Assembly: GCF_018350175.1 (NCBI RefSeq)
Contig: NC_058368.1
Coordinates: forward strand, 92,134,001-92,198,000
Direction: 5' to 3'
Length of the DNA stretch: 64,000 nt
From: Felis catus
Lineage: Eukaryota
The number at the start of each line of letters is the position of its first letter. The stretch's first letter is position 1. The translations under genes were made by a program, and so were the position numbers. A model generated the notes under the pieces. The model worked only from the letters and a program-made list of their open reading frames with translations. It was not told the DNA's origin and did not search any database. Positions 1 through 64,000 of this stretch are shown here, one piece after another.

Positions 1-520
1 GGGATACAGGTGTGCTGTTTCGAAGGGACACATGCACCCCAATGTTTATAGCAGCACTATCAATAGCCAAAGTATGGAAAGAGCCCAAATGTCCATTGAG
101 GGATGAATGGAAAAAGATGTGGTATATATATACAATGGAGTATTACTCGGCAATCAAAAAGAATGAAATCTTGCCATTTGTGACAACATGGATAGAACTG
201 GAGGGTATTATGCTAAGTGAAATTAGTCAGTCAGAGAAAGACAAATATCATATGACTTCACTCATATGAGGACTTTTAGACACAAAACAGATGAACACAA
301 GGGAAGGGAAACAAAAATAATATAAAAACAGGGAGGGGGACAAAACAGAAGAGACTCTTAAATATGGAGAACAAACAGAGGGTTACTGGAGGGGGTGTGG
401 GATGGGGGATGGGCTAAATGTGTAAGAGGCATAAAGGAATCCACTCCTGAAATCATTGTTGCACTATATGCTAATTTGGATGTAAATTTTAAAAATAAAA
501 TTAAAATAAAAAAAGAATAA
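1..520 (+). mobile_element. LINE-1 3' end (end of ORF2, 3' UTR, A-rich tail), same felid/carnivore subfamily as the 16.9-23.6 kb copy
   Basis: Encodes ...[10 protein letters not shown]...YSAIKKNEILPF...; closely similar to 23104-23623; cut off by the window edge. Confidence 0.92.
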
Positions 521-632
521 ATACATCGTGGTGTATTCATATAATGGAATATCACAGAGACATGGAAATGAATAAATTATTGTTTTTCACAACATTGATG
601 AAGCACAGAAACGTGGTTAATGAAATCAGCCA

Positions 633-840
633 GATTTTTTTAATGTTTATTTCCTTTTTGAGAAAGAGAGAGAGTGAGCATGCACATGAGCAGGGGAGGG
701 GCAGAGAGGGAGACACAGAATCTGAAGCAGGCTCCATGCTGTCAGTGCCAAGCCAGATGTGGGGCTTGACCTTGGGAACCCTGAGATCATGACCTGAGCC
801 AAAGTTAGACGCTCAACTGACTGATCCGCCCGGGTGCTCC
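633..840 (-). mobile_element. CAN-SINE (tRNA-derived)
   Basis: Poly-T, (GA)n, and reversed head ...tcatgacctgagcc...gggtgctcc. Confidence 0.85.
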
Positions 841-1140
841 TCTTTCCTGTGTTTCTATTAGGGTGCCTGTCTTACTGATTTACAGAATTTTTTGGACATT
901 CTGGATACAGACCTTTTCTTGGTTATTTGTATTGCAAATATTTACTTCTACTCTGTGGTTTGCCTTTTTGCTCTCTTGATAGTGTTATGGGATTAACAGT
1001 TCTTAAAACAGTCTGCTATTTCAATATTTTCCTTTATGATTACACTTTCTTGTGTTCTGTTTAATAAATCATTCTTTATCCCAAAGTCATGGAGACATTT
1101 TCTTTTATCGTCTTTTAGAAGCTTTAGTGATTCGCTTCCT

Positions 1141-1592
1141 TTTTTTTTTTTTAATGTTTATTTATTTTTGAGAGAGAGAGAGAGACAGAGTGTGAGCAGG
1201 GGAGGGGCAGAGAGAGAGAGAGACAGAGTGTGAGCAGGGGAGGGGCAGAGAGAGGGAGACACAGAATCCAAAGCAGGCTCCAGGCTCTGAGCTCTCAGCA
1301 CAGAGCCCAGTGCGGGGCTGGAACTCATGAACTGTGAGATCATGACCCGAGCAGAAGTCGGATGCTTAACTGACTAAGCCACCCAGGTGCCCCTCTATTT
1401 TTTTTTTTAAGTTTATTTATTTTGAGAGAAAGAGAGAGTGTGCTGAAGGGGCAGAGAGAGAAAATCCCAAGCAGGCTTCACACTGCCAGCGCAGAGCCCA
1501 ATGTGGGGCTTGAACTCACAAACCGTGAGATCATTACCTGAGCCAAAACCAAGAGTCAGATGCTTAACCAACTGAGCCACCCAGGCACCCCC
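1141..1592 (-). mobile_element. Two tandem CAN-SINEs; the first carries a ~40-bp internal tandem duplication
   Basis: agacagagtgtgagcaggggaggggcagagagag occurs twice within 1180-1260. Confidence 0.85.
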
Positions 1593-2246
1593 TGCTGAGG
1601 GGCCATGTAAGGCGCCTCTTACATGCAGATCTATAATCCATCTGGAATTGATATTTGTGTGTAGGTGACATATGGGTTGTTTTTATTTTTTCCATATAGA
1701 TACCCAATCATCTGCGCAAGATTTATTGAAAGTGAAATAACTGTTCTACACCATTCTGATTTACTACCTTTGTTGTAAACCAAATATCCATGTACACCTG
1801 AGCCTGTTTCTAGGCTATCCTCTTGGTCTGCTAGCCGTGTGCCAGCACCACAGTGTTTTTTGGTGTGGATAGTGTCTCTCTGTCCTGTAGGGAAAGTCCT
1901 TCTACTTCATTATTTTTCTTGGAGTCCTGGGTAGTCTTGGCCCTCTGCATTTCCATATAAATTTTAGGAGGACCTTGACAATTTCCACACAAAAATAATC
2001 TATTAGGGATGTTGATTAGTAGTGTATTGGATCTATAGGTCAGTTTGGGGAGAAGTGCTAGGCTCTATTCTATAACATAATACTAGTTTATTCATTATTG
2101 AACTTCACAGAAATGGGATTATAGAGTATATACTGTTTGTGTCTGGCTTCTTTTGCTTAAATGTTCTTGGTCTTTGTTTTGTTTTTGTTTTTTAAGTGTT
2201 TTATTTATTTATTTTGAGAGAGAGAGAGCATGCGAGCAGAGGAGGA

Positions 2247-2283
<37 letters not shown>

Positions 2284-4438
2284 CCCAAGCAGGCTCCAGG
2301 TTGCCAGTGCAGAGCCTGACTAGGGCTCAAACTCACAAGCTGTGAGATCATGACCTGAGCCGAAATCAAGAGTCGGAGGCTTAAGTGACTGAGCCACCCA
2401 GGCGCCCCTGTTTTTGTTTTTTTAAAGTAATCTCTGTGCCCAACGTGGGACTCGACCTGATGACCTCAAGAGCAAGAGTTGCACGTTCCACTGACTGAGC
2501 CAGCCAGGTACCCTTGAATGTTTTTGAGATGCTTCCATGCTGTTGCATGTATAAGTAGGCCATTTTTATTGCTGAGTAACATTCCATTGTATGAATATAC
2601 CACAATTTGTCTATTCATTTTCCCATTGATGGGCATTTGGTTTGTTTTCAGCTTGGGGCAATTATGAGTAAATCTCTTATGAATATTCTTAAACAAGTGT
2701 ATTTTGGGGCATATTTTCATTTCTTTTGGGTAAACCTCTAGGGGTGGAATTGCTGTGTCACAGGGTCAGTGTATGTTTAATTTTACAAGAAAATGCCAAA
2801 CTGTTTTCCAAAGCAATTTCACATTCTCATCAGCAATGTATAAGAATTCTAATTGTGCCATATTCTTGACAATATTTGGGGTTGTCAGTCTTTGTAATAT
2901 GAGCCATTTTGTGGATGTGAAGGCATATTGCATTGTAGTTTTGACTTTCATTTCTCTGATGACCAGTGATATTGAGCAAGTTTTCATGTGCTTACTGGCC
3001 TCTAGATCAAGTTGGGGAGAATTAACATCCTAATAACGTATGAATTTCTAATCCATGAGCATGGTATATCTCTCCATTTATTTAGGTATTTAAATTCTCT
3101 GAAAAAATGTTTTGTAGTTTCAAGTCTTGCAAATATTTTGCAAATTTACTTCTAAGCATTTTATGTTTTTGATGCTATTATAAAATATTTTTAACTTTTT
3201 CTTTTTTTTAATGTTTCTTTATTTTTGAGAGAGAAAGAAAGAGAGTGAATAGAAAGGGGCAGAAATAGAGAGGGAGACAGAATCCCAAGCAGGCTCCACA
3301 CTGTCCCCACAGAGCCTGATGTGGGGCTTGAACCCACGAATTGTGAGATCATGACCTGAGCTGAAACCAGGTTAACTGACTGAGCCACCGAAATGCCCCA
3401 CGAACTTTTTATTTTTTACTTCTTTGTTTGTAGTATATGTGAATTGGCTTTTCACCTGTGATCTGCTAACTCAGTAATCCAAGTGAGTTTTTCTTCTTGA
3501 CATGTTTCTTAGGACTTTTTATGTATACAATCTTATTTGTGAATAAAGGCCACTTTACTTCCTCATGTTTTTTTTGTTTTGTTTTTGTTTTTGTTTTTGT
3601 TTTTGAAGTAAGCTTTAGAACCAACATGGGGCTTGAACAACATGGGGCTGAGATCAAGAGTGATATGCTCCCTTGACTGAGCCAGCCAGGTACTCCTACT
3701 TCCTTATTTTTAATCTTTATGCTTTCTGTTTATTTTTCCTGACATACTGCTCTAGTTGGCATCTCCAGAGCACTAATGAATAGTATTTGTGAGAGCAGGC
3801 ATCCTTACTTTCTTCCTGATCTTTGGGGAAAATCATTCACTATTTCACCATTAATTATTATGTTAGTTGTAAATTTTTTGTAGATGACTTTTATCAGATT
3901 CAAGAAATTCCCTTCAATTCCGAATTCACCAAGGTTTTTGTTTTTTTTTAATCATTAATGAGTTTTCAATTTTTTCAGGTATTTTTTCCACATCTAATGA
4001 ACTAATCTTTAATCTTGTGCCTTTTCTCTTTTATTCTGTTAATGTGTTGATTGCTGATATTTCTTTTTTTTTAATTTTTTAAAGATTTATTTGTTTTTCA
4101 GAGACAGAGAGACAAAGTGTGAGTGGGGGAGGGGCAGAGAGAGAGGGAGACAGAATCTGAAGCAGGCTTCAGGGTCTGAGCTGTCAGCACAGAGCCGGAT
4201 ATGGGGCTCGAACTCAGAGACCACAAGATCATGACCCGAGCTGAAGTTGGACGCTTAACCAACTGAGTCACCCAGGCACCCTGACTGGTTGATATTTCTA
4301 ATTAAAGCAAGCTTGTATTTCTGGGATAACCTGCATTAGCCAGAGATATCATCCTTTTTGTATATCGCTAGGTTTGATTTGCTAATATTTTCTCGAAAAA
4401 TGTTGCATCTATGTTCATGAAAGTTAATGGTCTGTAAT

Positions 4439-4636
4439 AATGCTGTCCAATAGAACTTTCAGTGATGATGTAATAGGTCTATATCTGTGTAGTCCAATAC
4501 GGCAGCTAATGGGCCCATGTGGCTACCGAGCACTTGAAATGTGGCTGGTGTGACTGAAGAACTGAATTTTACATTTTACTTAATTATAGTTTAATTAGCC
4601 CCATGTGGCTAGTGGCCACCATTTTGGATGGTACAG
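4439..4636 (+). mobile_element. MER3-like hAT-Charlie MITE
   Basis: tgctgtccaatagaactttc...gcacttgaaatgtggct...catgtggctagtggccaccattttgga resembles the MER3 consensus as I recall it. Confidence 0.75.
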
Positions 4637-4876
4637 GTCTGTAATTTGGTAATTTATGATCTCCTTGTCTTTTAAAATATTTGCATATTCTGTTATCTTA
4701 TTTGTTATCTTATTCCTTGAACAGGAAAATCATACATCTTTCTGTCTATTCCCTATAGCTACAATTTTCTCTCTAGTCCTTTTAATACCTTTAGTTCAGC
4801 TTCATCCTGATTGCTTTCTTCATGTGTTTCCTCTGTTAGGGTACTTTACTGTCTTTATCCACTTCTGAGGCCTTTG

Positions 4877-5112
4877 GTTGGTTTGTTTGTTTGTTTTTTT
4901 AATTTTTTTTTAACGTTTATTTTTGAGACAGAGAGAGACAGAGCATGAACGGGGGAGGGGCAGAGAGAGAGGGAGACACAGAATCGGAAACAGGCTCCAG
5001 GCTCTGAGCCATCAGCCCAGAGCCCGACGTGGGGCTCGAACTCATGGACCGCGAGATCGTGACCTGAGCTGAAGTCGGACGCTTAACCGACTGAGCCACC
5101 CAGGCGCCCCAA
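4877..5112 (-). mobile_element. Young felid CAN-SINE with TSD
   Basis: TSD tgaggcctttg at 4866-4876 and 5113-5123; CpGs intact. Confidence 0.9.
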
Positions 5113-6572
5113 TGAGGCCTTTGAATTTCAGTATTATTGCAGCAATGAATTTATCTTGTTTTTCTTCTGCCTCTTTCCTGAGCTCTGACAGATTATGTTT
5201 TATCTCATCCTGTTTGCTCACAATTTCTTCCCCAACTGCTGTTATTTCTTTCTTGTTCTTATGCTTCATAGAGGCAATGCTTTATTTTTAATTTTACAGT
5301 AAGATGTTTTTCATAAAGTTTTATCTATTCTGTTACAACTTTTTTTTAATGTTTATTTTTTAGAGAGAAAGACAGAATGTGAGCAGGGAAAGGGAAGAGA
5401 GAGAGGGAGACACAGAAACTGAAGCAGGCTCCAGGCTCTGAGCTGTCAGCACAGAGCCCGAGGCGGGGCTTAAACTCATAAATCACGAGATCATGACCTG
5501 AGCCCAAGTCAACACTTAACCGACTGAGCCACCCAGGAGCCCCTTGTTACAACTTTTTCTAAACATATGCAACTAGCAAAAGAGCCCCCCAAATATGCAT
5601 AGAACAGCAGAACAAGGAGAAATGGACAATTAAAGAATGATAGTTAGACATTTCAAGTCTCAACTTTCAAGAATCAATACAGCAATCAGGCAAAACAGCA
5701 ACAAAGATATAGAGGACTCAAACAACACTATAATCCAACAGACCTAACAGACATTTATAGAATACTCCAACCAACAATAGTAGAATACACATTCTTTTCA
5801 AGCACACAGAGCACATTCTCCAGGACAGACCATATGCCAGGCCATAAATCAAGCCTTCAATAAGCCTAAAAAGATTGAAATCATGCAAAACCTGCTCTAT
5901 GACCACAATGGAAGTTAGATTTCAATAATAGAAAAACATTTGGGAAATTCACAAATACATGGAAATTAAATGTCACACTCCTAAAGAGTCAGTGGGTCAA
6001 GGGAGAAATCACAAAAGCAACTAGAAGATACCTTGAGGTGAATAAAATAGAAAATACAACATACCAGGGGTGACTGGGTGACTCAGTCTTAAGGTTAAGC
6101 ATCTGACTTCAGCTCAGGTCATGATCATGTGGTTCGTGGGTTCGAGCCCCATATCAGGCTCTGTGCTGACACCTTGGAGCCTGCCTGCTTTGGATTCTCT
6201 GTCTCCCTCTTTATCTCTGCCCCTCTCCCACTCACTCATACTCTGTTTTTCTCTCTCAAAAACAAGCACATACTAAAAAACATTTTTAAAAAATAAAGAA
6301 AATACAACATACCAAAGTTTTGGAATATAGCAAAAAAAGCACTTAAAGGAAAATTTATAGCTGTATGTTTTGTATTATTTTTTTTTAATGTTTATTTTTA
6401 AGAGAGAGAACAGCAGAGAAGGGGCAGAGAGAGGGAGAGAGAGAGAGAGAGGATCCCAAGCAGGCTCGGTGCTGTCACTATAGAGCCTGATCTCATTAAC
6501 CATGAGATCATGACCTGAACTGACATCTAGAGTCTGATGCTTGACTGACTGAGCCACCCAGGCACCCCTTTA

Positions 6573-7090
6573 TGTTGTGTATTCTTTTATGAGGTGGTCA
6601 GTCAGGTATGACCACCAGAGGAGACATAGGGGAGGCTCCAGAAAAAAACAGTGTATTATAGTCACAGGTCCTAGAGATGGGAGGCCGCGCATGACATGTA
6701 GGGCCACATGGGAAAGACACCAGTGTGGTCAGGAGACAGAAGACAGGAGTGAGGGGAAAGCATTAGGCCAGAGCCTCTATCGGGATTTCCATTGGAAAGT
6801 CAAGGCAGGACTGGGTGAACAGTTGAAGAATAATTTCAGTGGGTTTTGGGCTTTGGAATGGTCTCTAGTTGTCTGATACCTGGCCCTGGGGTGATTAAGT
6901 CAGAGGAATATTGCCTCCTGAGTATACAGGCCATATAGAAGAGGTATGGCTCTGGATTAGTTAGTTTGCTTATCAAAGTTATGCCCAAGAATTGGCTAGC
7001 CCAGAAAGGGGCAATCTCTCCTAACCAGAAAGGTTTGTTAAGGTATCAAAACATCATAAGATACAGAAAATGTAAAATATTTACAATACA
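6573..7090 (-). mobile_element. Probable solo LTR (ERVL-like)
   Basis: About 518 bp bounded by TG...CA, with near-matching 5-bp flanks (cttta / ctttg); family not determined. Confidence 0.5.
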
Positions 7091-8937
7091 CTTTGAATGC
7101 CTATATGAAAAGCAATCTCTATTTGTAGAAGGCATGATCTTATATATAAAAAATCCTATGAAATCCACTGAAATACCATTTCAGTGGAACTAATAAACAC
7201 GTACATCAAGGTTAGAGGATACAATACCAAAACAGAAAAATCAGTTGTATTTCTACACACTAGCAGTGAACAGTCCACCAAAGAAATTAAGAGAATAATT
7301 CCGTTTACAATAGCACAAAAATAATAATGTCTTAGGAAAAACCTTGTGCAAGACTTGGAACACTGAAAACTATAAAACATTACTGAAATAAATTGAAGAA
7401 GCTCTAAACAAATGAAAAGACATTCTATGAGCATGGATTCTTAATATTGTTATGATGGCAATACTTCTCACATTGACTTACAGATTCAATGCAATCCCTA
7501 TCAGAATCCCATCTAGCTTGTTTGTAGAAATTAACAAGCTGATTCTGGTGTTTATTTGGAAATCCAAGGAACCCAGAATAGCCAAAACATCTTGAAAAAG
7601 AACAAAGCTGGGAGGGCCCACACTTGCTGATTTCAAAGGTTATTACAAAACTTCTAACAAAAGTTATTACAAAATAAGACAACCTGGGGGGCACCTGGCT
7701 GACTCAGTCAGTAGATCATGTGACTCTTGATCTCGGGGTTGTAAGTTTGAGCCCCATGTTGGGTGTAAACATTACTTAAATTTTTTTTTAATCTGAAAAA
7801 AAAAAGACAACATGGGACTGGCATAAGGATAGACATATATATCCATGAAATAAATGATAGAGTCCATATATAAACTCATACACTTGTGGTCAATTGACTT
7901 TTTGACAAAAATTCTAAGACAAAGGTGCTAAGGATATGAAACAATTGTTGTAACAAATGTGGAAAGAATAGTCTCTTTAGCAAATTGTGCTAGGACAACT
8001 GTATATCCACATGCAAAAGAATGAAGTGAGACCCCAACCTCACTCCATGCACAAAAATCAAGAGCTAAAACTATAAAAGACCTAGATGAAAACAAAGGAC
8101 AACTTCTTTTGTGGCAGAGGTTTTTGTGATATGACACTAAAAGCACACAACAAAATACAAGATAGAGAAACTGGACTTCAGCAAAATTTAACAACTTTGT
8201 GCACCGAAGGACAACAATGAAATATAAGCACTCTTAGAAACATCTTTTACACATGTACATATATTTAAGACAGTGTGATTAAAAAAAGAAAGTGAAAAGA
8301 CAACCTAGAGAATGAAAGAAAATATTTACAAATCTTGTATCTGATAAGAGACTAGTATGCAGAATACACAAAGAACTCTTACAATTCAACAATAAAAAGG
8401 TAAACAACTTTATTTACTTATGTATTTTTTAAGTAAGTTTTGTGCACAATGTGGGGCTTGATCTCACCACCTTGAGATCAAGAGTTGCATGTTCTACTGA
8501 CTGAGCCAGCCAGATGCTCTGGTAAATAACCTAATTTAAAAGCAGGCAGGGTGCCTGGGTGGTTCCGTCAGTTGAGCACTGGACTCTTGATTTTGACTCA
8601 GGTCATGATTCCAGGGTCATGGGATCGAAGCCCCAGTTGGGCTTCAAGCTCAGCTTAAGATTCTCTCCCTCGCCCTCTGCTCCTTCTCCCCACCACTTAA
8701 AAAAAAAAAAAAGTGTACAAAGACTCTGGAGAACAGTATGGAGGTTCCCCAAGAAGTTAAAAATAGAACTACCCTACAGTCCACCAATTGCACTACTAGG
8801 TATTCACCCAAAGGACACAAAAATACAGATTCAAAGAGGTACATGCACCCCAATGTTTACAGCAGCATTATCAACAATAGCCAAACTATGGAGAGAGTCC
8901 ACACATCTATCAGCCGACGAATGGATAAAGAAGATGC

Positions 8938-8940
<3 letters not shown>

Positions 8941-8978
<38 letters not shown>

Positions 8979-9118
8979 GAACCTATATATATATATATGT
9001 GTGTGTGTATATATATATATATATCCTTTCCTTATCACACTTGTTCTTATCTGCCTTTTTTAAAGTTTTATTTTATTTTATTTTATTTATTTTTACACAC
9101 ACACACACACACACACAC
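8941..9118 (+). repeat. Compound (TA)n/(TG)n/(CA)n microsatellite inside an L1 3' fragment, containing an inserted segment
   Basis: Directly visible. Confidence 0.9.
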
Positions 9119-9982
9119 AATGGAATATCACTTAGCCATCAAAAATGAAATCTTGGGGCACCTGGGTGGCTCAGTTGGTTGGGCATCCGACTCTTAATTT
9201 CGGCTCAGGTTCCAACGCTGCATCGGGCTCTGTGCTGATGGTGTGGAGCCTGCTTGGGATTCTGTCTCTCCCTCTGCTTCTCCCCTTCTCGCTTTCTCTG
9301 TCTCTTTCAAAATAAATAAATAAGCTAAAAAAAAAAAAGAAATCTTGCATTTGCAACAATGTGGATGGAGCTAGAGTGTATTATGCTAAGTGAAATAAGT
9401 CAGAGAAAGACAAATACTATATGATCCCACTCCTATGTGGAATTAAAGGGAAAAAAACCAGATGAACATATGGGAAGGGGGAAAAAAAGGAGAGAGGGAA
9501 ACAAGCGACAAGAGACTCTTAAAGACAGAACAAACTGAGGGTTGATGGGGGGATGGGCTAGATGGGTGATGAGTACTAAGGAGGGCACTTGTTGTGATGA
9601 GCACTGGGAGTCATATGGAAGTGATGAATCACTGAATTCTACTGAAATCAATATTTCACGGTATGTTAACTAAAGTTTAAGTAACAGAATAAATAAAAGT
9701 GAACAAAGGATCTGGGTAGATATTTCTCCAAAGAAGCTACACATACTGCCAGTAAGCTCATGAAAAGATACTCAACATCATTAGTCATTACGGAACAACA
9801 AATGAAGCCCATGATGAGATACCACTTTATGCCTATTGAGATGTGGCTATAATAAAAAAAGGCATGGGTTGCCTGGCTGGCTTAATCAGTTAAGCATCTG
9901 ACTCTTGAATGTGGCTCAGGTCATGATTGTGGAATCGAGTCCAGTGTCAGGTTCCATGCTGAGCATGGAGCCTGCTTGGGAT

Positions 9983-10014
<32 letters not shown>

Positions 10015-13000
10015 AGAAATAAATAAATTAAACTAAAAAAAAAAAACTAAAAAAAAAAGGCAGATAAGAACAAGTGTGATAAGTAAAGGATGTGGAGAAA
10101 TTAGAACCCTTGGACATTGATGATGAAAATCTAAAATGGTGCAGGTGCTTTGGCAAACAGTTTGGCAGTTCCTCCGAAAGTTAAACACAGGGTTGCCATT
10201 TGATCCAGCAGTTCCGCTCCCAGGAAATTGAAGACAAGTGTCAAATAGACATGTACACACATGGTCACAGCAGCACTATTTATGTTATGTCTGTGAACCC
10301 ATATGTCCGTCAGTGGATGAATGGATAAACAAAATGTGGTACGTCCATACAACAGAATAGTATTTGCTTGTAAAGAGGAACAAAGTACTGATACATGTTA
10401 CCACATGGATGAAACTTAAAAACATTACGCTAAGTGGAAGATGCCAGTCCCCCCAAACTACATATTTTGTGACCTAGTGATTATGTGAACTATTCAGAAT
10501 AGATAAGTCTAGAGAGACAAAATATATATTATTTGTTGCCAAGGACTGGGGAGGACAGTGGTGGGAAAGTGAAGGAGTGACTGTTAATAGATAAGGGGTT
10601 TCTCTTGGGAGGCATGAGAATTCTAATTCTAGAATTAGATTGTGTAATAGCTGCACAACCTTGTAAATATCGTGAAAACCACTGAATTGTATACCTTAAG
10701 TGGGTGAATTGTATGGCTGTTTAAATGAATTATATCCCAGTAAAGCAGTTAAAAATTGCACAAATCGGGGTACATGGGTGGTTCAGTTGGTTAAGCATCT
10801 GACTTTTGATTTTGGCTTAGGTCATGATCTCATGATCTCGTGGTTCATGGGATCAATCCCTGGTATCGGCTCTGCTCTACTATTGAGAAGCCTGCTTGGG
10901 GTTCTCTCTCCGTCTCTTCCCGCCCCTCCCCAACTTGTGCATCCTCTGTCTCTATTTCTCTCTCTCTTTCTCAAAAATAAATAAACTTTTAAAAATTGCA
11001 CAAATCATCTAGAGAGGTTAAAATACAAGTGTGATTTACTAAGGCTGTGGTAAGGAGACAGTTTGAGTAGTAGGGGGATTACATACAGTTCTTTCCTCCA
11101 GAAACTTACATGTCCAGGAGGCATATGAAACAAACACAATATGGTCAGTAAAAAGGAGGTGAAGTAAGTTACCCTCCAAACTTGAGGCAAGACCCCAAGA
11201 GTAGAGACTGATTCTTGGAAGAACACATGAGGATAGGTTAGTTACTACAGACATTTAGGAGGCATCTGCCTGAGGAAATCTGCAAACATCCAACCCAACA
11301 GGTCAGGTGTGTCCTTAGAAACTCTGCATTTAGCCAAAATTGAAATCCAATCAATTCTGAGACTTACTTAAAGCATAGCTGTGTTTAAAGATGGGGTCTT
11401 AGGGGCACCTGGGTGGCTCAGTTGGTTGAGCGTCTGAGTCTTGATTTCGGCTCAGGTCATGATCTCACGGCTCGAGGGATCAAGCTCTGAGTTGGACTCT
11501 GCACTGGATGTGGAGCCTGCTTAAGGTTCTGTTTCTCTCTCCCTTACCTCCTCTCCTTAGCTCTCTCTCTCTCTCTCTCTCAAAATAAATTTTATAAAAA
11601 ATGTTTAAAGAAGGGGTCTTATTTATACTCAGCAAAGCAGAGTCAGATAATCAGATCATGTTAGTGTCCCTGGCAGGTCTGTCCCTGCAGTAAGATGGTG
11701 GTGGCACCCTGTCTGGGCCTGATGACCTTTGTCACTGAGGGTCGATCTGGCTCAAGCAGCCTTCCAGGAATCGTTACACTCTCCCTGGGGACTCTCCTTT
11801 AAGGAATTTGTTAACTGTTCACTATAAACTACTGTTTTGGTGTCTCGTTTACCCGTTTGAAGCCATTCCTGAGTTCTGGACTCAAAGTTGAGACTCCGAC
11901 CGTGGATCACAGGAAACACAGCAAGCGGTGTCCTCTGAGAACCCGGCACCTCTACACAAATGGTAGCTGTAGTTCATTCTCTCTTTCTTTTTTTTAAAGG
12001 TTTATTTTTGGGGCAGAGAGTGCGAATGGAAGAGGGGCAGAGAGAGAGGGGGACAGAGAATCCAAAGCAGGCTCCGCGCTGACAGCAGCCAGCCCTATGT
12101 GGGACTTGAACCCATGAACCCCCAGATCATGATATGAGCTGAAGTCGGATGCTCAACCAACTGAGCCACCCACGCGCCCCTGTACTTCGTTTTCTTTATT
12201 AGAGCTCAAATGAAGACTCTAGGCTAAATGCCAAAAGAGAGACAAAGTGTACCATGAGTTCAGATGTCTGTGTTCATACTGTACTAGGAGTGATCATCAA
12301 AAGCTGGGCTAAGGAGTTTGAAATTGATCTTATAGATGACCAGGAGCAATTGATGTTCATTTTATAAAGGGGAATCGTATTTTTTTTGTTTTGTTTATTT
12401 ATTTTGAGAGAGAGAGAAAGCACAAGCAGGGGATGGGCAGAGTAAGTGAGAGAGAGAGAGAGAGAGAATCTTAAGCAGGCTTCACAGAGCCAGACACAGG
12501 GCTTGAACCCATGACTGTGAGATCACGACCTGAGCCGAAATCAAGAGCCAGATGCTTAAAGGGTAACCATATTTTATTTTTATTTTTTATTTTTTAAAGA
12601 AAATTTTAAGTTTATTTATTTAGAGAGAGGGAGTGGGGAAGGGGCAGAGAGAGAAAAGGAGAGAGAGAATCCCTAGCAGGCTCTGCACTGTCAGCATGGA
12701 GCCCAACTCAGGGCTTAATGCCACAAACCGTGAGATCATGACCTGAGCTGGAATCAAGAGCTGGATGCTTAACCGACTGAGCCATCCAGGTGCCCCTAAG
12801 TCACTGAATCTTAAAGGTCCATTCTCTTTTCCAAAATGATATCTAACCAAAAAGAGGCTGAGACCAACAGAGGAAAAGAGTAGAATTTAAATGCAAACTT
12901 CTAGAAAAACAGTCACAAGGGAGTCATTGGTTTGAGTGTAATAAGCTTATTACCTTGCAAACTTTTGGTTGCATCATCTTTTAAGACATCGGAGGAATCA

Positions 13001-16000
13001 TTAAGATACTTCTTGTAAGCAAAAACATTGCAATGTGCCTTCAGTGGGACTGTGCATAAATAGAGAGCAGAAGCTGTTCCTCTGTGTCCTATTCCTGGGG
13101 AACGAGAATTGTAATTAACACAGGGATGATACTCAAAACAAGCTCTCCTCCTGATGCCTCCTAAAGAAACTTCCTCGGACTTCTCCAGGGAGGTAGAAAG
13201 GAGCTGGCCCTGTGACTTTTTTAGGTGTTCTTTGTAGCTTGAGGGAATGGGGAATCAACACGGTTGATTCAGGCACGCTGAGCAAGCTGTCTGTAAGAGG
13301 CCCCGAGCTCCACACTCATTAAGTTGTGCCCACACCTTCCTCTCCACCAAGTTGGGCAGCAGCTGGGGTGAGAATTCCGCTGCCACCCACCCCTCTCCCC
13401 CAGCACCCGCTCCTGCTCCCCACCCTCCATAGGAGTTTAACCCTGTGCCTACAAATTTTTAATGATCCTGTCTCAAAGCTACTACTATCTGGCCTCAGAT
13501 CCTGGTGGGAAGAGAAGGTCTGGCCAAACCCACCACCTAGAGGCAGCCCCAGCCCTATTATTCTATTCTCCACTTCATCAACCTGGCTTATCAGAGCTGG
13601 ATAAACCAGCTGTCACTCCCTGAAATCAGACTGTGTTCAAGTCCTCTCTCCCCCCGGCAAGAATGCAAGTCCCGGAAAGTAGGGACTTTGTGTTTGCCTT
13701 GCCTTTTTTTGGGGTGGGGGGCACCAGGGTTGCTCAGTTGGTTGAGCATCCGACTTCGGCTCAGGTCATGATCTCACAGTTTGTGGGTTTGAGCCCCACG
13801 TCAGGCTCTGTGCTGACAGCTCAGAGCCTGGAGCTTGCTTCGGATTCTGTGTCTCCACCTCTCTCTGCCCCTCCCCTGCTCACGTTTTGTTTCTCTCTGT
13901 CAAAAGTAAATAAACATCGAAAAAACTTATTTATTTATTTATTTTTGAGAAAGAGAGCAAGCAGGGGAGGGGCAGAGAGAGAGGAGAGAGACAATCCCAA
14001 GCGGGCTCTGCACTGACAGAGACCTATTTATTTATTTATTTATTAAAAAAAAAATCTTTTTAAAGGGGTGCCTGGGTGGCTCAGTTGGTTGAACGTCTGA
14101 CTCTTGATTTTGGCTCAGGTCGTGATCTCATGGTTCAGGAGATCGAGCCCCACGTCAGGGCTTGGGATTCTCTCTCCTCCTCTCTCTGCCCCTCCCTCAG
14201 GCACTCTCTCTCTCCCTCTCTCTGTCAAAATAAATAAATAAACTTAAAAAAAATCTTTAAGTATTTAAAAATTCTGTATATTTTCACAGCAAATTGTATC
14301 ATCTTCTTGCCACCACAAAGAATTAGCCTTCGGGGTGCCTGGGTGGCTCAGTCGGGTAAGCCTCTGACTTTGGCTCTGGTCATGATCTCATGGTTTTTGA
14401 GTTCGGGCCCCATGTCGGGCCCTGTGCTGACAGCTCAGAGCCTGGAGCCTGGAGCTCTGTCTCTCTCTCTCAAAAATAAATAAACATTAAAAAACCTAAA
14501 AAAAAACAAAAAAACAAAAAAAACACAGTAGTAAAGTAAAATGTAATAAAGCTTTAAAAAATAAATTTAAAAAAACCATTAAAAATTTAAAAATATAATT
14601 AGGCCTCTCCTCTAGGAATGTGGAAACAACTTCAAATTGTAACCCTCAGTGCTCCACATTCCACCTGGTCTTAGGGAGAAATAAAGGCTGACCAAAGTGC
14701 CTGGGTGCTTGTCCAGTCAGGTCTGGGGAGACCTCTTCATGCCTCCTGGTCACTGAAGCTTTCCCACTGCCCTTTCCTTTGTCGGCTTCTGCACAACTCA
14801 TGAGCTCCATATTCTGCATCTAGAAATGGTCTGCAGAAAGCGACCATGACATATGCTCACACAATGCCATCCAGAGGCAGAGGGACTGTCTCTATTCACT
14901 GTCACAGAAGAGAGAAGCTTCTTTCCCCAAAGCCGAGAACAAGCATCTCACAAATTTTTTGCCCAAATTAGGTGATAATGCTTCATCTGAATCCATCTTG
15001 GTGGCCGGGTCAATAGCATATACAGATTAGCTCGGACTGATCAGAGCCTATCCTTGGAGCTGACCGTGGGGTCAACTCAACTCAAACCACAAGACTGAGA
15101 GTAGAGGGTGCATCCCTAAAAGAAATCCTGGATGTTGTGAAAGGTGGAAGGGAGAAGGGTGTTGAGGGGCCGATACACAAATTGTGCACTATACCTTTTT
15201 GTTTCATGTGTATTTATTGAGTTTTGAAAGAGAGAGCCAAGGAGGGGCAGAGAGAGAGGGAGAGAGAGAATCCCAAGCAGGTTCTGAGCTATCAACACAG
15301 AGCCCAATGTGGTGCTCGATTCCACAAACCATGAGATCATGACCTGAGCTGAAATCAAGTCAGAAACTTAACCAACTGAGCCACCCAAGTGCCCCTGCAC
15401 TGTACCTTTTCCACTGAAGGTCGGAGGGTCTTCACAAAGGTCGTGTGATTTCCCAGTCCCAAGCCCCTGAGGTGGGACATACTTTAGGCCTCCCAGGATG
15501 ATTTTTGCTACACCTTCAAGCGTTTTAGATAACTGAGTTACCCACTTGCTTAAGACTCAGGATTCAGCTTGTAAAAGACTCTCACTGGGTCTGCTTTTCA
15601 TGAAGAAATTTCAAATGACAATGAAGGGCAAGCCACAGTCAGAGAAAAGGGCTTTTTTTTTTAATGTTTACTTACTTATTTTGAGAGAGAGAGAGATAGA
15701 CAGCAAGTGGGGTAAGAGCAGAGAGAGAGGGAGAGGGAGAGAGAATTCCAAGCAGGCTCCATGCTGCCAGCTCAGAGCCTGATGTGGGGCTCGATCCTAC
15801 AAACTCTGAGCTGAAATCAAGAGTCCCATGCCCAACTGACTGAACCACCAGGCACCCCACTCCTTCTCTTTCAATAAAGAAAATAGTCGAGAGTCCGAAG
15901 CAAACAGGATCAGAACTGGGATAGGTAGGACATAAGCAGGTCTGGAACACGTGGTGCCCCCTTAGAGGTTCTGCCATCCTTGGTTGCTGGGGTACTTTAC

Positions 16001-18477
16001 AGGAGGTACATGGGTTGGTTGAAAAGTACAGAGTCAGGGGGACACCTGGAGAAGTGTCCTTTTTATTTAAAAGAGTAAAGGCTGGGGGCGTCTGGGTGGC
16101 CCAGTCAAACATCTGACTTTGGCTCAGGTCATGATCTCGTGGTTTGTGGATTCAAGCCCTGCGTCGGGCACTGCACTGTCAGTGTGGAGCCTGCTGGGGA
16201 TTCTCTCTCTCTCCTTCTCTTTGCCTCTCCCCACTCTTACACACATGTATGTGCCTTGTCTCTAAAAATAAGTAAATAAACTTGAAAGAAAGAAAGAAAG
16301 GAAGAAAGAAAGAAAGAAAAGTGTAGAGACTGGACTGGAATCCCAGCCTCCCATCACTCACTAGTGGTAGGGACCTTATCCTCCCCGAACCTGTTTCCCC
16401 ATCTACAAAGTGAGGGGTCTCCTGGTGCCCAGTCACTGAAACGTGGTAGTTGCTGTTATTACTCATGAGAATGTACAAAACAATCCCCTAAAAGTAGAGG
16501 TGCGGGTTCGGACCTAAAAGTCAGAAATAGCTCATGTTCTGATCTCAGAATTTCCCTAGTCATCTGAGCCAAACTTAGCAATGTCTTCCCTTTTGTGCTT
16601 GGCTCATCCAAATTGTGTAAGTCAATAGAGGAGTGTGCTGGCTCTGAGCTATTCTGGGTGAGAAAAAAAGAAGTGTCTACACACTTTAATTCTCTGCAGC
16701 TTTGGGGTGCCTGGCTGGCTCAGTCAGAAGAGCATGTGACTCTTGATCTTGAGGTTGTGAGTTCAAGCCCCATGTTGGGGATAGAGGTTGCTTAAATACA
16801 TACATACATACATACATATGCTTAAAAAAATTCCCCACAGCTGTGATAGTACCTTGACTAGCAGAAGCTGTGCTTGGACGCAAGAAAATACATCTTAAAA
16901 AATGCTTTCTTGGTTTTGCATCCATGAAATACAGCCAGACCAACACTAAACCAGTCTGCACACCTAAAAAACTGATTTGAGGCTTAACACAACAATCTGC
17001 ACAACCTGACCACAGAACTCAGCAGGTACACGGTGCAGAGAGGTGAATTGGGGAAGAGAGAAGCCATGGAGGGCAGGGGGCTGTTTTTGCATGCAGAGAG
17101 AGGACAGAGATGGGGAGAATATGGGAAAAACACCCCCCACCACCACCGAAAAGCAGCTAGAGAGAATGTTGAAAAGTGGAAACAGCCACAGAACTGAACT
17201 AAAGAGGGAGAAAGGAGAAAAGAGAGGGTTTAAATTCCATTAAGACTGTAAACTGGGGGAGCGCAGAGTCTGCAACTCCACAGCTCAATACCTGGTGGTG
17301 CTCTGGTGGGAAGGGCAAATCCCCAGGAGCAGAGTGAGGTCTGGGAGGTTCTCTGGCCACACAGGGAAAAGCAGTTCCACTGCTGGAAGGACATTTGGTA
17401 GAGACTGTTAAGGCCACCTGGTCCCCACAGACCCCAGAGAACGGCCACATTTGCTGGTGCTGGAACAAGGTTGCTGGGGGTGAAGCCTGGTGCCAGATGT
17501 GTGTTGTGATTTTCCATAGTCCCTGAAACGCTGATGCTACAAGATCACGTGAACTTTTTCTGGGACGGTCTGGCACCCGGCCACAGTCTCTGGGCATCGG
17601 CAGCACCACAGTCCTGTGAACGTTCCTTGGTGTGGCCAGCACCTGGCCATTGCTCGGTGAGACCCTCCTGCAGAGGGGCGAACAGGTCAGAGCCGAGGTC
17701 CCTCAGAAGTGAGGGGTCAGGGAAAATAGCTGCATCTGAGATAAAACTCAGGAGGTAGGTGCCGCCTGGCAACCTGACAGCTTGGTCACAGACAGTGTAA
17801 AAGCAGGGAGTGGACAGAAGCCGGAGACAAAGGACAGGTGCTCGATTGCTGATCTGGGAGAACAGAATTCGATACTAGAGACCAGGTAGCTGGGTGACGC
17901 CATTTTCACCATTCCCGCGCATGCGCATACGCACCTAAGAGCGCCACAACACTCCACCCCAGTAGGCTAGCAGCGCCATCTAGTGGATAATGGAGTTGTT
18001 ACACTAAGCCCTGCCCAACTGGGCCAACCTCGCTCTTCAGGAACACCACAGGTCTCTCTGCCTGCTTAGTTTACAGACTATAAAGTACTTAATAGTTTGA
18101 CTTCTAGGGGAAAACGATGTAATTTCAATTGTACTTCAGTCTGTTTGCTGGTCCATCTATTCAATTTTCTATCTTTTTTCTTTGTCATTTCTTTTCTTTT
18201 TCTTGAATACAGAAAGACAAAAAATTTATTTTTATTTTCAATTTTTATTAAAAATATTTTTTCTACTATATTTTTTACTTTTTTGTACATTTTTCAAATT
18301 CTATTTTACTTCCATCATTTCATTTTATTCTATTTCATTGTATTCATTTTCTCAAATTTTCAAACGTTTTCCTTTTTTTCTTTTTTCCCCTCCCCCCTTT
18401 TTTCTCTAATCTATCAAGCTCCTTTCAATAACCAGACCAAAACACACCTAGGATTTAGCATCATCTATTTGATTTGT

Positions 18478-18511
<34 letters not shown>

Positions 18512-18571
18512 TGTTTTTAATTTTTTAATTAAAAATTTTTTTACCTTATTAATTCCTTTTCTTCCTTCAAA

Positions 18572-19451
18572 ATGATGAAATGAAGGAATTCACCCCATAA
18601 GAAAGATCTGGAAGAAATGACAGTCAGGGACTTAATCAACCCAGATACAAGCAAGATGTCTGAACTAGAATTTAGAATCACGATAATAAGAATACTAGCT
18701 GGGGTTGAAAATAGATTAGAATCCCTCTCTGTGTAGATAAAAGAAATAAAAGCCAGTCAGGATGAAATAAAAAATACTATAGCTGAGCTACAATTTCGAA
18801 TGGATGCCATGGTGGCAAAGATGGATGAGGCAGAGCAGTAAATCAGTGATATGGAGGACAAACTTATGGAGAATAAAGAAGCAGAAAAAAGAGGGAGATT
18901 AAGGCAAAAGAGCACAATTTAAGAATTAGAGAAATCAGTGACTCATTAAAAAGGAACAACATCAGAATCATAGGGACCCCAGAAGATGAAGAGAGAGAAA
19001 AAGGGGTAGAAGGATTATGTGAGCAAATCATAGTGGAAAACTTTCCTAACCTGGGGAAAGACACAGACATCAAAATCCAGGAAGCACAGAGGACTCCCAT
19101 AAGATTCAACAAAATCCAACCATCAACAAGGCATATCATAGTCAAATTCACAAAATACTCAGGCAAGGAAAGAATCATGAAAGCACTAAGGGAAAAAAGT
19201 TCTTAACCTCCAAGGGAAGACAGATCAAGTTTGTGGCAGACCTATTCACAGAAACTTGGCAGGCCAGAAGGGAGTGGCAGGAGATATTCGATGTGCTGAA
19301 TCAGAAAAATATGCAGCCAAGAGTTCTTTATACAGCAAGGCTGCCATTCAAAATAGAAGGAGATATTAAAAGTTTCCCAGACAAACAAAAATTAAAGGAG
19401 TTCGTGACCACTAAACCAGCCCTGCAAGAAATTTTAAGGGGGACTCTCTGA
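18572..19451 (+). pseudogene. L1 ORF1 remnant (in-frame stops and frameshifts)
   Basis: Begins ATG ATG AAA TGA; the C-terminal fragment ...FPDKQKLKEFVTTKPALQEILRGTL* is typical of L1 ORF1p. Confidence 0.85.
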
Positions 19452-19550
19452 GGGGAGAAAAGATGGGAAAAAAAAAAAAAGACCAAAAGCAACAAAAACT
19501 AGAAAGGACCAGAGAACACCACCAGAAACTCCAACTCTGCAAGAAACATA

Positions 19551-22500
19551 ATGGCAATAAACTCATATCTTTCAGTACTCACTCTAAATGTCAATGGACT
19601 AAATGTTCCAATCAAAAGACATAGGGTAACAGAATGGATAAGAAAACAAGATCCATCTGTCTGCTGTTTACAAGAGACCCACTTTAGACCTAAAGACACC
19701 TTCAGACTGAAAGTAAGGGGATGGAGAACCATCTATCATGCTAATGGTCAACAAAAGAAAGCCAGAGTAGCCATACTTATATCAGACAATCTACAGTTCA
19801 AAATAAAGACTGTAACAAGAGATGAAGAAGGGCATTATATCATAATTAAGGGTCTATCCACCAAGAAGACCTAACAGTTGTAAACATTTCTGCTCCAAAC
19901 GTGGTAGCACCCAAATATATAAATTAATTAATCACAAACCCATTGATAATAATACCATCATAGTAGGGGGCTTCAACACCCCACTTACAACAATGGACAG
20001 ATACTCTAAACAGAAAACAACAAGGAAACAATGGCTTTGAATGACACACTGGACCAGATGGACTTAACAGATACATTCAGAACATTTCATCCTAAAGCTT
20101 CTAAACAATATACATTCTTCTCCAGTGCACATGGAATGTTCTCCAGAATAGATCACATACTGGGACACAAATCAGCCCTCAACAAGTACAAAAAGATCAA
20201 GATCATACCGTGCATATTTTCAGACCACAACACTATGAAACTCAAAATCAACCACAAGAAAAAATTTGGAAAGATAAGAAATACTTGGAGACTAAAGAAC
20301 ATCCTACTAAGGAATGAATGGGCTAACCAAGAAGTTAAAGAAGAAATTAAAAAGTACATAGAAGCCAATGAAAATAATAACACCACAGCCCAAAACCTCT
20401 GGGACACAGCAAAGGCAGTTATAAGAGGGAGTTATATAGCAATCCAGGCCTTCCTAAAGAAGGAAGAAAGGTCTCAGATACACAACCTAACCCTACACCT
20501 TAAAGAGATGGAAAAATAACAGCAAATAAAACCAAAACCAGCAGAAGACAGGAAATAAAAAAGATTAGAGCAGAAATAAATGCTATCAAAACCAAAAAAG
20601 CAGTAGAACAAATCAATGAAACCAGAAGCTGGTTCTTTGAAAGAATTAACAAAATTGAAAAGCCACTAGCCAGTTTGATCAAAAAGAAAAAGGAAAGGAC
20701 CCAAATAAATAAAGTCAAGAATGAAAGAGGAGAGATCACAACTAACGCAGCAGAAATAAAAACAATAATAAGAGAATATTATGAGCAATTATACACCAAT
20801 AAAATGGGCAATCTGGAAGAAATGGACAAATTCCTAGAAACATATAAACTACCAAAACTGAAACAGGAAGAAATAGAAAATTTGAACAGACCCATAACTA
20901 GTAAAGAAATTGAATTAGTAATAAAAAATCTCCCCCAAAAAGAGTCCAGAGGCAGATGGCTTTCCAGGGGAGTTCTACCAAACATTTAAGGAAGCGTTAA
21001 CAAGTCTCTTGACATGTAACCTATTCTCTTGAAGCTGTTCCAAAAAATAGAAATGGAAGGAAAACTTCCAAACTCTTTCTATGAAGCCAGCATTACCTTG
21101 ATTCCAAAACCAGACAGAGACCCCACTGAAAAGGAGAACTATAGACCAATTTCCCTGATGAACATGGATGCAAAAATCCTCAACAAGATATTAGCCAATC
21201 GGATCCAATAATACATTAAAAAAATTATTTACCATGACCAAGTGGATTTACCTGGGATGCAGGGCTGGTTTAATATCTGCAAAACAATCAGTGTGATTCA
21301 TCACATCAATAAAAGAAAGGACAAGAACCATATGATCCTCTCAATAGATGCAGAGAAAGCATTTGACAAAATACAGCATCCTTTCTTGATAAAAACCCTT
21401 AAGAAAGTAGGGATATAAGGATCATACCTCAAGATCATAAAAGCCATATATAAACGACCCAACGCCAATATCATCCTCAATGGGAAAACATCCTTAAAGG
21501 GGAAACTTTTCCCTCTAAGGTCAGGAACAAGACAGGGATGTCCACTCTCGCCACTGTTATTCAACATAGTATTGGAAGTCTTAGCCTCTGCAATCAGACA
21601 ACACAAAGAAATAAAAGGCATCCAAATCAGCCAGGAGGCGGTCAAACTTTCACTCTTCGCAGATGACATGATACTCTATATGGAAAACTCAAAAGATTCC
21701 ACCAAAAAACTGCTAGAACTGATCCATGAATTCAGCAAAGTGGCAGGGTATAAAATCAATGTACAGAAATCGGTTGCATTCCTATACACCAACAATGAAG
21801 CGACAGAAAGAGAAATCAAGGAATCGATCACATTTGCAATTGCACCAAAACCCATAAAATACCTAGGAATAAATTTAACCAAAGAGTTGAAAAATCTATA
21901 CACTGAAAACTATAGAAAGCTTATGAAATAAATTGAAGAAGACACAAAAAAATGAAAAAAGATTCCATATTCCTTGATAGGAAGAACAAATATTGTTAAA
22001 ATGTCAATACTACCCAAAGCAATCTACATATTTGATGCAATACCTATCAAAATAACACCAGTATTCTTCACAGAGCTAGAACAAGCAATCCTAAAATTTG
22101 TATGGAACCAGAAAAGACCCCGAATAGCCAAAGCAATCTTGAAAAAGAAACCGAACCAGAAAGCATCACAATCCCGGACTTCAAGCTATACTACAAAGCT
22201 TTAATCATCAAGACAATATGGTACTGGCACAAGAACAGACACTCAGATCAATGGAACAGAATAGAGAACCCAGAAATGGACCCACAAACCTAAGATTAAC
22301 TAATCTTTCACAAAGCAGGAGAGAATATTCAATGGAATAAAGACAGTCTCTTCAGCAAATGGTGCTGGGGAAATTGGACACCAACATGCAGAAAAATGAA
22401 CCTGGACCACTTTCTTACACCATACACAAAAATAAACTCAAAATGGATGAAAGACCTCAATGTAAGACAGGAAGCCATCAAAATCATCGAGGAGAAAGCA

Positions 22501-23378
22501 GGCAAAACCTCTTTGACCTCGGCCGCACAACTTCTTACTCAACATGTCTCTGGAGGCAAGGGAAACCAAAGCAAAAATGAACTATTGGGACCTCATCAAA
22601 ATAAAAAGCTTCTGCACAGCAAAGGAAACAATCAGCAAAATGAAAAGGCAAGTGACGGAATGGGAGAAGATAGTTGTAAACGACATATCAGATAAAGGGT
22701 TAGTATCCAAAATCTATAAAGAACTTATCAAACTCAATATCCAAAAAACAACTAATCCAGTGAAGAAATGTGCAAAAGACATGAATAGACACTTCTCCAA
22801 AGAAGACAACATCCAGATGGCCAACCAACACATGAAAAAATGCTCAACATCACTTATCATCTGGGAAACACAAATCAAAACCACAATGACATACCACCTC
22901 ACACCTGTTAGAATGGCTCACATTAACAACTCAGACAACAACAGATGTTGGCGAGGATGCGGAGAAAGAGGATCTCTTTTGCATTGCTGGTGGGAATGCA
23001 AGCTGGTGCATCCACTCTGGAAAACAGGATGGAGGTTCCTCAAAAAACAAAAAAATAGAACTACCCTACGACCCAGCAACTGCACCGCACGGCATTTATC
23101 CAAGGGATACAGGTGTGCTGTTTCGAAGGGGCACATGCACCCCAATGTTTATAGCAGTACTATCAACACTAGACAAAGTATGGAAAGAGCCCAAATGTCC
23201 ATCGATGGATGACTGGATAAAGAAGATGTGGTAGGTATATACAATGGAGTATTACTTGGCAATCAAAAAGAATGAAATCTTGCCATTTGCAACTATGTGG
23301 ATGGAACTGGAGGGTATTATGCTAAGTGAAATTAGTCAGTCAGAGAAAGACAAATATCATATGACCTCACTCATATAA
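19551..23378 (+). pseudogene. L1 ORF2 remnant (endonuclease and reverse transcriptase), broken by many stops and frameshifts
   Basis: Fragments with [28 protein letters not shown] and LFADDMILY motifs split over at least 8 short ORFs. Confidence 0.92.
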
Positions 23379-24042
23379 AGACTTTAAGACACAAAACAGA
23401 TGAACATAAGGGAAGAGAAGCAAAAATAATATAAAAACAAGGAGGGGGACAAAACATAAGAGACTCTTAAATATGGAGAACAAACAGAGGGTTACTGGAG
23501 GGGGTGTGGGAGGGGGAATGGGCTACATGGTAAAGGGGCACTAAGGAATCTACTCCTGAAATCATTGTTGCACTATAGGCTAACTAACTTGGATATAAAT
23601 TAAAAAAATAAATAAATAAATTTAAAAAATGCTTTCTCATTTTTCAGGAACAGTAAATCACCCTGTGTCCTAGGATATGTCAAAAGTAATTAACAAAAAT
23701 TTTTAATGTGTATTTATTTTTGAGAGGGAGAGAGACACATTGCAAGCAGGGGAGGGGCAGAGAGAGAGGGAGACACAGAATCCGAAGCAGGCTCCAGGCT
23801 CTGAGCTGTCAGCATAGAGCCCAACATGGGGCTTGAAGTCCTGAACTGCAAGATCATGACCTGAGCCAAAGTCGGCTGCTTAACTTACTGAGCCACCCAG
23901 GTGCCCCTGTCAAAGGTAATTAAACTGAGCACCTATTATCTGTGCTAGGTACTTCATAGTTACATCATGCTATTTAACTTTCTGGATTTGGAGATGGAAG
24001 CTTGGAAAGGGAAGGAAGCCACACAGCTAGTGAATGGTGAGG

Positions 24043-24252
24043 CTGGGGTTCTACACTACTCAGCACTACTAACATTTTGGGCCAGATGATTCTTCATTGT
24101 GGGGACTGTGCTGTGCGTGACAGGGCATTGAACAGCATCCCTGGCATATTCCCACTAGATGCCAGTCGCATCCCCATGGTTATGACAACCATGTCTTCAG
24201 ATTTTGTCAAATGTTCCTCCGGAAACAAAGTCACCCCAGGTTGAGAAATGCT
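24043..24252 (-). mobile_element. MER20-like hAT-Charlie MITE
   Basis: acattttgggccagatgattctt...cccactagatgccagt...ggttgagaa resembles the reverse complement of MER20 as I recall it. Confidence 0.8.
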
Positions 24253-25632
24253 CATCCGTGAGTTACACAAGCACTTTCACTGGGGCTGATTCAGAGGAGG
24301 CCTTTGGGCCAAGGTCAATGCTGGTAGATCTGTAGTAGGTGAAGAATTGCTTGAAGTCCGAGACCCCCATGGAAATAATTTCTTTCAGTAATTCATCTTC
24401 TTTACTCTACCTACTGAAGTGCCTTTACTAATTACTAAGGATAAGTAATTACCACATGCCCTTTTTAAATCTGCATTAGAAGGTTAGTTGGAGTTATAAT
24501 GGCCTCTGGAAGTCTCTGGAATGAGAATTCATAAAAATTGTGGGCTCTCAGGAAGATGTTGAAAATCTGAACAGATTATCAGCAAAGAAATTGAATCAGT
24601 AATCAAAAAACTCCCAACAAACAAAAGCCCAGGACCAAGTGAATTCTACCAAACATTTAAAGAAGAGTTCATACCTATTCTTCCAAACTCTTCCAAAAAA
24701 CAGAAGCGGAAGGAAAACTTCCAAATTCATTCTATAAGGCCAGCATTACCCTGATACCAAAACCAGATAAAGACACCACACAAAAAAGAGAACTAACTAT
24801 ACGCTATTATCCCTGATGAACATGGATGCAAAAGTTCTCAATAAAATGCTAGCAAACTGAATCCAATAATACATTCACTGGGGTGCCTGAGTGGCTTAGC
24901 TGATTAAGCGTCCGACTTCAGCTCAGGTTATGATCTTGCGGTTTGTGAGTTCGAGCCCTACATCGGGCTCTGTGCTGACAGCTCAGAGCCTGGAGCCTGC
25001 TTCGGCTTCTGTGTCTCCCTCTCTCTCTGACCTTCCCCCTCTCATGCTCTGTCTCTATCTCTCAAAAATAAATAAACATTAAAAAACAGAAAAGAATCAC
25101 TCACCAAAATCAAGTGGGATTTATTCCTGGGCTGCAAGGGTAGTTTAATATTCACCAAGCAATCAATATGATACACCACATTAATAAAAGAAAGGATAAG
25201 AATCATGTGATCATTTCAATAGACACAGAAAAAACATTTGACAAAGCACATCCATTCATGATAAAAATACCTAACAAAGTAGGTTTAGAGGAAATGTACA
25301 TCAACATAATAAAAGCCTTATATGAAAAATTCCCAGCTAATGTCATTCTCAATGGGGAAAAACTGAGAGCGTTTCCCCTAAGGTCAGGAACAAGACAAGG
25401 ATGTCCACTCTCACCACTTTTATTTAACACAGTACTGGAAGTCCTAGCCACAGCAAATCAGACAACAAAAAGAAATAAAAGGCATCCCAGTTGGTAAAAG
25501 TGAAACTTGTTACTATACATAGATGACACAATACCATATATAGAAAACTCCAAACACTCCACCGAAAAACTGATAAACAAAGTCAGTAAAGTCGCAGGAT
25601 ACAAAATCACTGTACAGAAATCTGTTGTATTT

Positions 25633-25852
25633 TTTTAAATTTTTTTAATGTTTATTTTTGACAGAGAGAGAGAGAGAGACAGAGCATGAGCGGGGGAGGG
25701 GGAGAGAGAGAGGGAGACACAGAGTCCAAAGCAGGCTCCAGGCTCTGAGCTGTCAGCACAGAGCCTGACGCGGGGCTCGAACCCACAGACCGTGAGATTA
25801 TGACCTGAGCCGAAGTTGGACGCTCAACCAACTGAGACACCCAGGCCCCCCA
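25633..25852 (-). mobile_element. CAN-SINE nested in L1
   Basis: 17-nt TSD agaaatctgttgtattt at 25616-25632 and 25853-25869. Confidence 0.92.
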
Positions 25853-26316
25853 AGAAATCTGTTGTATTTCTATACACCAAAAATGAAGCAGCAGACACAA
25901 AAATTAAGAAAACAATCCCATTTACAAGTACACCAAAAGTAATAAGGTACCTAGGAATAAATCTAACCAAAGATATGAAAGACCCATACTCTGAAAACTA
26001 TCAAAAACTGATTAAAGAAATTGAAGATGATGCAAAGAAATGGAAAGATACTCCATGCTGATGGATTGGAAGAACAAATATTGTTACAATGTCCATACTA
26101 CCCGAAGCAATCTACACATTTAAAGCAATCCCTATCAAAACACCAATAGCAGTTTTCACAGAACTAGAAAGAACAAACAGCCCTAAAATTTGTACAGAAC
26201 CACAAAAGACCCTGAAGGGCCAAAGCAATCTTGAAAAAGAAAAGCAAAACTGGAGGCATCATAATTCTGGACCTCAAGCTATATTACAAAGCTGTAGTCA
26301 TCAAAACAGTATGGTA

Positions 26317-26533
26317 GGGGCGCCTGGGTGGCGCAGTCGGTTAAGCGTCCGACTTCAGCCAGGTCACGATCTCACGGTCCGTGAGTTCGAGCCCCGTGTC
26401 GGGCTCTGGGCTGATGGCTCAGAGCCTGGAGCCTGTTTCCGATTCTGTGTCTCCCTCTCTCTCTGCCCCTCCCCCGTTCATGCTCTGTCTTTCTCTGTCC
26501 CAAAAATAAATAAATGTTGAAAAAAAAATATTT
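26317..26533 (+). mobile_element. Young felid CAN-SINE nested in L1
   Basis: ggggcgcctgggtggcgcagtcgg head; TSD aaaacagtatggta at 26303-26316 and 26534-26547. Confidence 0.92.
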
Positions 26534-27929
26534 AAAACAGTATGGTAGCAGCCACTCTGGAAAACAGGATGGAATTTCCTCAAAAAGTTAAAAATAGACC
26601 TACCCTACAATCCAGCAATTGCACTACTAGGTATTTAGGCAGAGGCTACAAAAATACACCTGTGAAGGGATATGTCCACCCGAATGTTTATAGCAGCATT
26701 ATCAACAATAGCCAAAGTGTGGAGAGAACCCAAATGTCCATCACGTCCATTGATGAATGGATAAAGAAGATGCGGTAGATACATACAATGGAATGTTTTT
26801 CGCCATAAAAAAGGAATAAAACCTTGCCATTTGCAACAACATGGATGGACCTAGAGAGTATAATGCTAAGGCAAAAAATACTGTATGATTTCACTCATAT
26901 GTGGAATTTAAGGAACAAAACAGATGAGCAAAGGGGGAAAAACACACAGAGAAATAAAACACGATAACAGAGTCTTACCTAGAGAGAACAAACTGATGGT
27001 TACCAGAAGGGAGTGAAGTGGAGGTTACCAGAAATGGAGGGGATGGGGGGAATAGGTGATGGGGACCAAGGAGGGCTCTTGTCGTGATGAGCACCGGGTG
27101 AATAAAATAAACCTTTGAAAAAACATTGTGGGCTCTGCTTCCTTATTATTTATTCCCTGATAATTCAGCTTAGCCTGATTCAAGTTTCTTTCATTATGCT
27201 CTCAACCTCCAAATGCAAAAAACAACAAAAACCACCATGACCCCAACAACAACAACAACAACAACAACAAATAGAGGAAAACATTTTCCCAACAGAGGCA
27301 GGAAAATTGGCTTTCCAATCAAATAAACTAAAGTTGAATTCAATTCAGGCCCTCACTCTCAGGGTAGATAACTGAAGCAAGTCACTTAACTATAGTCTCA
27401 GTTTTTCCTATAATGTCTAATTTAGGAAGGAAGGAAATACAGATTTAATAATGCCATTATCTTACAATATCTAGCTTATGGTGTTCTACTTATTAAACTA
27501 GACGGGATGCATACAAACAGGCTTAATAGTGACTATAGCTACTGTTTATTGAGCATTACCACATGCCGGACATTGACATGGGTCTCCATGCAGCGTTCGT
27601 AATACTCAAAGCCTTGTTGCAAAGCAGGTAATGCATTTTTGAGATGAGGAAAATCTCCATTTTGCAGATGGAGATTAAGCAATTCACCCAAGGTCAGAAA
27701 GCCTGCAGTGTGCATTAAAGTCCCCTACATATGAGAGATGGCCATCCTCAATGATATTCCTGCAATTCGTAGAGAACTTTTTGAACAGGACCCATCTGGT
27801 TTTACTAGCCACCTTGGGTTAATCCTTGTATGACAAGTGAGTCTGATAATTTATAAATATCTGGAAAGGGGTGAACTTAATTTGGATAGACATTATTTTT
27901 TTTAAGTGTCAAAAAAAAAAAAAAAGAAA

Positions 27930-29300
27930 AAAAGAAAACAGTACAGAATCACCCAACAATAGCAGAGTATATATTCTTCTCAAGTACATGTGGAAACTTC
28001 TCTGGAGGAGACCGTGTGCGAGGCCAGTATACTGGAAAGCACCTTCTCTGACCACTATAGAGGGAAATTAGAAATTAATAACAGAAGGGGATTTGGAGAT
28101 TTCACAAAGTAAATAACACATGCTTATATAACCAATTAGCCAGAGAAGAAATCACAAGAGAAACTAGAACACAGTTTGAGATGAATGGAAGAGAAAATGT
28201 AACATGCCAACATTTATGGTTGTAGCCAACACACAGCTCCAGGGAAACCTATAGCTGTAAACAATAAATATTAATAAAGGAAAATATTTCAAATCAATAA
28301 CCTAACTTTGTACATGAAGACACTGGAAAAAGAAGAGTGAGATATCCAAAGTGAGCAGGAGGAAGGAGATAATTAGGATTAGAGTCAAAATTAAGGATAT
28401 AAAGAATAGAAAAATTGAGAACATCAATGGAGCCAAACCTTGGTTCTTTGAAAGGACTACCAAAATTATCAAACCTTTAGACTGATTGGGAGAAGGGGTT
28501 GAGGGGGCTTTAAGAGAGAAAGAAGGAGAGGGGCACCTGGGTGGCTCAGTGGGTTATGCATCTGACCCTTGATTTCGGCTCAGTCATGATCTTGCGGTTG
28601 GTGAGTTCGAGCCCTGCATCCGGCTCTGTGCTGACAGCTCAGAGCCTGCTTGGGATCCTCTCTCTCTCTCTCTCTGCCCCTTCCCTGCTCGCGTGTGCTC
28701 ACTCTTTCTCTCAAAATAAATAAATAAAAACTTAAAAAAAAGAAATTAAAGACAATATGGACAAATGGAAACATACCCTGTATTTGTGGATTGAATGCTC
28801 AATATCGTTAAGATGGCAGTTATCCAAATTGACATACAGAATCAGTGTTACTCCTATCAAAATTCCACTTCTTCCCCCAGGCCTCTGAAATTGATAAACT
28901 GATCCTAGAATCCGCATGGATGCCAGGGACCCAAAATAGCTAAAACAATCTTGCAAAGAACACAGCTGGAGGACTCACACTTCCCAATTTTAAAACGTAC
29001 TATAAAGCTACAATAATCAGAACAGAACAGCACTGGCATGAGGACAGACATATAGAATTGGGAGTCCAGAAATAGAGTCTTACCTCTAGGGTCAATTGAT
29101 TTTCAACAGTTGTCAGCCAAGACAATTAAATGGTGGAAAGAATAGTCTTTTCAACACACCGACGCTGGGAAAACTGGATGTCCGTATGCAAAAGAATGAC
29201 GTTGGACCCCTACCTCAGACCATTATGCAAAAATTAAAATGGACCGCAGACCTTAATTTAAGGGCAAAAATGATAAAACTCTTAAAAGAAAACCAAGGTG
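27930..29300 (+). mobile_element. Old L1 ORF2 fragments
   Basis: Degenerate A-rich ORF2-like sequence interrupted by a SINE at ~28530-28740. Confidence 0.65.
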
Positions 29301-29610
29301 CCACATAAACCTAGTTGTAGTGGAAAGGGGTTTATTTTACATTTATGGCTCCTCGAGAGATTTCAGGAGCTCTTGAGGACAAGAGACCAAATATTACAAC
29401 AAAAGATGGTCCCAATCCTCTTATTACTCAGGAAATGCCAAAGGTTTTTATGAGCTGTGTGAGCCAGGAACCATGGAACGAAGGCCAGATATTTGAGAAG
29501 AAATATCTTTTGGTCATCTGAATATGTATATTTCTTTTTTTTTTTAAGTTTATTTATTTATTTTGAGAGTGTGCATGCATGCGCATGTGCGTGTGAACAA
29601 GTGGGAGAGG

Positions 29611-29656
<46 letters not shown>

Positions 29657-29810
29657 ATCCCAAGCACTGACAGTGCTGAGCCCAACATGGGGCTTGAACT
29701 CACGAACTGCGAGATCATGACCTGAGCCGAAGTAGGACGCTTAATTCACTGAGCCACCCAGGTGCTCCCCAAATGTATATATACTTCTGATAAATCGCAA
29801 TATCCCAAGC
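29300..29810 (+). mobile_element. LTR fragment (MER21-like) interrupted by a SINE
   Basis: ttattactcaggaaatgccaaaggtttt...gagccaggaacc...aaatcgcaatatc resembles MER21-type LTR 3' ends. Confidence 0.45.
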
Positions 29811-29937
29811 CCTTCACATAGGAGTCATAGTTATTTTAAACGTCCTGAGGATTCCAAAATCTGTGTCATATCTGAGTTTGGTGCTGATTCTTGCTCTCGT
29901 CTTCAGTCTGTTTTTAATTTCTTTTTTTTTCTTTTTC

Positions 29938-30069
<132 letters not shown>

Positions 30070-31067
30070 TTAGCATGGCTTGAAATGCAGGATTTGTTGG
30101 GTAAAGGGACTGATATAGACATTTAATGTGAGGTCTGATGCTAGTCTGGCTAGGATTCGGACTGGTTTGATGTTTAACTGTAGCTTTAGGTGCCAGTGGC
30201 TTTAAGTTCTTCTAGTGTCCTTGTTTGTTTCTTTCCCTCTGCAGTCTTTGACTTTCTCCAAGAGCTTTTTATCTTTTTTAAAAAAATTTTATGTTGTCTT
30301 TTAAATTTTTTATTTTATTGCATTATTTTTTAAAGATTTTTAAAAATGTTTATTTTTGAGAGACAGAGAAAGAGTGCAGGTGGGGGAGGGACAGAGAGAG
30401 CCTGGGAGACAGAGGGTCCGCAGCAGGCTCCAGGCTCTGAGCTGCCAACAGTGAGCCCCATGCTGGGCTTGAACTCATAAACCATGAGATCATGACTTGG
30501 GCCGAAGTTGAATACTTAACCGACTGAGCCACCCAGGTGCCCTATTTTTTATTTTTGAGAGAGAGAGTGAGGGAGAGAGGATCTCAAGCAGGCTGCAAGC
30601 TGAGCGTGATTTGGGGCTTGATCCCATGACCCTGGGATCATGACCTGGGCCAAAATTGAGAGTCAGACACTCAACCAACTGAACCACCCAGGAGCTCCTC
30701 TCCAAGAACTTTCTAAAAGCAGTCTGCGCCCTGAAGCTCTTTCAGCTGTAACTTGCTATTGTCATGCTGGAGGCTTATTGACTTGGTGGCAAGGGGTTAA
30801 GGAAAGGGAAAGCATTTTATAATTTTATGATGAAATCTCAGTATTCTGGTGGGTCTGTGTCTCTGGGCTGTGACATTCACAGGTGTCTCAGCTTTGTCCC
30901 CTCTTACTTGGGTGAGGCAGAAAAGCTAGTAGGAACTGCAGTTGGGTAACTGTCCTTAGCCCCACCCTCCCGTGAGAAAAATAAGGCTCTGGAGAGCAGG
31001 CTTTTGTCAGGGAGACTGCTCTGGCTATGTTTTTAAACATTTTTTGTTTTTATTTTATTTTTTTTTT

Positions 31068-31121
<54 letters not shown>

Positions 31122-34100
31122 ATCTGAAGCAGCCTCCAGGCTCTGAGCTGTCAGCACAGAGCCTGATGCGGGGCTTGAACTCATAAACTGTGAGATTACT
31201 ACCTGAGATAAAGTCTGCCGCCCAACCTACGGACCCACCCAGGTGCCCCAGGGTGTATTTTGAAATGGTTACTTTCCCCTCTCTTCTGCTAAAGACAGGA
31301 GGGGACTTTCCTTGGCTCTTGGCCACGCTCCTCAGCCTTCACCGATTGGTCAAAATTACAACAAAAGTACCCCTACCAAACTGTGGCCCCAGCAGCTTTG
31401 CTCTAGGTTAGCCGATCTCGGCTGTATTTGCCAGTCTGTCCAGATTTGGAGGGTGGCAGTTTGCGTCACTTCTCTGCTGGGTTCAAGAAAAGTGGTTGCT
31501 TTCTGGTTTGTTCCTGTTGTGAAAGTGGGAGTGACGGACCTCCTCAAACCCTTTCTGGGAGGAAGCTGAAAGTGAAGTTGCTTTTCCTTTGGTTTGTCCT
31601 TTAAAACAAAAACAAAAACAAAAACAAAAACAAAAAGCCCTCAAGGCATGAGGGCTGAGAGGGCAACAGGGCTAGAGATCTCCATTTGGCCTTTTGGGAA
31701 AGAGTGTGCGGGGAGGCAGACCCTCCATGAAGGAAGGGCTTAGTCTGGCTTCATCATCCCTTTTTTAGATTAATTTTTTTAAAAACTTATTTTGAGAGAG
31801 AGAGGGAGAAGGGATAGAGAGAGAGAATCCCAAGCGGGCTTTGCACTGTCAGCACAGCTGTGCTCAAACTTATGAAATGGGGGATCATGACCTGAGCTGA
31901 AATCAAGAGTCCAATGCTCAACCAACTGAGCCCCCCAGGCGCCCCAGGATTCATCCTCTCTTATTCAGCCTAAGTGCTCCCTCCAGACTCCATCCTCCAA
32001 CCCCCTGCACCAGCACCCAAGGATCTTTCTGTAACAGAGACCTAACCATAACTGTCTCCTTGCTCAGACCCTCCCCTGCTTGGAAACTCCTGCACCTGCG
32101 GAATAATGTACGCGGTGCTCAGCGTGGCCTTCACAGATCCTCATGGGTCACCTTAAGCTTTCCTCTGCCGCCCACCTCCTCTGACTCCTATACTGTATTG
32201 GGGTACCAGGGACACCCCAAATTGCTTCCAAGCCCCTCAGCGTGACACACTGCTCCGGTGTCTCTGCCTCGCACTTGCTGATCCCTCTGGAACCCTTCCC
32301 ATCATGACTGCAATGACTCCACCAGCAAGACCCCGCCTCCTTGGGGAGGCCTTCCCAAAGCCCCAAGTATATTCCTCAGACACAGTGCCATGCTGTGGAT
32401 CCTGCTGATGCCCCAAGGGACCACTCCAGCAGCCAAATCTCCATCTTACTCCAGGCAGAGGATGCATGGGGCAGACACTCTGTCTCTCCCCCAAGGTTCT
32501 GCTTTTGTCCCAGGGTGGGGAGAGGTACCAGATCTCGTTGGTCAGCCCTCCCCATCAGTCCTCCCCAGCTGGGAAGAGGAGGAGGGAAGGTCTGGAAGGG
32601 AAGGAGCCTCTGTGCATTGGCACCTACTGTACAGGCCAGGGATGAAGGAATCTGGCTCCGAAGCCACGGTCGTGGGGTTCAGATCCCAAGCTCCATCAAG
32701 TATCACCTCTCTGACCCTGGCAAGCTACTTATCTATGCTTCATCATTGTCCTCCATAAAACAGGTTAATAAATAGGACCTAGCTTAGCTAGAGGGAGGCC
32801 CCATGAGATAATGCAACATAAAGAGTCCTGTACGTGGTGAATGCTCGACTAGTGCCTGCTTGTTATAGTTGCTATTACAGCCACCATGTTGGACAAGTGC
32901 CGTGGCAGGTATTGCTACGTCCAGGGCTGATCTCATCCACGCCCGGGCCAGCAACACGGGGATGTTAGTCCCCCTCCATGGAGCCACGGAAGCACCAAGG
33001 TGCTCTGGCATTTGCAGAGCTGTCTGCTTCTTCCCCCTGCCAGGCACCGCTCAGCCCTCTCCTACTCTCCTGGAGAGACCCCCCGGGGGGAGGCCTAGGC
33101 TGGGGAGGGAGGGAGGCTGTGGATTCAGGCTGCAACAGGCCCGGGCTGGGTGCTTACAGGCTCCTTGAAGGAGGTGGTGGCAGTGACCACGGGGGGTGGG
33201 GGACCACACGGTTGGAGTTGCGCCCCAGTCCAGGCTCAGGCAGTGGATCCTGCTTTTCTTCTGTTCATTCTATGCCCTCCATGCAGATGGCGAGGAGGGT
33301 CTCCTCATCCTTTTAGGTCTTGCTACAAGCCAGGGAGAGAAGTGTGCAGAGCTGGGGGCTTTGACGTCACATCCATTCACACCAACACCAAAGAGGCTGC
33401 TGTTCTGCCTCCACGCTATGTTAAGTCCAAGATGATGCAGCCGGGGTTGTCCAGAGACTGGCACACAGGGAGCGCTTCGTTCCCCTCTCTTGGGCCTCAA
33501 GGTTGAGAAAGCCCCTCCCAGCACCCCTGCACTGTAATTAGTCCATCTGCCCCTCACTGTACTGAGAGAAGCTGAATTGCTGGGCGAGGTCAGTTGAGGA
33601 TATGGAACCTCTGTTGTACATCTGAACAGATACACTACTCCATTATGCTGTGCTCGGGTGGTGCAGTGCGCAACGCACACAACTGCACCCAGCAGCACTG
33701 AGATCACCCTCTGAGGGGTAGTCATTTTGGAGCACAGCTGTTGAATCCATCCTCCTGAACTTTGGGACTTCAATCCCTTCCTCTAGCATTTAGGGTGTCC
33801 TATTTATTGTTAACCAAACCACCCTTAACCAGTCCCCAGACTCCTTTGACCACTGGCCCAAATCTTTGGCAGTCAAATGCCTTGAAGGAATGATCTGCCT
33901 TGCAGAGCCCCTCACCTCCCACTCTTGTTGGTCCCCGGCTTCCCTCCAGATAATTCCTCCAAGGTCACTCCCCAGTTCCATGGTCTCCCTCGGCTCCCCT
34001 CCTTCACCTCTCCTGGACATCGTGTGATCAGTGGTAATCTGCCCACATGCGGGGAACACTGAAGGATGCTCCTGCCTTTCATCTTCTCCCTCTCGCCTCA

Positions 34101-34874
34101 GAAACGTGGTCCTCCCACCCTCAAGCTATGACCAAGTCCTTGCTACCACATTTTGCCTACCCCGAGTCTGGTCCCGTGGGTCTAGTTCTGTCTCAGTGTG
34201 GCAGAATGAAGCCACCCCCACCCTAGAGTCAGAGCCCACCACGACCTGAGGGGGGCAGACTGCCCAGAAGGGCAGCGAAGCCTGGAGGGCTGTGGGAGGT
34301 GGCAGGAACCTTGGCCTTCGGCGTCTCTCCCACCTGAGGCTCCCCTGACCTTGGCGTCCCCAGCCCTGCCCTACCCCCCTACCAGCTTATAACTAAGAGA
34401 GGTGCCATCTTTTTCCCCCGTCCCCTTCCGCTCAGCCCCAGGTGACAAACTGGTGGTCCATGACACATTTGTTCGGCACGCCACTCTTTTCTGAAGTTTC
34501 AGTTAGCTGCTATCATTTAAAAACTAACTGATTTCACTCAGGAATCCAGAATTCAAGTTTCTTTTTGAGAACTCAGAAGATCTGGCCCACCCCAGGCCCG
34601 CATTCCTGCATGGTGATAGCCAGAGAGAGCTGGTCTCGGCTGTTCCCTTTCTGTGAGGCTTGCACAGAAACCTGCAGTTTTAACCCTCTGCATTGTCCTG
34701 GCCACCCATGTCAGCGGCCTGGCTTCAGAACTGCATCTTGGCACGAGGCCATCCGTCCAGGGGAAGGAAAAGCCCTTAGGTGTGGGCTTGCGAAGACGGG
34801 GAGAGCAGGGCGAGCAGGAAGGCGGGGCGGACAGTCCCAGGTGAGAGCCACGTCCCAGTCTCTCTCCATCACTC

Positions 34875-34880
34875 TTTATT
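34875..34880 (-). terminator. Candidate B4GALT7 polyadenylation signal (AATAAA); a second candidate lies at 33803-33808
   Basis: tttatt on the plus strand ~210 nt downstream of the stop codon; actual usage unknown. Confidence 0.4.
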
Positions 34881-35090
34881 GCTAGCAGCGTCCCAGGCAC
34901 CCTGTGTGTGTCCTGTCCTGGCTCAAGCCCACCTCTGGGGGCTGGGCTGCTGCAAATGTGCGGCTTGCGGTCCGCTGCTTCAGGCCACCCCACATCCTAG
35001 GGGAGGTGGGCCCCGGGGCCTGAGGCTTTATCCAGAGCCTGAGTAAGCAGTGTGGCCTGTGGGCACAGGCTTCCTTACTGTCCAGCTGGC

Positions 35091-44157
<9,067 letters not shown>

Positions 44158-46840
44158 CGTGGGGGGAGGTGGCGGCGCATGGGACTCGAGCTCCCAGCCG
44201 GGCCGGCCCGGCCTCCCGGGCCTACGCGGCGCCTCCGCCTCCCGCCCCGCCCCGGCCAGTCCGCCCCGCCCCTCGGTCCGCCGGGTCCGCCGCTCCAGCC
44301 GCGCCGTGTGCTCCCGGGAGCCGCAGCTTCAAAGGTTCCGCGTTCCAGGACCGCTTGAGTGCTCCTGTCGCCGGACCTCTAACTGCCCACTGGGGGGAAC
44401 TGCTTGTTCTCCCGGGAAACCGAGACCTCAGAGGGGGCTCACGTCACTGGGCCGGTACTGTACTTAGACTCCAGATTTCCAGCGCTCTGGCATGATCTGT
44501 ATCTCCGTCCTGCCGCCCCCTCCTCCTCCCTTCTCGGGCCCAGGTGGTCCATGCTTCCTCCCGTAGCAAGATCGGAGGGTGGCAAGGCCAAGCTCTGGAC
44601 TCCGACTTGGGTTCAGCCCAGACCCCACGTAGTGGTTAGGAGCCAAGCACTGCAGACAGACTGACTGGATTCGAAACCTGATTCTGCCAGTTCGGCTGTG
44701 TTTAGAGGGCAAGCACAATCTCTTGGCATCTTTCCTCACTGGCATGTATAAATAGTTCCTGAGCTACACGTTGCTGTGAGGGTTAATGGAGAACGTAACA
44801 TGCAAGGATACTTGGCACAGTGCTGGGCACATAGGCAACGCTATGTAAACGATGGCCCTTACACAGAAGAGGGGTACTTGGGTGGGGTTGTTTGAAGGGG
44901 GAGGAAGATTGGGTTCTTAGATCCGTCCTGGCACAGTGTGAACCTAGTTGGCTGGGCCAGCCTCCCACCTGGGAAAAGACGGCAGCAGAGTCCCTAGGCT
45001 TGATCTCCGCTCTTCGGAAAATGTTAAGTTCCCTCATAAATAGCTAACATCTATTGAGCTCTTACTATGTGCCCGTCATTGTTCGAAGTTGCTTACTGCT
45101 GTTCTCTCATTCAGTCCTTATGGGTAGTGTACTTACTATGCCCACTTTAAAAATGAGGAAATGAAGACACAGGCAATTCAGGGTGTAAACCAAGATACTT
45201 TGTACAATCTACGGCCTCAACCACTGTGCTTTCAAAAGGACTTTACTGTGAGAAATTAATCATCCCCAGCGACGCCCATTCTCCCTTAAACCCAGCATAC
45301 AACCGACCAAAGAAGGACCTTACTGCTGAACTGTGCCATTGCACTGCACTCTGTAACAGAACTTTGGCAAATCCAGCCCAGGTTTGGCTGGTGACAAAGG
45401 CAAGGCTGACCCCCTGAAGAGACCAGTCAGTGGGGTGAGGCCAATAATGGAAGCAGGGAGGTGGGACTGTGACCTTTGAAAGCACAAGCCCTTCTAAAGG
45501 GGAACAGCTGCCCTTCAGTCTTGCTAATTGTTGTTACATCAGAATGAAGCCCCACTAGCGTCAGATCTGATTTGCCTCAAGAAATCAGATTTCACATAAA
45601 AATCCTAATTAGTTTTAAACAGTGACACCCACAATCATGTTAATAATAAGCACCCTTGGTATGATGGGATGAGAATGGCACCTTTATGGCCTTTCAAAAA
45701 CCCAGAATTCCAGTTCAATCATGAGAAAAACAGCAGACAAATCCCAATTGAGGGAATTCTACAAGATACCTGAACAGTACTCCTAAAAACTGTCAAGGTA
45801 ATAAAAAACAAGGCAAGTCTGAGAAACCGTCACAGCCAAGGAGGGGTGAAATGTAACTTGTCCTGGATGGGATCCTGGGACAGAAAAAAGGGCATTAGGC
45901 AACAGCTAAGAAACTCTGCATACTCTATGGGCTTTAGTTAAAAATAACGTATTGGGAGCCTGGCTGGCTCAATAGCGTGCAACTCTTGATCTTGGAGTCC
46001 TGAGTTTGAGCCCCATGTGGGGTGTAGGGATTACTTAAATAAAACTAAGATAATGTATCAATACTGTTTCATTAACTTGAACACTTGTACCATTCTGGTG
46101 CATGACAATAGGGAGAACTAACATCATGAATTTTCTGTAACGCTAAGGCTATTCTAAACAAATTTTTTGTTTTTATTGTGGAAGAGGTCTAGGAGGTAGT
46201 ATGAGGTCAGACCATATCCCCTTGTCAGTTCAAGTAGTCCACAGCCTGGCCTCCTCAGCCTGTCTCTTTCTCACACCCTGCTGGATTCACCTTCCTCAAA
46301 TTTATCTTCGGTTCTTGTACCCAAAACTGTGTCAAACACTGGGTAATATGCGAGTCTCTTCTAACTCTAACCAACCTCCCTTAACGGCTTCCTCAGCCCC
46401 CTCCCTAAACTCCAGTGGAAACCATGTCCATCCACCTCCATGCCAGCCATCTGCCAGGGCTTCCAACCACGGCTGCTCTGCCTTCTTACATCCGAATCCT
46501 TCTCCTTCAAGGTCCTCCTGAAATCCCATTCTGTTGGTTAAGACCATCTACATCCTCATCCCCACCAGCCCAAGGATTTCTGTCCTTCCCAAACCCGCAG
46601 TGCTCTTCTGTTCAATGCACACTACCTTCCTGAACAAGGCACCAACCCCCCACCATTCACTTGTTTTATGCTCTTGGGCAAACCCACTATCCCCTGCTAC
46701 AGAAAGGTAAAGAGGGGAGGGAAAGAATGAACTTCACAGGTGGGTATTCATCTTAGAATGTTAAGTGCTTTGCATAGAAGAACTGACGTTCCCTGAGCAC
46801 CTCGGTGGCACAGTCACTTTATGTGGGACAAGCGAATTTT

Positions 46841-46853
46841 TTTATTTTTTATT
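46841..46853 (-). terminator. TMED9 polyadenylation signal (two adjacent AATAAA hexamers)
   Basis: tttatt at 46841-46846 and 46848-46853, ~700 nt after the stop codon. Confidence 0.7.
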
Positions 46854-47543
46854 GGGAAACCAATGTAACAAACCTAGACTTGTTGAAAATGAAATCAGTA
46901 ACTAAGACTTTGCAGGCCCCATCCCCAGCCAGCACCAAGGCCTCTGCCTGGCCTGACCCCAGTTCCTCAAGCCCCCAAAAGGACAAACATGTTGAGAAGC
47001 TGAGGTCAACCTCAGGGCTAGTTTCCCACACTGCAACCCCCTCAACCCCACCCTCCATTGACACACATACCCTGGATCTGCAGTCTGGGTCTAGGCCCAA
47101 GGAGGGTACAGTGAGGTTCCCAGGGTGGCAGGGAATCATGGCCACACCCCAACCTGCTCAAATCCCAAGTTAGCAAAGGAAGACAGAAAAAAGACTGGCG
47201 TGCCTACCCACTCCCCCCTCCCCAGCCACCCCAGACAACAGCCTCACATCCCTGATCAGTAACACTGTGATTCTGAGGTGCCAATGGGGCTCCTAGTGGC
47301 TTCACCAGACCCTGGGTGATTACTGCAAAGGGCTTAGAGCCCAGGGGAGGGGACAGGCATTGCCCCACCACCTGCTCAGTATTAGCCAGCCAAGCTCCTG
47401 CCCTAAACTTGTGCCTGGGGTGCCTGTAGCCCCTTTCCCCTCCAGACATCCATGGCTCGGAACCAGTCCTCCTGCTAGAGAGAAATCAGTTCCAGGAGGC
47501 CCTTTCTCCCCCAGCCCGGGAGGAAGGATGGCCTGTGAGCTGG

Positions 47544-47693
47544 CTACACCAGCTTCTTCGCTTCAAAGAAGCTCTTGAGGTGTCGCATCTGCCAGACGCC
47601 GATGGCTACGAGGATGAGGGTCTGCAGAATGGACCACCACAGCACCCGCTGGTTGGTGCTCTCGCTGGTCTGCCGGAAACGCTCCTCTCGCCA
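47544..47693 (-). CDS. TMED9: TMED9 coding exon 5 (terminal)
   Basis: Encodes [49 protein letters not shown] then TAG. Confidence 0.95.
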
Positions 47694-49664
47694 CTGTGGG
47701 AGGGGAGAGCGGAAGAGGAGCTTAAGTTTGCTGGGCACCACCTGGCGCCACTCTAACTGCTGGGTTCCCTTTGCAGAGGATGCCCCAGAATCAAGGAGCT
47801 ATGCCCAGGTTCCAATCAAATGTCTGCAAAGAGCCAGAGACCCCACCTGGGGACTGTATTCATCCTCCCCAGCCAGATGACCTCCAGGAACCCACTCATT
47901 TAAGTCTGTTTGCTTGGGGGTGCCTGGCTGGCTCAGCTGGTAGAGCATGCAACTCTTGGGGTTGAAGTTCCACATTGGGCATGCAGCCTACTTCAAACCA
48001 ACCAACCAACAACCTCTGTCTGCTCATGTGTCAGGTACAGTCCTCCCCGGTCCTCTCCTAGAGCCAGTGGGGGGAGGGAGGGCGGGGGGGAGGGGAGGTG
48101 AAGTGCCAGTAGTATCACCCCATCAGACAGAGCTGCCCTATAGCACTCAGGAGTGCACGTGCTCTAAGCTTTCTGCCCAGGTCTTCCCCAACTGCTCCTC
48201 GAGGATTGTGGGCACAAGTTGCAAACTGGTGGCCCAGTGGCTGGATGTGTTTTGCCAATAGTTAAAACCTGGTAAAAATTCACATCAAAACACTTGGATC
48301 TCTAGCTCCTCTTAAAAGACAGGGTAGCGTATCTATCTGCAAGGCTACCCTGGGTTGACAATTAACCGAGGCCACTGAGGATTAGACACACAACAGTCCT
48401 TATGGTCACAGATTCATTCATGGTACCGCCTGGCTCCTGGACACAATTGAGTTTGAAATAGCTGGTCCTGGAAGCACCTGGAGCCATGGAAATAACACCC
48501 AAGGTATTAATATCAATTCCCGCTCTGTCACTGTGTACATGTAACTGGGATTTAGAGCAATGATAGCCTCTCAAGAGCCTGTCTCCTTGGTTACACACTG
48601 GAGTTAGTGATCCCCACCCCACCTTTTAGACTTGCAAAGCGGCACAGTTAAGTCCCCTGGCTTTCATAATGAATCTGACACACATGCCACTCCTGGCTGA
48701 GCCAGGGGAAGGCTTCTGGGAAGAAGCCCACCCAGGAGCTCCTGGCCCAACCACATACCCGTTGGTAGTTCTGCTCTTTCTGGATCTGCTCCACTTGCTC
48801 CACCAGCTGTCTCACTCGTAGCTGCAGCTCACTCAACTTGTCTTTGGCGGCAATTTCTGCGTAGTCGTTGGCGTGTTCACCCACCTGGATGTCCAGGTGA
48901 ACTCTCTGGGGACGGACAAGGGAGAGAAAAAGAAATCGGGCAGCCCTGCTCCATCTTCCTGCCAGGCACTGACAGCTGGTCCCCCTACCTTCCTTCATTT
49001 GTGCATTTCGTCCAGTGCTGAGGCCTCCACAGTGTCCAGCCCTATGGGGCTCTAGGCAAACAGGCATGAATAAACTTGGCTGACACTTGGACCAAGGCAC
49101 ATACAAGGAGTTCAGGGACTGTGCCCAGATGTTCAGCGAAAACCCAAAATTATTAGGAGACACAAAATCCGCCACACTCATCTCACACCCAAAGCACTGC
49201 CAGTCTCCAGGCCCCACCAGGGTTTAGAGGTTGAAAGCTACGAGTCCCATGTGGGTCCACTCACCAGCATGCCTCCAGCAAAAAGGGAGAACTTGGTGGA
49301 ATTGGAGTGAAGACAGATCTGGTGTTCGCCGGGGGTATGGGAGGTGAAAGTGAACCTGCCTTCAGAGCCATACTGCCGGGCCAGGATCACCTGGAGACAA
49401 AAGCCTTCAGTGAGTGTTATAGAAAGGATGGGGCTGGAAGGAAAGAAGTCTTAAGGCTCTCTGAGCCTCAAAAGTTAGCCAACAGAGACATAGGCACCCC
49501 ACACACTAAAAGCTCCAAAGCTGCTCGGCGGTAGTTGCCAAAGCTTAGCTGAGAACTTCTGGGGGCAGGGGTGAAGAATCTAAAATGAAGCTGATGTGGG
49601 TCTGCGGTTGGAAAGGGCTCTTTATTCAGAGCTCCTGCCATTTCAACTCTTTTTTGTGTGTGGT

Positions 49665-49695
<31 letters not shown>

Positions 49696-50619
49696 GTGAC
49701 AATGATTTTTTTTTTTTCTTTTGCTTTCCTTTAATATCCTTATCTGGTGAAATTAACAGCTGCTTCTTCGTTTTGGAAAGCACTCTGTCCTGTGAAACCT
49801 TAAAGTCTGGATGCCACAGCGTTAGAGTTGACAAAATTCTTTGACTGCCAGCACCACAATTAAGGCACCAACCACACCTGTAAGATAGGTGAGTTTCCAT
49901 TTCGCAGACCAGGAAACCGGCTCAGGGAAGCTCAGTGACTTGGCAGAGTCACGCAGCAGTCGGTAAGAGGTTGAGAGGAGCCGCTAGCACTGCAGCAGCC
50001 CAAGCTTGGCCTAGAGCGCAAAGCCGGGCGCGATCTTCTCACAACACCCAACTGTCTTCAGCAGTTCAGCAGATGCGGCAACTGGGAGGGGAAGTACCAG
50101 CACCTGCCTGGTCTGGCGCTTAAGCGCAGGGCGGAGGGCTCCGCGGGCTTTGGGGCCGGCTCACCTTGTCCTCTGGGTCCTTCACCTCCACGAACATGCC
50201 GAGCCCGGGGGTGGCCGGCTGGTACTCCTCCCGCTGCTTGTCATACAGCTGCGTCCGGTAGTTTCCTGGAGGGAAGTGGGGCGACTCCAGGTCAGATGAG
50301 CGCGAGGTGGCGCGGAGTCGGCCCACGCCAGCACGCGGCGAGACCGGCTGCTCCCCTTTCTGGAAGAGGTGACTCTCCCGCACCCCCCGCCCCTAGACCA
50401 AGGTCTTGTTCCAAACTCTCCCCCTCCGCCCGCACCTATAACCATGGTCTCGTCCGGGATCTCCTCAATAAAGCACTTCTTTTCGGTCTCCCCGATGTGG
50501 AAGTAAAGCGCGCCTCCGCGGGCCACAAAACACAGAAGCAGCACGAGGGCCCGAATCACCCTTCCCAGTCCCCCTCCGGGCCGGGGCCCGACGACCCTCA
50601 CGCCCTGCTCCGCAGCCAT
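47544..50619 (-). CDS. TMED9: Transmembrane emp24 domain-containing protein 9 (p24alpha2/gp25L2), 235 aa; join(50436..50619,50165..50265,49265..49390,48759..48905,47544..47693)
   Basis: Five exons (184+101+126+147+150 = 708 nt), all GT-AG. Signal peptide, GOLD domain ([18 protein letters not shown]...[11 protein letters not shown]), coiled coil, TM segment and FFEAKKLV tail. Adjacent to B4GALT7, as I recall for other mammals. Confidence 0.97.
48759..48905 (-). CDS. TMED9: TMED9 coding exon 4
   Basis: Encodes [49 protein letters not shown]; ag/gt flanks. Confidence 0.95.
49265..49390 (-). CDS. TMED9: TMED9 coding exon 3
   Basis: Encodes [42 protein letters not shown]; ag/gt flanks. Confidence 0.95.
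50165..50265 (-). CDS. TMED9: TMED9 coding exon 2
   Basis: Encodes [34 protein letters not shown]; ag/gt flanks. Confidence 0.95.
50436..50619 (-). CDS. TMED9: TMED9 coding exon 1
   Basis: gcaagATGG start; donor ATAG|gtgcgg. Confidence 0.95.
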
Positions 50620-50991
50620 CTTGCTCCACCTGCCGGCGCAGTCGCAGCCCGCGGCGCCACGTAGCCCTGCCGCCGCCGCGGGGCCTGCCGGGACAGCGAG
50701 TTCGACTGGCTGGACTACAAATCCCTAGATACCCCGCGTCCGCGGCGAGGCAGTACCCGATTGGGGAGCAGCTTTTGCCTGCTTCCGAATTACGGCCCAA
50801 GAATTGAAACCTTTTTTTTGTTAATCGCCCTGGCGGCGGGGCGACTACTAGTGTTTATAAAATTTTTACAGATGCTCCAAGTAACGCAGTTTGGTTGCGG
50901 TCGCAGTGAATAACGAGCAGATACAGGATTGAAACCGAGGATCCCTGACTTTCCTCGGGATTGCATCCGACACTCTGGGCTTTCTTCTATT

Positions 50992-51214
50992 TAAAAAAAA
51001 TTTTTTTTTCAACGTTTATTTATTTTTGGGACAGAGAGAGACAGAGCTTGAACGGGGGAGGGGCAGAGAGAGAGAGGGAGACACAGAATCGGAAACAGGC
51101 TCCAGGCTCCGAGCCATCAGCCCAGAGCCTGACGCGGGGCTCGAACTCATGGACCGCGAGATCGTGACCTGGCTGAAGTCGGACGCTTAACCGACTGCGC
51201 CACCCAGGCGCCCC
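50992..51214 (-). mobile_element. Young felid CAN-SINE just upstream of the TMED9 promoter
   Basis: Near-identical to the copies at 26317 and 56670; CpG-rich. Confidence 0.92.
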
Positions 51215-51397
51215 GATTTTTAAAAACTGAACTTTAAAAAAATGACACAAACAGTGCACCAACTTATCTTGGAAAAAAAAATTAAAGTACAAAAACAACA
51301 ACAACAAAAAGCTGAGGTCTCATTTTACCACGTCTTTGCCACCTGAAACCCATCCATTGGTAAATCTGGTCTACCCTGGTCTGTATGGTCCCCGGTA

Positions 51398-51440
51398 TCC
51401 CCCCCCTCCCCCCCTCCCCCCCCCCCCCCCCCCCCCGCCC
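51398..51440 (+). repeat. Poly-C tract (~40 nt)
   Basis: Directly visible. Confidence 0.9.
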
Positions 51441-52357
51441 GCACTCTCATCAGTACCGGACATCATCCACGCGAGTGTTGCTGCCGGAGCACTGCCCTGA
51501 TGACTTCTCTCCGAAGGTGGTTCGGTGTCCCAGGGGCCCGCTAGTAAAGGAGTATTGGGGTCTTGGGCCAGGGTCGCCCCGTTTTGGAGGTCTCTGCGCG
51601 CAGTGTGAAATGAACAGAGGTCTGAGTCTGCCCTTCGTGTCCTTCCTGGATTTGATCCATAGTCTACTGTATTGTGGCAGCAGTTTATGACTGTGTGCAT
51701 CGTCAAGGTTTCATAGAAGTTGGAGGTTTTCTCTCTACTTCGGCTTCTCTTTGTTATTTCGTTTGGCCCTGTGGAGGGAAGTTTAATGGCAATCTGTTGA
51801 CATTTCTCCCTCACTGTAAGTCTTGATCTCCTTTTTCTTAACAGTAACAATATAATGTAATCTTTGCTCATACAGTACCTTATTTTTAAACCATTTCTCT
51901 GATGAAAGTGGTTAAGATTTCTTTTCCCCTACTATTTACTCTTACATTTATTGCTGCAATAAATACTCTTGTTCATTTTCTAAAAGAGCATTACTATAGG
52001 ACATAGTTTTTTGATGAAGTCACAAAATTCCCCTTTCAAACTTCATGCCAATTACAGTCTCACCAGCAGTGTGTCCTAATGCTTATTTTCCACACTCTGG
52101 TCTAATGTTCTCAACCTTTTTTTTTTTTTTAATGTTTATTTATTTTTGAGAGAGAGAGAGAGATCATGAACAGGAGAGGAGCAGAGAGAGAAAGGGAGAG
52201 AGAATCCCAAAGAGGCTCCACACTGTCAGCCTCCAACGCAGGGCTCCAACCCACCAATTTATTAGGTCATGACCCGAGCCCAAATCAAGAATCAGACGGT
52301 AAGCTGACTGAGCCAGCCAGGTTGTGCAGGTTGCCCCTGGTTGTGTTTTTCTTAATG

Positions 52358-52408
52358 CTATTATAACTACATGCTATTATAACTACATGCTATTAGCTAC
52401 ATGCTATT
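52358..52408 (+). repeat. Short tandem repeat, about 3 copies of ctattataactacatg
   Basis: Directly visible; third copy imperfect. Confidence 0.8.
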
Positions 52409-53889
52409 TTAACCATCACAAATGATTACAGAATTGGTAAACAATAACATTTTATACTAACAGTTTCTAGTATTTGTAAAATTAAACTTTTTATGTTGAG
52501 ATAACTATAGATTCACATGCAGTTGCAAGAAACAATGCAGAAAGATCCAGTGTACCAATTACCCAGTTTCCCCCATTGTAATATCTTGCCCAAGTATAAT
52601 GCAATATCACAAACAAGACATTGACATTGATAGTCAAGACACAGAACATTTCCATCACCATAGGGATCCCTCATGTTGTGTGTTAAAGCCACACTCACTT
52701 CCCTATTCTTTCATCCTTTCCTTTTTTTTTTTTTAAATGTTTATTTGTTTTTGAGAGAGGATGTGTGAGAGTGGGGCAGGGGCAGAGAGAGAGAGGGAGA
52801 CAGAGGATCTGAAGTAGGTTCCTCACTAACAGCAGAGGGCCCTATGTGGGGCTTGAAATCACAAGGCATGAGATCATGACCTGAACCAAAATCAGGAGTT
52901 GGACGCTCAACCAGCAGAGCCACCCAGGTGCGCTCCTTGTTTTTTTTAATTTTTTTAATTTTTAAAATTTTTAGTTTTGGGAGAGAGAGAGAGAGAGTGC
53001 GTGGAGGAGTAGAGACGGAGACAGAGGATCCGGAGCAAGCTTTGCATTGACAGCAGAGAGCCTGATGTGGGGCTCAAACTCAAGAACTGTGAGATCATGA
53101 CCTGAGCTGAAGTCAGCCACTTAACCAACTGAACCATCCAGGCACCTCTTTTTCACCATCTCCTTAACTTCAGACAACTGATCTGTGTTCTTCATTTCTA
53201 TAATTTTGTCATTTCAAGAATGTATAAATGGAATCATACAGTATATAACCTTTTACGATTGGCTTTTTTCACTTAGTTAATTCTCTGGAGATTTAAGCAG
53301 TTTATTGCTTGTATCAGTTATAGCAAAAAAAGTAACTACTACGTACGATGTGTATACATATAATTTGTTTGATATCAGTTACAGAAAAGGGTGAGAACAG
53401 AGCTAGCTGTTAAAAGGAGCAGAGAGTTTTTGGGTGTTACTGAAGGTAAACTGGTATAAATTCAAATTGGAATGTTTTAACTTTTAGAATATTAAATGTA
53501 ACCCCCATGGTAACCACAAAGAAAATAGCTGTAAAATATACACAGAAGAATGTGGGAAAGGAATTTACATGTTTAACTACTAATTTAGAGGAATTTAGGG
53601 ACCCCTGGGTGGCTCAGTCGGTTAAGCGGCCAACTTCAGCTCAGGCCATGATCTCGCTGTCGGTGGGTTCGAGCCCCGCACCGGGCTTTGTGCTGACAGT
53701 TCAGAGCCTGGAGCCTACTTCAGATTCTGTGTGTCTTTTTCTCCCTCTCTCTCTGCCCCTCCCCTGCTCATGCTCTCAAAAATAAATAAACATTTAAAAA
53801 ATAAAAGCTTTATAGTTTTATACTTTATATTTAAATCTATATTCTATTTTGAGTTCATTTTTTAATAAAGTGTGAGGTATAAGTCAAGT

Positions 53890-53931
<42 letters not shown>

Positions 53932-54195
53932 AAAGGATGGCAAATAACTAAGCATCACTTGTTGAAAAGGCTATCTTCAAGGGGTGCCTGGGTGGCTAAG
54001 TCCAACTTCGGCTCCGCTCATGATCTCATGGTTTGTGAATTCTAGCCCCTCATCAGGCTCTGCGCTGACAGCTCAGAGCCTGGAGCCTGCTTCAGATTCT
54101 GTGTCTCCCTCTCTCTCTGCCCCTACCCAACTCATGCTCTGTCTCTGCTCTCAAAAATAAATGACCATTAAAAAAAATAATAGAAAAGGCTATTT

Positions 54196-55215
54196 TCAAG
54201 AGAATGAGAAGCCAAGCCATAAATTGGGAGAAAATCTCTGTAAAGGATGTATATCAGAAATAATTGCTACCCAAAATATACAAAGAACAGACAAAAAACA
54301 ACAAAATATACAAAGAACCCTTAAAACTCCACAGTAAGAAATGAATAACCCAATGAAGAAATGAGCAAGAGATCTGAACAGACTGTTCAGCAAAGAAGAT
54401 CATACATGGCAAAAAAAAAGCATATGAAAACCTGGTTATGATCATATGTCATTAGGGAAATGCAAATTGAAACAATGAGATACCACCAGGGACCTATTAG
54501 AATGATAAAAATCCAAACACTGACAACCAACACCAAATGCTGGCAAGGTTATGGTGCAACAGGGACTCTTATTCATTGCTGGTGAGAATGCAAAATGTTA
54601 CAGCCACTTTGGATGATAGTTTGATAGTTTCTTATAAGACTAAACATACTCTTAGCATGTAATCCAGCAATAGGGCTCCTTGGTATTTACCCAAATAAAT
54701 TGAAAAGTTATGTCCACACAAAATCTTGCATAAAGATATTTGTAGCAGCTTTATTTATACTTGCCCAAACTTGAAAGCAACCAAGATGTCCTTCAGTAAG
54801 TGAGTGTACAAATAAACTGTGGTACATACAGATAATGGAATATTACTTAGTGCCAAAAAGAAATGGGCTATCAAGCCATGAAAAGACATGGAGAAACCTT
54901 ACATGCAGATTGCTAAGTGAAAGAAGCCAATCCAAAAAACGTTGTTACTGTGTGATTCCAACCATGCAACATTCTAGAAAAGGCAAAAGATCAGTGGTTG
55001 CCAGGAAGGGAGGAGGAGGGATGAATAGGCAGAATGCAGAGTATTCTTAGGGCAATGAAACTATTCTATATGACATTATAATGGTAGATACATGTCCAAA
55101 ACCATAGAATGTAAAACACCAAGATGGACTCCCAATGTAAACTAAGGACTTTGGGTGAAAATAATGTGTCAATGTAGGTTCATTGATTGTAACAAATGTA
55201 CTACTTTGGTGCAGG
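54196..55215 (+). mobile_element. Old L1 (L1MC-like) 3' region between TMED9 and its paralog
   Basis: Degenerate ORF2 end and 3' UTR motifs (MEYYLVPKRNGLSSHEKTW-like). Confidence 0.7.
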
Positions 55216-55256
55216 ATATATTCTAAAAGTTTTTATTTATTTATTTTGAGAGGGGG

Positions 55257-55311
<55 letters not shown>

Positions 55312-56669
55312 AGCAGGGGAGGGTCAGAGAGAGAGAGGGAGAGAGAATCCCGAGAAGGATCCACACTGTCAGCACAGAGCCCAATGCAGGGCTTCATCCC
55401 ACAAATTGTGGGATCGTGACCTGAGTCAAAATCAAGAGTTGGATGATTAACCAACTGAGCCACACCAGTGCCCCTATAGTTTTGATTTTTTGACTAAGGC
55501 ATACAATGTCTTGAAATCAGGTAGACTGATTTCTGCCACTTTATTCTTCTTCACGAATGTTTTACTTATGCTAGTTCCTTTGCCTCTCCATGTAAATTTT
55601 AGAATAATCTTGTCTATGTTAAAAAAAAACAACAACTCCTGGGGCGCCTGGGTGGCTCAGTCAGTTGAGTGTCCGACTTCAGCTCAGGTCATGATCTTGT
55701 GGTCTGTGGGTTCGAGCCCCACATCGGGCTCTGTGCTGACAGCACAGAGCCTGGAGCATGCTTCAGATTCTGTCTCCCTCTCTCTCTCTGTCCCTCCCCT
55801 GCTCATGCTCTTTCTCTCTGTCAAAAATAAATTGAAAAAATTAAAATAAAACAAAACTCCTGGTGGGACTTTGACATGAATTGTGTTAAACTTGGGTAAT
55901 AGTTTGGAAAGAATTGCCATATTTACTATGTTGAGTGTTCTGATCTATGAACACAGTATGTCTCTGCATTTATTTGGTCTTCTTTGACTTTTTCTTCATC
56001 AGAATTTTGTAATTTTCAGCAAACAGATTTTATGCGTATTTTGTTAAGATTTCACGTGAGTAATTCATTTTCTATGAACTGACTGTAAATCATATTGTTT
56101 TTAATTTTGGTTTCCTTATATTTATTGTTAGTATGTAGACATGTGATTGATTTGTACATGTTGCTCTTATGTTATACAAACTTGCTGAATTCATTTATTA
56201 GTTCTAGGAAATCTATGGATTTCTTAGACTTTTCTAAATATATAATCATGTCATCTACAAATAGGGACATTTTTATTTCTTCCTTTCCCATCCGCATGCC
56301 TTTTTTTTTCTTAGCCTTCTTACAGTTACTAGATCTTCTGATACAATGTTAAATAAGAGTGGTGAGAGGGATACCTGGGTGGCCCAGTCGGTTAAGAATC
56401 TGACTCTTGATTTCGGCTCAGGTCATGATCTCACAGTTCGTGGGATCAAGCCCCACATCAGGCTCTGAGCTGACAATATGGAGCCTACTTGGGATTCTCT
56501 CTGTCCCTCTCCCCTCTCTCAAAATACATAAAATAAAATTTTAAAAAGTTTTTTTATTATGAATTATATCAAATCTACCAGTGTTTGAGTGGAAATTAAG
56601 TCTTTATGTAGTTTTATATGCTGTAATATGTCTTCAAATAAATCTCTCCTATTAAAAAAAAAACCCATC

Positions 56670-56889
56670 GGGGCGCCTGGGTGGCGCAGTCGGTTAAACG
56701 TCCGACTTCAGCCAGGTCACGATCTCGCGGTCCGGGAGTTCGAGCCCCGCGTCGGGCTCTGGGCTGATGGCTCGGAGCCTGGAGCCTGTTTCCGATTCTG
56801 TGTCTCCCTCTCTCTCTGCCCCTCCCCCGTTCATGCTCTGTCTCTCTCTGTCCCAAAAATAAAATAAACGTTGAAAAAAAATTTTTTTC
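56670..56889 (+). mobile_element. Young felid CAN-SINE with TSD
   Basis: TSD aaaaaacccatc at 56658-56669 and 56890-56901. Confidence 0.92.
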
Positions 56890-58090
56890 AAAAAACCCAT
56901 CAAATTCTGAGGTCTTGGGTGAACCACAGATGGGGCAAGTAGATGTAGCACCGCAGTGTCTTCTTTTAATCTTGCAAATGGCACCCAGGTTCAGTGGTCT
57001 TGGCAGCAATTGTGGAACGAGCTTTTTGTCAAGTGGGAGGATCGAAGACTGGTGGGTTCACTGCTCTTATGTTCCTAGCCTCGTCATCGATCAGAAATAG
57101 GCTGTTCTATTTTTAACAAAACACTTTTACTCCTTGGGCAGTCATATTCCCCCTTCTTAATGTCTGGATTCTGGGCTTTGAAATCTCACTGGTGCACTAT
57201 CTCCTTACATGTATTTTGATGCAAGCATTTTCCACATTTTACTCTTTGGGGGATTTCTGTGAGTAGTCTGATCAATGGGCCACTTCCACGCAAGACTGGT
57301 TACTCATATAGTGGGGTGTGGGGGCTGCCACTGGTCCATCCATGTTTGTTACAGGTCTGCAATGATTTAAGTACAGAAATTGAGTTTTTAGAACCTTTTA
57401 TAGAAGTTTAACATTGATGTGATATCCAAGCACATGATTAGTTTCATTTTTAATTGTATTTTATAAGAGTATTGGCTTATGAGGGATTGCAAATTTTATT
57501 GGAAACAAAACAAAGCCAATACTTTACTCCAGGTGGTGGTAGTGCTGGTTCAGAGAACAATCAGGACCAAGGACAGCACCCCTGTCTCCCAAACCGGAGT
57601 CCTCGCTTTTCTGCCTTTGCTCCCAGCTGTAGCTACATTCCCTGGTAGACAACTAGTTCCCAAATCAACAGATGCTTTTCAGCTCTTGTTTATTTGGCCT
57701 TTATAAAGCGTGACTGTTATTATCTGAATCTGTCATTTTTGTTTAATAGTCATTCCAAATGAGGAAGTAAGAAACACTCTCCTAGGATTGTCAACGAGCC
57801 ACACCATTAAAATGAGGGGACAATTCCGGTAACTAAAATATATTATCAGTCTTAAAACACTGTATTGTAATTGCTCCTTTTCTTTCAGTGGGCTCTTAGA
57901 TGGCAGATGACAGGTCTAATTCATTTTCATGTCCAACACGTGTCATAACACCTGGACCAGAGTTCGTGTCAGCAAATGCCTGCCACTTATCAACTGGGTG
58001 ATCTTGGGCAAGTTTTTACTCAACTTTGCAGCTGTTTCCCTCTCTAGCTATTAAACTGGAATAGCATTAGAGTCTGCCTAACAATTTTTA

Positions 58091-58191
58091 TTTTTTTTAA
58101 TTTTTTTTTCAATGTTTATTTATTTTTGGGACAGAAAGAGCATGAACGGGGGAGGGGCAGAGAGAGAGGGAGACACACAATCTGAAACAGG
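58091..58191 (-). mobile_element. 5'-truncated young CAN-SINE (~100 bp)
   Basis: 17-nt TSD ctgcctaacaattttta at 58074-58090 and 58192-58208. Confidence 0.9.
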
Positions 58192-58247
58192 CTGCCTAAC
58201 AATTTTTAAAAGATTAGTTCACTTAGTGAACTTAAAAAGTGATTACA

Positions 58248-59260
58248 GGGACACCGGGGTGGCTTAGTCAGTTGAGCTTCCGACTTCGACTCAGGTCATG
58301 ATCTCACGGTTCGTGAAATTTGAACCCCACATCGGGCTCACTATTGTAAGCCTGTCAGTGCAGAGCCTGTTTCTGATCCTCTGTCCCCCTTTCGCTGCCC
58401 CTTCCCCCCTTGTGCTCTCTCAAAAATAAATAAAACATAAAAGGAATCAATTAAAAAAAAAGTGATTACAATAGTGCAGGGCATTAAATAACAAAAAAGA
58501 TGATCATCAGGGTGCCTGGCTAGCTCCAGTTGGGAAGGCATGTGACTTTTGATCTCAGGGTTGTGAGTCCTAGCCCCATGTTGGGTGTAGACATTACTTA
58601 AATAAATAAAATCTTATTTAAAGGGGCACCTAGATGGCTCAGTTGGTTAAGTGTCTGACTTAATTTCTGCTCAGGTCACGATCTCACAGTCATGAGATCA
58701 AGCCCCATGTTGGGCTCTATGCTGGGTGTGAAGCCTGCTTAAGATTCTCTGTCTCTCTTTCTCCCTCCCCTGCTCAAACGTGCTCTCTCTCTCTCTTTCT
58801 CAAAACAACTTATTTTTTTAAAAAATTTCTTTTGGGGTGCCTGGGTAGCTCAGTCGGTTGAGTGTCAGACTTTGGCTCAGGTCATGATCTCATGGTTCAT
58901 GGGTTCCAGCCCTGTGTCGGGCTCTGTACTGACAGCTCAGGGCCTGGAGCCAGCTTTGAATTCTGTGCCTCCCTTTCTCTCTCTGCTCCTCCCCTGCTCA
59001 CACTCTGTCTCTCTCTCAAAAATAAATAAAGATTTAAAAATTTTTAAAAATTTCTTTTAATGTCTATTTACTTTTGAGAGAGAGAGAGAGCGAGCAAGCT
59101 GAAGAGAGGCAGAAAGAGAGGGAGACAAAGAATCCGAAGCAGGCTCCAGACTCTGAGCTGACAGCACAAAGCATGATGCGGCGCTTGAACTCATGAACCA
59201 CGAGACCATGACCTGAGCCGAAGTCAAACACTTAACCTATTGGGACACCCAGGTGCCCCT
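58248..59260. mobile_element. Cluster of five CAN-SINEs, including an inverted tail-to-tail pair (~58834-59040 plus, ~59050-59260 minus)
   Basis: Repeated gggcacctgggtggctcag-type heads and (CT)n/poly-A tails. Confidence 0.85.
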
Positions 59261-59288
59261 CTCAAAAAAAAAAACTTATTAAAAAAAA

Positions 59289-59331
59289 TCATCATCATCA
59301 TCACCACCACCACCACCACCACCACCACCAC
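59289..59331 (+). repeat. (TCA)n(CCA)n trinucleotide microsatellite
   Basis: Directly visible. Confidence 0.9.
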
Positions 59332-60069
59332 ACGTTGCAGAATAAACTAATGAGCATCTCTTAGCACCACAGGCACTAGGTGGTGGAAGACTTCATCCCA
59401 CTACCTGGGTTGAACTACATCTTTCTACTGACATGTTTGGGTCTACACTATTCTCACAGGGCATTGTGGGCTTTGGAATTCTCTAGATTTGTTTTTTCTC
59501 CGCTCCCATTTTGTCATGTTGGCTCCACTCTCCCACCCCTTTTGGTTGTGTACTGCTATCCTTTGCCAGTGGCTTTCCTGCTATCTTCTCTCCCCTCCAG
59601 GCTCACCCACAACCTCTTCCTGGTTCCTAGTGCAGACGGAAGTACACTGGATGAAGGGCTCCCCTATTATATGGGCCTGGCACCTCCTGTGCCCTTAGAT
59701 TCGGCCCAATTACCTTCACCCTCAAAGTTCCTGTAACTTTTCTTCCCCTAGTTCCTTAACTGGCCTACTGGCTGCTAGGCAATCCTAGGCCCCCCTGCCT
59801 AAATTGTTCTTGTCTCTCGCTGCTCAGGGAGATCTTAATCATCCTTCAAGGCTTGAGTCAAATCTACCGCTTCCACGAAAGCCGCGACATTTCCCTCTCC
59901 CCTTCCTGAATTGCTGCTTCAGCCTCTAAACCCCACAGGGCTTCTCTTCTCATTCCATGTCACCATGTCACCCCCTCTCCCCTAATCAATCCTAAACTCT
60001 TCTAGGTAGAAGCCCAGGTCATAAACGTCCCGTTATCCCCATCCTTTTAGCACACATCTGGGGTGGCTG

Positions 60070-60610
60070 CGCCGCATGTTGCAGAGGGCAACCCCCCGCC
60101 CCTGAAGCTGTTACCCCAATCGGCAAGATGGGCTAACAGCAGCTACGCCTCCCCGGGTTTCTGCGTGGATTAAGAGATGCCCTGTGGCGGAAAGCGCTCC
60201 AGAGCGTTCCTCCAGGTTGTTGGGGGCGGGGGCGGGGGGGGGGTGTCTCGCTTGGCCCCTCAGCAGCATGGGTCGGCGGGAACGCGCCGGGGGCGGGGCC
60301 ACGCGAGGGCTCCCGGGAGTTGTAGTCCGTGCGCGAGTTTGCAGTCTCCGCAGGCTCCGCGCGGAGACCGGAGGACTCGCCTGGGAAGGTGGCGGGGGCC
60401 TGCGGGGCGCGAGGAGCTGGGCCCCGGGCTGGCCCCGGGCGGGGATGGGGCACAGCGCGGGCAACCGGTATGGCCCTGCCGCTGCTGCTGGGGCAGCTGC
60501 TGGCGCTGATGGGCCCCGGGGACGCGTTCTACCTCGAGGTCCGCGAGCTGGAGGAGAAGTGCTTCATCCAGGAGATCCCCGATGGTACCGTGGTCATAGG
60601 TGCGCGTCTC
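60070..60610 (+). promoter_or_regulatory. CpG-island promoter of the TMED9-like gene: CCAAT (60116-60120), G-rich tract and GC boxes (60222-60300), ZNF143/SBS-type motif (60315-60328)
   Basis: CpG-dense; GGGGCGGGGC boxes; GGGAGTTGTAGTCC is the reverse complement of GGACTACAACTCCC. Confidence 0.75.
60470..60599 (+). CDS. TMED9-like paralog coding exon 1 (could extend upstream to an in-frame GTG at 60389)
   Basis: ggtATGG start; encodes MALPLLL...[24 protein letters not shown]; donor ATAG|gtgcgc. Confidence 0.85.
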
Positions 60611-62510
60611 GGCCAGTCCTGGCCTTGCCCTTCCTGCACCTAGAGTCCTGAGAGGGGAGGGAAATGGGTGGCACCAGCTCAGGCCCGTATCTTCCCTCCC
60701 CTGCCAGGGGTAGGGCTCAGAGGGATGGGTGGACAGCAGTCTGGCCAAGGCATCCTTTCTCTTGCCTGTGCCGGGGATGGGGGCCCTAGGAGGCTAGTCT
60801 GAACCAGACTGGAATGATGGCAGAGAAGTGGGGCTGGAGAAGGGAGGAGAGGCCGAGGGCCGTGGTCGGTCTCCTCAGACTCAAGATCTTCCTGTTCCTC
60901 CCCTGACCACTGGGACTCCATCATGGGTATGGATGGGATTGCACCTCCGTTGCCTCTCCATTAGGTAACTACAAGACGGAGCTATACGACCCTGCTATGG
61001 AAAAGTACCAGCCCTCCCCCCAGTGGATCAATTTATTCGTGTTTGTGAAGGACCCGGAGAACAAGGTGAGGTAGGCCTTTACTCCTTGCAGCCTTCCACC
61101 GGGCCCCCACCCCCAGGCCCCCAGAGTCAATGTGTAGCCTTCTCTAGTCCTTCATTTCTCACAGAAGGATCTGTCTTCTCACAGGCAGGATAGCTTAAGG
61201 AGGGCCGTGCTCTTTGCAAACTGTACTCTGTATTGGCAATGCTGGGATCTGAGAATTTCTGGCCAAACTGATGTCCTTTCTTTCACACTGTCCCCTCTGG
61301 CCTGTGGGGGTGTAGACCTGGGATACCCCTACAATTCTTCTGGAAGCAGGTGTATGGCTAACATCTCTGTGCTCACTGGAGGCTGCTTCCTCTAGAACCT
61401 TCTGGCCCGTCAGTACGGCCCTCAGGGCAGCTTCACCTTCACCTCCCAGTCTCCAGGAGAGCACCAGATCTGCCTCCACCTTGAGTCTATCCGGTTCGCC
61501 CTCTTCTATGATGGCAAGCTGGTGAGTGTGGCAGGTGGGAGGTCCACCATCCCCAGGGGCTCAATTTCTCTGCCTCTAGAGTGAGAAGGGTGCAGTGGGT
61601 GGTGCCTGTTGAGTAGGGCTGGGACTTTACATGAAGTAAGCACATGGGGAACAGATCTTGAGGATAAAAGGAGACCTTGGGAGGGAGTTACCGTGACTTA
61701 AAATCCTCCCTCGGCTCCCTGCCCCATCCCTAGGATACAGACTGAGTTTCACCATGTGAAATTCAGAGCTGTTCTGCTGATTGCTTCAGGCCTCTCCATT
61801 GTCATCTCCCAATGCAGGACTTCTAGTAAACTGCCTCAGAGTCTTACCTCTGTTTCCTTTGCACATGTTGTCCCTATCCTTGGTGTTTTGAATATACAAC
61901 TCCACACAAGCCGAGTCCCGATCTAGTGTTTGGACGCCCAGAGCAAGGCCAGTCAACAAGTTGGTGTGTGAGGAACAGTGTCAGGCCCAGGCTGGGATGC
62001 AGAAGCTAGATTTCCAGCAGGTCCATGGAGCTAAGCTCCCTGACTCCCACCTTTGGTTCCCCCGTTCCAGGCCATTCACTTGGATATGCAGTTGGGTGAA
62101 CGCAGCAACGATTACGTGGAGTTTGCAGCCAAGGACAAGCTGACCCAGCTGCATCTGCGTGTCCAGCAGCTTGTGGAGCAGGTGGAGTTGATCCAGAAGG
62201 AGCAGGAATACCAGAGGGTGAGGGGCTGGGTTGGGCTGGCACAGTTGGGACGGAGGATGTGTCACCTCCTGGGAAGGGAAGCTTCCCGCTCTTCCCCCAG
62301 AGTGGGTGGGGGTGCAATTCAGTTCCGGACGCGTATCTACTCCCTTCTCCCCTCCCACAGTGGCGAGAGGAGCGCTTCCGGCAGACCAGCGAGAGCACCA
62401 ACCAGCGGGTGCTGTGGTGGTCCATTCTGCAGACCTTCATCCTTGTGGCCACAGGTGTCTGGCAGATGCAGCACCTCAAGAGTTTCTTTAAAGCCAAGAA
62501 GCTGGTGTAG
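60470..62510 (+). CDS. TMED9-like p24alpha paralog, 217 aa; join(60470..60599,60965..61065,61396..61521,62071..62217,62361..62510)
   Basis: Five exons (130+101+126+147+150 = 654 nt) with GT-AG introns and no stops or frameshifts. Exons 2-5 are the same length and phase as TMED9. Signal peptide [19 protein letters not shown], both GOLD cysteines (KCFIQ, QICLH), coiled coil, TM segment and FFKAKKLV tail. About 71% identical to TMED9 over the mature protein (140/198, hand count). Confidence 0.92.
60965..61065 (+). CDS. TMED9-like paralog coding exon 2
   Basis: Acceptor ccattag|G, donor AAG|gtgagg; encodes [34 protein letters not shown]. Confidence 0.92.
61396..61521 (+). CDS. TMED9-like paralog coding exon 3
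   Basis: Acceptor ttcctctag|A, donor CTG|gtgagt; encodes [42 protein letters not shown]. Confidence 0.92.
62071..62217 (+). CDS. TMED9-like paralog coding exon 4
   Basis: Acceptor cgttccag|G, donor AGG|gtgagg; encodes [49 protein letters not shown]. Confidence 0.92.
62361..62510 (+). CDS. TMED9-like paralog coding exon 5 (terminal)
   Basis: Acceptor cctcccacag|T; encodes [49 protein letters not shown] then TAG. Confidence 0.93.
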
Positions 62511-62824
62511 GTGGGCCCCAGAAACCCAGCCCCAACTCATTCCCCTTCTGTTCACTGATGGGAAGTGGCCTGGCTTGGTCTATTTCCTGGTTCCCAACCC
62601 CCCAACCCTGCAGGGCTTCCTTGCTTACTGGCAGGGGGACAGAGGACTTCTTTGAACTGGTTTCTCAGCCAGCACTTGGGAAAGGATGGGTTTCCCACTA
62701 AACGCTTGGTCGGGGAGCTGAAGGATTCTGTGTGGCTCTGTGCTGCTGAGGAGGGTGACGGGACCCCATCCCCAGGCTAAACCAGATGGATGAACTATCC
62801 CAAGATGGAGAATTAAGAGTGAAT

Positions 62825-62830
62825 TATAAA
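62825..62830 (+). terminator. Candidate poly(A) signal of the TMED9-like gene (variant TATAAA); a canonical AATAAA lies at 63583-63588
   Basis: Hexamer ~315 nt after the stop codon, followed by a GT/T-rich stretch at ~62885-62897. Confidence 0.35.
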
Positions 62831-64000
62831 CTGCAGACTCTCTGACCTAAGCATTTATTGCCTCCTACTCTGCAATTCATTCCGGTGTTTTGTTTCTAAT
62901 CAGATATTGATAGGTGTGTGAGGCCCCACATGTACTGGTGGGGGCTGATCCCAAAATGGATGGGGTGAAGGAAGCTTGTACTCCAAAAGCCTTAGCAACT
63001 TGTGGAGTCCTTTCCAGAAAAGTCCAATTTGGGTCCATCTTATGGGTAACCTGAGTGCTTGTGCGGATCCTCTGTCTCTTTCTGGGGTTGGGTCGAGTTC
63101 ATGTGCTATTCTAGCCACTTGGACTGCTGGGTTCTTCCAGGAGGTCAGGTGGGCACCTCTGTCTTCCTACTATTTTCTGCCAATCTGTGTCTCTCTTTGT
63201 GATGTCACTGGTTGATTTTTTTCAGGAGATTCTTTTTCTCTTTTCTTTCCTTCTTCCCCCTCCTTCCCTCCTTCCTTTCTCTCTTTGTTCCTTTTTCTTT
63301 CTTCCTCTTTCTTCCCTCCTTACTTCCTCTTTCCCTCCCTCTCTCTTCCTTCCTTTCTTTTTCTTAAACAAGATTGGAAGTAATTGTTTCCATTATGTTC
63401 AGCATTCCTGTGACTCAGCCTTCACATGTGCACACAGGTATAGATAACCAGGCATCTATGTACCCACTGCATCTGCCTGATCTAGCCCACGTTTTACCAA
63501 GCCCTCTGCTGGTTGCTCTGTTGGAATATAGTCAGCGCTCATATGAATCTGATGTTTTCTGTCATAAGGAAGCTCACTCATCAATAAAATCAAGTCCAAA
63601 TCATCAAGGCCAAGGGAGACTCCCCATTAGGAGGGGGAAGTTGTGACAAACCCTGCTCTTGGCCCCTGGGACAGACACAACCTCCCCTAAGATACTCTTG
63701 AGGGACGCTGCAAGCCTTGGAGATATTGCTCATTTGTGGGTGTGGTCATGACTGGCCTCTGGAAAGTATGAATGGACTGAACTGAAGGCTGAGGGAAACC
63801 ACTAGAGAGTAACCAGAGTATGTGATCATAGGGTCCATTACCCTTACTTGAAGCTGGTGCATATGTGTGTGTGGGGGGAGGGGGGTGCTCTGCTGTCTGC
63901 CACAGGAGAAGCAGAGTGATCCAGAAAGGCACACTCTTGCACACGGAGCCTCTGGTCTGACACCAAATGAGGCAGGGCTTGAACAACAGCTAAGGGTGAT

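Follow-up and report, generated by a model that had tools for sequence, protein, structure and literature searches.

The window analysed here, a stretch of 64,000 nucleotides from Felis catus, carries on its forward strand a gene of five exons, TMED9-like, whose joined coding sequence of 654 nt encodes a protein of 217 aa with 0 internal stops (Table 1). All four introns (365, 330, 549 and 143 nt, in phases 1, 0, 0 and 0) begin with GT and end with AG. TMED9 proper, the parent gene, lies head to head with it, with 9,850 nt from ATG to ATG, and exons 2-5 have the same lengths (101, 126, 147 and 150 nt) and phases in both genes, whereas the introns of TMED9 (170, 774, 359 and 1065 nt) are of different sizes. 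The reading frame, the head-to-head layout and the exon and intron sizes had been given in a preliminary description of this DNA and were borne out from the coordinates, as was the presence of a CpG island belonging to TMED9-like itself: its CpG o/e ratio is 0.80, while values within the gene body and between the genes are 0.25-0.28. The same description had set the start of the gene at 60389, which is 81 nt 5′ of the ATG, in an in-frame stretch without any ATG.

Some additional features of the locus deserve mention. If transcribed, the upstream ATG at 60445 would open an overlapping uORF of 52 codons. An alternative donor inside exon 4, after 62181, gives rise to a 205-aa isoform, X2, and the Felis catus protein of this isoform (P0013) is identical to the window model at 205/205 positions, except for a 12-aa gap. 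The AATAAA at 63583 probably marks the transcript end of TMED9-like. The galactosyltransferase gene downstream of TMED9 is presumably B4GALT7, going by human gene order. When 188 long ORFs outside TMED9 and TMED9-like were scanned with Pfam, galactosyltransferase exons and L1 fragments were found and nothing else.

Table 1. Features of the TMED9-like locus and its surroundings, in window positions.
Feature	Position	Strand	Details
Beta-1,4-galactosyltransferase exons (Glyco_transf_7N/7C)	35732..40708	-	downstream of TMED9, same strand
TMED9 proper, parent gene	47544..50619	-	five exons, 235 aa
TMED9 exons 1-5	50619-50436, 50265-50165, 49390-49265, 48905-48759, 47693-47544	-	235 aa
CpG island / presumed promoter and 5′ end of TMED9-like	60100..60600	+	GC 0.705, CpG o/e 0.80
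Upstream ATG	60445..60447	+	out of frame (+1) with the main ORF, 25 nt 5′ of the main ATG
TMED9-like exon 1 (130 nt)	60470..60599	+	ATG, hydrophobic putative signal-peptide region, start of GOLD, C31, Q34 (= TMED9 E52 position)
TMED9-like exon 2 (101 nt)	60965..61065	+	GOLD domain; W-I-N-L in place of G-L-G-M
TMED9-like exon 3 (126 nt)	61396..61521	+	GOLD domain; second Cys, C103; N-S-T sequon absent
TMED9-like exon 4 (147 nt)	62071..62217	+	linker and coiled coil
Gene-conversion tract shared with TMED9 (- strand 47619-47708)	62346..62435	+	1 mismatch / 90 nt
TMED9-like exon 5 (150 nt including TAG)	62361..62510	+	end of coiled coil, membrane helix, cytosolic tail with FF and KKLV
AATAAA poly(A) signal	63583..63588	+	sole canonical one from the stop codon to the window end

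The encoded protein matches the p24 family in profile and fold. P0290, a felid ortholog identical to the window protein at 215/217 positions, scores 168.3 bits against Pfam PF01105 (EMP24_GP25L; cut-off 25.9) over profile positions 1-182 of 182, and exons 4 and 5 of the window gene, each taken alone, score 30.1 and 63.8 bits. The TMED9 entry in the PDB is matched without gaps (E 1e-96), and the AF2 model (mean pLDDT 78), with strands within residues 19-130 and one long helix at 134-214, has its best Foldseek matches among p24 GOLD domains (5azw, 5azx, 5gu5 and 7rrm; TMt 0.72-0.79). At the N-terminus of the cat protein, whose start codon is not conserved, the top hydrophobic 15-mer begins at residue 1 (Kyte-Doolittle 1.87) and AF2 places a helix at 2-13, before strand 1; a second hydrophobic peak covers residues 184-201.

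At the sequence level, the elements that couple p24 proteins to oligomers and coats have all been retained, namely the C31-C103 pair, the cores of the coiled coil and of the membrane helix, the FF motif and the C-terminal KKLV. The equivalents of the disulfide cysteines C49 and C121 are found in 17/17 and 19/19 of the TMED9-like rows that have letters there, and the core residues of the coiled coil (L161, L164, L171 and I178) and of the membrane helix (L214 and L225), shared with TMED9, in 18-19/19. The tail ends in FFKAKKLV, and each of F228, F229, K232, K233, L234 and V235 (TMED9 numbering) is present in 19/19 rows; the available part of PMC9888432 attributes a canonical KKXX tail to TMED4, 9, 10 and 11 alone. 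In line with the preliminary description, the protein contains the two GOLD cysteines, an FF..KKLV tail and the peptide [15 protein letters not shown].

The luminal GOLD domain of TMED9-like departs from that of TMED9, and both the kept and the changed residues were interpreted through the available part of the TMED9 cryo-EM paper (PMC11414720). According to it, E52 is a glutamate at the open beta2 edge that is needed for binding MUC1-fs. This position is Q in 17/17 TMED9-like rows with exon 1, while it is E in 14/14 rows of TMED9, 11/11 of TMED4 and 11/13 of TMED11. Similarly, N125 is kept in TMED9 (14/14), TMED4 (11/11) and TMED11 (13/13), whereas all 19/19 TMED9-like rows have E, K or R at this position, together with I or V for T127; no N-x-S/T sequon appeared anywhere in the cat TMED9-like protein when it was scanned. 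W-I-N-L stands where TMED9, TMED4 and TMED11 share G-L-G-M. In total, there are 17 fixed differences from TMED9, 7 of them at sites common to TMED9, TMED4 and TMED11. Other changes (TMED9 numbering) include Q165 to H, N183 to E and E163 to Q or L; R223 is changed in 14/19 rows and E230 is K in 16/19.

Among orthologs, the domain is strongly conserved. Over its 100 residues, the cat sequence is identical (100/100) to those of bear, otter, horse, rhino and pangolin, and 96-99/100 residues agree in seal, whales, pig, camel, cow, bats and mole, although conservation is far lower in lagomorphs and shrews (75-82%). The earlier claim of purifying selection on TMED9-like holds at the protein level only, through this very strong conservation. 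A scan of metagenome contigs with P0290 for ortholog DNA gave 16 loci (best 73% over part of the protein), all of them p24 genes of other organisms, with 0 orthologs.

Regarding its origin, TMED9-like is a DNA-level duplicate rather than a retrocopy because its introns share the positions and phases of those of TMED9, as had been claimed. A processed retrocopy was considered and ruled out, given the four GT-AG introns at the parental positions and phases. It was also considered whether TMED9-like might be the TMED9 orthologue at this locus, which is not the case: the neighbour on the reverse strand has a mature protein that agrees at 198/198 positions with the cluster representatives for primate and rodent TMED9, versus 140/198 (71%) between mature TMED9-like and TMED9. 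TMED9-like also evolves faster (cat and rabbit agree at 162/198 positions, while TMED9 is 198/198 among cat, monkey and mouse), and its putative signal-peptide region is variable and shorter than that of TMED9.

In phylogenetic trees, TMED9-like branches within the TMED9 clade and has a long stem. In a careful tree (61 rows x 224 columns), the TMED9-like clade obtained 100/100, its grouping with eutherian TMED9 100/99 and the split between lagomorph and laurasiatherian sequences within it 99/81; these orthologs have been inherited vertically across Laurasiatheria and Lagomorpha. A quick tree of the mature protein alone gave 98 for TMED9 plus TMED9-like and 94 for TMED9-like plus eutherian TMED9. 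When each half of the protein was used alone, TMED9-like as sister of mammalian TMED9 was not resolved. The GOLD domain of the cat protein is 60% identical to that of mammalian TMED9, 55-57% to other TMED9, 53-54% to TMED4 and 39-44% to TMED11 (cat TMED9 and felid TMED4 agree at 84/100 GOLD positions), and overall its identity is 63-64% to TMED4 and 45-46% to TMED11.

A p24-alpha phylogeny with TMED4, TMED9 and TMED11 had been proposed as a check, and the trees do group the gene with TMED9, but placing it with TMED11 instead is not formally rejected by AU tests (p 0.17 and 0.21). The latter result is the one point in favour of TMED9-like being the true ortholog of TMED11 (gp25L) or TMED4, to which we give practically no credence. 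Felids, including Felis catus, have separate TMED11 (P0172 and P0160) and TMED4 (P0117) genes, and the presence of a TMED11 gene in the very species that carries TMED9-like rules out orthology between the two: Felis catus P0172 is on a contig of ~205 Mb and TMED9-like proteins are on contigs of ~239 Mb. Additionally, the dog “Glycoprotein 25L” (P0384) sides with felid TMED11 (94% identity), and lagomorphs carry both TMED9-like and TMED11. TMED11 (p24alpha1, canine gp25L) resembles TMED9-like in being an alpha on a long branch that some lineages lack or have only in non-functional form, but cat, dog, pika and hare each carry it as a gene of its own, and it ranges from sharks to mammals. TMED4 (p24alpha3) has the alpha-type GOLD, coiled coil and FF and KKLV tail in common with TMED9-like, but it keeps E52, G-L-G-M and N-S-T and forms its own clade. 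With separate TMED11 and TMED4 genes in felids and true TMED9 (p24alpha2, gp25L2) next door, the description of TMED9-like as a fourth p24-alpha proved right.

The likeness to TMED9 is not evenly distributed along the gene. A near-identical tract, comprising the last 15 nt of intron 4 and the first 75 nt of exon 5, has a dS between the two genes of 0.063, against 1.08 in exons 2-4 (binomial P = 6e-5), and the longest inverted repeat within 46-64 kb (47544-47713 / 62341-62510; 170 nt, 92%) is found at the same place. The C-terminus had been called TMED9-type, and the likeness at the start of exon 5 is indeed there, but it is due to gene conversion with TMED9 and not to ancestry alone.

This tract raises the question of whether the duplication could be far older than placentals, with the likeness to TMED9 produced by conversion homogenising the 3′ part, or TMED9-like being a deep sister of TMED11. 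We find this improbable, although the saturated dS of exons 2-4 and the AU results would fit it, as would a GOLD-only tree in which the relations of TMED9-like to tetrapod and teleost TMED9 collapse into a polytomy. Against it, identity follows the same order in every domain, GOLD included (mammalian TMED9, other TMED9, TMED4 and TMED11), and TMED9-like adjoins TMED9 with identical exon lengths. The distribution of the gene also speaks against it. Every named ortholog match is from Laurasiatheria or Lagomorpha, as had been suggested by the claim of lineage restriction: one search gave Laurasiatheria and Ochotona, a further one added rabbit, hare, shrews and mole, and the taxa of the 10 ortholog clusters inspected are likewise all from these groups, beside Logan, ENA and MetaClust rows lacking a taxon. 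Among the ortholog candidates, 53/56 matched exon 3. In searches of protein databases, no copy appeared in any primate, rodent, afrotherian, xenarthran or marsupial, and TMED9-like is missing from the human and mouse protein sets. By contrast, a TMED11 search of the same database returned afrotherians, xenarthrans, marsupials, a monotreme, birds and reptiles; an old origin of TMED9-like would therefore require many losses.

Consequently, we consider, with a probability of about 80%, that TMED9-like is a functional fourth p24-alpha, produced when TMED9 was duplicated in inverted orientation at the DNA level, at the latest in the common ancestor of Laurasiatheria and Glires, and that its luminal GOLD domain would have diverged rapidly at first and come close to a freeze afterwards. 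It is a new and uncharacterised member of a known family: databases name it “TMED9-like” across Laurasiatheria and Lagomorpha, which agrees with the automatic annotation that had been anticipated, and no paper on it was found in the literature by variants of the gene name or ortholog UniProt accessions, a search that did not cover the vertebrate p24 survey of Strating et al. 2009 (Mol Biol Evol). The name searches gave only false hits, among them a match to SAMD9L and, going by their titles, papers on Citrus, salmon and trout. The expectation that the gene is probably uncharacterised therefore stands.

Species differ in the start codon of TMED9-like. The Met of the cat protein is Leu in the models from horse, rhino, dolphin, whale, pig and camel, many of the RefSeq models have 163 aa with an internal Met start and no signal peptide, and, in mustelid orthologs, the Met matching the upstream ATG of cat is in frame and starts a protein of 225 aa. 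Spliced junctions are seen in two assembled transcripts, each represented by a Logan protein: in P0006 exon 2 runs directly into exon 3 (76/76 identical), and P0315, from a contig of 1,277 nt, holds one ORF of 177 aa that corresponds to residues 41-217. Introns 1 and/or 3 are retained in P0006 and in the dog model P0008.

The unconserved start codon, the 163-aa models, the overlapping uORF of cat and the retained introns might be taken as signs of a decaying or untranslated duplicate, that is, a transcribed pseudogene or an annotation artefact. This is very unlikely, as full-length models from 8/8 orders sampled all have an open frame, the GOLD sequences of three orders agree at 100/100 positions and the stretch 5′ of the internal Met is conserved as well as the remainder. 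Neutral divergence between cat and horse is ~0.3 substitutions per site, and neutrality is incompatible with such GOLD identity across orders.

All functional claims on TMED9-like derive from homology. It would be a type I membrane protein that cycles among the ER, ERGIC and cis-Golgi by binding COPII (FF) and COPI (KKXX) and, like TMED9, forms assemblies with further p24 subunits. Its luminal specificity would differ from that of TMED9, given E52Q, the change of G-L-G-M to W-I-N-L and the loss of the sequon, and changes at trimer-bridging coiled-coil residues and at the PIP-binding arginine suggest that higher-order self-assembly may be weaker.

It could also be that TMED9-like is a redundant back-up of TMED9, with the same biochemical role and differing just in the place or time of its expression; its separate CpG island, 9.85 kb from that of TMED9, would accord with this, as would the full retention of coat-binding and oligomer-core residues and the fact that primates and rodents apparently manage without the gene. 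Nevertheless, we deem it unlikely, as a GOLD domain with 60% identity to TMED9 and 17 fixed differences, including E52 (cargo binding), that was then frozen across orders amounts to a burst of change followed by a freeze, which is not what simple redundancy predicts. Going beyond the functional fourth p24-alpha proposed above, neofunctionalisation is a possibility that we put forward tentatively and with more doubt than belief: an unglycosylated, re-tooled GOLD domain could serve a cargo or partner dispensable in primates and rodents, with translation from a non-AUG start in most species. The latter is proposed because no conserved AUG precedes the conserved part of exon 1 that encodes the putative signal peptide and the beginning of GOLD.

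As far as the available parts of the sources go, reviews count ten mammalian TMED genes, three of them alphas (PMC7045115), and nine are given for human (PMC10620864). Functional work on TMED proteins has been carried out nearly always in human or mouse, that is, in species apparently without TMED9-like, while dog, cat, pig, cow, horse and rabbit would own an extra alpha subunit competing for p24 complexes. The MDCK cell line, veterinary medicine and large-animal models all draw on these species. An additional alpha would bear on the interpretation of TMED9 knock-downs, cargo-entrapment studies and TMED9-directed compounds in them. Additionally, TMED9-like may be seen as a natural experiment on the GOLD domain, in which the cargo-edge glutamate and the glycan site were altered once and have been frozen since.

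The gene model of TMED9-like, an extra p24alpha gene that had been described as an intact, intron-containing duplicate of TMED9, was reproduced by a scripted joining of its five exons, which yielded a 654-nt frame of 217 codons closed by its only stop. Its introns (365, 330, 549 and 143 nt; phases 1, 0, 0 and 0) are all of the GT...AG type. All numbers of the preliminary description were reproduced except the start of 60389 that it assigned to the gene, which is unsupported: this position is 81 nt upstream of the start codon, within a stretch that is in frame but has no ATG. A tblastn search of the window with the TMED9-like protein revealed a second five-exon set on the minus strand, modelled as a 235-aa TMED9 whose mature protein is identical (198/198) to the squirrel monkey and deer mouse TMED9 cluster representatives. 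As had been claimed, exons 2-5 have equal lengths in both genes, the TMED9 introns have other sizes (170, 774, 359 and 1065 nt), and the genes lie head to head, approximately 9.9 kb apart (9,850 nt from ATG to ATG). The claim that TMED9-like has its own CpG island also held, with an observed/expected ratio outside it, in the gene body and in intergenic DNA, of 0.25-0.28.

Features of the TMED9-like/TMED9 locus (positions within the window)
Feature	Position	Strand	Length (nt)	Remark
TMED9-like exon 1	60470-60599	+	130	
TMED9-like exon 2	60965-61065	+	101	
TMED9-like exon 3	61396-61521	+	126	
TMED9-like exon 4	62071-62217	+	147	
TMED9-like exon 5	62361-62510	+	150	including TAG
TMED9-like CpG island	60100-60600			5′ end; GC 0.705, CpG o/e 0.80
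AATAAA	63583	+		downstream of TMED9-like
Exon 3 run into intron 3	61522-61581	+		P0006 and P0008
TMED9 exon 1	50619-50436	-		modelled after tblastn
TMED9 exon 2	50265-50165	-	101	modelled after tblastn
TMED9 exon 3	49390-49265	-	126	modelled after tblastn
TMED9 exon 4	48905-48759	-	147	modelled after tblastn
TMED9 exon 5	47693-47544	-	150	modelled after tblastn
P0126 alternative first coding exon	51455-51700	-		82/82 residues
Near-identical tract, TMED9-like	62346-62435	+	90	1 mismatch
Near-identical tract, TMED9	47619-47708	-	90	1 mismatch
Spacer	51000-59300			AT-rich, GC 0.405
CpG island	~43700-44600			GC 0.667, o/e 0.79
Glyco_transf_7N/7C exons	35732-40708	-		downstream of TMED9
LINE-1 fragments	18877-25494	+		broken ORFs

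The window model matches a database protein, the Felis catus "TMED9-like isoform X2" (P0013, 205 aa), at 205/205 residues, and the 12-aa gap in the latter coincides with an internal GT donor that follows position 62181 in exon 4. Similarly, four of the five tblastn segments of the Felis catus TMED9 model P0126 match the window at 100%; this 255-aa UniProt model has an alternative first coding exon replacing the normal exon 1 of TMED9. These matches identify the window as DNA of the cat or a very close felid.

TMED9-like and the TMED9 of the window share 140 of 198 residues (71%), with tblastn identities of 53, 56, 66, 73 and 92% from exon 1 to exon 5. In the main tree (IQ-TREE, LG+C20+F+G4 PMSF, 61 rows and 224 columns), built from 19 TMED9-like, 14 TMED9, 11 TMED4, 13 TMED11 and 4 invertebrate or protist rows hand-picked from about 490 retrieved proteins, the TMED9-like clade obtained a support of 100/100, and its grouping with four eutherian TMED9 rows one of 100/99. 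Lagomorph rows were sister to the 16 laurasiatherian ones (99/81) and, thus, the gene tree matches the species tree. The TMED9-like stem measured 1.28 changes per column, and three long outgroup rows were erratically placed. A quick search without these rows and the signal-peptide columns (198 columns) gave SH-aLRT values of 98 for TMED9 plus TMED9-like and 94 for TMED9-like plus eutherian TMED9, and half-protein trees (100 GOLD columns; 98 C-terminal columns) placed TMED9-like and tetrapod TMED9 together without resolving their branching. Two AU tests detract from a clean result, as trees forced to unite TMED9-like with TMED11 were only 13.4 and 11.8 lnL units worse (p 0.17 and 0.21) and were not rejected. 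Both are long-stem clades. We base the origin of TMED9-like from TMED9 jointly on the trees that were preferred, the ranking of identities across all domains, the adjacency to TMED9 with identical exon lengths, and the narrow taxonomic range.

TMED9-like is not TMED11 itself, since the cat and other felids have their own TMED11 (proteins P0160 and P0172), encoded on contigs of about 205 Mb, while TMED9-like proteins are on contigs of about 239 Mb. Felid TMED11 and the dog "Glycoprotein 25L" (P0384) share 94% identity, in agreement with the review PMC9888432, which identifies canine gp25L as TMED11. Nor is it TMED4, which in felids is a separate protein (P0117). Cat TMED9-like has a mature-protein identity of 45-46% with TMED11 and of 63-64% with TMED4. 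These separate felid proteins agree with the proposal of a fourth p24alpha.

A search with exon 3 alone returned 53 matches among 56 candidates, and one with the otter ortholog gave 861 matches, of which the best 120 were listed; ten clusters were inspected. Among the matches listed, all named proteins more than 72% identical came from Carnivora, Perissodactyla, Pholidota, Cetartiodactyla, Eulipotyphla (mole, desman and shrews), bats (Rhinolophus and Hipposideros) or Lagomorpha (rabbit, hare and two pikas), as expected from the proposed lineage restriction. Orthologs from primates, rodents, afrotherians, xenarthrans, marsupials or non-mammals were absent from these matches to annotated proteomes, in line with the earlier statement that human and mouse have no such gene beside TMED9. 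As TMED11 from all groups without TMED9-like was recovered in the same database, this absence concerns annotated proteomes and is not a coverage gap; pseudogene remnants may exist in these groups.

Over 100 GOLD columns, the cat protein is identical to those of bear, otter, horse, rhino and pangolin, and 96-99 positions are shared with seal, two whales, pig, camel, cow, two bats and mole. Sorex (82/100) and lagomorphs (approximately 75-80%) are faster lineages, and conservation is lowest in exon 4 (40-45/49), which encodes the linker and coiled coil. Neutral cat-horse divergence is expected to be about 0.3 substitutions per site, and zero changes in 100 GOLD codons between these species would be incompatible with neutrality. 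At the protein level, the conservation signal is strong. Between cat TMED9-like and TMED9, exons 2-4 gave a dN of 0.25 and a dS of 1.08 (omega 0.23). The stem of the clade accumulated 0.73 changes per column in the GOLD domain versus 0.095 in the C-terminal half. Additionally, cat TMED9 and felid TMED4, which are much older paralogs, still share 84 of 100 GOLD positions, versus 60 of 100 for TMED9-like and TMED9. The pattern amounts to a burst of change followed by a freeze.

A tract that starts 15 nt before the end of intron 4 and runs 75 nt into exon 5 is almost identical in both genes, and their similarity stops at the stop codon. No inverted repeat in 46-64 kb is longer than the pair containing this tract (170 nt, 92%). 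Recent gene conversion between the two inverted copies is indicated by dS, which is 0.063 over the initial 25 codons of exon 5, compared with 0.70 over its final 24 and 1.08 over exons 2-4; at the exon 2-4 rate, one synonymous difference or fewer in 25 same-residue codons has a probability of 6e-5. Recent conversion in this lineage thus accounts in part for the C-terminal peptide, which had been described as TMED9-type.

The numbering that follows is that of human TMED9; the PDB TMED9 chain aligns gap-free with the felid ortholog. TMED9-like proteins keep C49 (17/17 rows) and C121 (19/19), the coiled-coil core residues L161, L164, L171 and I178 (18-19/19), the membrane-helix core residues L214 and L225 (19/19), most intra-trimer polar residues, and FF and KKLV (19/19). 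By contrast, 17 GOLD positions are fixed unlike TMED9, 7 of them at sites common to TMED9, TMED4 and TMED11. E52 is Q in all 17 rows with exon 1, G82-L-G-M85 became W-I-N-L, H113 and S124 became Q and L, and the sequon N125-S-T127 is gone in 19/19 rows, with no N-x-S/T anywhere in the cat protein. Further changes are Q165 to H (18/19), N183 to E (19/19), E163 to Q or L (19/19), R223 to Q or L (14/19), E230 to K (16/19) and replacement of Q177 (10/19). PMC11414720 places E52 of TMED9 at the open beta2 edge, with a strong reduction of MUC1-fs binding by E52R; in the same paper, Q177A and R223E compromise self-oligomerisation, and E163, Q165 and N183 are among the residues that may bridge coiled-coil trimers. 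In an AF2 model of a felid ortholog (mean pLDDT 78.3, pTM 0.45), which Foldseek matches best to crystal structures of p24 GOLD domains, Q34 (equivalent to E52) is in strand 30-36, W-I-N-L just precedes strand 67-72, and a single helix spans 134-214.

For expression, the evidence is indirect and stems from assembled transcripts in Logan. In P0006 (2,136-nt contig), exon 2 is joined straight to exon 3 (76/76 identical), and intron-derived residues on both sides indicate a partly spliced transcript. P0315 (1,277-nt contig), from a horse/cattle cluster, has a single 177-aa ORF over residues 41-217, 89% identical to cat, so introns 2-4 must be absent from it. Isoform models X1 and X2 recur in carnivores. 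Both P0006 and the dog model P0008 run from exon 3 into the 549-nt intron 3, suggesting that it is frequently retained.

The start codon varies among species. The cat Met is also found in felids, bears, seals and panda, but the models of horse, rhino, dolphin, whale, pig and camel have Leu in its place and extend to differing ATGs far upstream (258-327 aa); in cow and Rhinolophus, a Met lies eight codons before it. The mustelid start is equivalent to the cat ATG at 60445, which lies out of frame 25 nt ahead of the main ATG and would begin an overlapping uORF of 52 codons. Many RefSeq entries (cetaceans, equids, deer, hippo and pika) have 163 aa, starting at an internal Met without signal peptide, yet the residues upstream of this Met are no less conserved than the rest. 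A non-AUG start in most species is possible.

Regarding the surroundings, the beta-1,4-galactosyltransferase exons on the same strand as TMED9 presumably belong to B4GALT7, which would fit the human order TMED9-B4GALT7; the CpG island at ~43700-44600 lies at the presumed 5′ end of this gene. The 9.85-kb spacer is full of 60-190-nt interspersed repeats in both orientations (64/65 inverted pairs in 46-64 kb, 25 listed), probably SINEs, and no long ORF in it contained a Pfam domain. LINE-1 pieces (ORF1 RBD, dsRBD-like, endonuclease and reverse transcriptase) lie in separate broken ORFs.

We consider TMED9-like a functional, conserved p24-alpha paralog with a probability of roughly 0.8. Its parts are present in the sequence, and from homology we infer the function they would serve. 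As a probable type I membrane protein, it would join p24 oligomers via the conserved coiled coil and membrane helix and cycle between ER, ERGIC and Golgi through FF (COPII) and KKLV (COPI), and it may form fewer higher-order oligomers with itself. As its luminal face would be different and unglycosylated, its cargo or partner preference should differ; we lean slightly towards such an altered luminal specificity. Reviews list three p24 alphas and ten TMED genes in mammals (PMC7045115), and the abstract of PMC10620864 gives nine for human. Targeted full-text searches, with a 2009 vertebrate p24 survey outside their scope, found no paper on TMED9-like, which is known from sequence databases under automatic names only, as had been anticipated. 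It is an uncharacterised addition to a well-known family; its history is unusual and its cargo face has been re-tooled.

Follow-up and report, generated by a model that had tools for sequence, protein, structure and literature searches.

A conserved inverted duplicate of TMED9 with a rewritten GOLD domain and a candidate GUG start codon

A second TMED9-type gene lies head-to-head with TMED9

The window analysed here, 64,000 nucleotides of the cat genome, contains TMED9, also called p24alpha2 or p25, and a paralog of it (Table 1). The two genes are head-to-head (divergent), with their ATGs 9.85 kb apart. The paralog is an open reading frame of 217 amino acids over five exons with GT-AG introns, and in the mature part its exon lengths and phases equal those of TMED9. 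A CpG-rich stretch (60000-60600; CpG o/e 0.77, GC 0.68) carries an ACTACA-type motif, which we take to be of the ZNF143/THAP11 class. This promoter pattern matched twice in the whole window, at 60315-60326 and at 50714-50725 upstream of TMED9, in the same orientation relative to each gene.

RefSeq isoform X3 models of the paralog skip exon 3, and the 205-aa X2 models result from an internal donor in exon 4 at about 62182. Two Logan contig proteins (P0093 and P0335) span paralog exon junctions without introns, a reading that points to spliced paralog RNA. The stretch is also contained in 19 of 24 sequencing runs, two recorded as RNA; because introns are covered too, these runs are not evidence of expression.

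Table 1. Positions of the paralog, its parent gene and associated features in the window
Feature	Position	Strand	Remarks
Paralog coding exon 1 (from carnivore ATG)	60470..60599	+	signal peptide (19 aa) and GOLD strands b1-b2
Mature part of paralog exon 1	from 60527	+	14/24 identical to TMED9; carries E52Q
Paralog exon 2	60965..61065	+	GOLD; 19/34 identical to TMED9; seven-residue replacement at TMED9 79-85
Paralog exon 3	61396..61521	+	GOLD; 27/42 identical to TMED9; second Cys present, N125 sequon absent
Paralog exon 4	62071..62217	+	last GOLD strand, linker, coiled coil; 35/49 identical to TMED9
Paralog exon 5	62361..62510	+	coiled-coil end, TM helix, tail with FF and KKxx, stop; 45/49 identical to TMED9
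Gene-conversion tract common to paralog and TMED9	62346..62435; 47708-47619	+; -	1 mismatch in 90 nt
TMED9 (parent gene)	47544..50619	-	235 aa
TMED9 exons	50619-50436, 50265-50165, 49390-49265, 48905-48759, 47693-47544	-	
ACTACA-type promoter motif of paralog	60315..60326	-	within CpG island
Candidate GTG start codon of paralog	60389..60391	+	A at -3, G at +4; in frame
Out-of-frame ATG with 52-codon overlapping ORF	60445..60968	+	G at -3, G at +4; stop at exon 2 start

The paralog retains p24 architecture and targeting motifs

The signal peptide (called by eye from a hydrophobic stretch), coiled coil, single TM helix and short tail are colinear with TMED9 and free of gaps. PF01105 matched exons 3, 4 and 5, the last two of them above the gathering score; neither exon 1 nor exon 2, searched alone, matched this family. 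The PDB TMED9 entry matched the leopard orthologue (P0068) at E=1e-96. In the AlphaFold model of P0068, a predicted structure two residues off the window sequence, the b-sandwich and a long helix (134-216) are kept at pLDDT 75.6, and its nine best Foldseek matches are p24 GOLD domains. Both GOLD cysteines (equivalents of C49 and C121) are present in 24/24 rows, and FF and the KKLV tail in 25/25 aligned orthologue rows. FF, the C-terminal KKxx and grouping with TMED9 and TMED4 in the tree place the protein in p24alpha. It is not the TMED9 orthologue, differing at 58 positions including E52Q and N125E, and the true TMED9 occupies 47544-50619. Adjacency to TMED9, placental-only residues and the lack of a match in rodents argue indirectly that it is other than the TMED11 orthologue.

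Excerpts of PMC11414720 describe residue sets for TMED9 oligomerization (TM leucines, coiled-coil core, hydrogen-bonding and inter-trimer residues) as well as E52 and R223. Mapped on the paralog, the TM leucines (2/2), coiled-coil core (4/4) and hydrogen-bonding set (14/14) from these excerpts are all kept, as are 10 of the 14 inter-trimer residues, with Q177L among the changes. The positions of R223 and Q177 vary among paralog orthologues. E52R is a variant tested in the same paper, and the E52Q of the paralog is the milder change. The kept residues suggest that the protein would cycle between ER and Golgi, bind coatomer and enter p24 hetero-oligomers.

Divergence from TMED9 arose on the paralog branch

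In the gap-free mature alignment, 140 of 198 residues are identical and 58 differ. Recounting reproduced exactly the five exon identities given by a sequence-only reading of this locus (Table 1), and the segment changes that it listed (ATPGLGM to SPQWINL, KQRE to PAME and FAGGM to FYDGK) are all present. Forty of the 100 GOLD positions differ. On the b1/b2 edge, which TMED9 uses for cargo, seven of the first ten mature residues and E52 are changed. The N125 sequon is lost (N125E), and a luminal sequon is absent in 19/19 rows. That reading had also described the membrane anchor and sorting tail as preserved. FF, KKxx and 45/49 residues of exon 5 bear this out, but the tail carries R223Q, at the PIP site, and E230K, and part of the identity is due to gene conversion.

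The proposed gradient of identity along the protein holds only in part. The five exons do differ in identity (chi2 p=0.002), owing to exon 5, but exons 1-4 show no pairwise gradient (chi2 p=0.48), and GOLD and exon 4 do not differ in pairwise identity (p=0.21). Nor do the changes cluster significantly within GOLD, as had been suggested; they are spread over the whole domain (20,000 permutations placing 40 changes among 100 sites gave p=0.07 for the longest run, which is 7, p=0.31 for the best 10-residue window and p=0.30 for the number of runs). They are enriched at family-variable sites (20/35 vs 20/65, p=0.018), and the 65 are the GOLD sites invariant in TMED9 and TMED4 from fish to mammals, 20 of which are altered in the paralog.

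The suggestion that the divergence lies on the paralog branch was borne out. Tajima counts (paralog:TMED9) were 58:0 against wombat TMED9, 55:0 against Pogona, 52:2 against Xenopus, 55:2 against a cichlid and 45:6 against bird TMED4. Compared with eight non-placental TMED9s, 56 of the 58 sites changed on the paralog branch, two were unclear and none changed on the TMED9 branch. The mature TMED9 of the window is identical at every residue to the squirrel-monkey, deer-mouse and bat models and agrees with the PDB TMED9 chain.

An old burst of GOLD substitutions was followed by constraint

In rabbit, 36 of the 40 GOLD differences are already non-TMED9. Stem length before the rabbit split was 0.67 for GOLD, 0.23 for exon 4 and 0.03 for exon 5, and old changes occupy 36/100 GOLD positions against 9/49 positions of exon 4 (p=0.036). 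The corresponding lengths in the laurasiatherian crown (shrew tip left out) were 0.23, 0.76 and 0.87. A family-wide N-to-C gradient of conservation is ruled out, as TMED9 and TMED4 share 81-84/100 residues in GOLD and 83-84/98 in exons 4 and 5. On these sequence comparisons the GOLD excess is an old burst rather than a family-wide gradient, and this burst on the stem could reflect relaxation.

After the burst GOLD became the most conserved part of the paralog. The window is identical at 100/100 GOLD positions to the otter, bear, panda, pangolin, horse and rhino models. Mean pairwise identity in the 21 laurasiatherian rows other than shrews is 96.4% in GOLD and 89.9% in exons 4 and 5, and variable columns number 19/100 vs 36/98 (p=0.007). 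The replacement of TMED9 residues 79-85 is invariant in 23/23 laurasiatherian rows, rabbit and pika. Shrews and lagomorphs change faster (79-83/100 in GOLD).

Pairwise omega between paralog and TMED9 is 0.23 overall, 0.21 in exons 1-4 (interval 0.10-0.35) and 0.29 in GOLD (bootstrap 0.14-0.51), far from the dN/dS near 1 of pre-pseudogene evolution that had been named as an alternative. The paralog is therefore not a decaying copy: its ORF is intact and GOLD is near-invariant among orthologues, with the six identical models coming from three orders.

In the tree the paralog joins placental TMED9, away from all other rows (96/94), and it shares the placental-only residues E93 (18/19 rows) and A99 (16/19 rows). 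Only two or three sites carry this grouping, and the branch is long.

Gene conversion accounts for part of exon 5

The last 15 nt of intron 4 and the first 75 nt of exon 5 form a conversion tract; at the other acceptors only 2, 2 and 4 terminal bases are shared. dS drops from 1.16 in exons 1-4 to 0.06 in the 5' half of exon 5. Because that half is converted, the 92% identity of exon 5 overstates constraint. In the unconverted half, with TM helix and tail, 20/24 residues are identical (dS 0.70, dN 0.07). The oligomer interface (187-211) lies partly inside the tract and is not independent evidence of selection. Conversion had been raised as a possible cause of the entire gradient; the exon 5 tract is clear, but exon 4 (dS 1.70) and distal exon 5, which is constrained, do not fit.

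Translation likely starts at GUG in most lineages

The annotated ATG of the paralog is carnivore-specific, the Met being Leu in horse, rhino, pig, camel, whales, ruminants, Hipposideros, desman and rabbit. The upstream GTG at 60389..60391, an unusual candidate start codon that the sequence-only reading overlooked, has a strong initiation context, is the ungapped positional homologue of the TMED9 ATG and opens a 46-codon leader and signal peptide. Cat and rabbit and the lineages between share K-V-A-G at this site, which appears in 43 of the 49 database models reaching it, and five UniRef models start at its Val. The single V>A change seen is in oryx, where the model is broken. Of the 14 intact lineages examined, 12 have a leader of 46 codons and the other two have 45 and 41, whole-codon differences, as judged from translated gene models, which are biased to open frames. 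GTG was read as DNA in the window alone; its third base G was deduced from other-frame models in cattle, mustelids and pangolin. A conserved out-of-frame ATG lies 56 nt downstream of the GTG, and its homologue opens models in pika, whales, deer, goat, cattle, mustelids, pangolins and Rhinolophus. Two other ATGs are unlikely starts: one in frame at 60509, inside the h-region, and one out of frame at 60268, upstream of the promoter motif.

These data make GUG the likely start in most lineages. A less probable alternative, which concerns the start only, is initiation at the Leu codon (CUG; AUG in carnivores) 19 residues before the mature start, or in an unseen upstream exon, with K-V-A-G being a promoter element at the transcription start. 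Of 12 rows, 11 retain the Leu, the window having Met. Excerpts of PMC9082881 rank CUG first in efficiency among near-cognate starts, which favours this codon, and the region is a CpG-island promoter. However, a start at -19 would fall downstream of the conserved out-of-frame AUG, and it would leave unexplained the alignment of the GTG with the TMED9 ATG in an A-3/G+4 context, the steady leader length and the confinement of the V>A change to a broken model.

The paralog occurs in some placental lineages and appears lost in others

Orthologues are found in carnivores, pangolins, perissodactyls, artiodactyls with whales, rhinolophoid bats, moles, shrews, rabbit and pikas. RefSeq and UniRef carry them as automatic 'TMED9-like' models in dozens of species, and models in horse, pig, cattle, rabbit and Rhinolophus are named plain TMED9. 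Twenty-four retrieved models begin at the exon-2 Met and miss the signal peptide; others carry extra upstream exons. Among database protein matches, the paralog was not found in primates, rodents, afrotherians or marsupials. Models are broken in sheep, goats, takin and oryx, and the gene has probably been lost in caprines and oryx. Missing groups, broken models and faster change in shrews and lagomorphs make it look dispensable.

A paralog-specific pattern gave 0 matches in metagenome contigs, and a protein search returned 16 loci, each nearer to or equally far from TMED9, with no mammalian orthologue by identity. The ESM Atlas yielded generic PF01105 clusters only. No account of the paralog was found in the literature searched; gene-loss tables, or the vertebrate p24 survey of Strating et al. 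(Mol Biol Evol, 2009), may include the locus.

Discussion

We consider it rather probable that the paralog is a functional fourth p24alpha gene, an inverted tandem duplicate of TMED9 from the placental stem, most likely with a different cargo or partner set and probably at low dose. The sequences show a GOLD-concentrated substitution burst before the rabbit/laurasiatherian split, and then strong purifying selection on the new GOLD sequence. The product would still be a type I membrane protein of GOLD-coiled coil-TM fold, assembling with p24 partners via its intact coiled-coil core and cycling via FF and the KKxx tail. Its luminal surface appears re-specified, with the b1/b2 cargo edge rewritten, the 79-85 loop replaced and the N-glycan site gone, which would make a changed clientele, not plain backup of TMED9, the most likely outcome. 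A low dose is probable because the only homologous start in most lineages is GUG, followed by a stronger out-of-frame AUG; in-frame AUGs arose later in several lineages.

A bolder form of this proposal is doubtful. It holds that positive selection on the placental stem gave an unrecognised fourth p24alpha cargo receptor of mammals, absent in human and mouse, its new cargo or partner. Its dose would be set by a boreoeutherian-old GUG competing with the out-of-frame AUG, such that it is made only when start-codon stringency is relaxed, with an AUG-driven flip independently in at least five lineages (carnivores, again mustelids, pangolins, Rhinolophus and Bos taurus).

It is unlikely that the paralog drifted while redundant and was then kept for dosage or tissue expression, doing the job of TMED9 with a drifted surface. 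The preference of the changes for family-variable sites, their lack of clustering and the several apparent losses would suit such a history, and dividing synonymous change equally between the two branches raises GOLD omega from 0.29 to about 0.6. However, GOLD is now tighter than coiled coil and TM, the opposite of the pattern expected of structural filler; at 20 sites that do not vary from fish to mammals the residue was replaced and the new one then fixed; and TMED9 itself accepts almost no change. Still less likely is a decoy or modulator subunit that keeps assembly and retrieval but has lost b2-edge cargo binding and PIP-driven higher oligomers, and so dilutes or tunes TMED9 complexes. E52Q, R223Q and the four altered inter-trimer residues, beside an intact trimer core (functions as excerpted from PMC11414720), fit a decoy, as does a weak start codon for a sub-stoichiometric modulator, but a decoy has no need for a GOLD surface frozen across cat, horse and pangolin, nor does it fit the variation at R223 and Q177. 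That all exons diverged alike and TMED9 merely overwrote the 3' end is highly improbable: the tract at 62346-62435, the equal identity of exons 1-4 and the TMED9-like exon 5 of lagomorphs agree with it, but exon 4, with a high dS (interval 0.70 upward), has a stem one third as long as that of GOLD and fewer old changes, and the 3' half of exon 5 is constrained, not recently converted.

For the question of how p24 GOLD domains select cargo, TMED9, whose mature sequence does not vary in the placental rows compared, offers no natural variation. In the paralog nature has exchanged 40 GOLD sites while leaving the coiled-coil/TM scaffold almost unchanged, a state fixed for tens of millions of years; chimeras would therefore map specificity directly. 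It alters E52 and R223, residues tied to the trapping of misfolded cargo by TMED9, and it is present in dog, pig and rabbit, which are disease or drug-test models, while not found among human or mouse proteins. If GUG does serve as its start, the paralog would be a conserved non-AUG-initiated secretory protein beyond reach of human-centred surveys, and its start would account for gene models that are inconsistent or mislabelled as TMED9.

Comparison with known systems

The paralog resembles TMED9 in exon structure, mature sequence, GOLD disulfide, coiled-coil core, FF/KKxx tail and promoter motif. It differs in its GOLD changes, E52Q, R223Q, E230K, the missing N125 sequon and GTG for ATG, and only some placental lineages have it; mature TMED9 shows no variation among the placental rows compared. 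Excerpts of PMC7045115 give the mammalian p24alpha subfamily as TMED9, TMED4 (p24alpha3) and TMED11 (p24alpha1, gp25L). TMED4 is 81-84% identical to TMED9 in GOLD, shows no domain gradient and is older than placentals; the paralog, at 60%, is further from TMED9 though much younger. TMED11 is listed for mouse, where the paralog gave no match.

Two known GUG-initiated mammalian genes, EIF4G2 and HELZ2, offer a parallel for the start codon, their GUG having a purine at -3 and G at +4. EIF4G2 has a downstream out-of-frame AUG ORF (excerpts of PMC9082881), and in HELZ2 the GUG aligns with the AUG of an orthologue and gives about 20% of AUG output (PMC10516660). The candidate GUG of the paralog likewise has a purine at -3 and G at +4. 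Unlike in EIF4G2 and HELZ2, its use is inferred, the sequence it opens would be the signal peptide of a gene duplicate, and an in-frame AUG has been regained in several lineages.

A TMED9 paralog lies head to head with TMED9

TMED9 lies head to head, 9.85 kb apart, with a second five-exon gene that RefSeq names 'TMED9-like' (the paralog). The mature proteins align over 198 residues without a gap, and the exon-4 residues of the paralog agree with the RefSeq Felis catus isoform models. Sequence and predicted-structure tests both place the paralog in the p24alpha group. Direct comparison, made with TMED9 and TMED4, rejected the paralog as a TMED9 orthologue or as TMED4.

Coordinates of features in the window
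Feature	Position	Strand	Remarks
TMED9	50619-47544	-	235 aa
TMED9 paralog	60470-62510	+	five exons, open 217-aa frame, GT-AG introns
Out-of-frame ORF	from ATG 60445	+	52 codons, stops at start of exon 2
Exon 3, skipped in a splice variant	61396-61521		in frame, 175 aa
Internal exon 4 donor variant	62182-62217		in frame, 205 aa
E230K tail	62484-62510
First AATAAA in 62511-63600	63583		variant signals at 62811 and 62825
(CAT)n(CAC)n triplet run	59288-59331		about 1 kb upstream of paralog
Marginal Rfam tRNA matches	16709-16781; 55646-55730		second inside a SINE
Broken pieces, presumably LINE-1 ORF1/ORF2	about 19000-23300, 26000-29300, 54200-55200
Presumed B4GALT7	about 35000-44157	-	downstream of TMED9; name from the sequence and cattle gene order

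Can-SINE-type repeats in the window mark it as felid; because one of the tRNA matches lies inside a SINE, both are probably tRNA-derived Can-SINE heads. The two tabulated splice variants recur in felid and pinniped RefSeq models, and exon 4 is skipped in those of lion and Hipposideros. Signs of expression come only from RefSeq splice isoforms recurring across species and two Logan contig proteins spanning exon junctions (P0093 and P0335; P-numbers are our handles for retrieved protein models). P0093, which ends TMED9-like, may be an assembly chimera.

The paralog is already in databases as an automatic model, and is therefore a new member of a known family. Mammalian p24alpha genes are listed as three in the available text of two reviews (PMC7045115, PMC9888432). 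The cattle gene order used in naming B4GALT7 comes from the available part of PMC7601430, whose gene list puts two unnamed LOC genes, one of them presumably the paralog, between FAM193B and TMED9. No description of the paralog was found in the literature searched (supplements excluded), and the accessible portions of PMC3681554, PMC4710233 and PMC13404660 hold nothing bearing on it. Its tempo of change and probable GUG start are the parts for which we could not find a match in print.

The GOLD domain changed early and then froze

The sequence-only reading had counted identities to TMED9 of 14/24, 19/34, 27/42, 35/49 and 45/49 over mature exons 1 to 5, which we reproduced exactly. The uneven divergence it described is significant across the five exons (p=0.002) but not across exons 1-4 (p=0.48), and the clustering it saw inside GOLD is within chance by three statistics (p=0.07, 0.31 and 0.30). 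Its observation is largely confirmed.

The full-length placental rows compared all have the same mature TMED9, and identity to wombat is 97-99%. Divergence lies on the paralog branch, as first suspected: relative-rate counts (paralog:TMED9) were 58:0 with wombat, 55:0, 52:2, 55:2, and 45:6 with bird TMED4. In GOLD, rabbit and at least 21 of the 23 laurasiatherian rows already depart from the TMED9 residue at 36/40 differing sites, compared with 9/14 in exon 4 and 0/4 in exon 5; pika was omitted because exon 1 of its model is in another frame. Under a fixed species topology, stem branch lengths for GOLD, exon 4 and exon 5 were 0.67, 0.23 and 0.03. The laurasiatherian crown measured 0.23, 0.76 and 0.87, respectively, without the shrew tip (0.43, 1.14 and 0.93 with it). 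In GOLD, the window paralog matches otter, bear, panda, pangolin, horse and rhino at 100/100 residues; it scores 95-99 against the remaining non-shrew laurasiatherians, 82-83 against shrews and 79 against rabbit. Therefore, the greatest constraint now falls on the domain that changed most along the stem. Comparing TMED9 with TMED4 gives no such domain gradient. The shrew and lagomorph orthologues (P0058, P0059, P0060, P0053) are several times faster than the rest by tip length, and the 79-85 loop is unchanged even in these.

This burst and freeze, read from aligned sequences, is the best evidence that the paralog may have changed its role. By itself, it fits positive selection on the stem or relaxation followed by entrenchment alike. 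GOLD changes are enriched at family-variable sites (20/35 vs 20/65, p=0.018), and pairwise GOLD omega against TMED9 is 0.29 (0.14-0.51), a value that omega on the stem must exceed. The same pattern rules out a decaying copy, the pre-pseudogene outcome that the sequence-only reading had named as fatal to its proposal of neofunctionalisation. That proposal is partly supported: the case for constraint is stronger than could be made from the window, and the conservation of exon 5 is partly explained by conversion.

Gene conversion contributes to exon 5 identity

Between paralog and TMED9, dS falls from 1.16 in exons 1-4 to 0.30 in exon 5 (38/95 vs 6/40 codons, p=0.005). The synonymous deficit is confined to the 5' half of exon 5, where 1/22 degenerate codons differ (P=0.0002 at the exon 1-4 rate). 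The last 15 bases of intron 4 are identical in both genes; the other acceptors match over 2, 2 and 4. In the 3' half, dS is 0.70 and dN 0.07. The 92% identity, taken at first as preservation, therefore combines 25/25 in the converted half with 20/24 in the constrained one. A possible alternative to conversion in the exonic part is strong synonymous constraint, which would not easily account for the intron match.

The paralog probably arose on the placental stem

Protein searches yielded 53 matches from 56 candidates with exon 3 as query and 59 from 89 when the query was the otter orthologue's GOLD region; cluster listings were also used, with up to 15 members listed per cluster. Automatic 'TMED9-like' models occur in carnivores, pangolins, horses, rhino, pigs, camelids, ruminants, hippo, whales, rhinolophoid bats, moles, shrews, rabbit and pikas. 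Among the matches listed, which are annotated proteins with exact words in common with the query, no named paralog belonged to a primate, rodent, afrotherian, xenarthran or marsupial. This is suggestive of absence rather than proof; the exact-word search still recovered the rabbit orthologue at 79%. The horse, pig, cattle, Rhinolophus and rabbit models (P0031, P0041/P0110, P0082, P0071, P0279) are named plain TMED9 in their sources, which is a pitfall for any study of orthology or expression.

Two residues of the paralog, E93 (18/19 rows) and A99 (16/19), were found elsewhere in placental TMED9 alone. In an unconstrained 32-row tree, paralogs and placental TMED9 split from all other rows (support 96/94). 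Duplication therefore most likely occurred, judging from these sequences, on the placental stem before the rabbit/laurasiatherian split, about 90-100 million years ago. In protein models of oryx, sheep, goat/ibex, argali and takin (P0054, P0062, P0065, P0067, P0084), the beginning of exon 3 is missing or replaced, which suggests loss in Caprinae/Hippotraginae. The oryx model also has an altered tail and start motif.

Luminal residues differ and the trimer core is kept

P0068, the leopard orthologue, differs from the window protein at two residues; its AlphaFold model (35-row alignment) has a predicted GOLD sandwich like that of the family (pLDDT 75.6, pTM 0.46), and the best nine Foldseek matches of the model are all p24 GOLD domains. 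In the available text of PMC11414720, TMED9 cargo binding is placed at the open b1/b2 edge, E52R strongly reduces MUC1-fs binding, and R223E and Q177A weaken oligomers, R223E also lowering COPI binding. In the paralog, seven of the ten residues at the mature N-terminus differ from TMED9, and Q takes the place of E52 in rabbit and in 23/23 laurasiatherian rows. Every residue is kept in the trimer core (4/4), in the H-bond set of that core (14/14) and among the TM leucines (2/2); 4/14 inter-trimer residues differ, and R223 is Q in 16/23 rows. N125, the sole luminal sequon of TMED9, is missing in 19/19 paralog rows; TMED9 is N-glycosylated, its glycan state being without effect on one tested function (PMC12052135, in part). 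FF and KKLV are present in 25/25 tails. Such a subunit would still assemble and cycle, and would present a luminal surface different from that of TMED9. In 23/23 laurasiatherian rows, though not in lagomorphs, E230K is fixed and gives the tail a likeness to that of TMED10 in the PDB alignment; coat binding may have converged here.

Translation may begin at an upstream GUG

An ATG at 60470 was found in carnivores alone; 11/12 tabulated lineages have Leu there, and no non-carnivore row has a Met before the h-region. A GTG at 60389, 81 bases upstream and in frame, has A at -3 and G at +4 and lies exactly ten codons before a shared G-P-R, the same spacing as the ATG of TMED9. K-V-A-G stands there in 43/49 retrieved models reaching that far, which are not independent. 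The exceptions are two mustelids and Bos taurus (frameshifts), narwhal (spliced across), Sorex araneus (shifted by a shorter leader) and oryx (V>A). With one row per lineage, leader length is 46 codons in 12 rows; blue whale has 45 and shrew 41. K, V, A and G are each 12/12 in a column count whose rows were picked after the motif had been noticed in them, and which omits two broken caprine/oryx rows, blue whale and shrew. Leader DNA is from the window; elsewhere we used gene models, which favour open frames.

A Trp codon 19 positions past the GTG is also 12/12 and carries the out-of-frame ATG. That ATG opens models from pika, whales, deer and goat, and also from cattle, mustelids, pangolins and Rhinolophus, four groups in which it has come into frame through an indel. 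The Bos taurus and Rhinolophus indels, both in a G run, could be assembly errors. Compared with the window, the pangolin leader (P0315, P0316), read from protein, seems to change frame twice before it reaches the AUG that is now in frame; a loss of constraint on the frame after that AUG took over would be expected to leave such shifts.

We put use of the candidate GUG start at slightly better than even. Initiation at a CUG at position -19 is a live alternative, as is conservation of K-V-A-G as a promoter element rather than a start codon. The TMED9 ATG sits in what we take to be a YY1-like CAAGATGGC motif (50600-50625), and ATG>GTG in the paralog (60380-60400) removes the core of this motif. 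Shortly after the GTG the sequence can fold into a GC-rich hairpin, a prediction made without a shuffle control in a region itself GC-rich. The candidate GUG start of the paralog has a layout resembling those of EIF4G2 (available part of PMC9082881) and HELZ2 (available part of PMC10516660).
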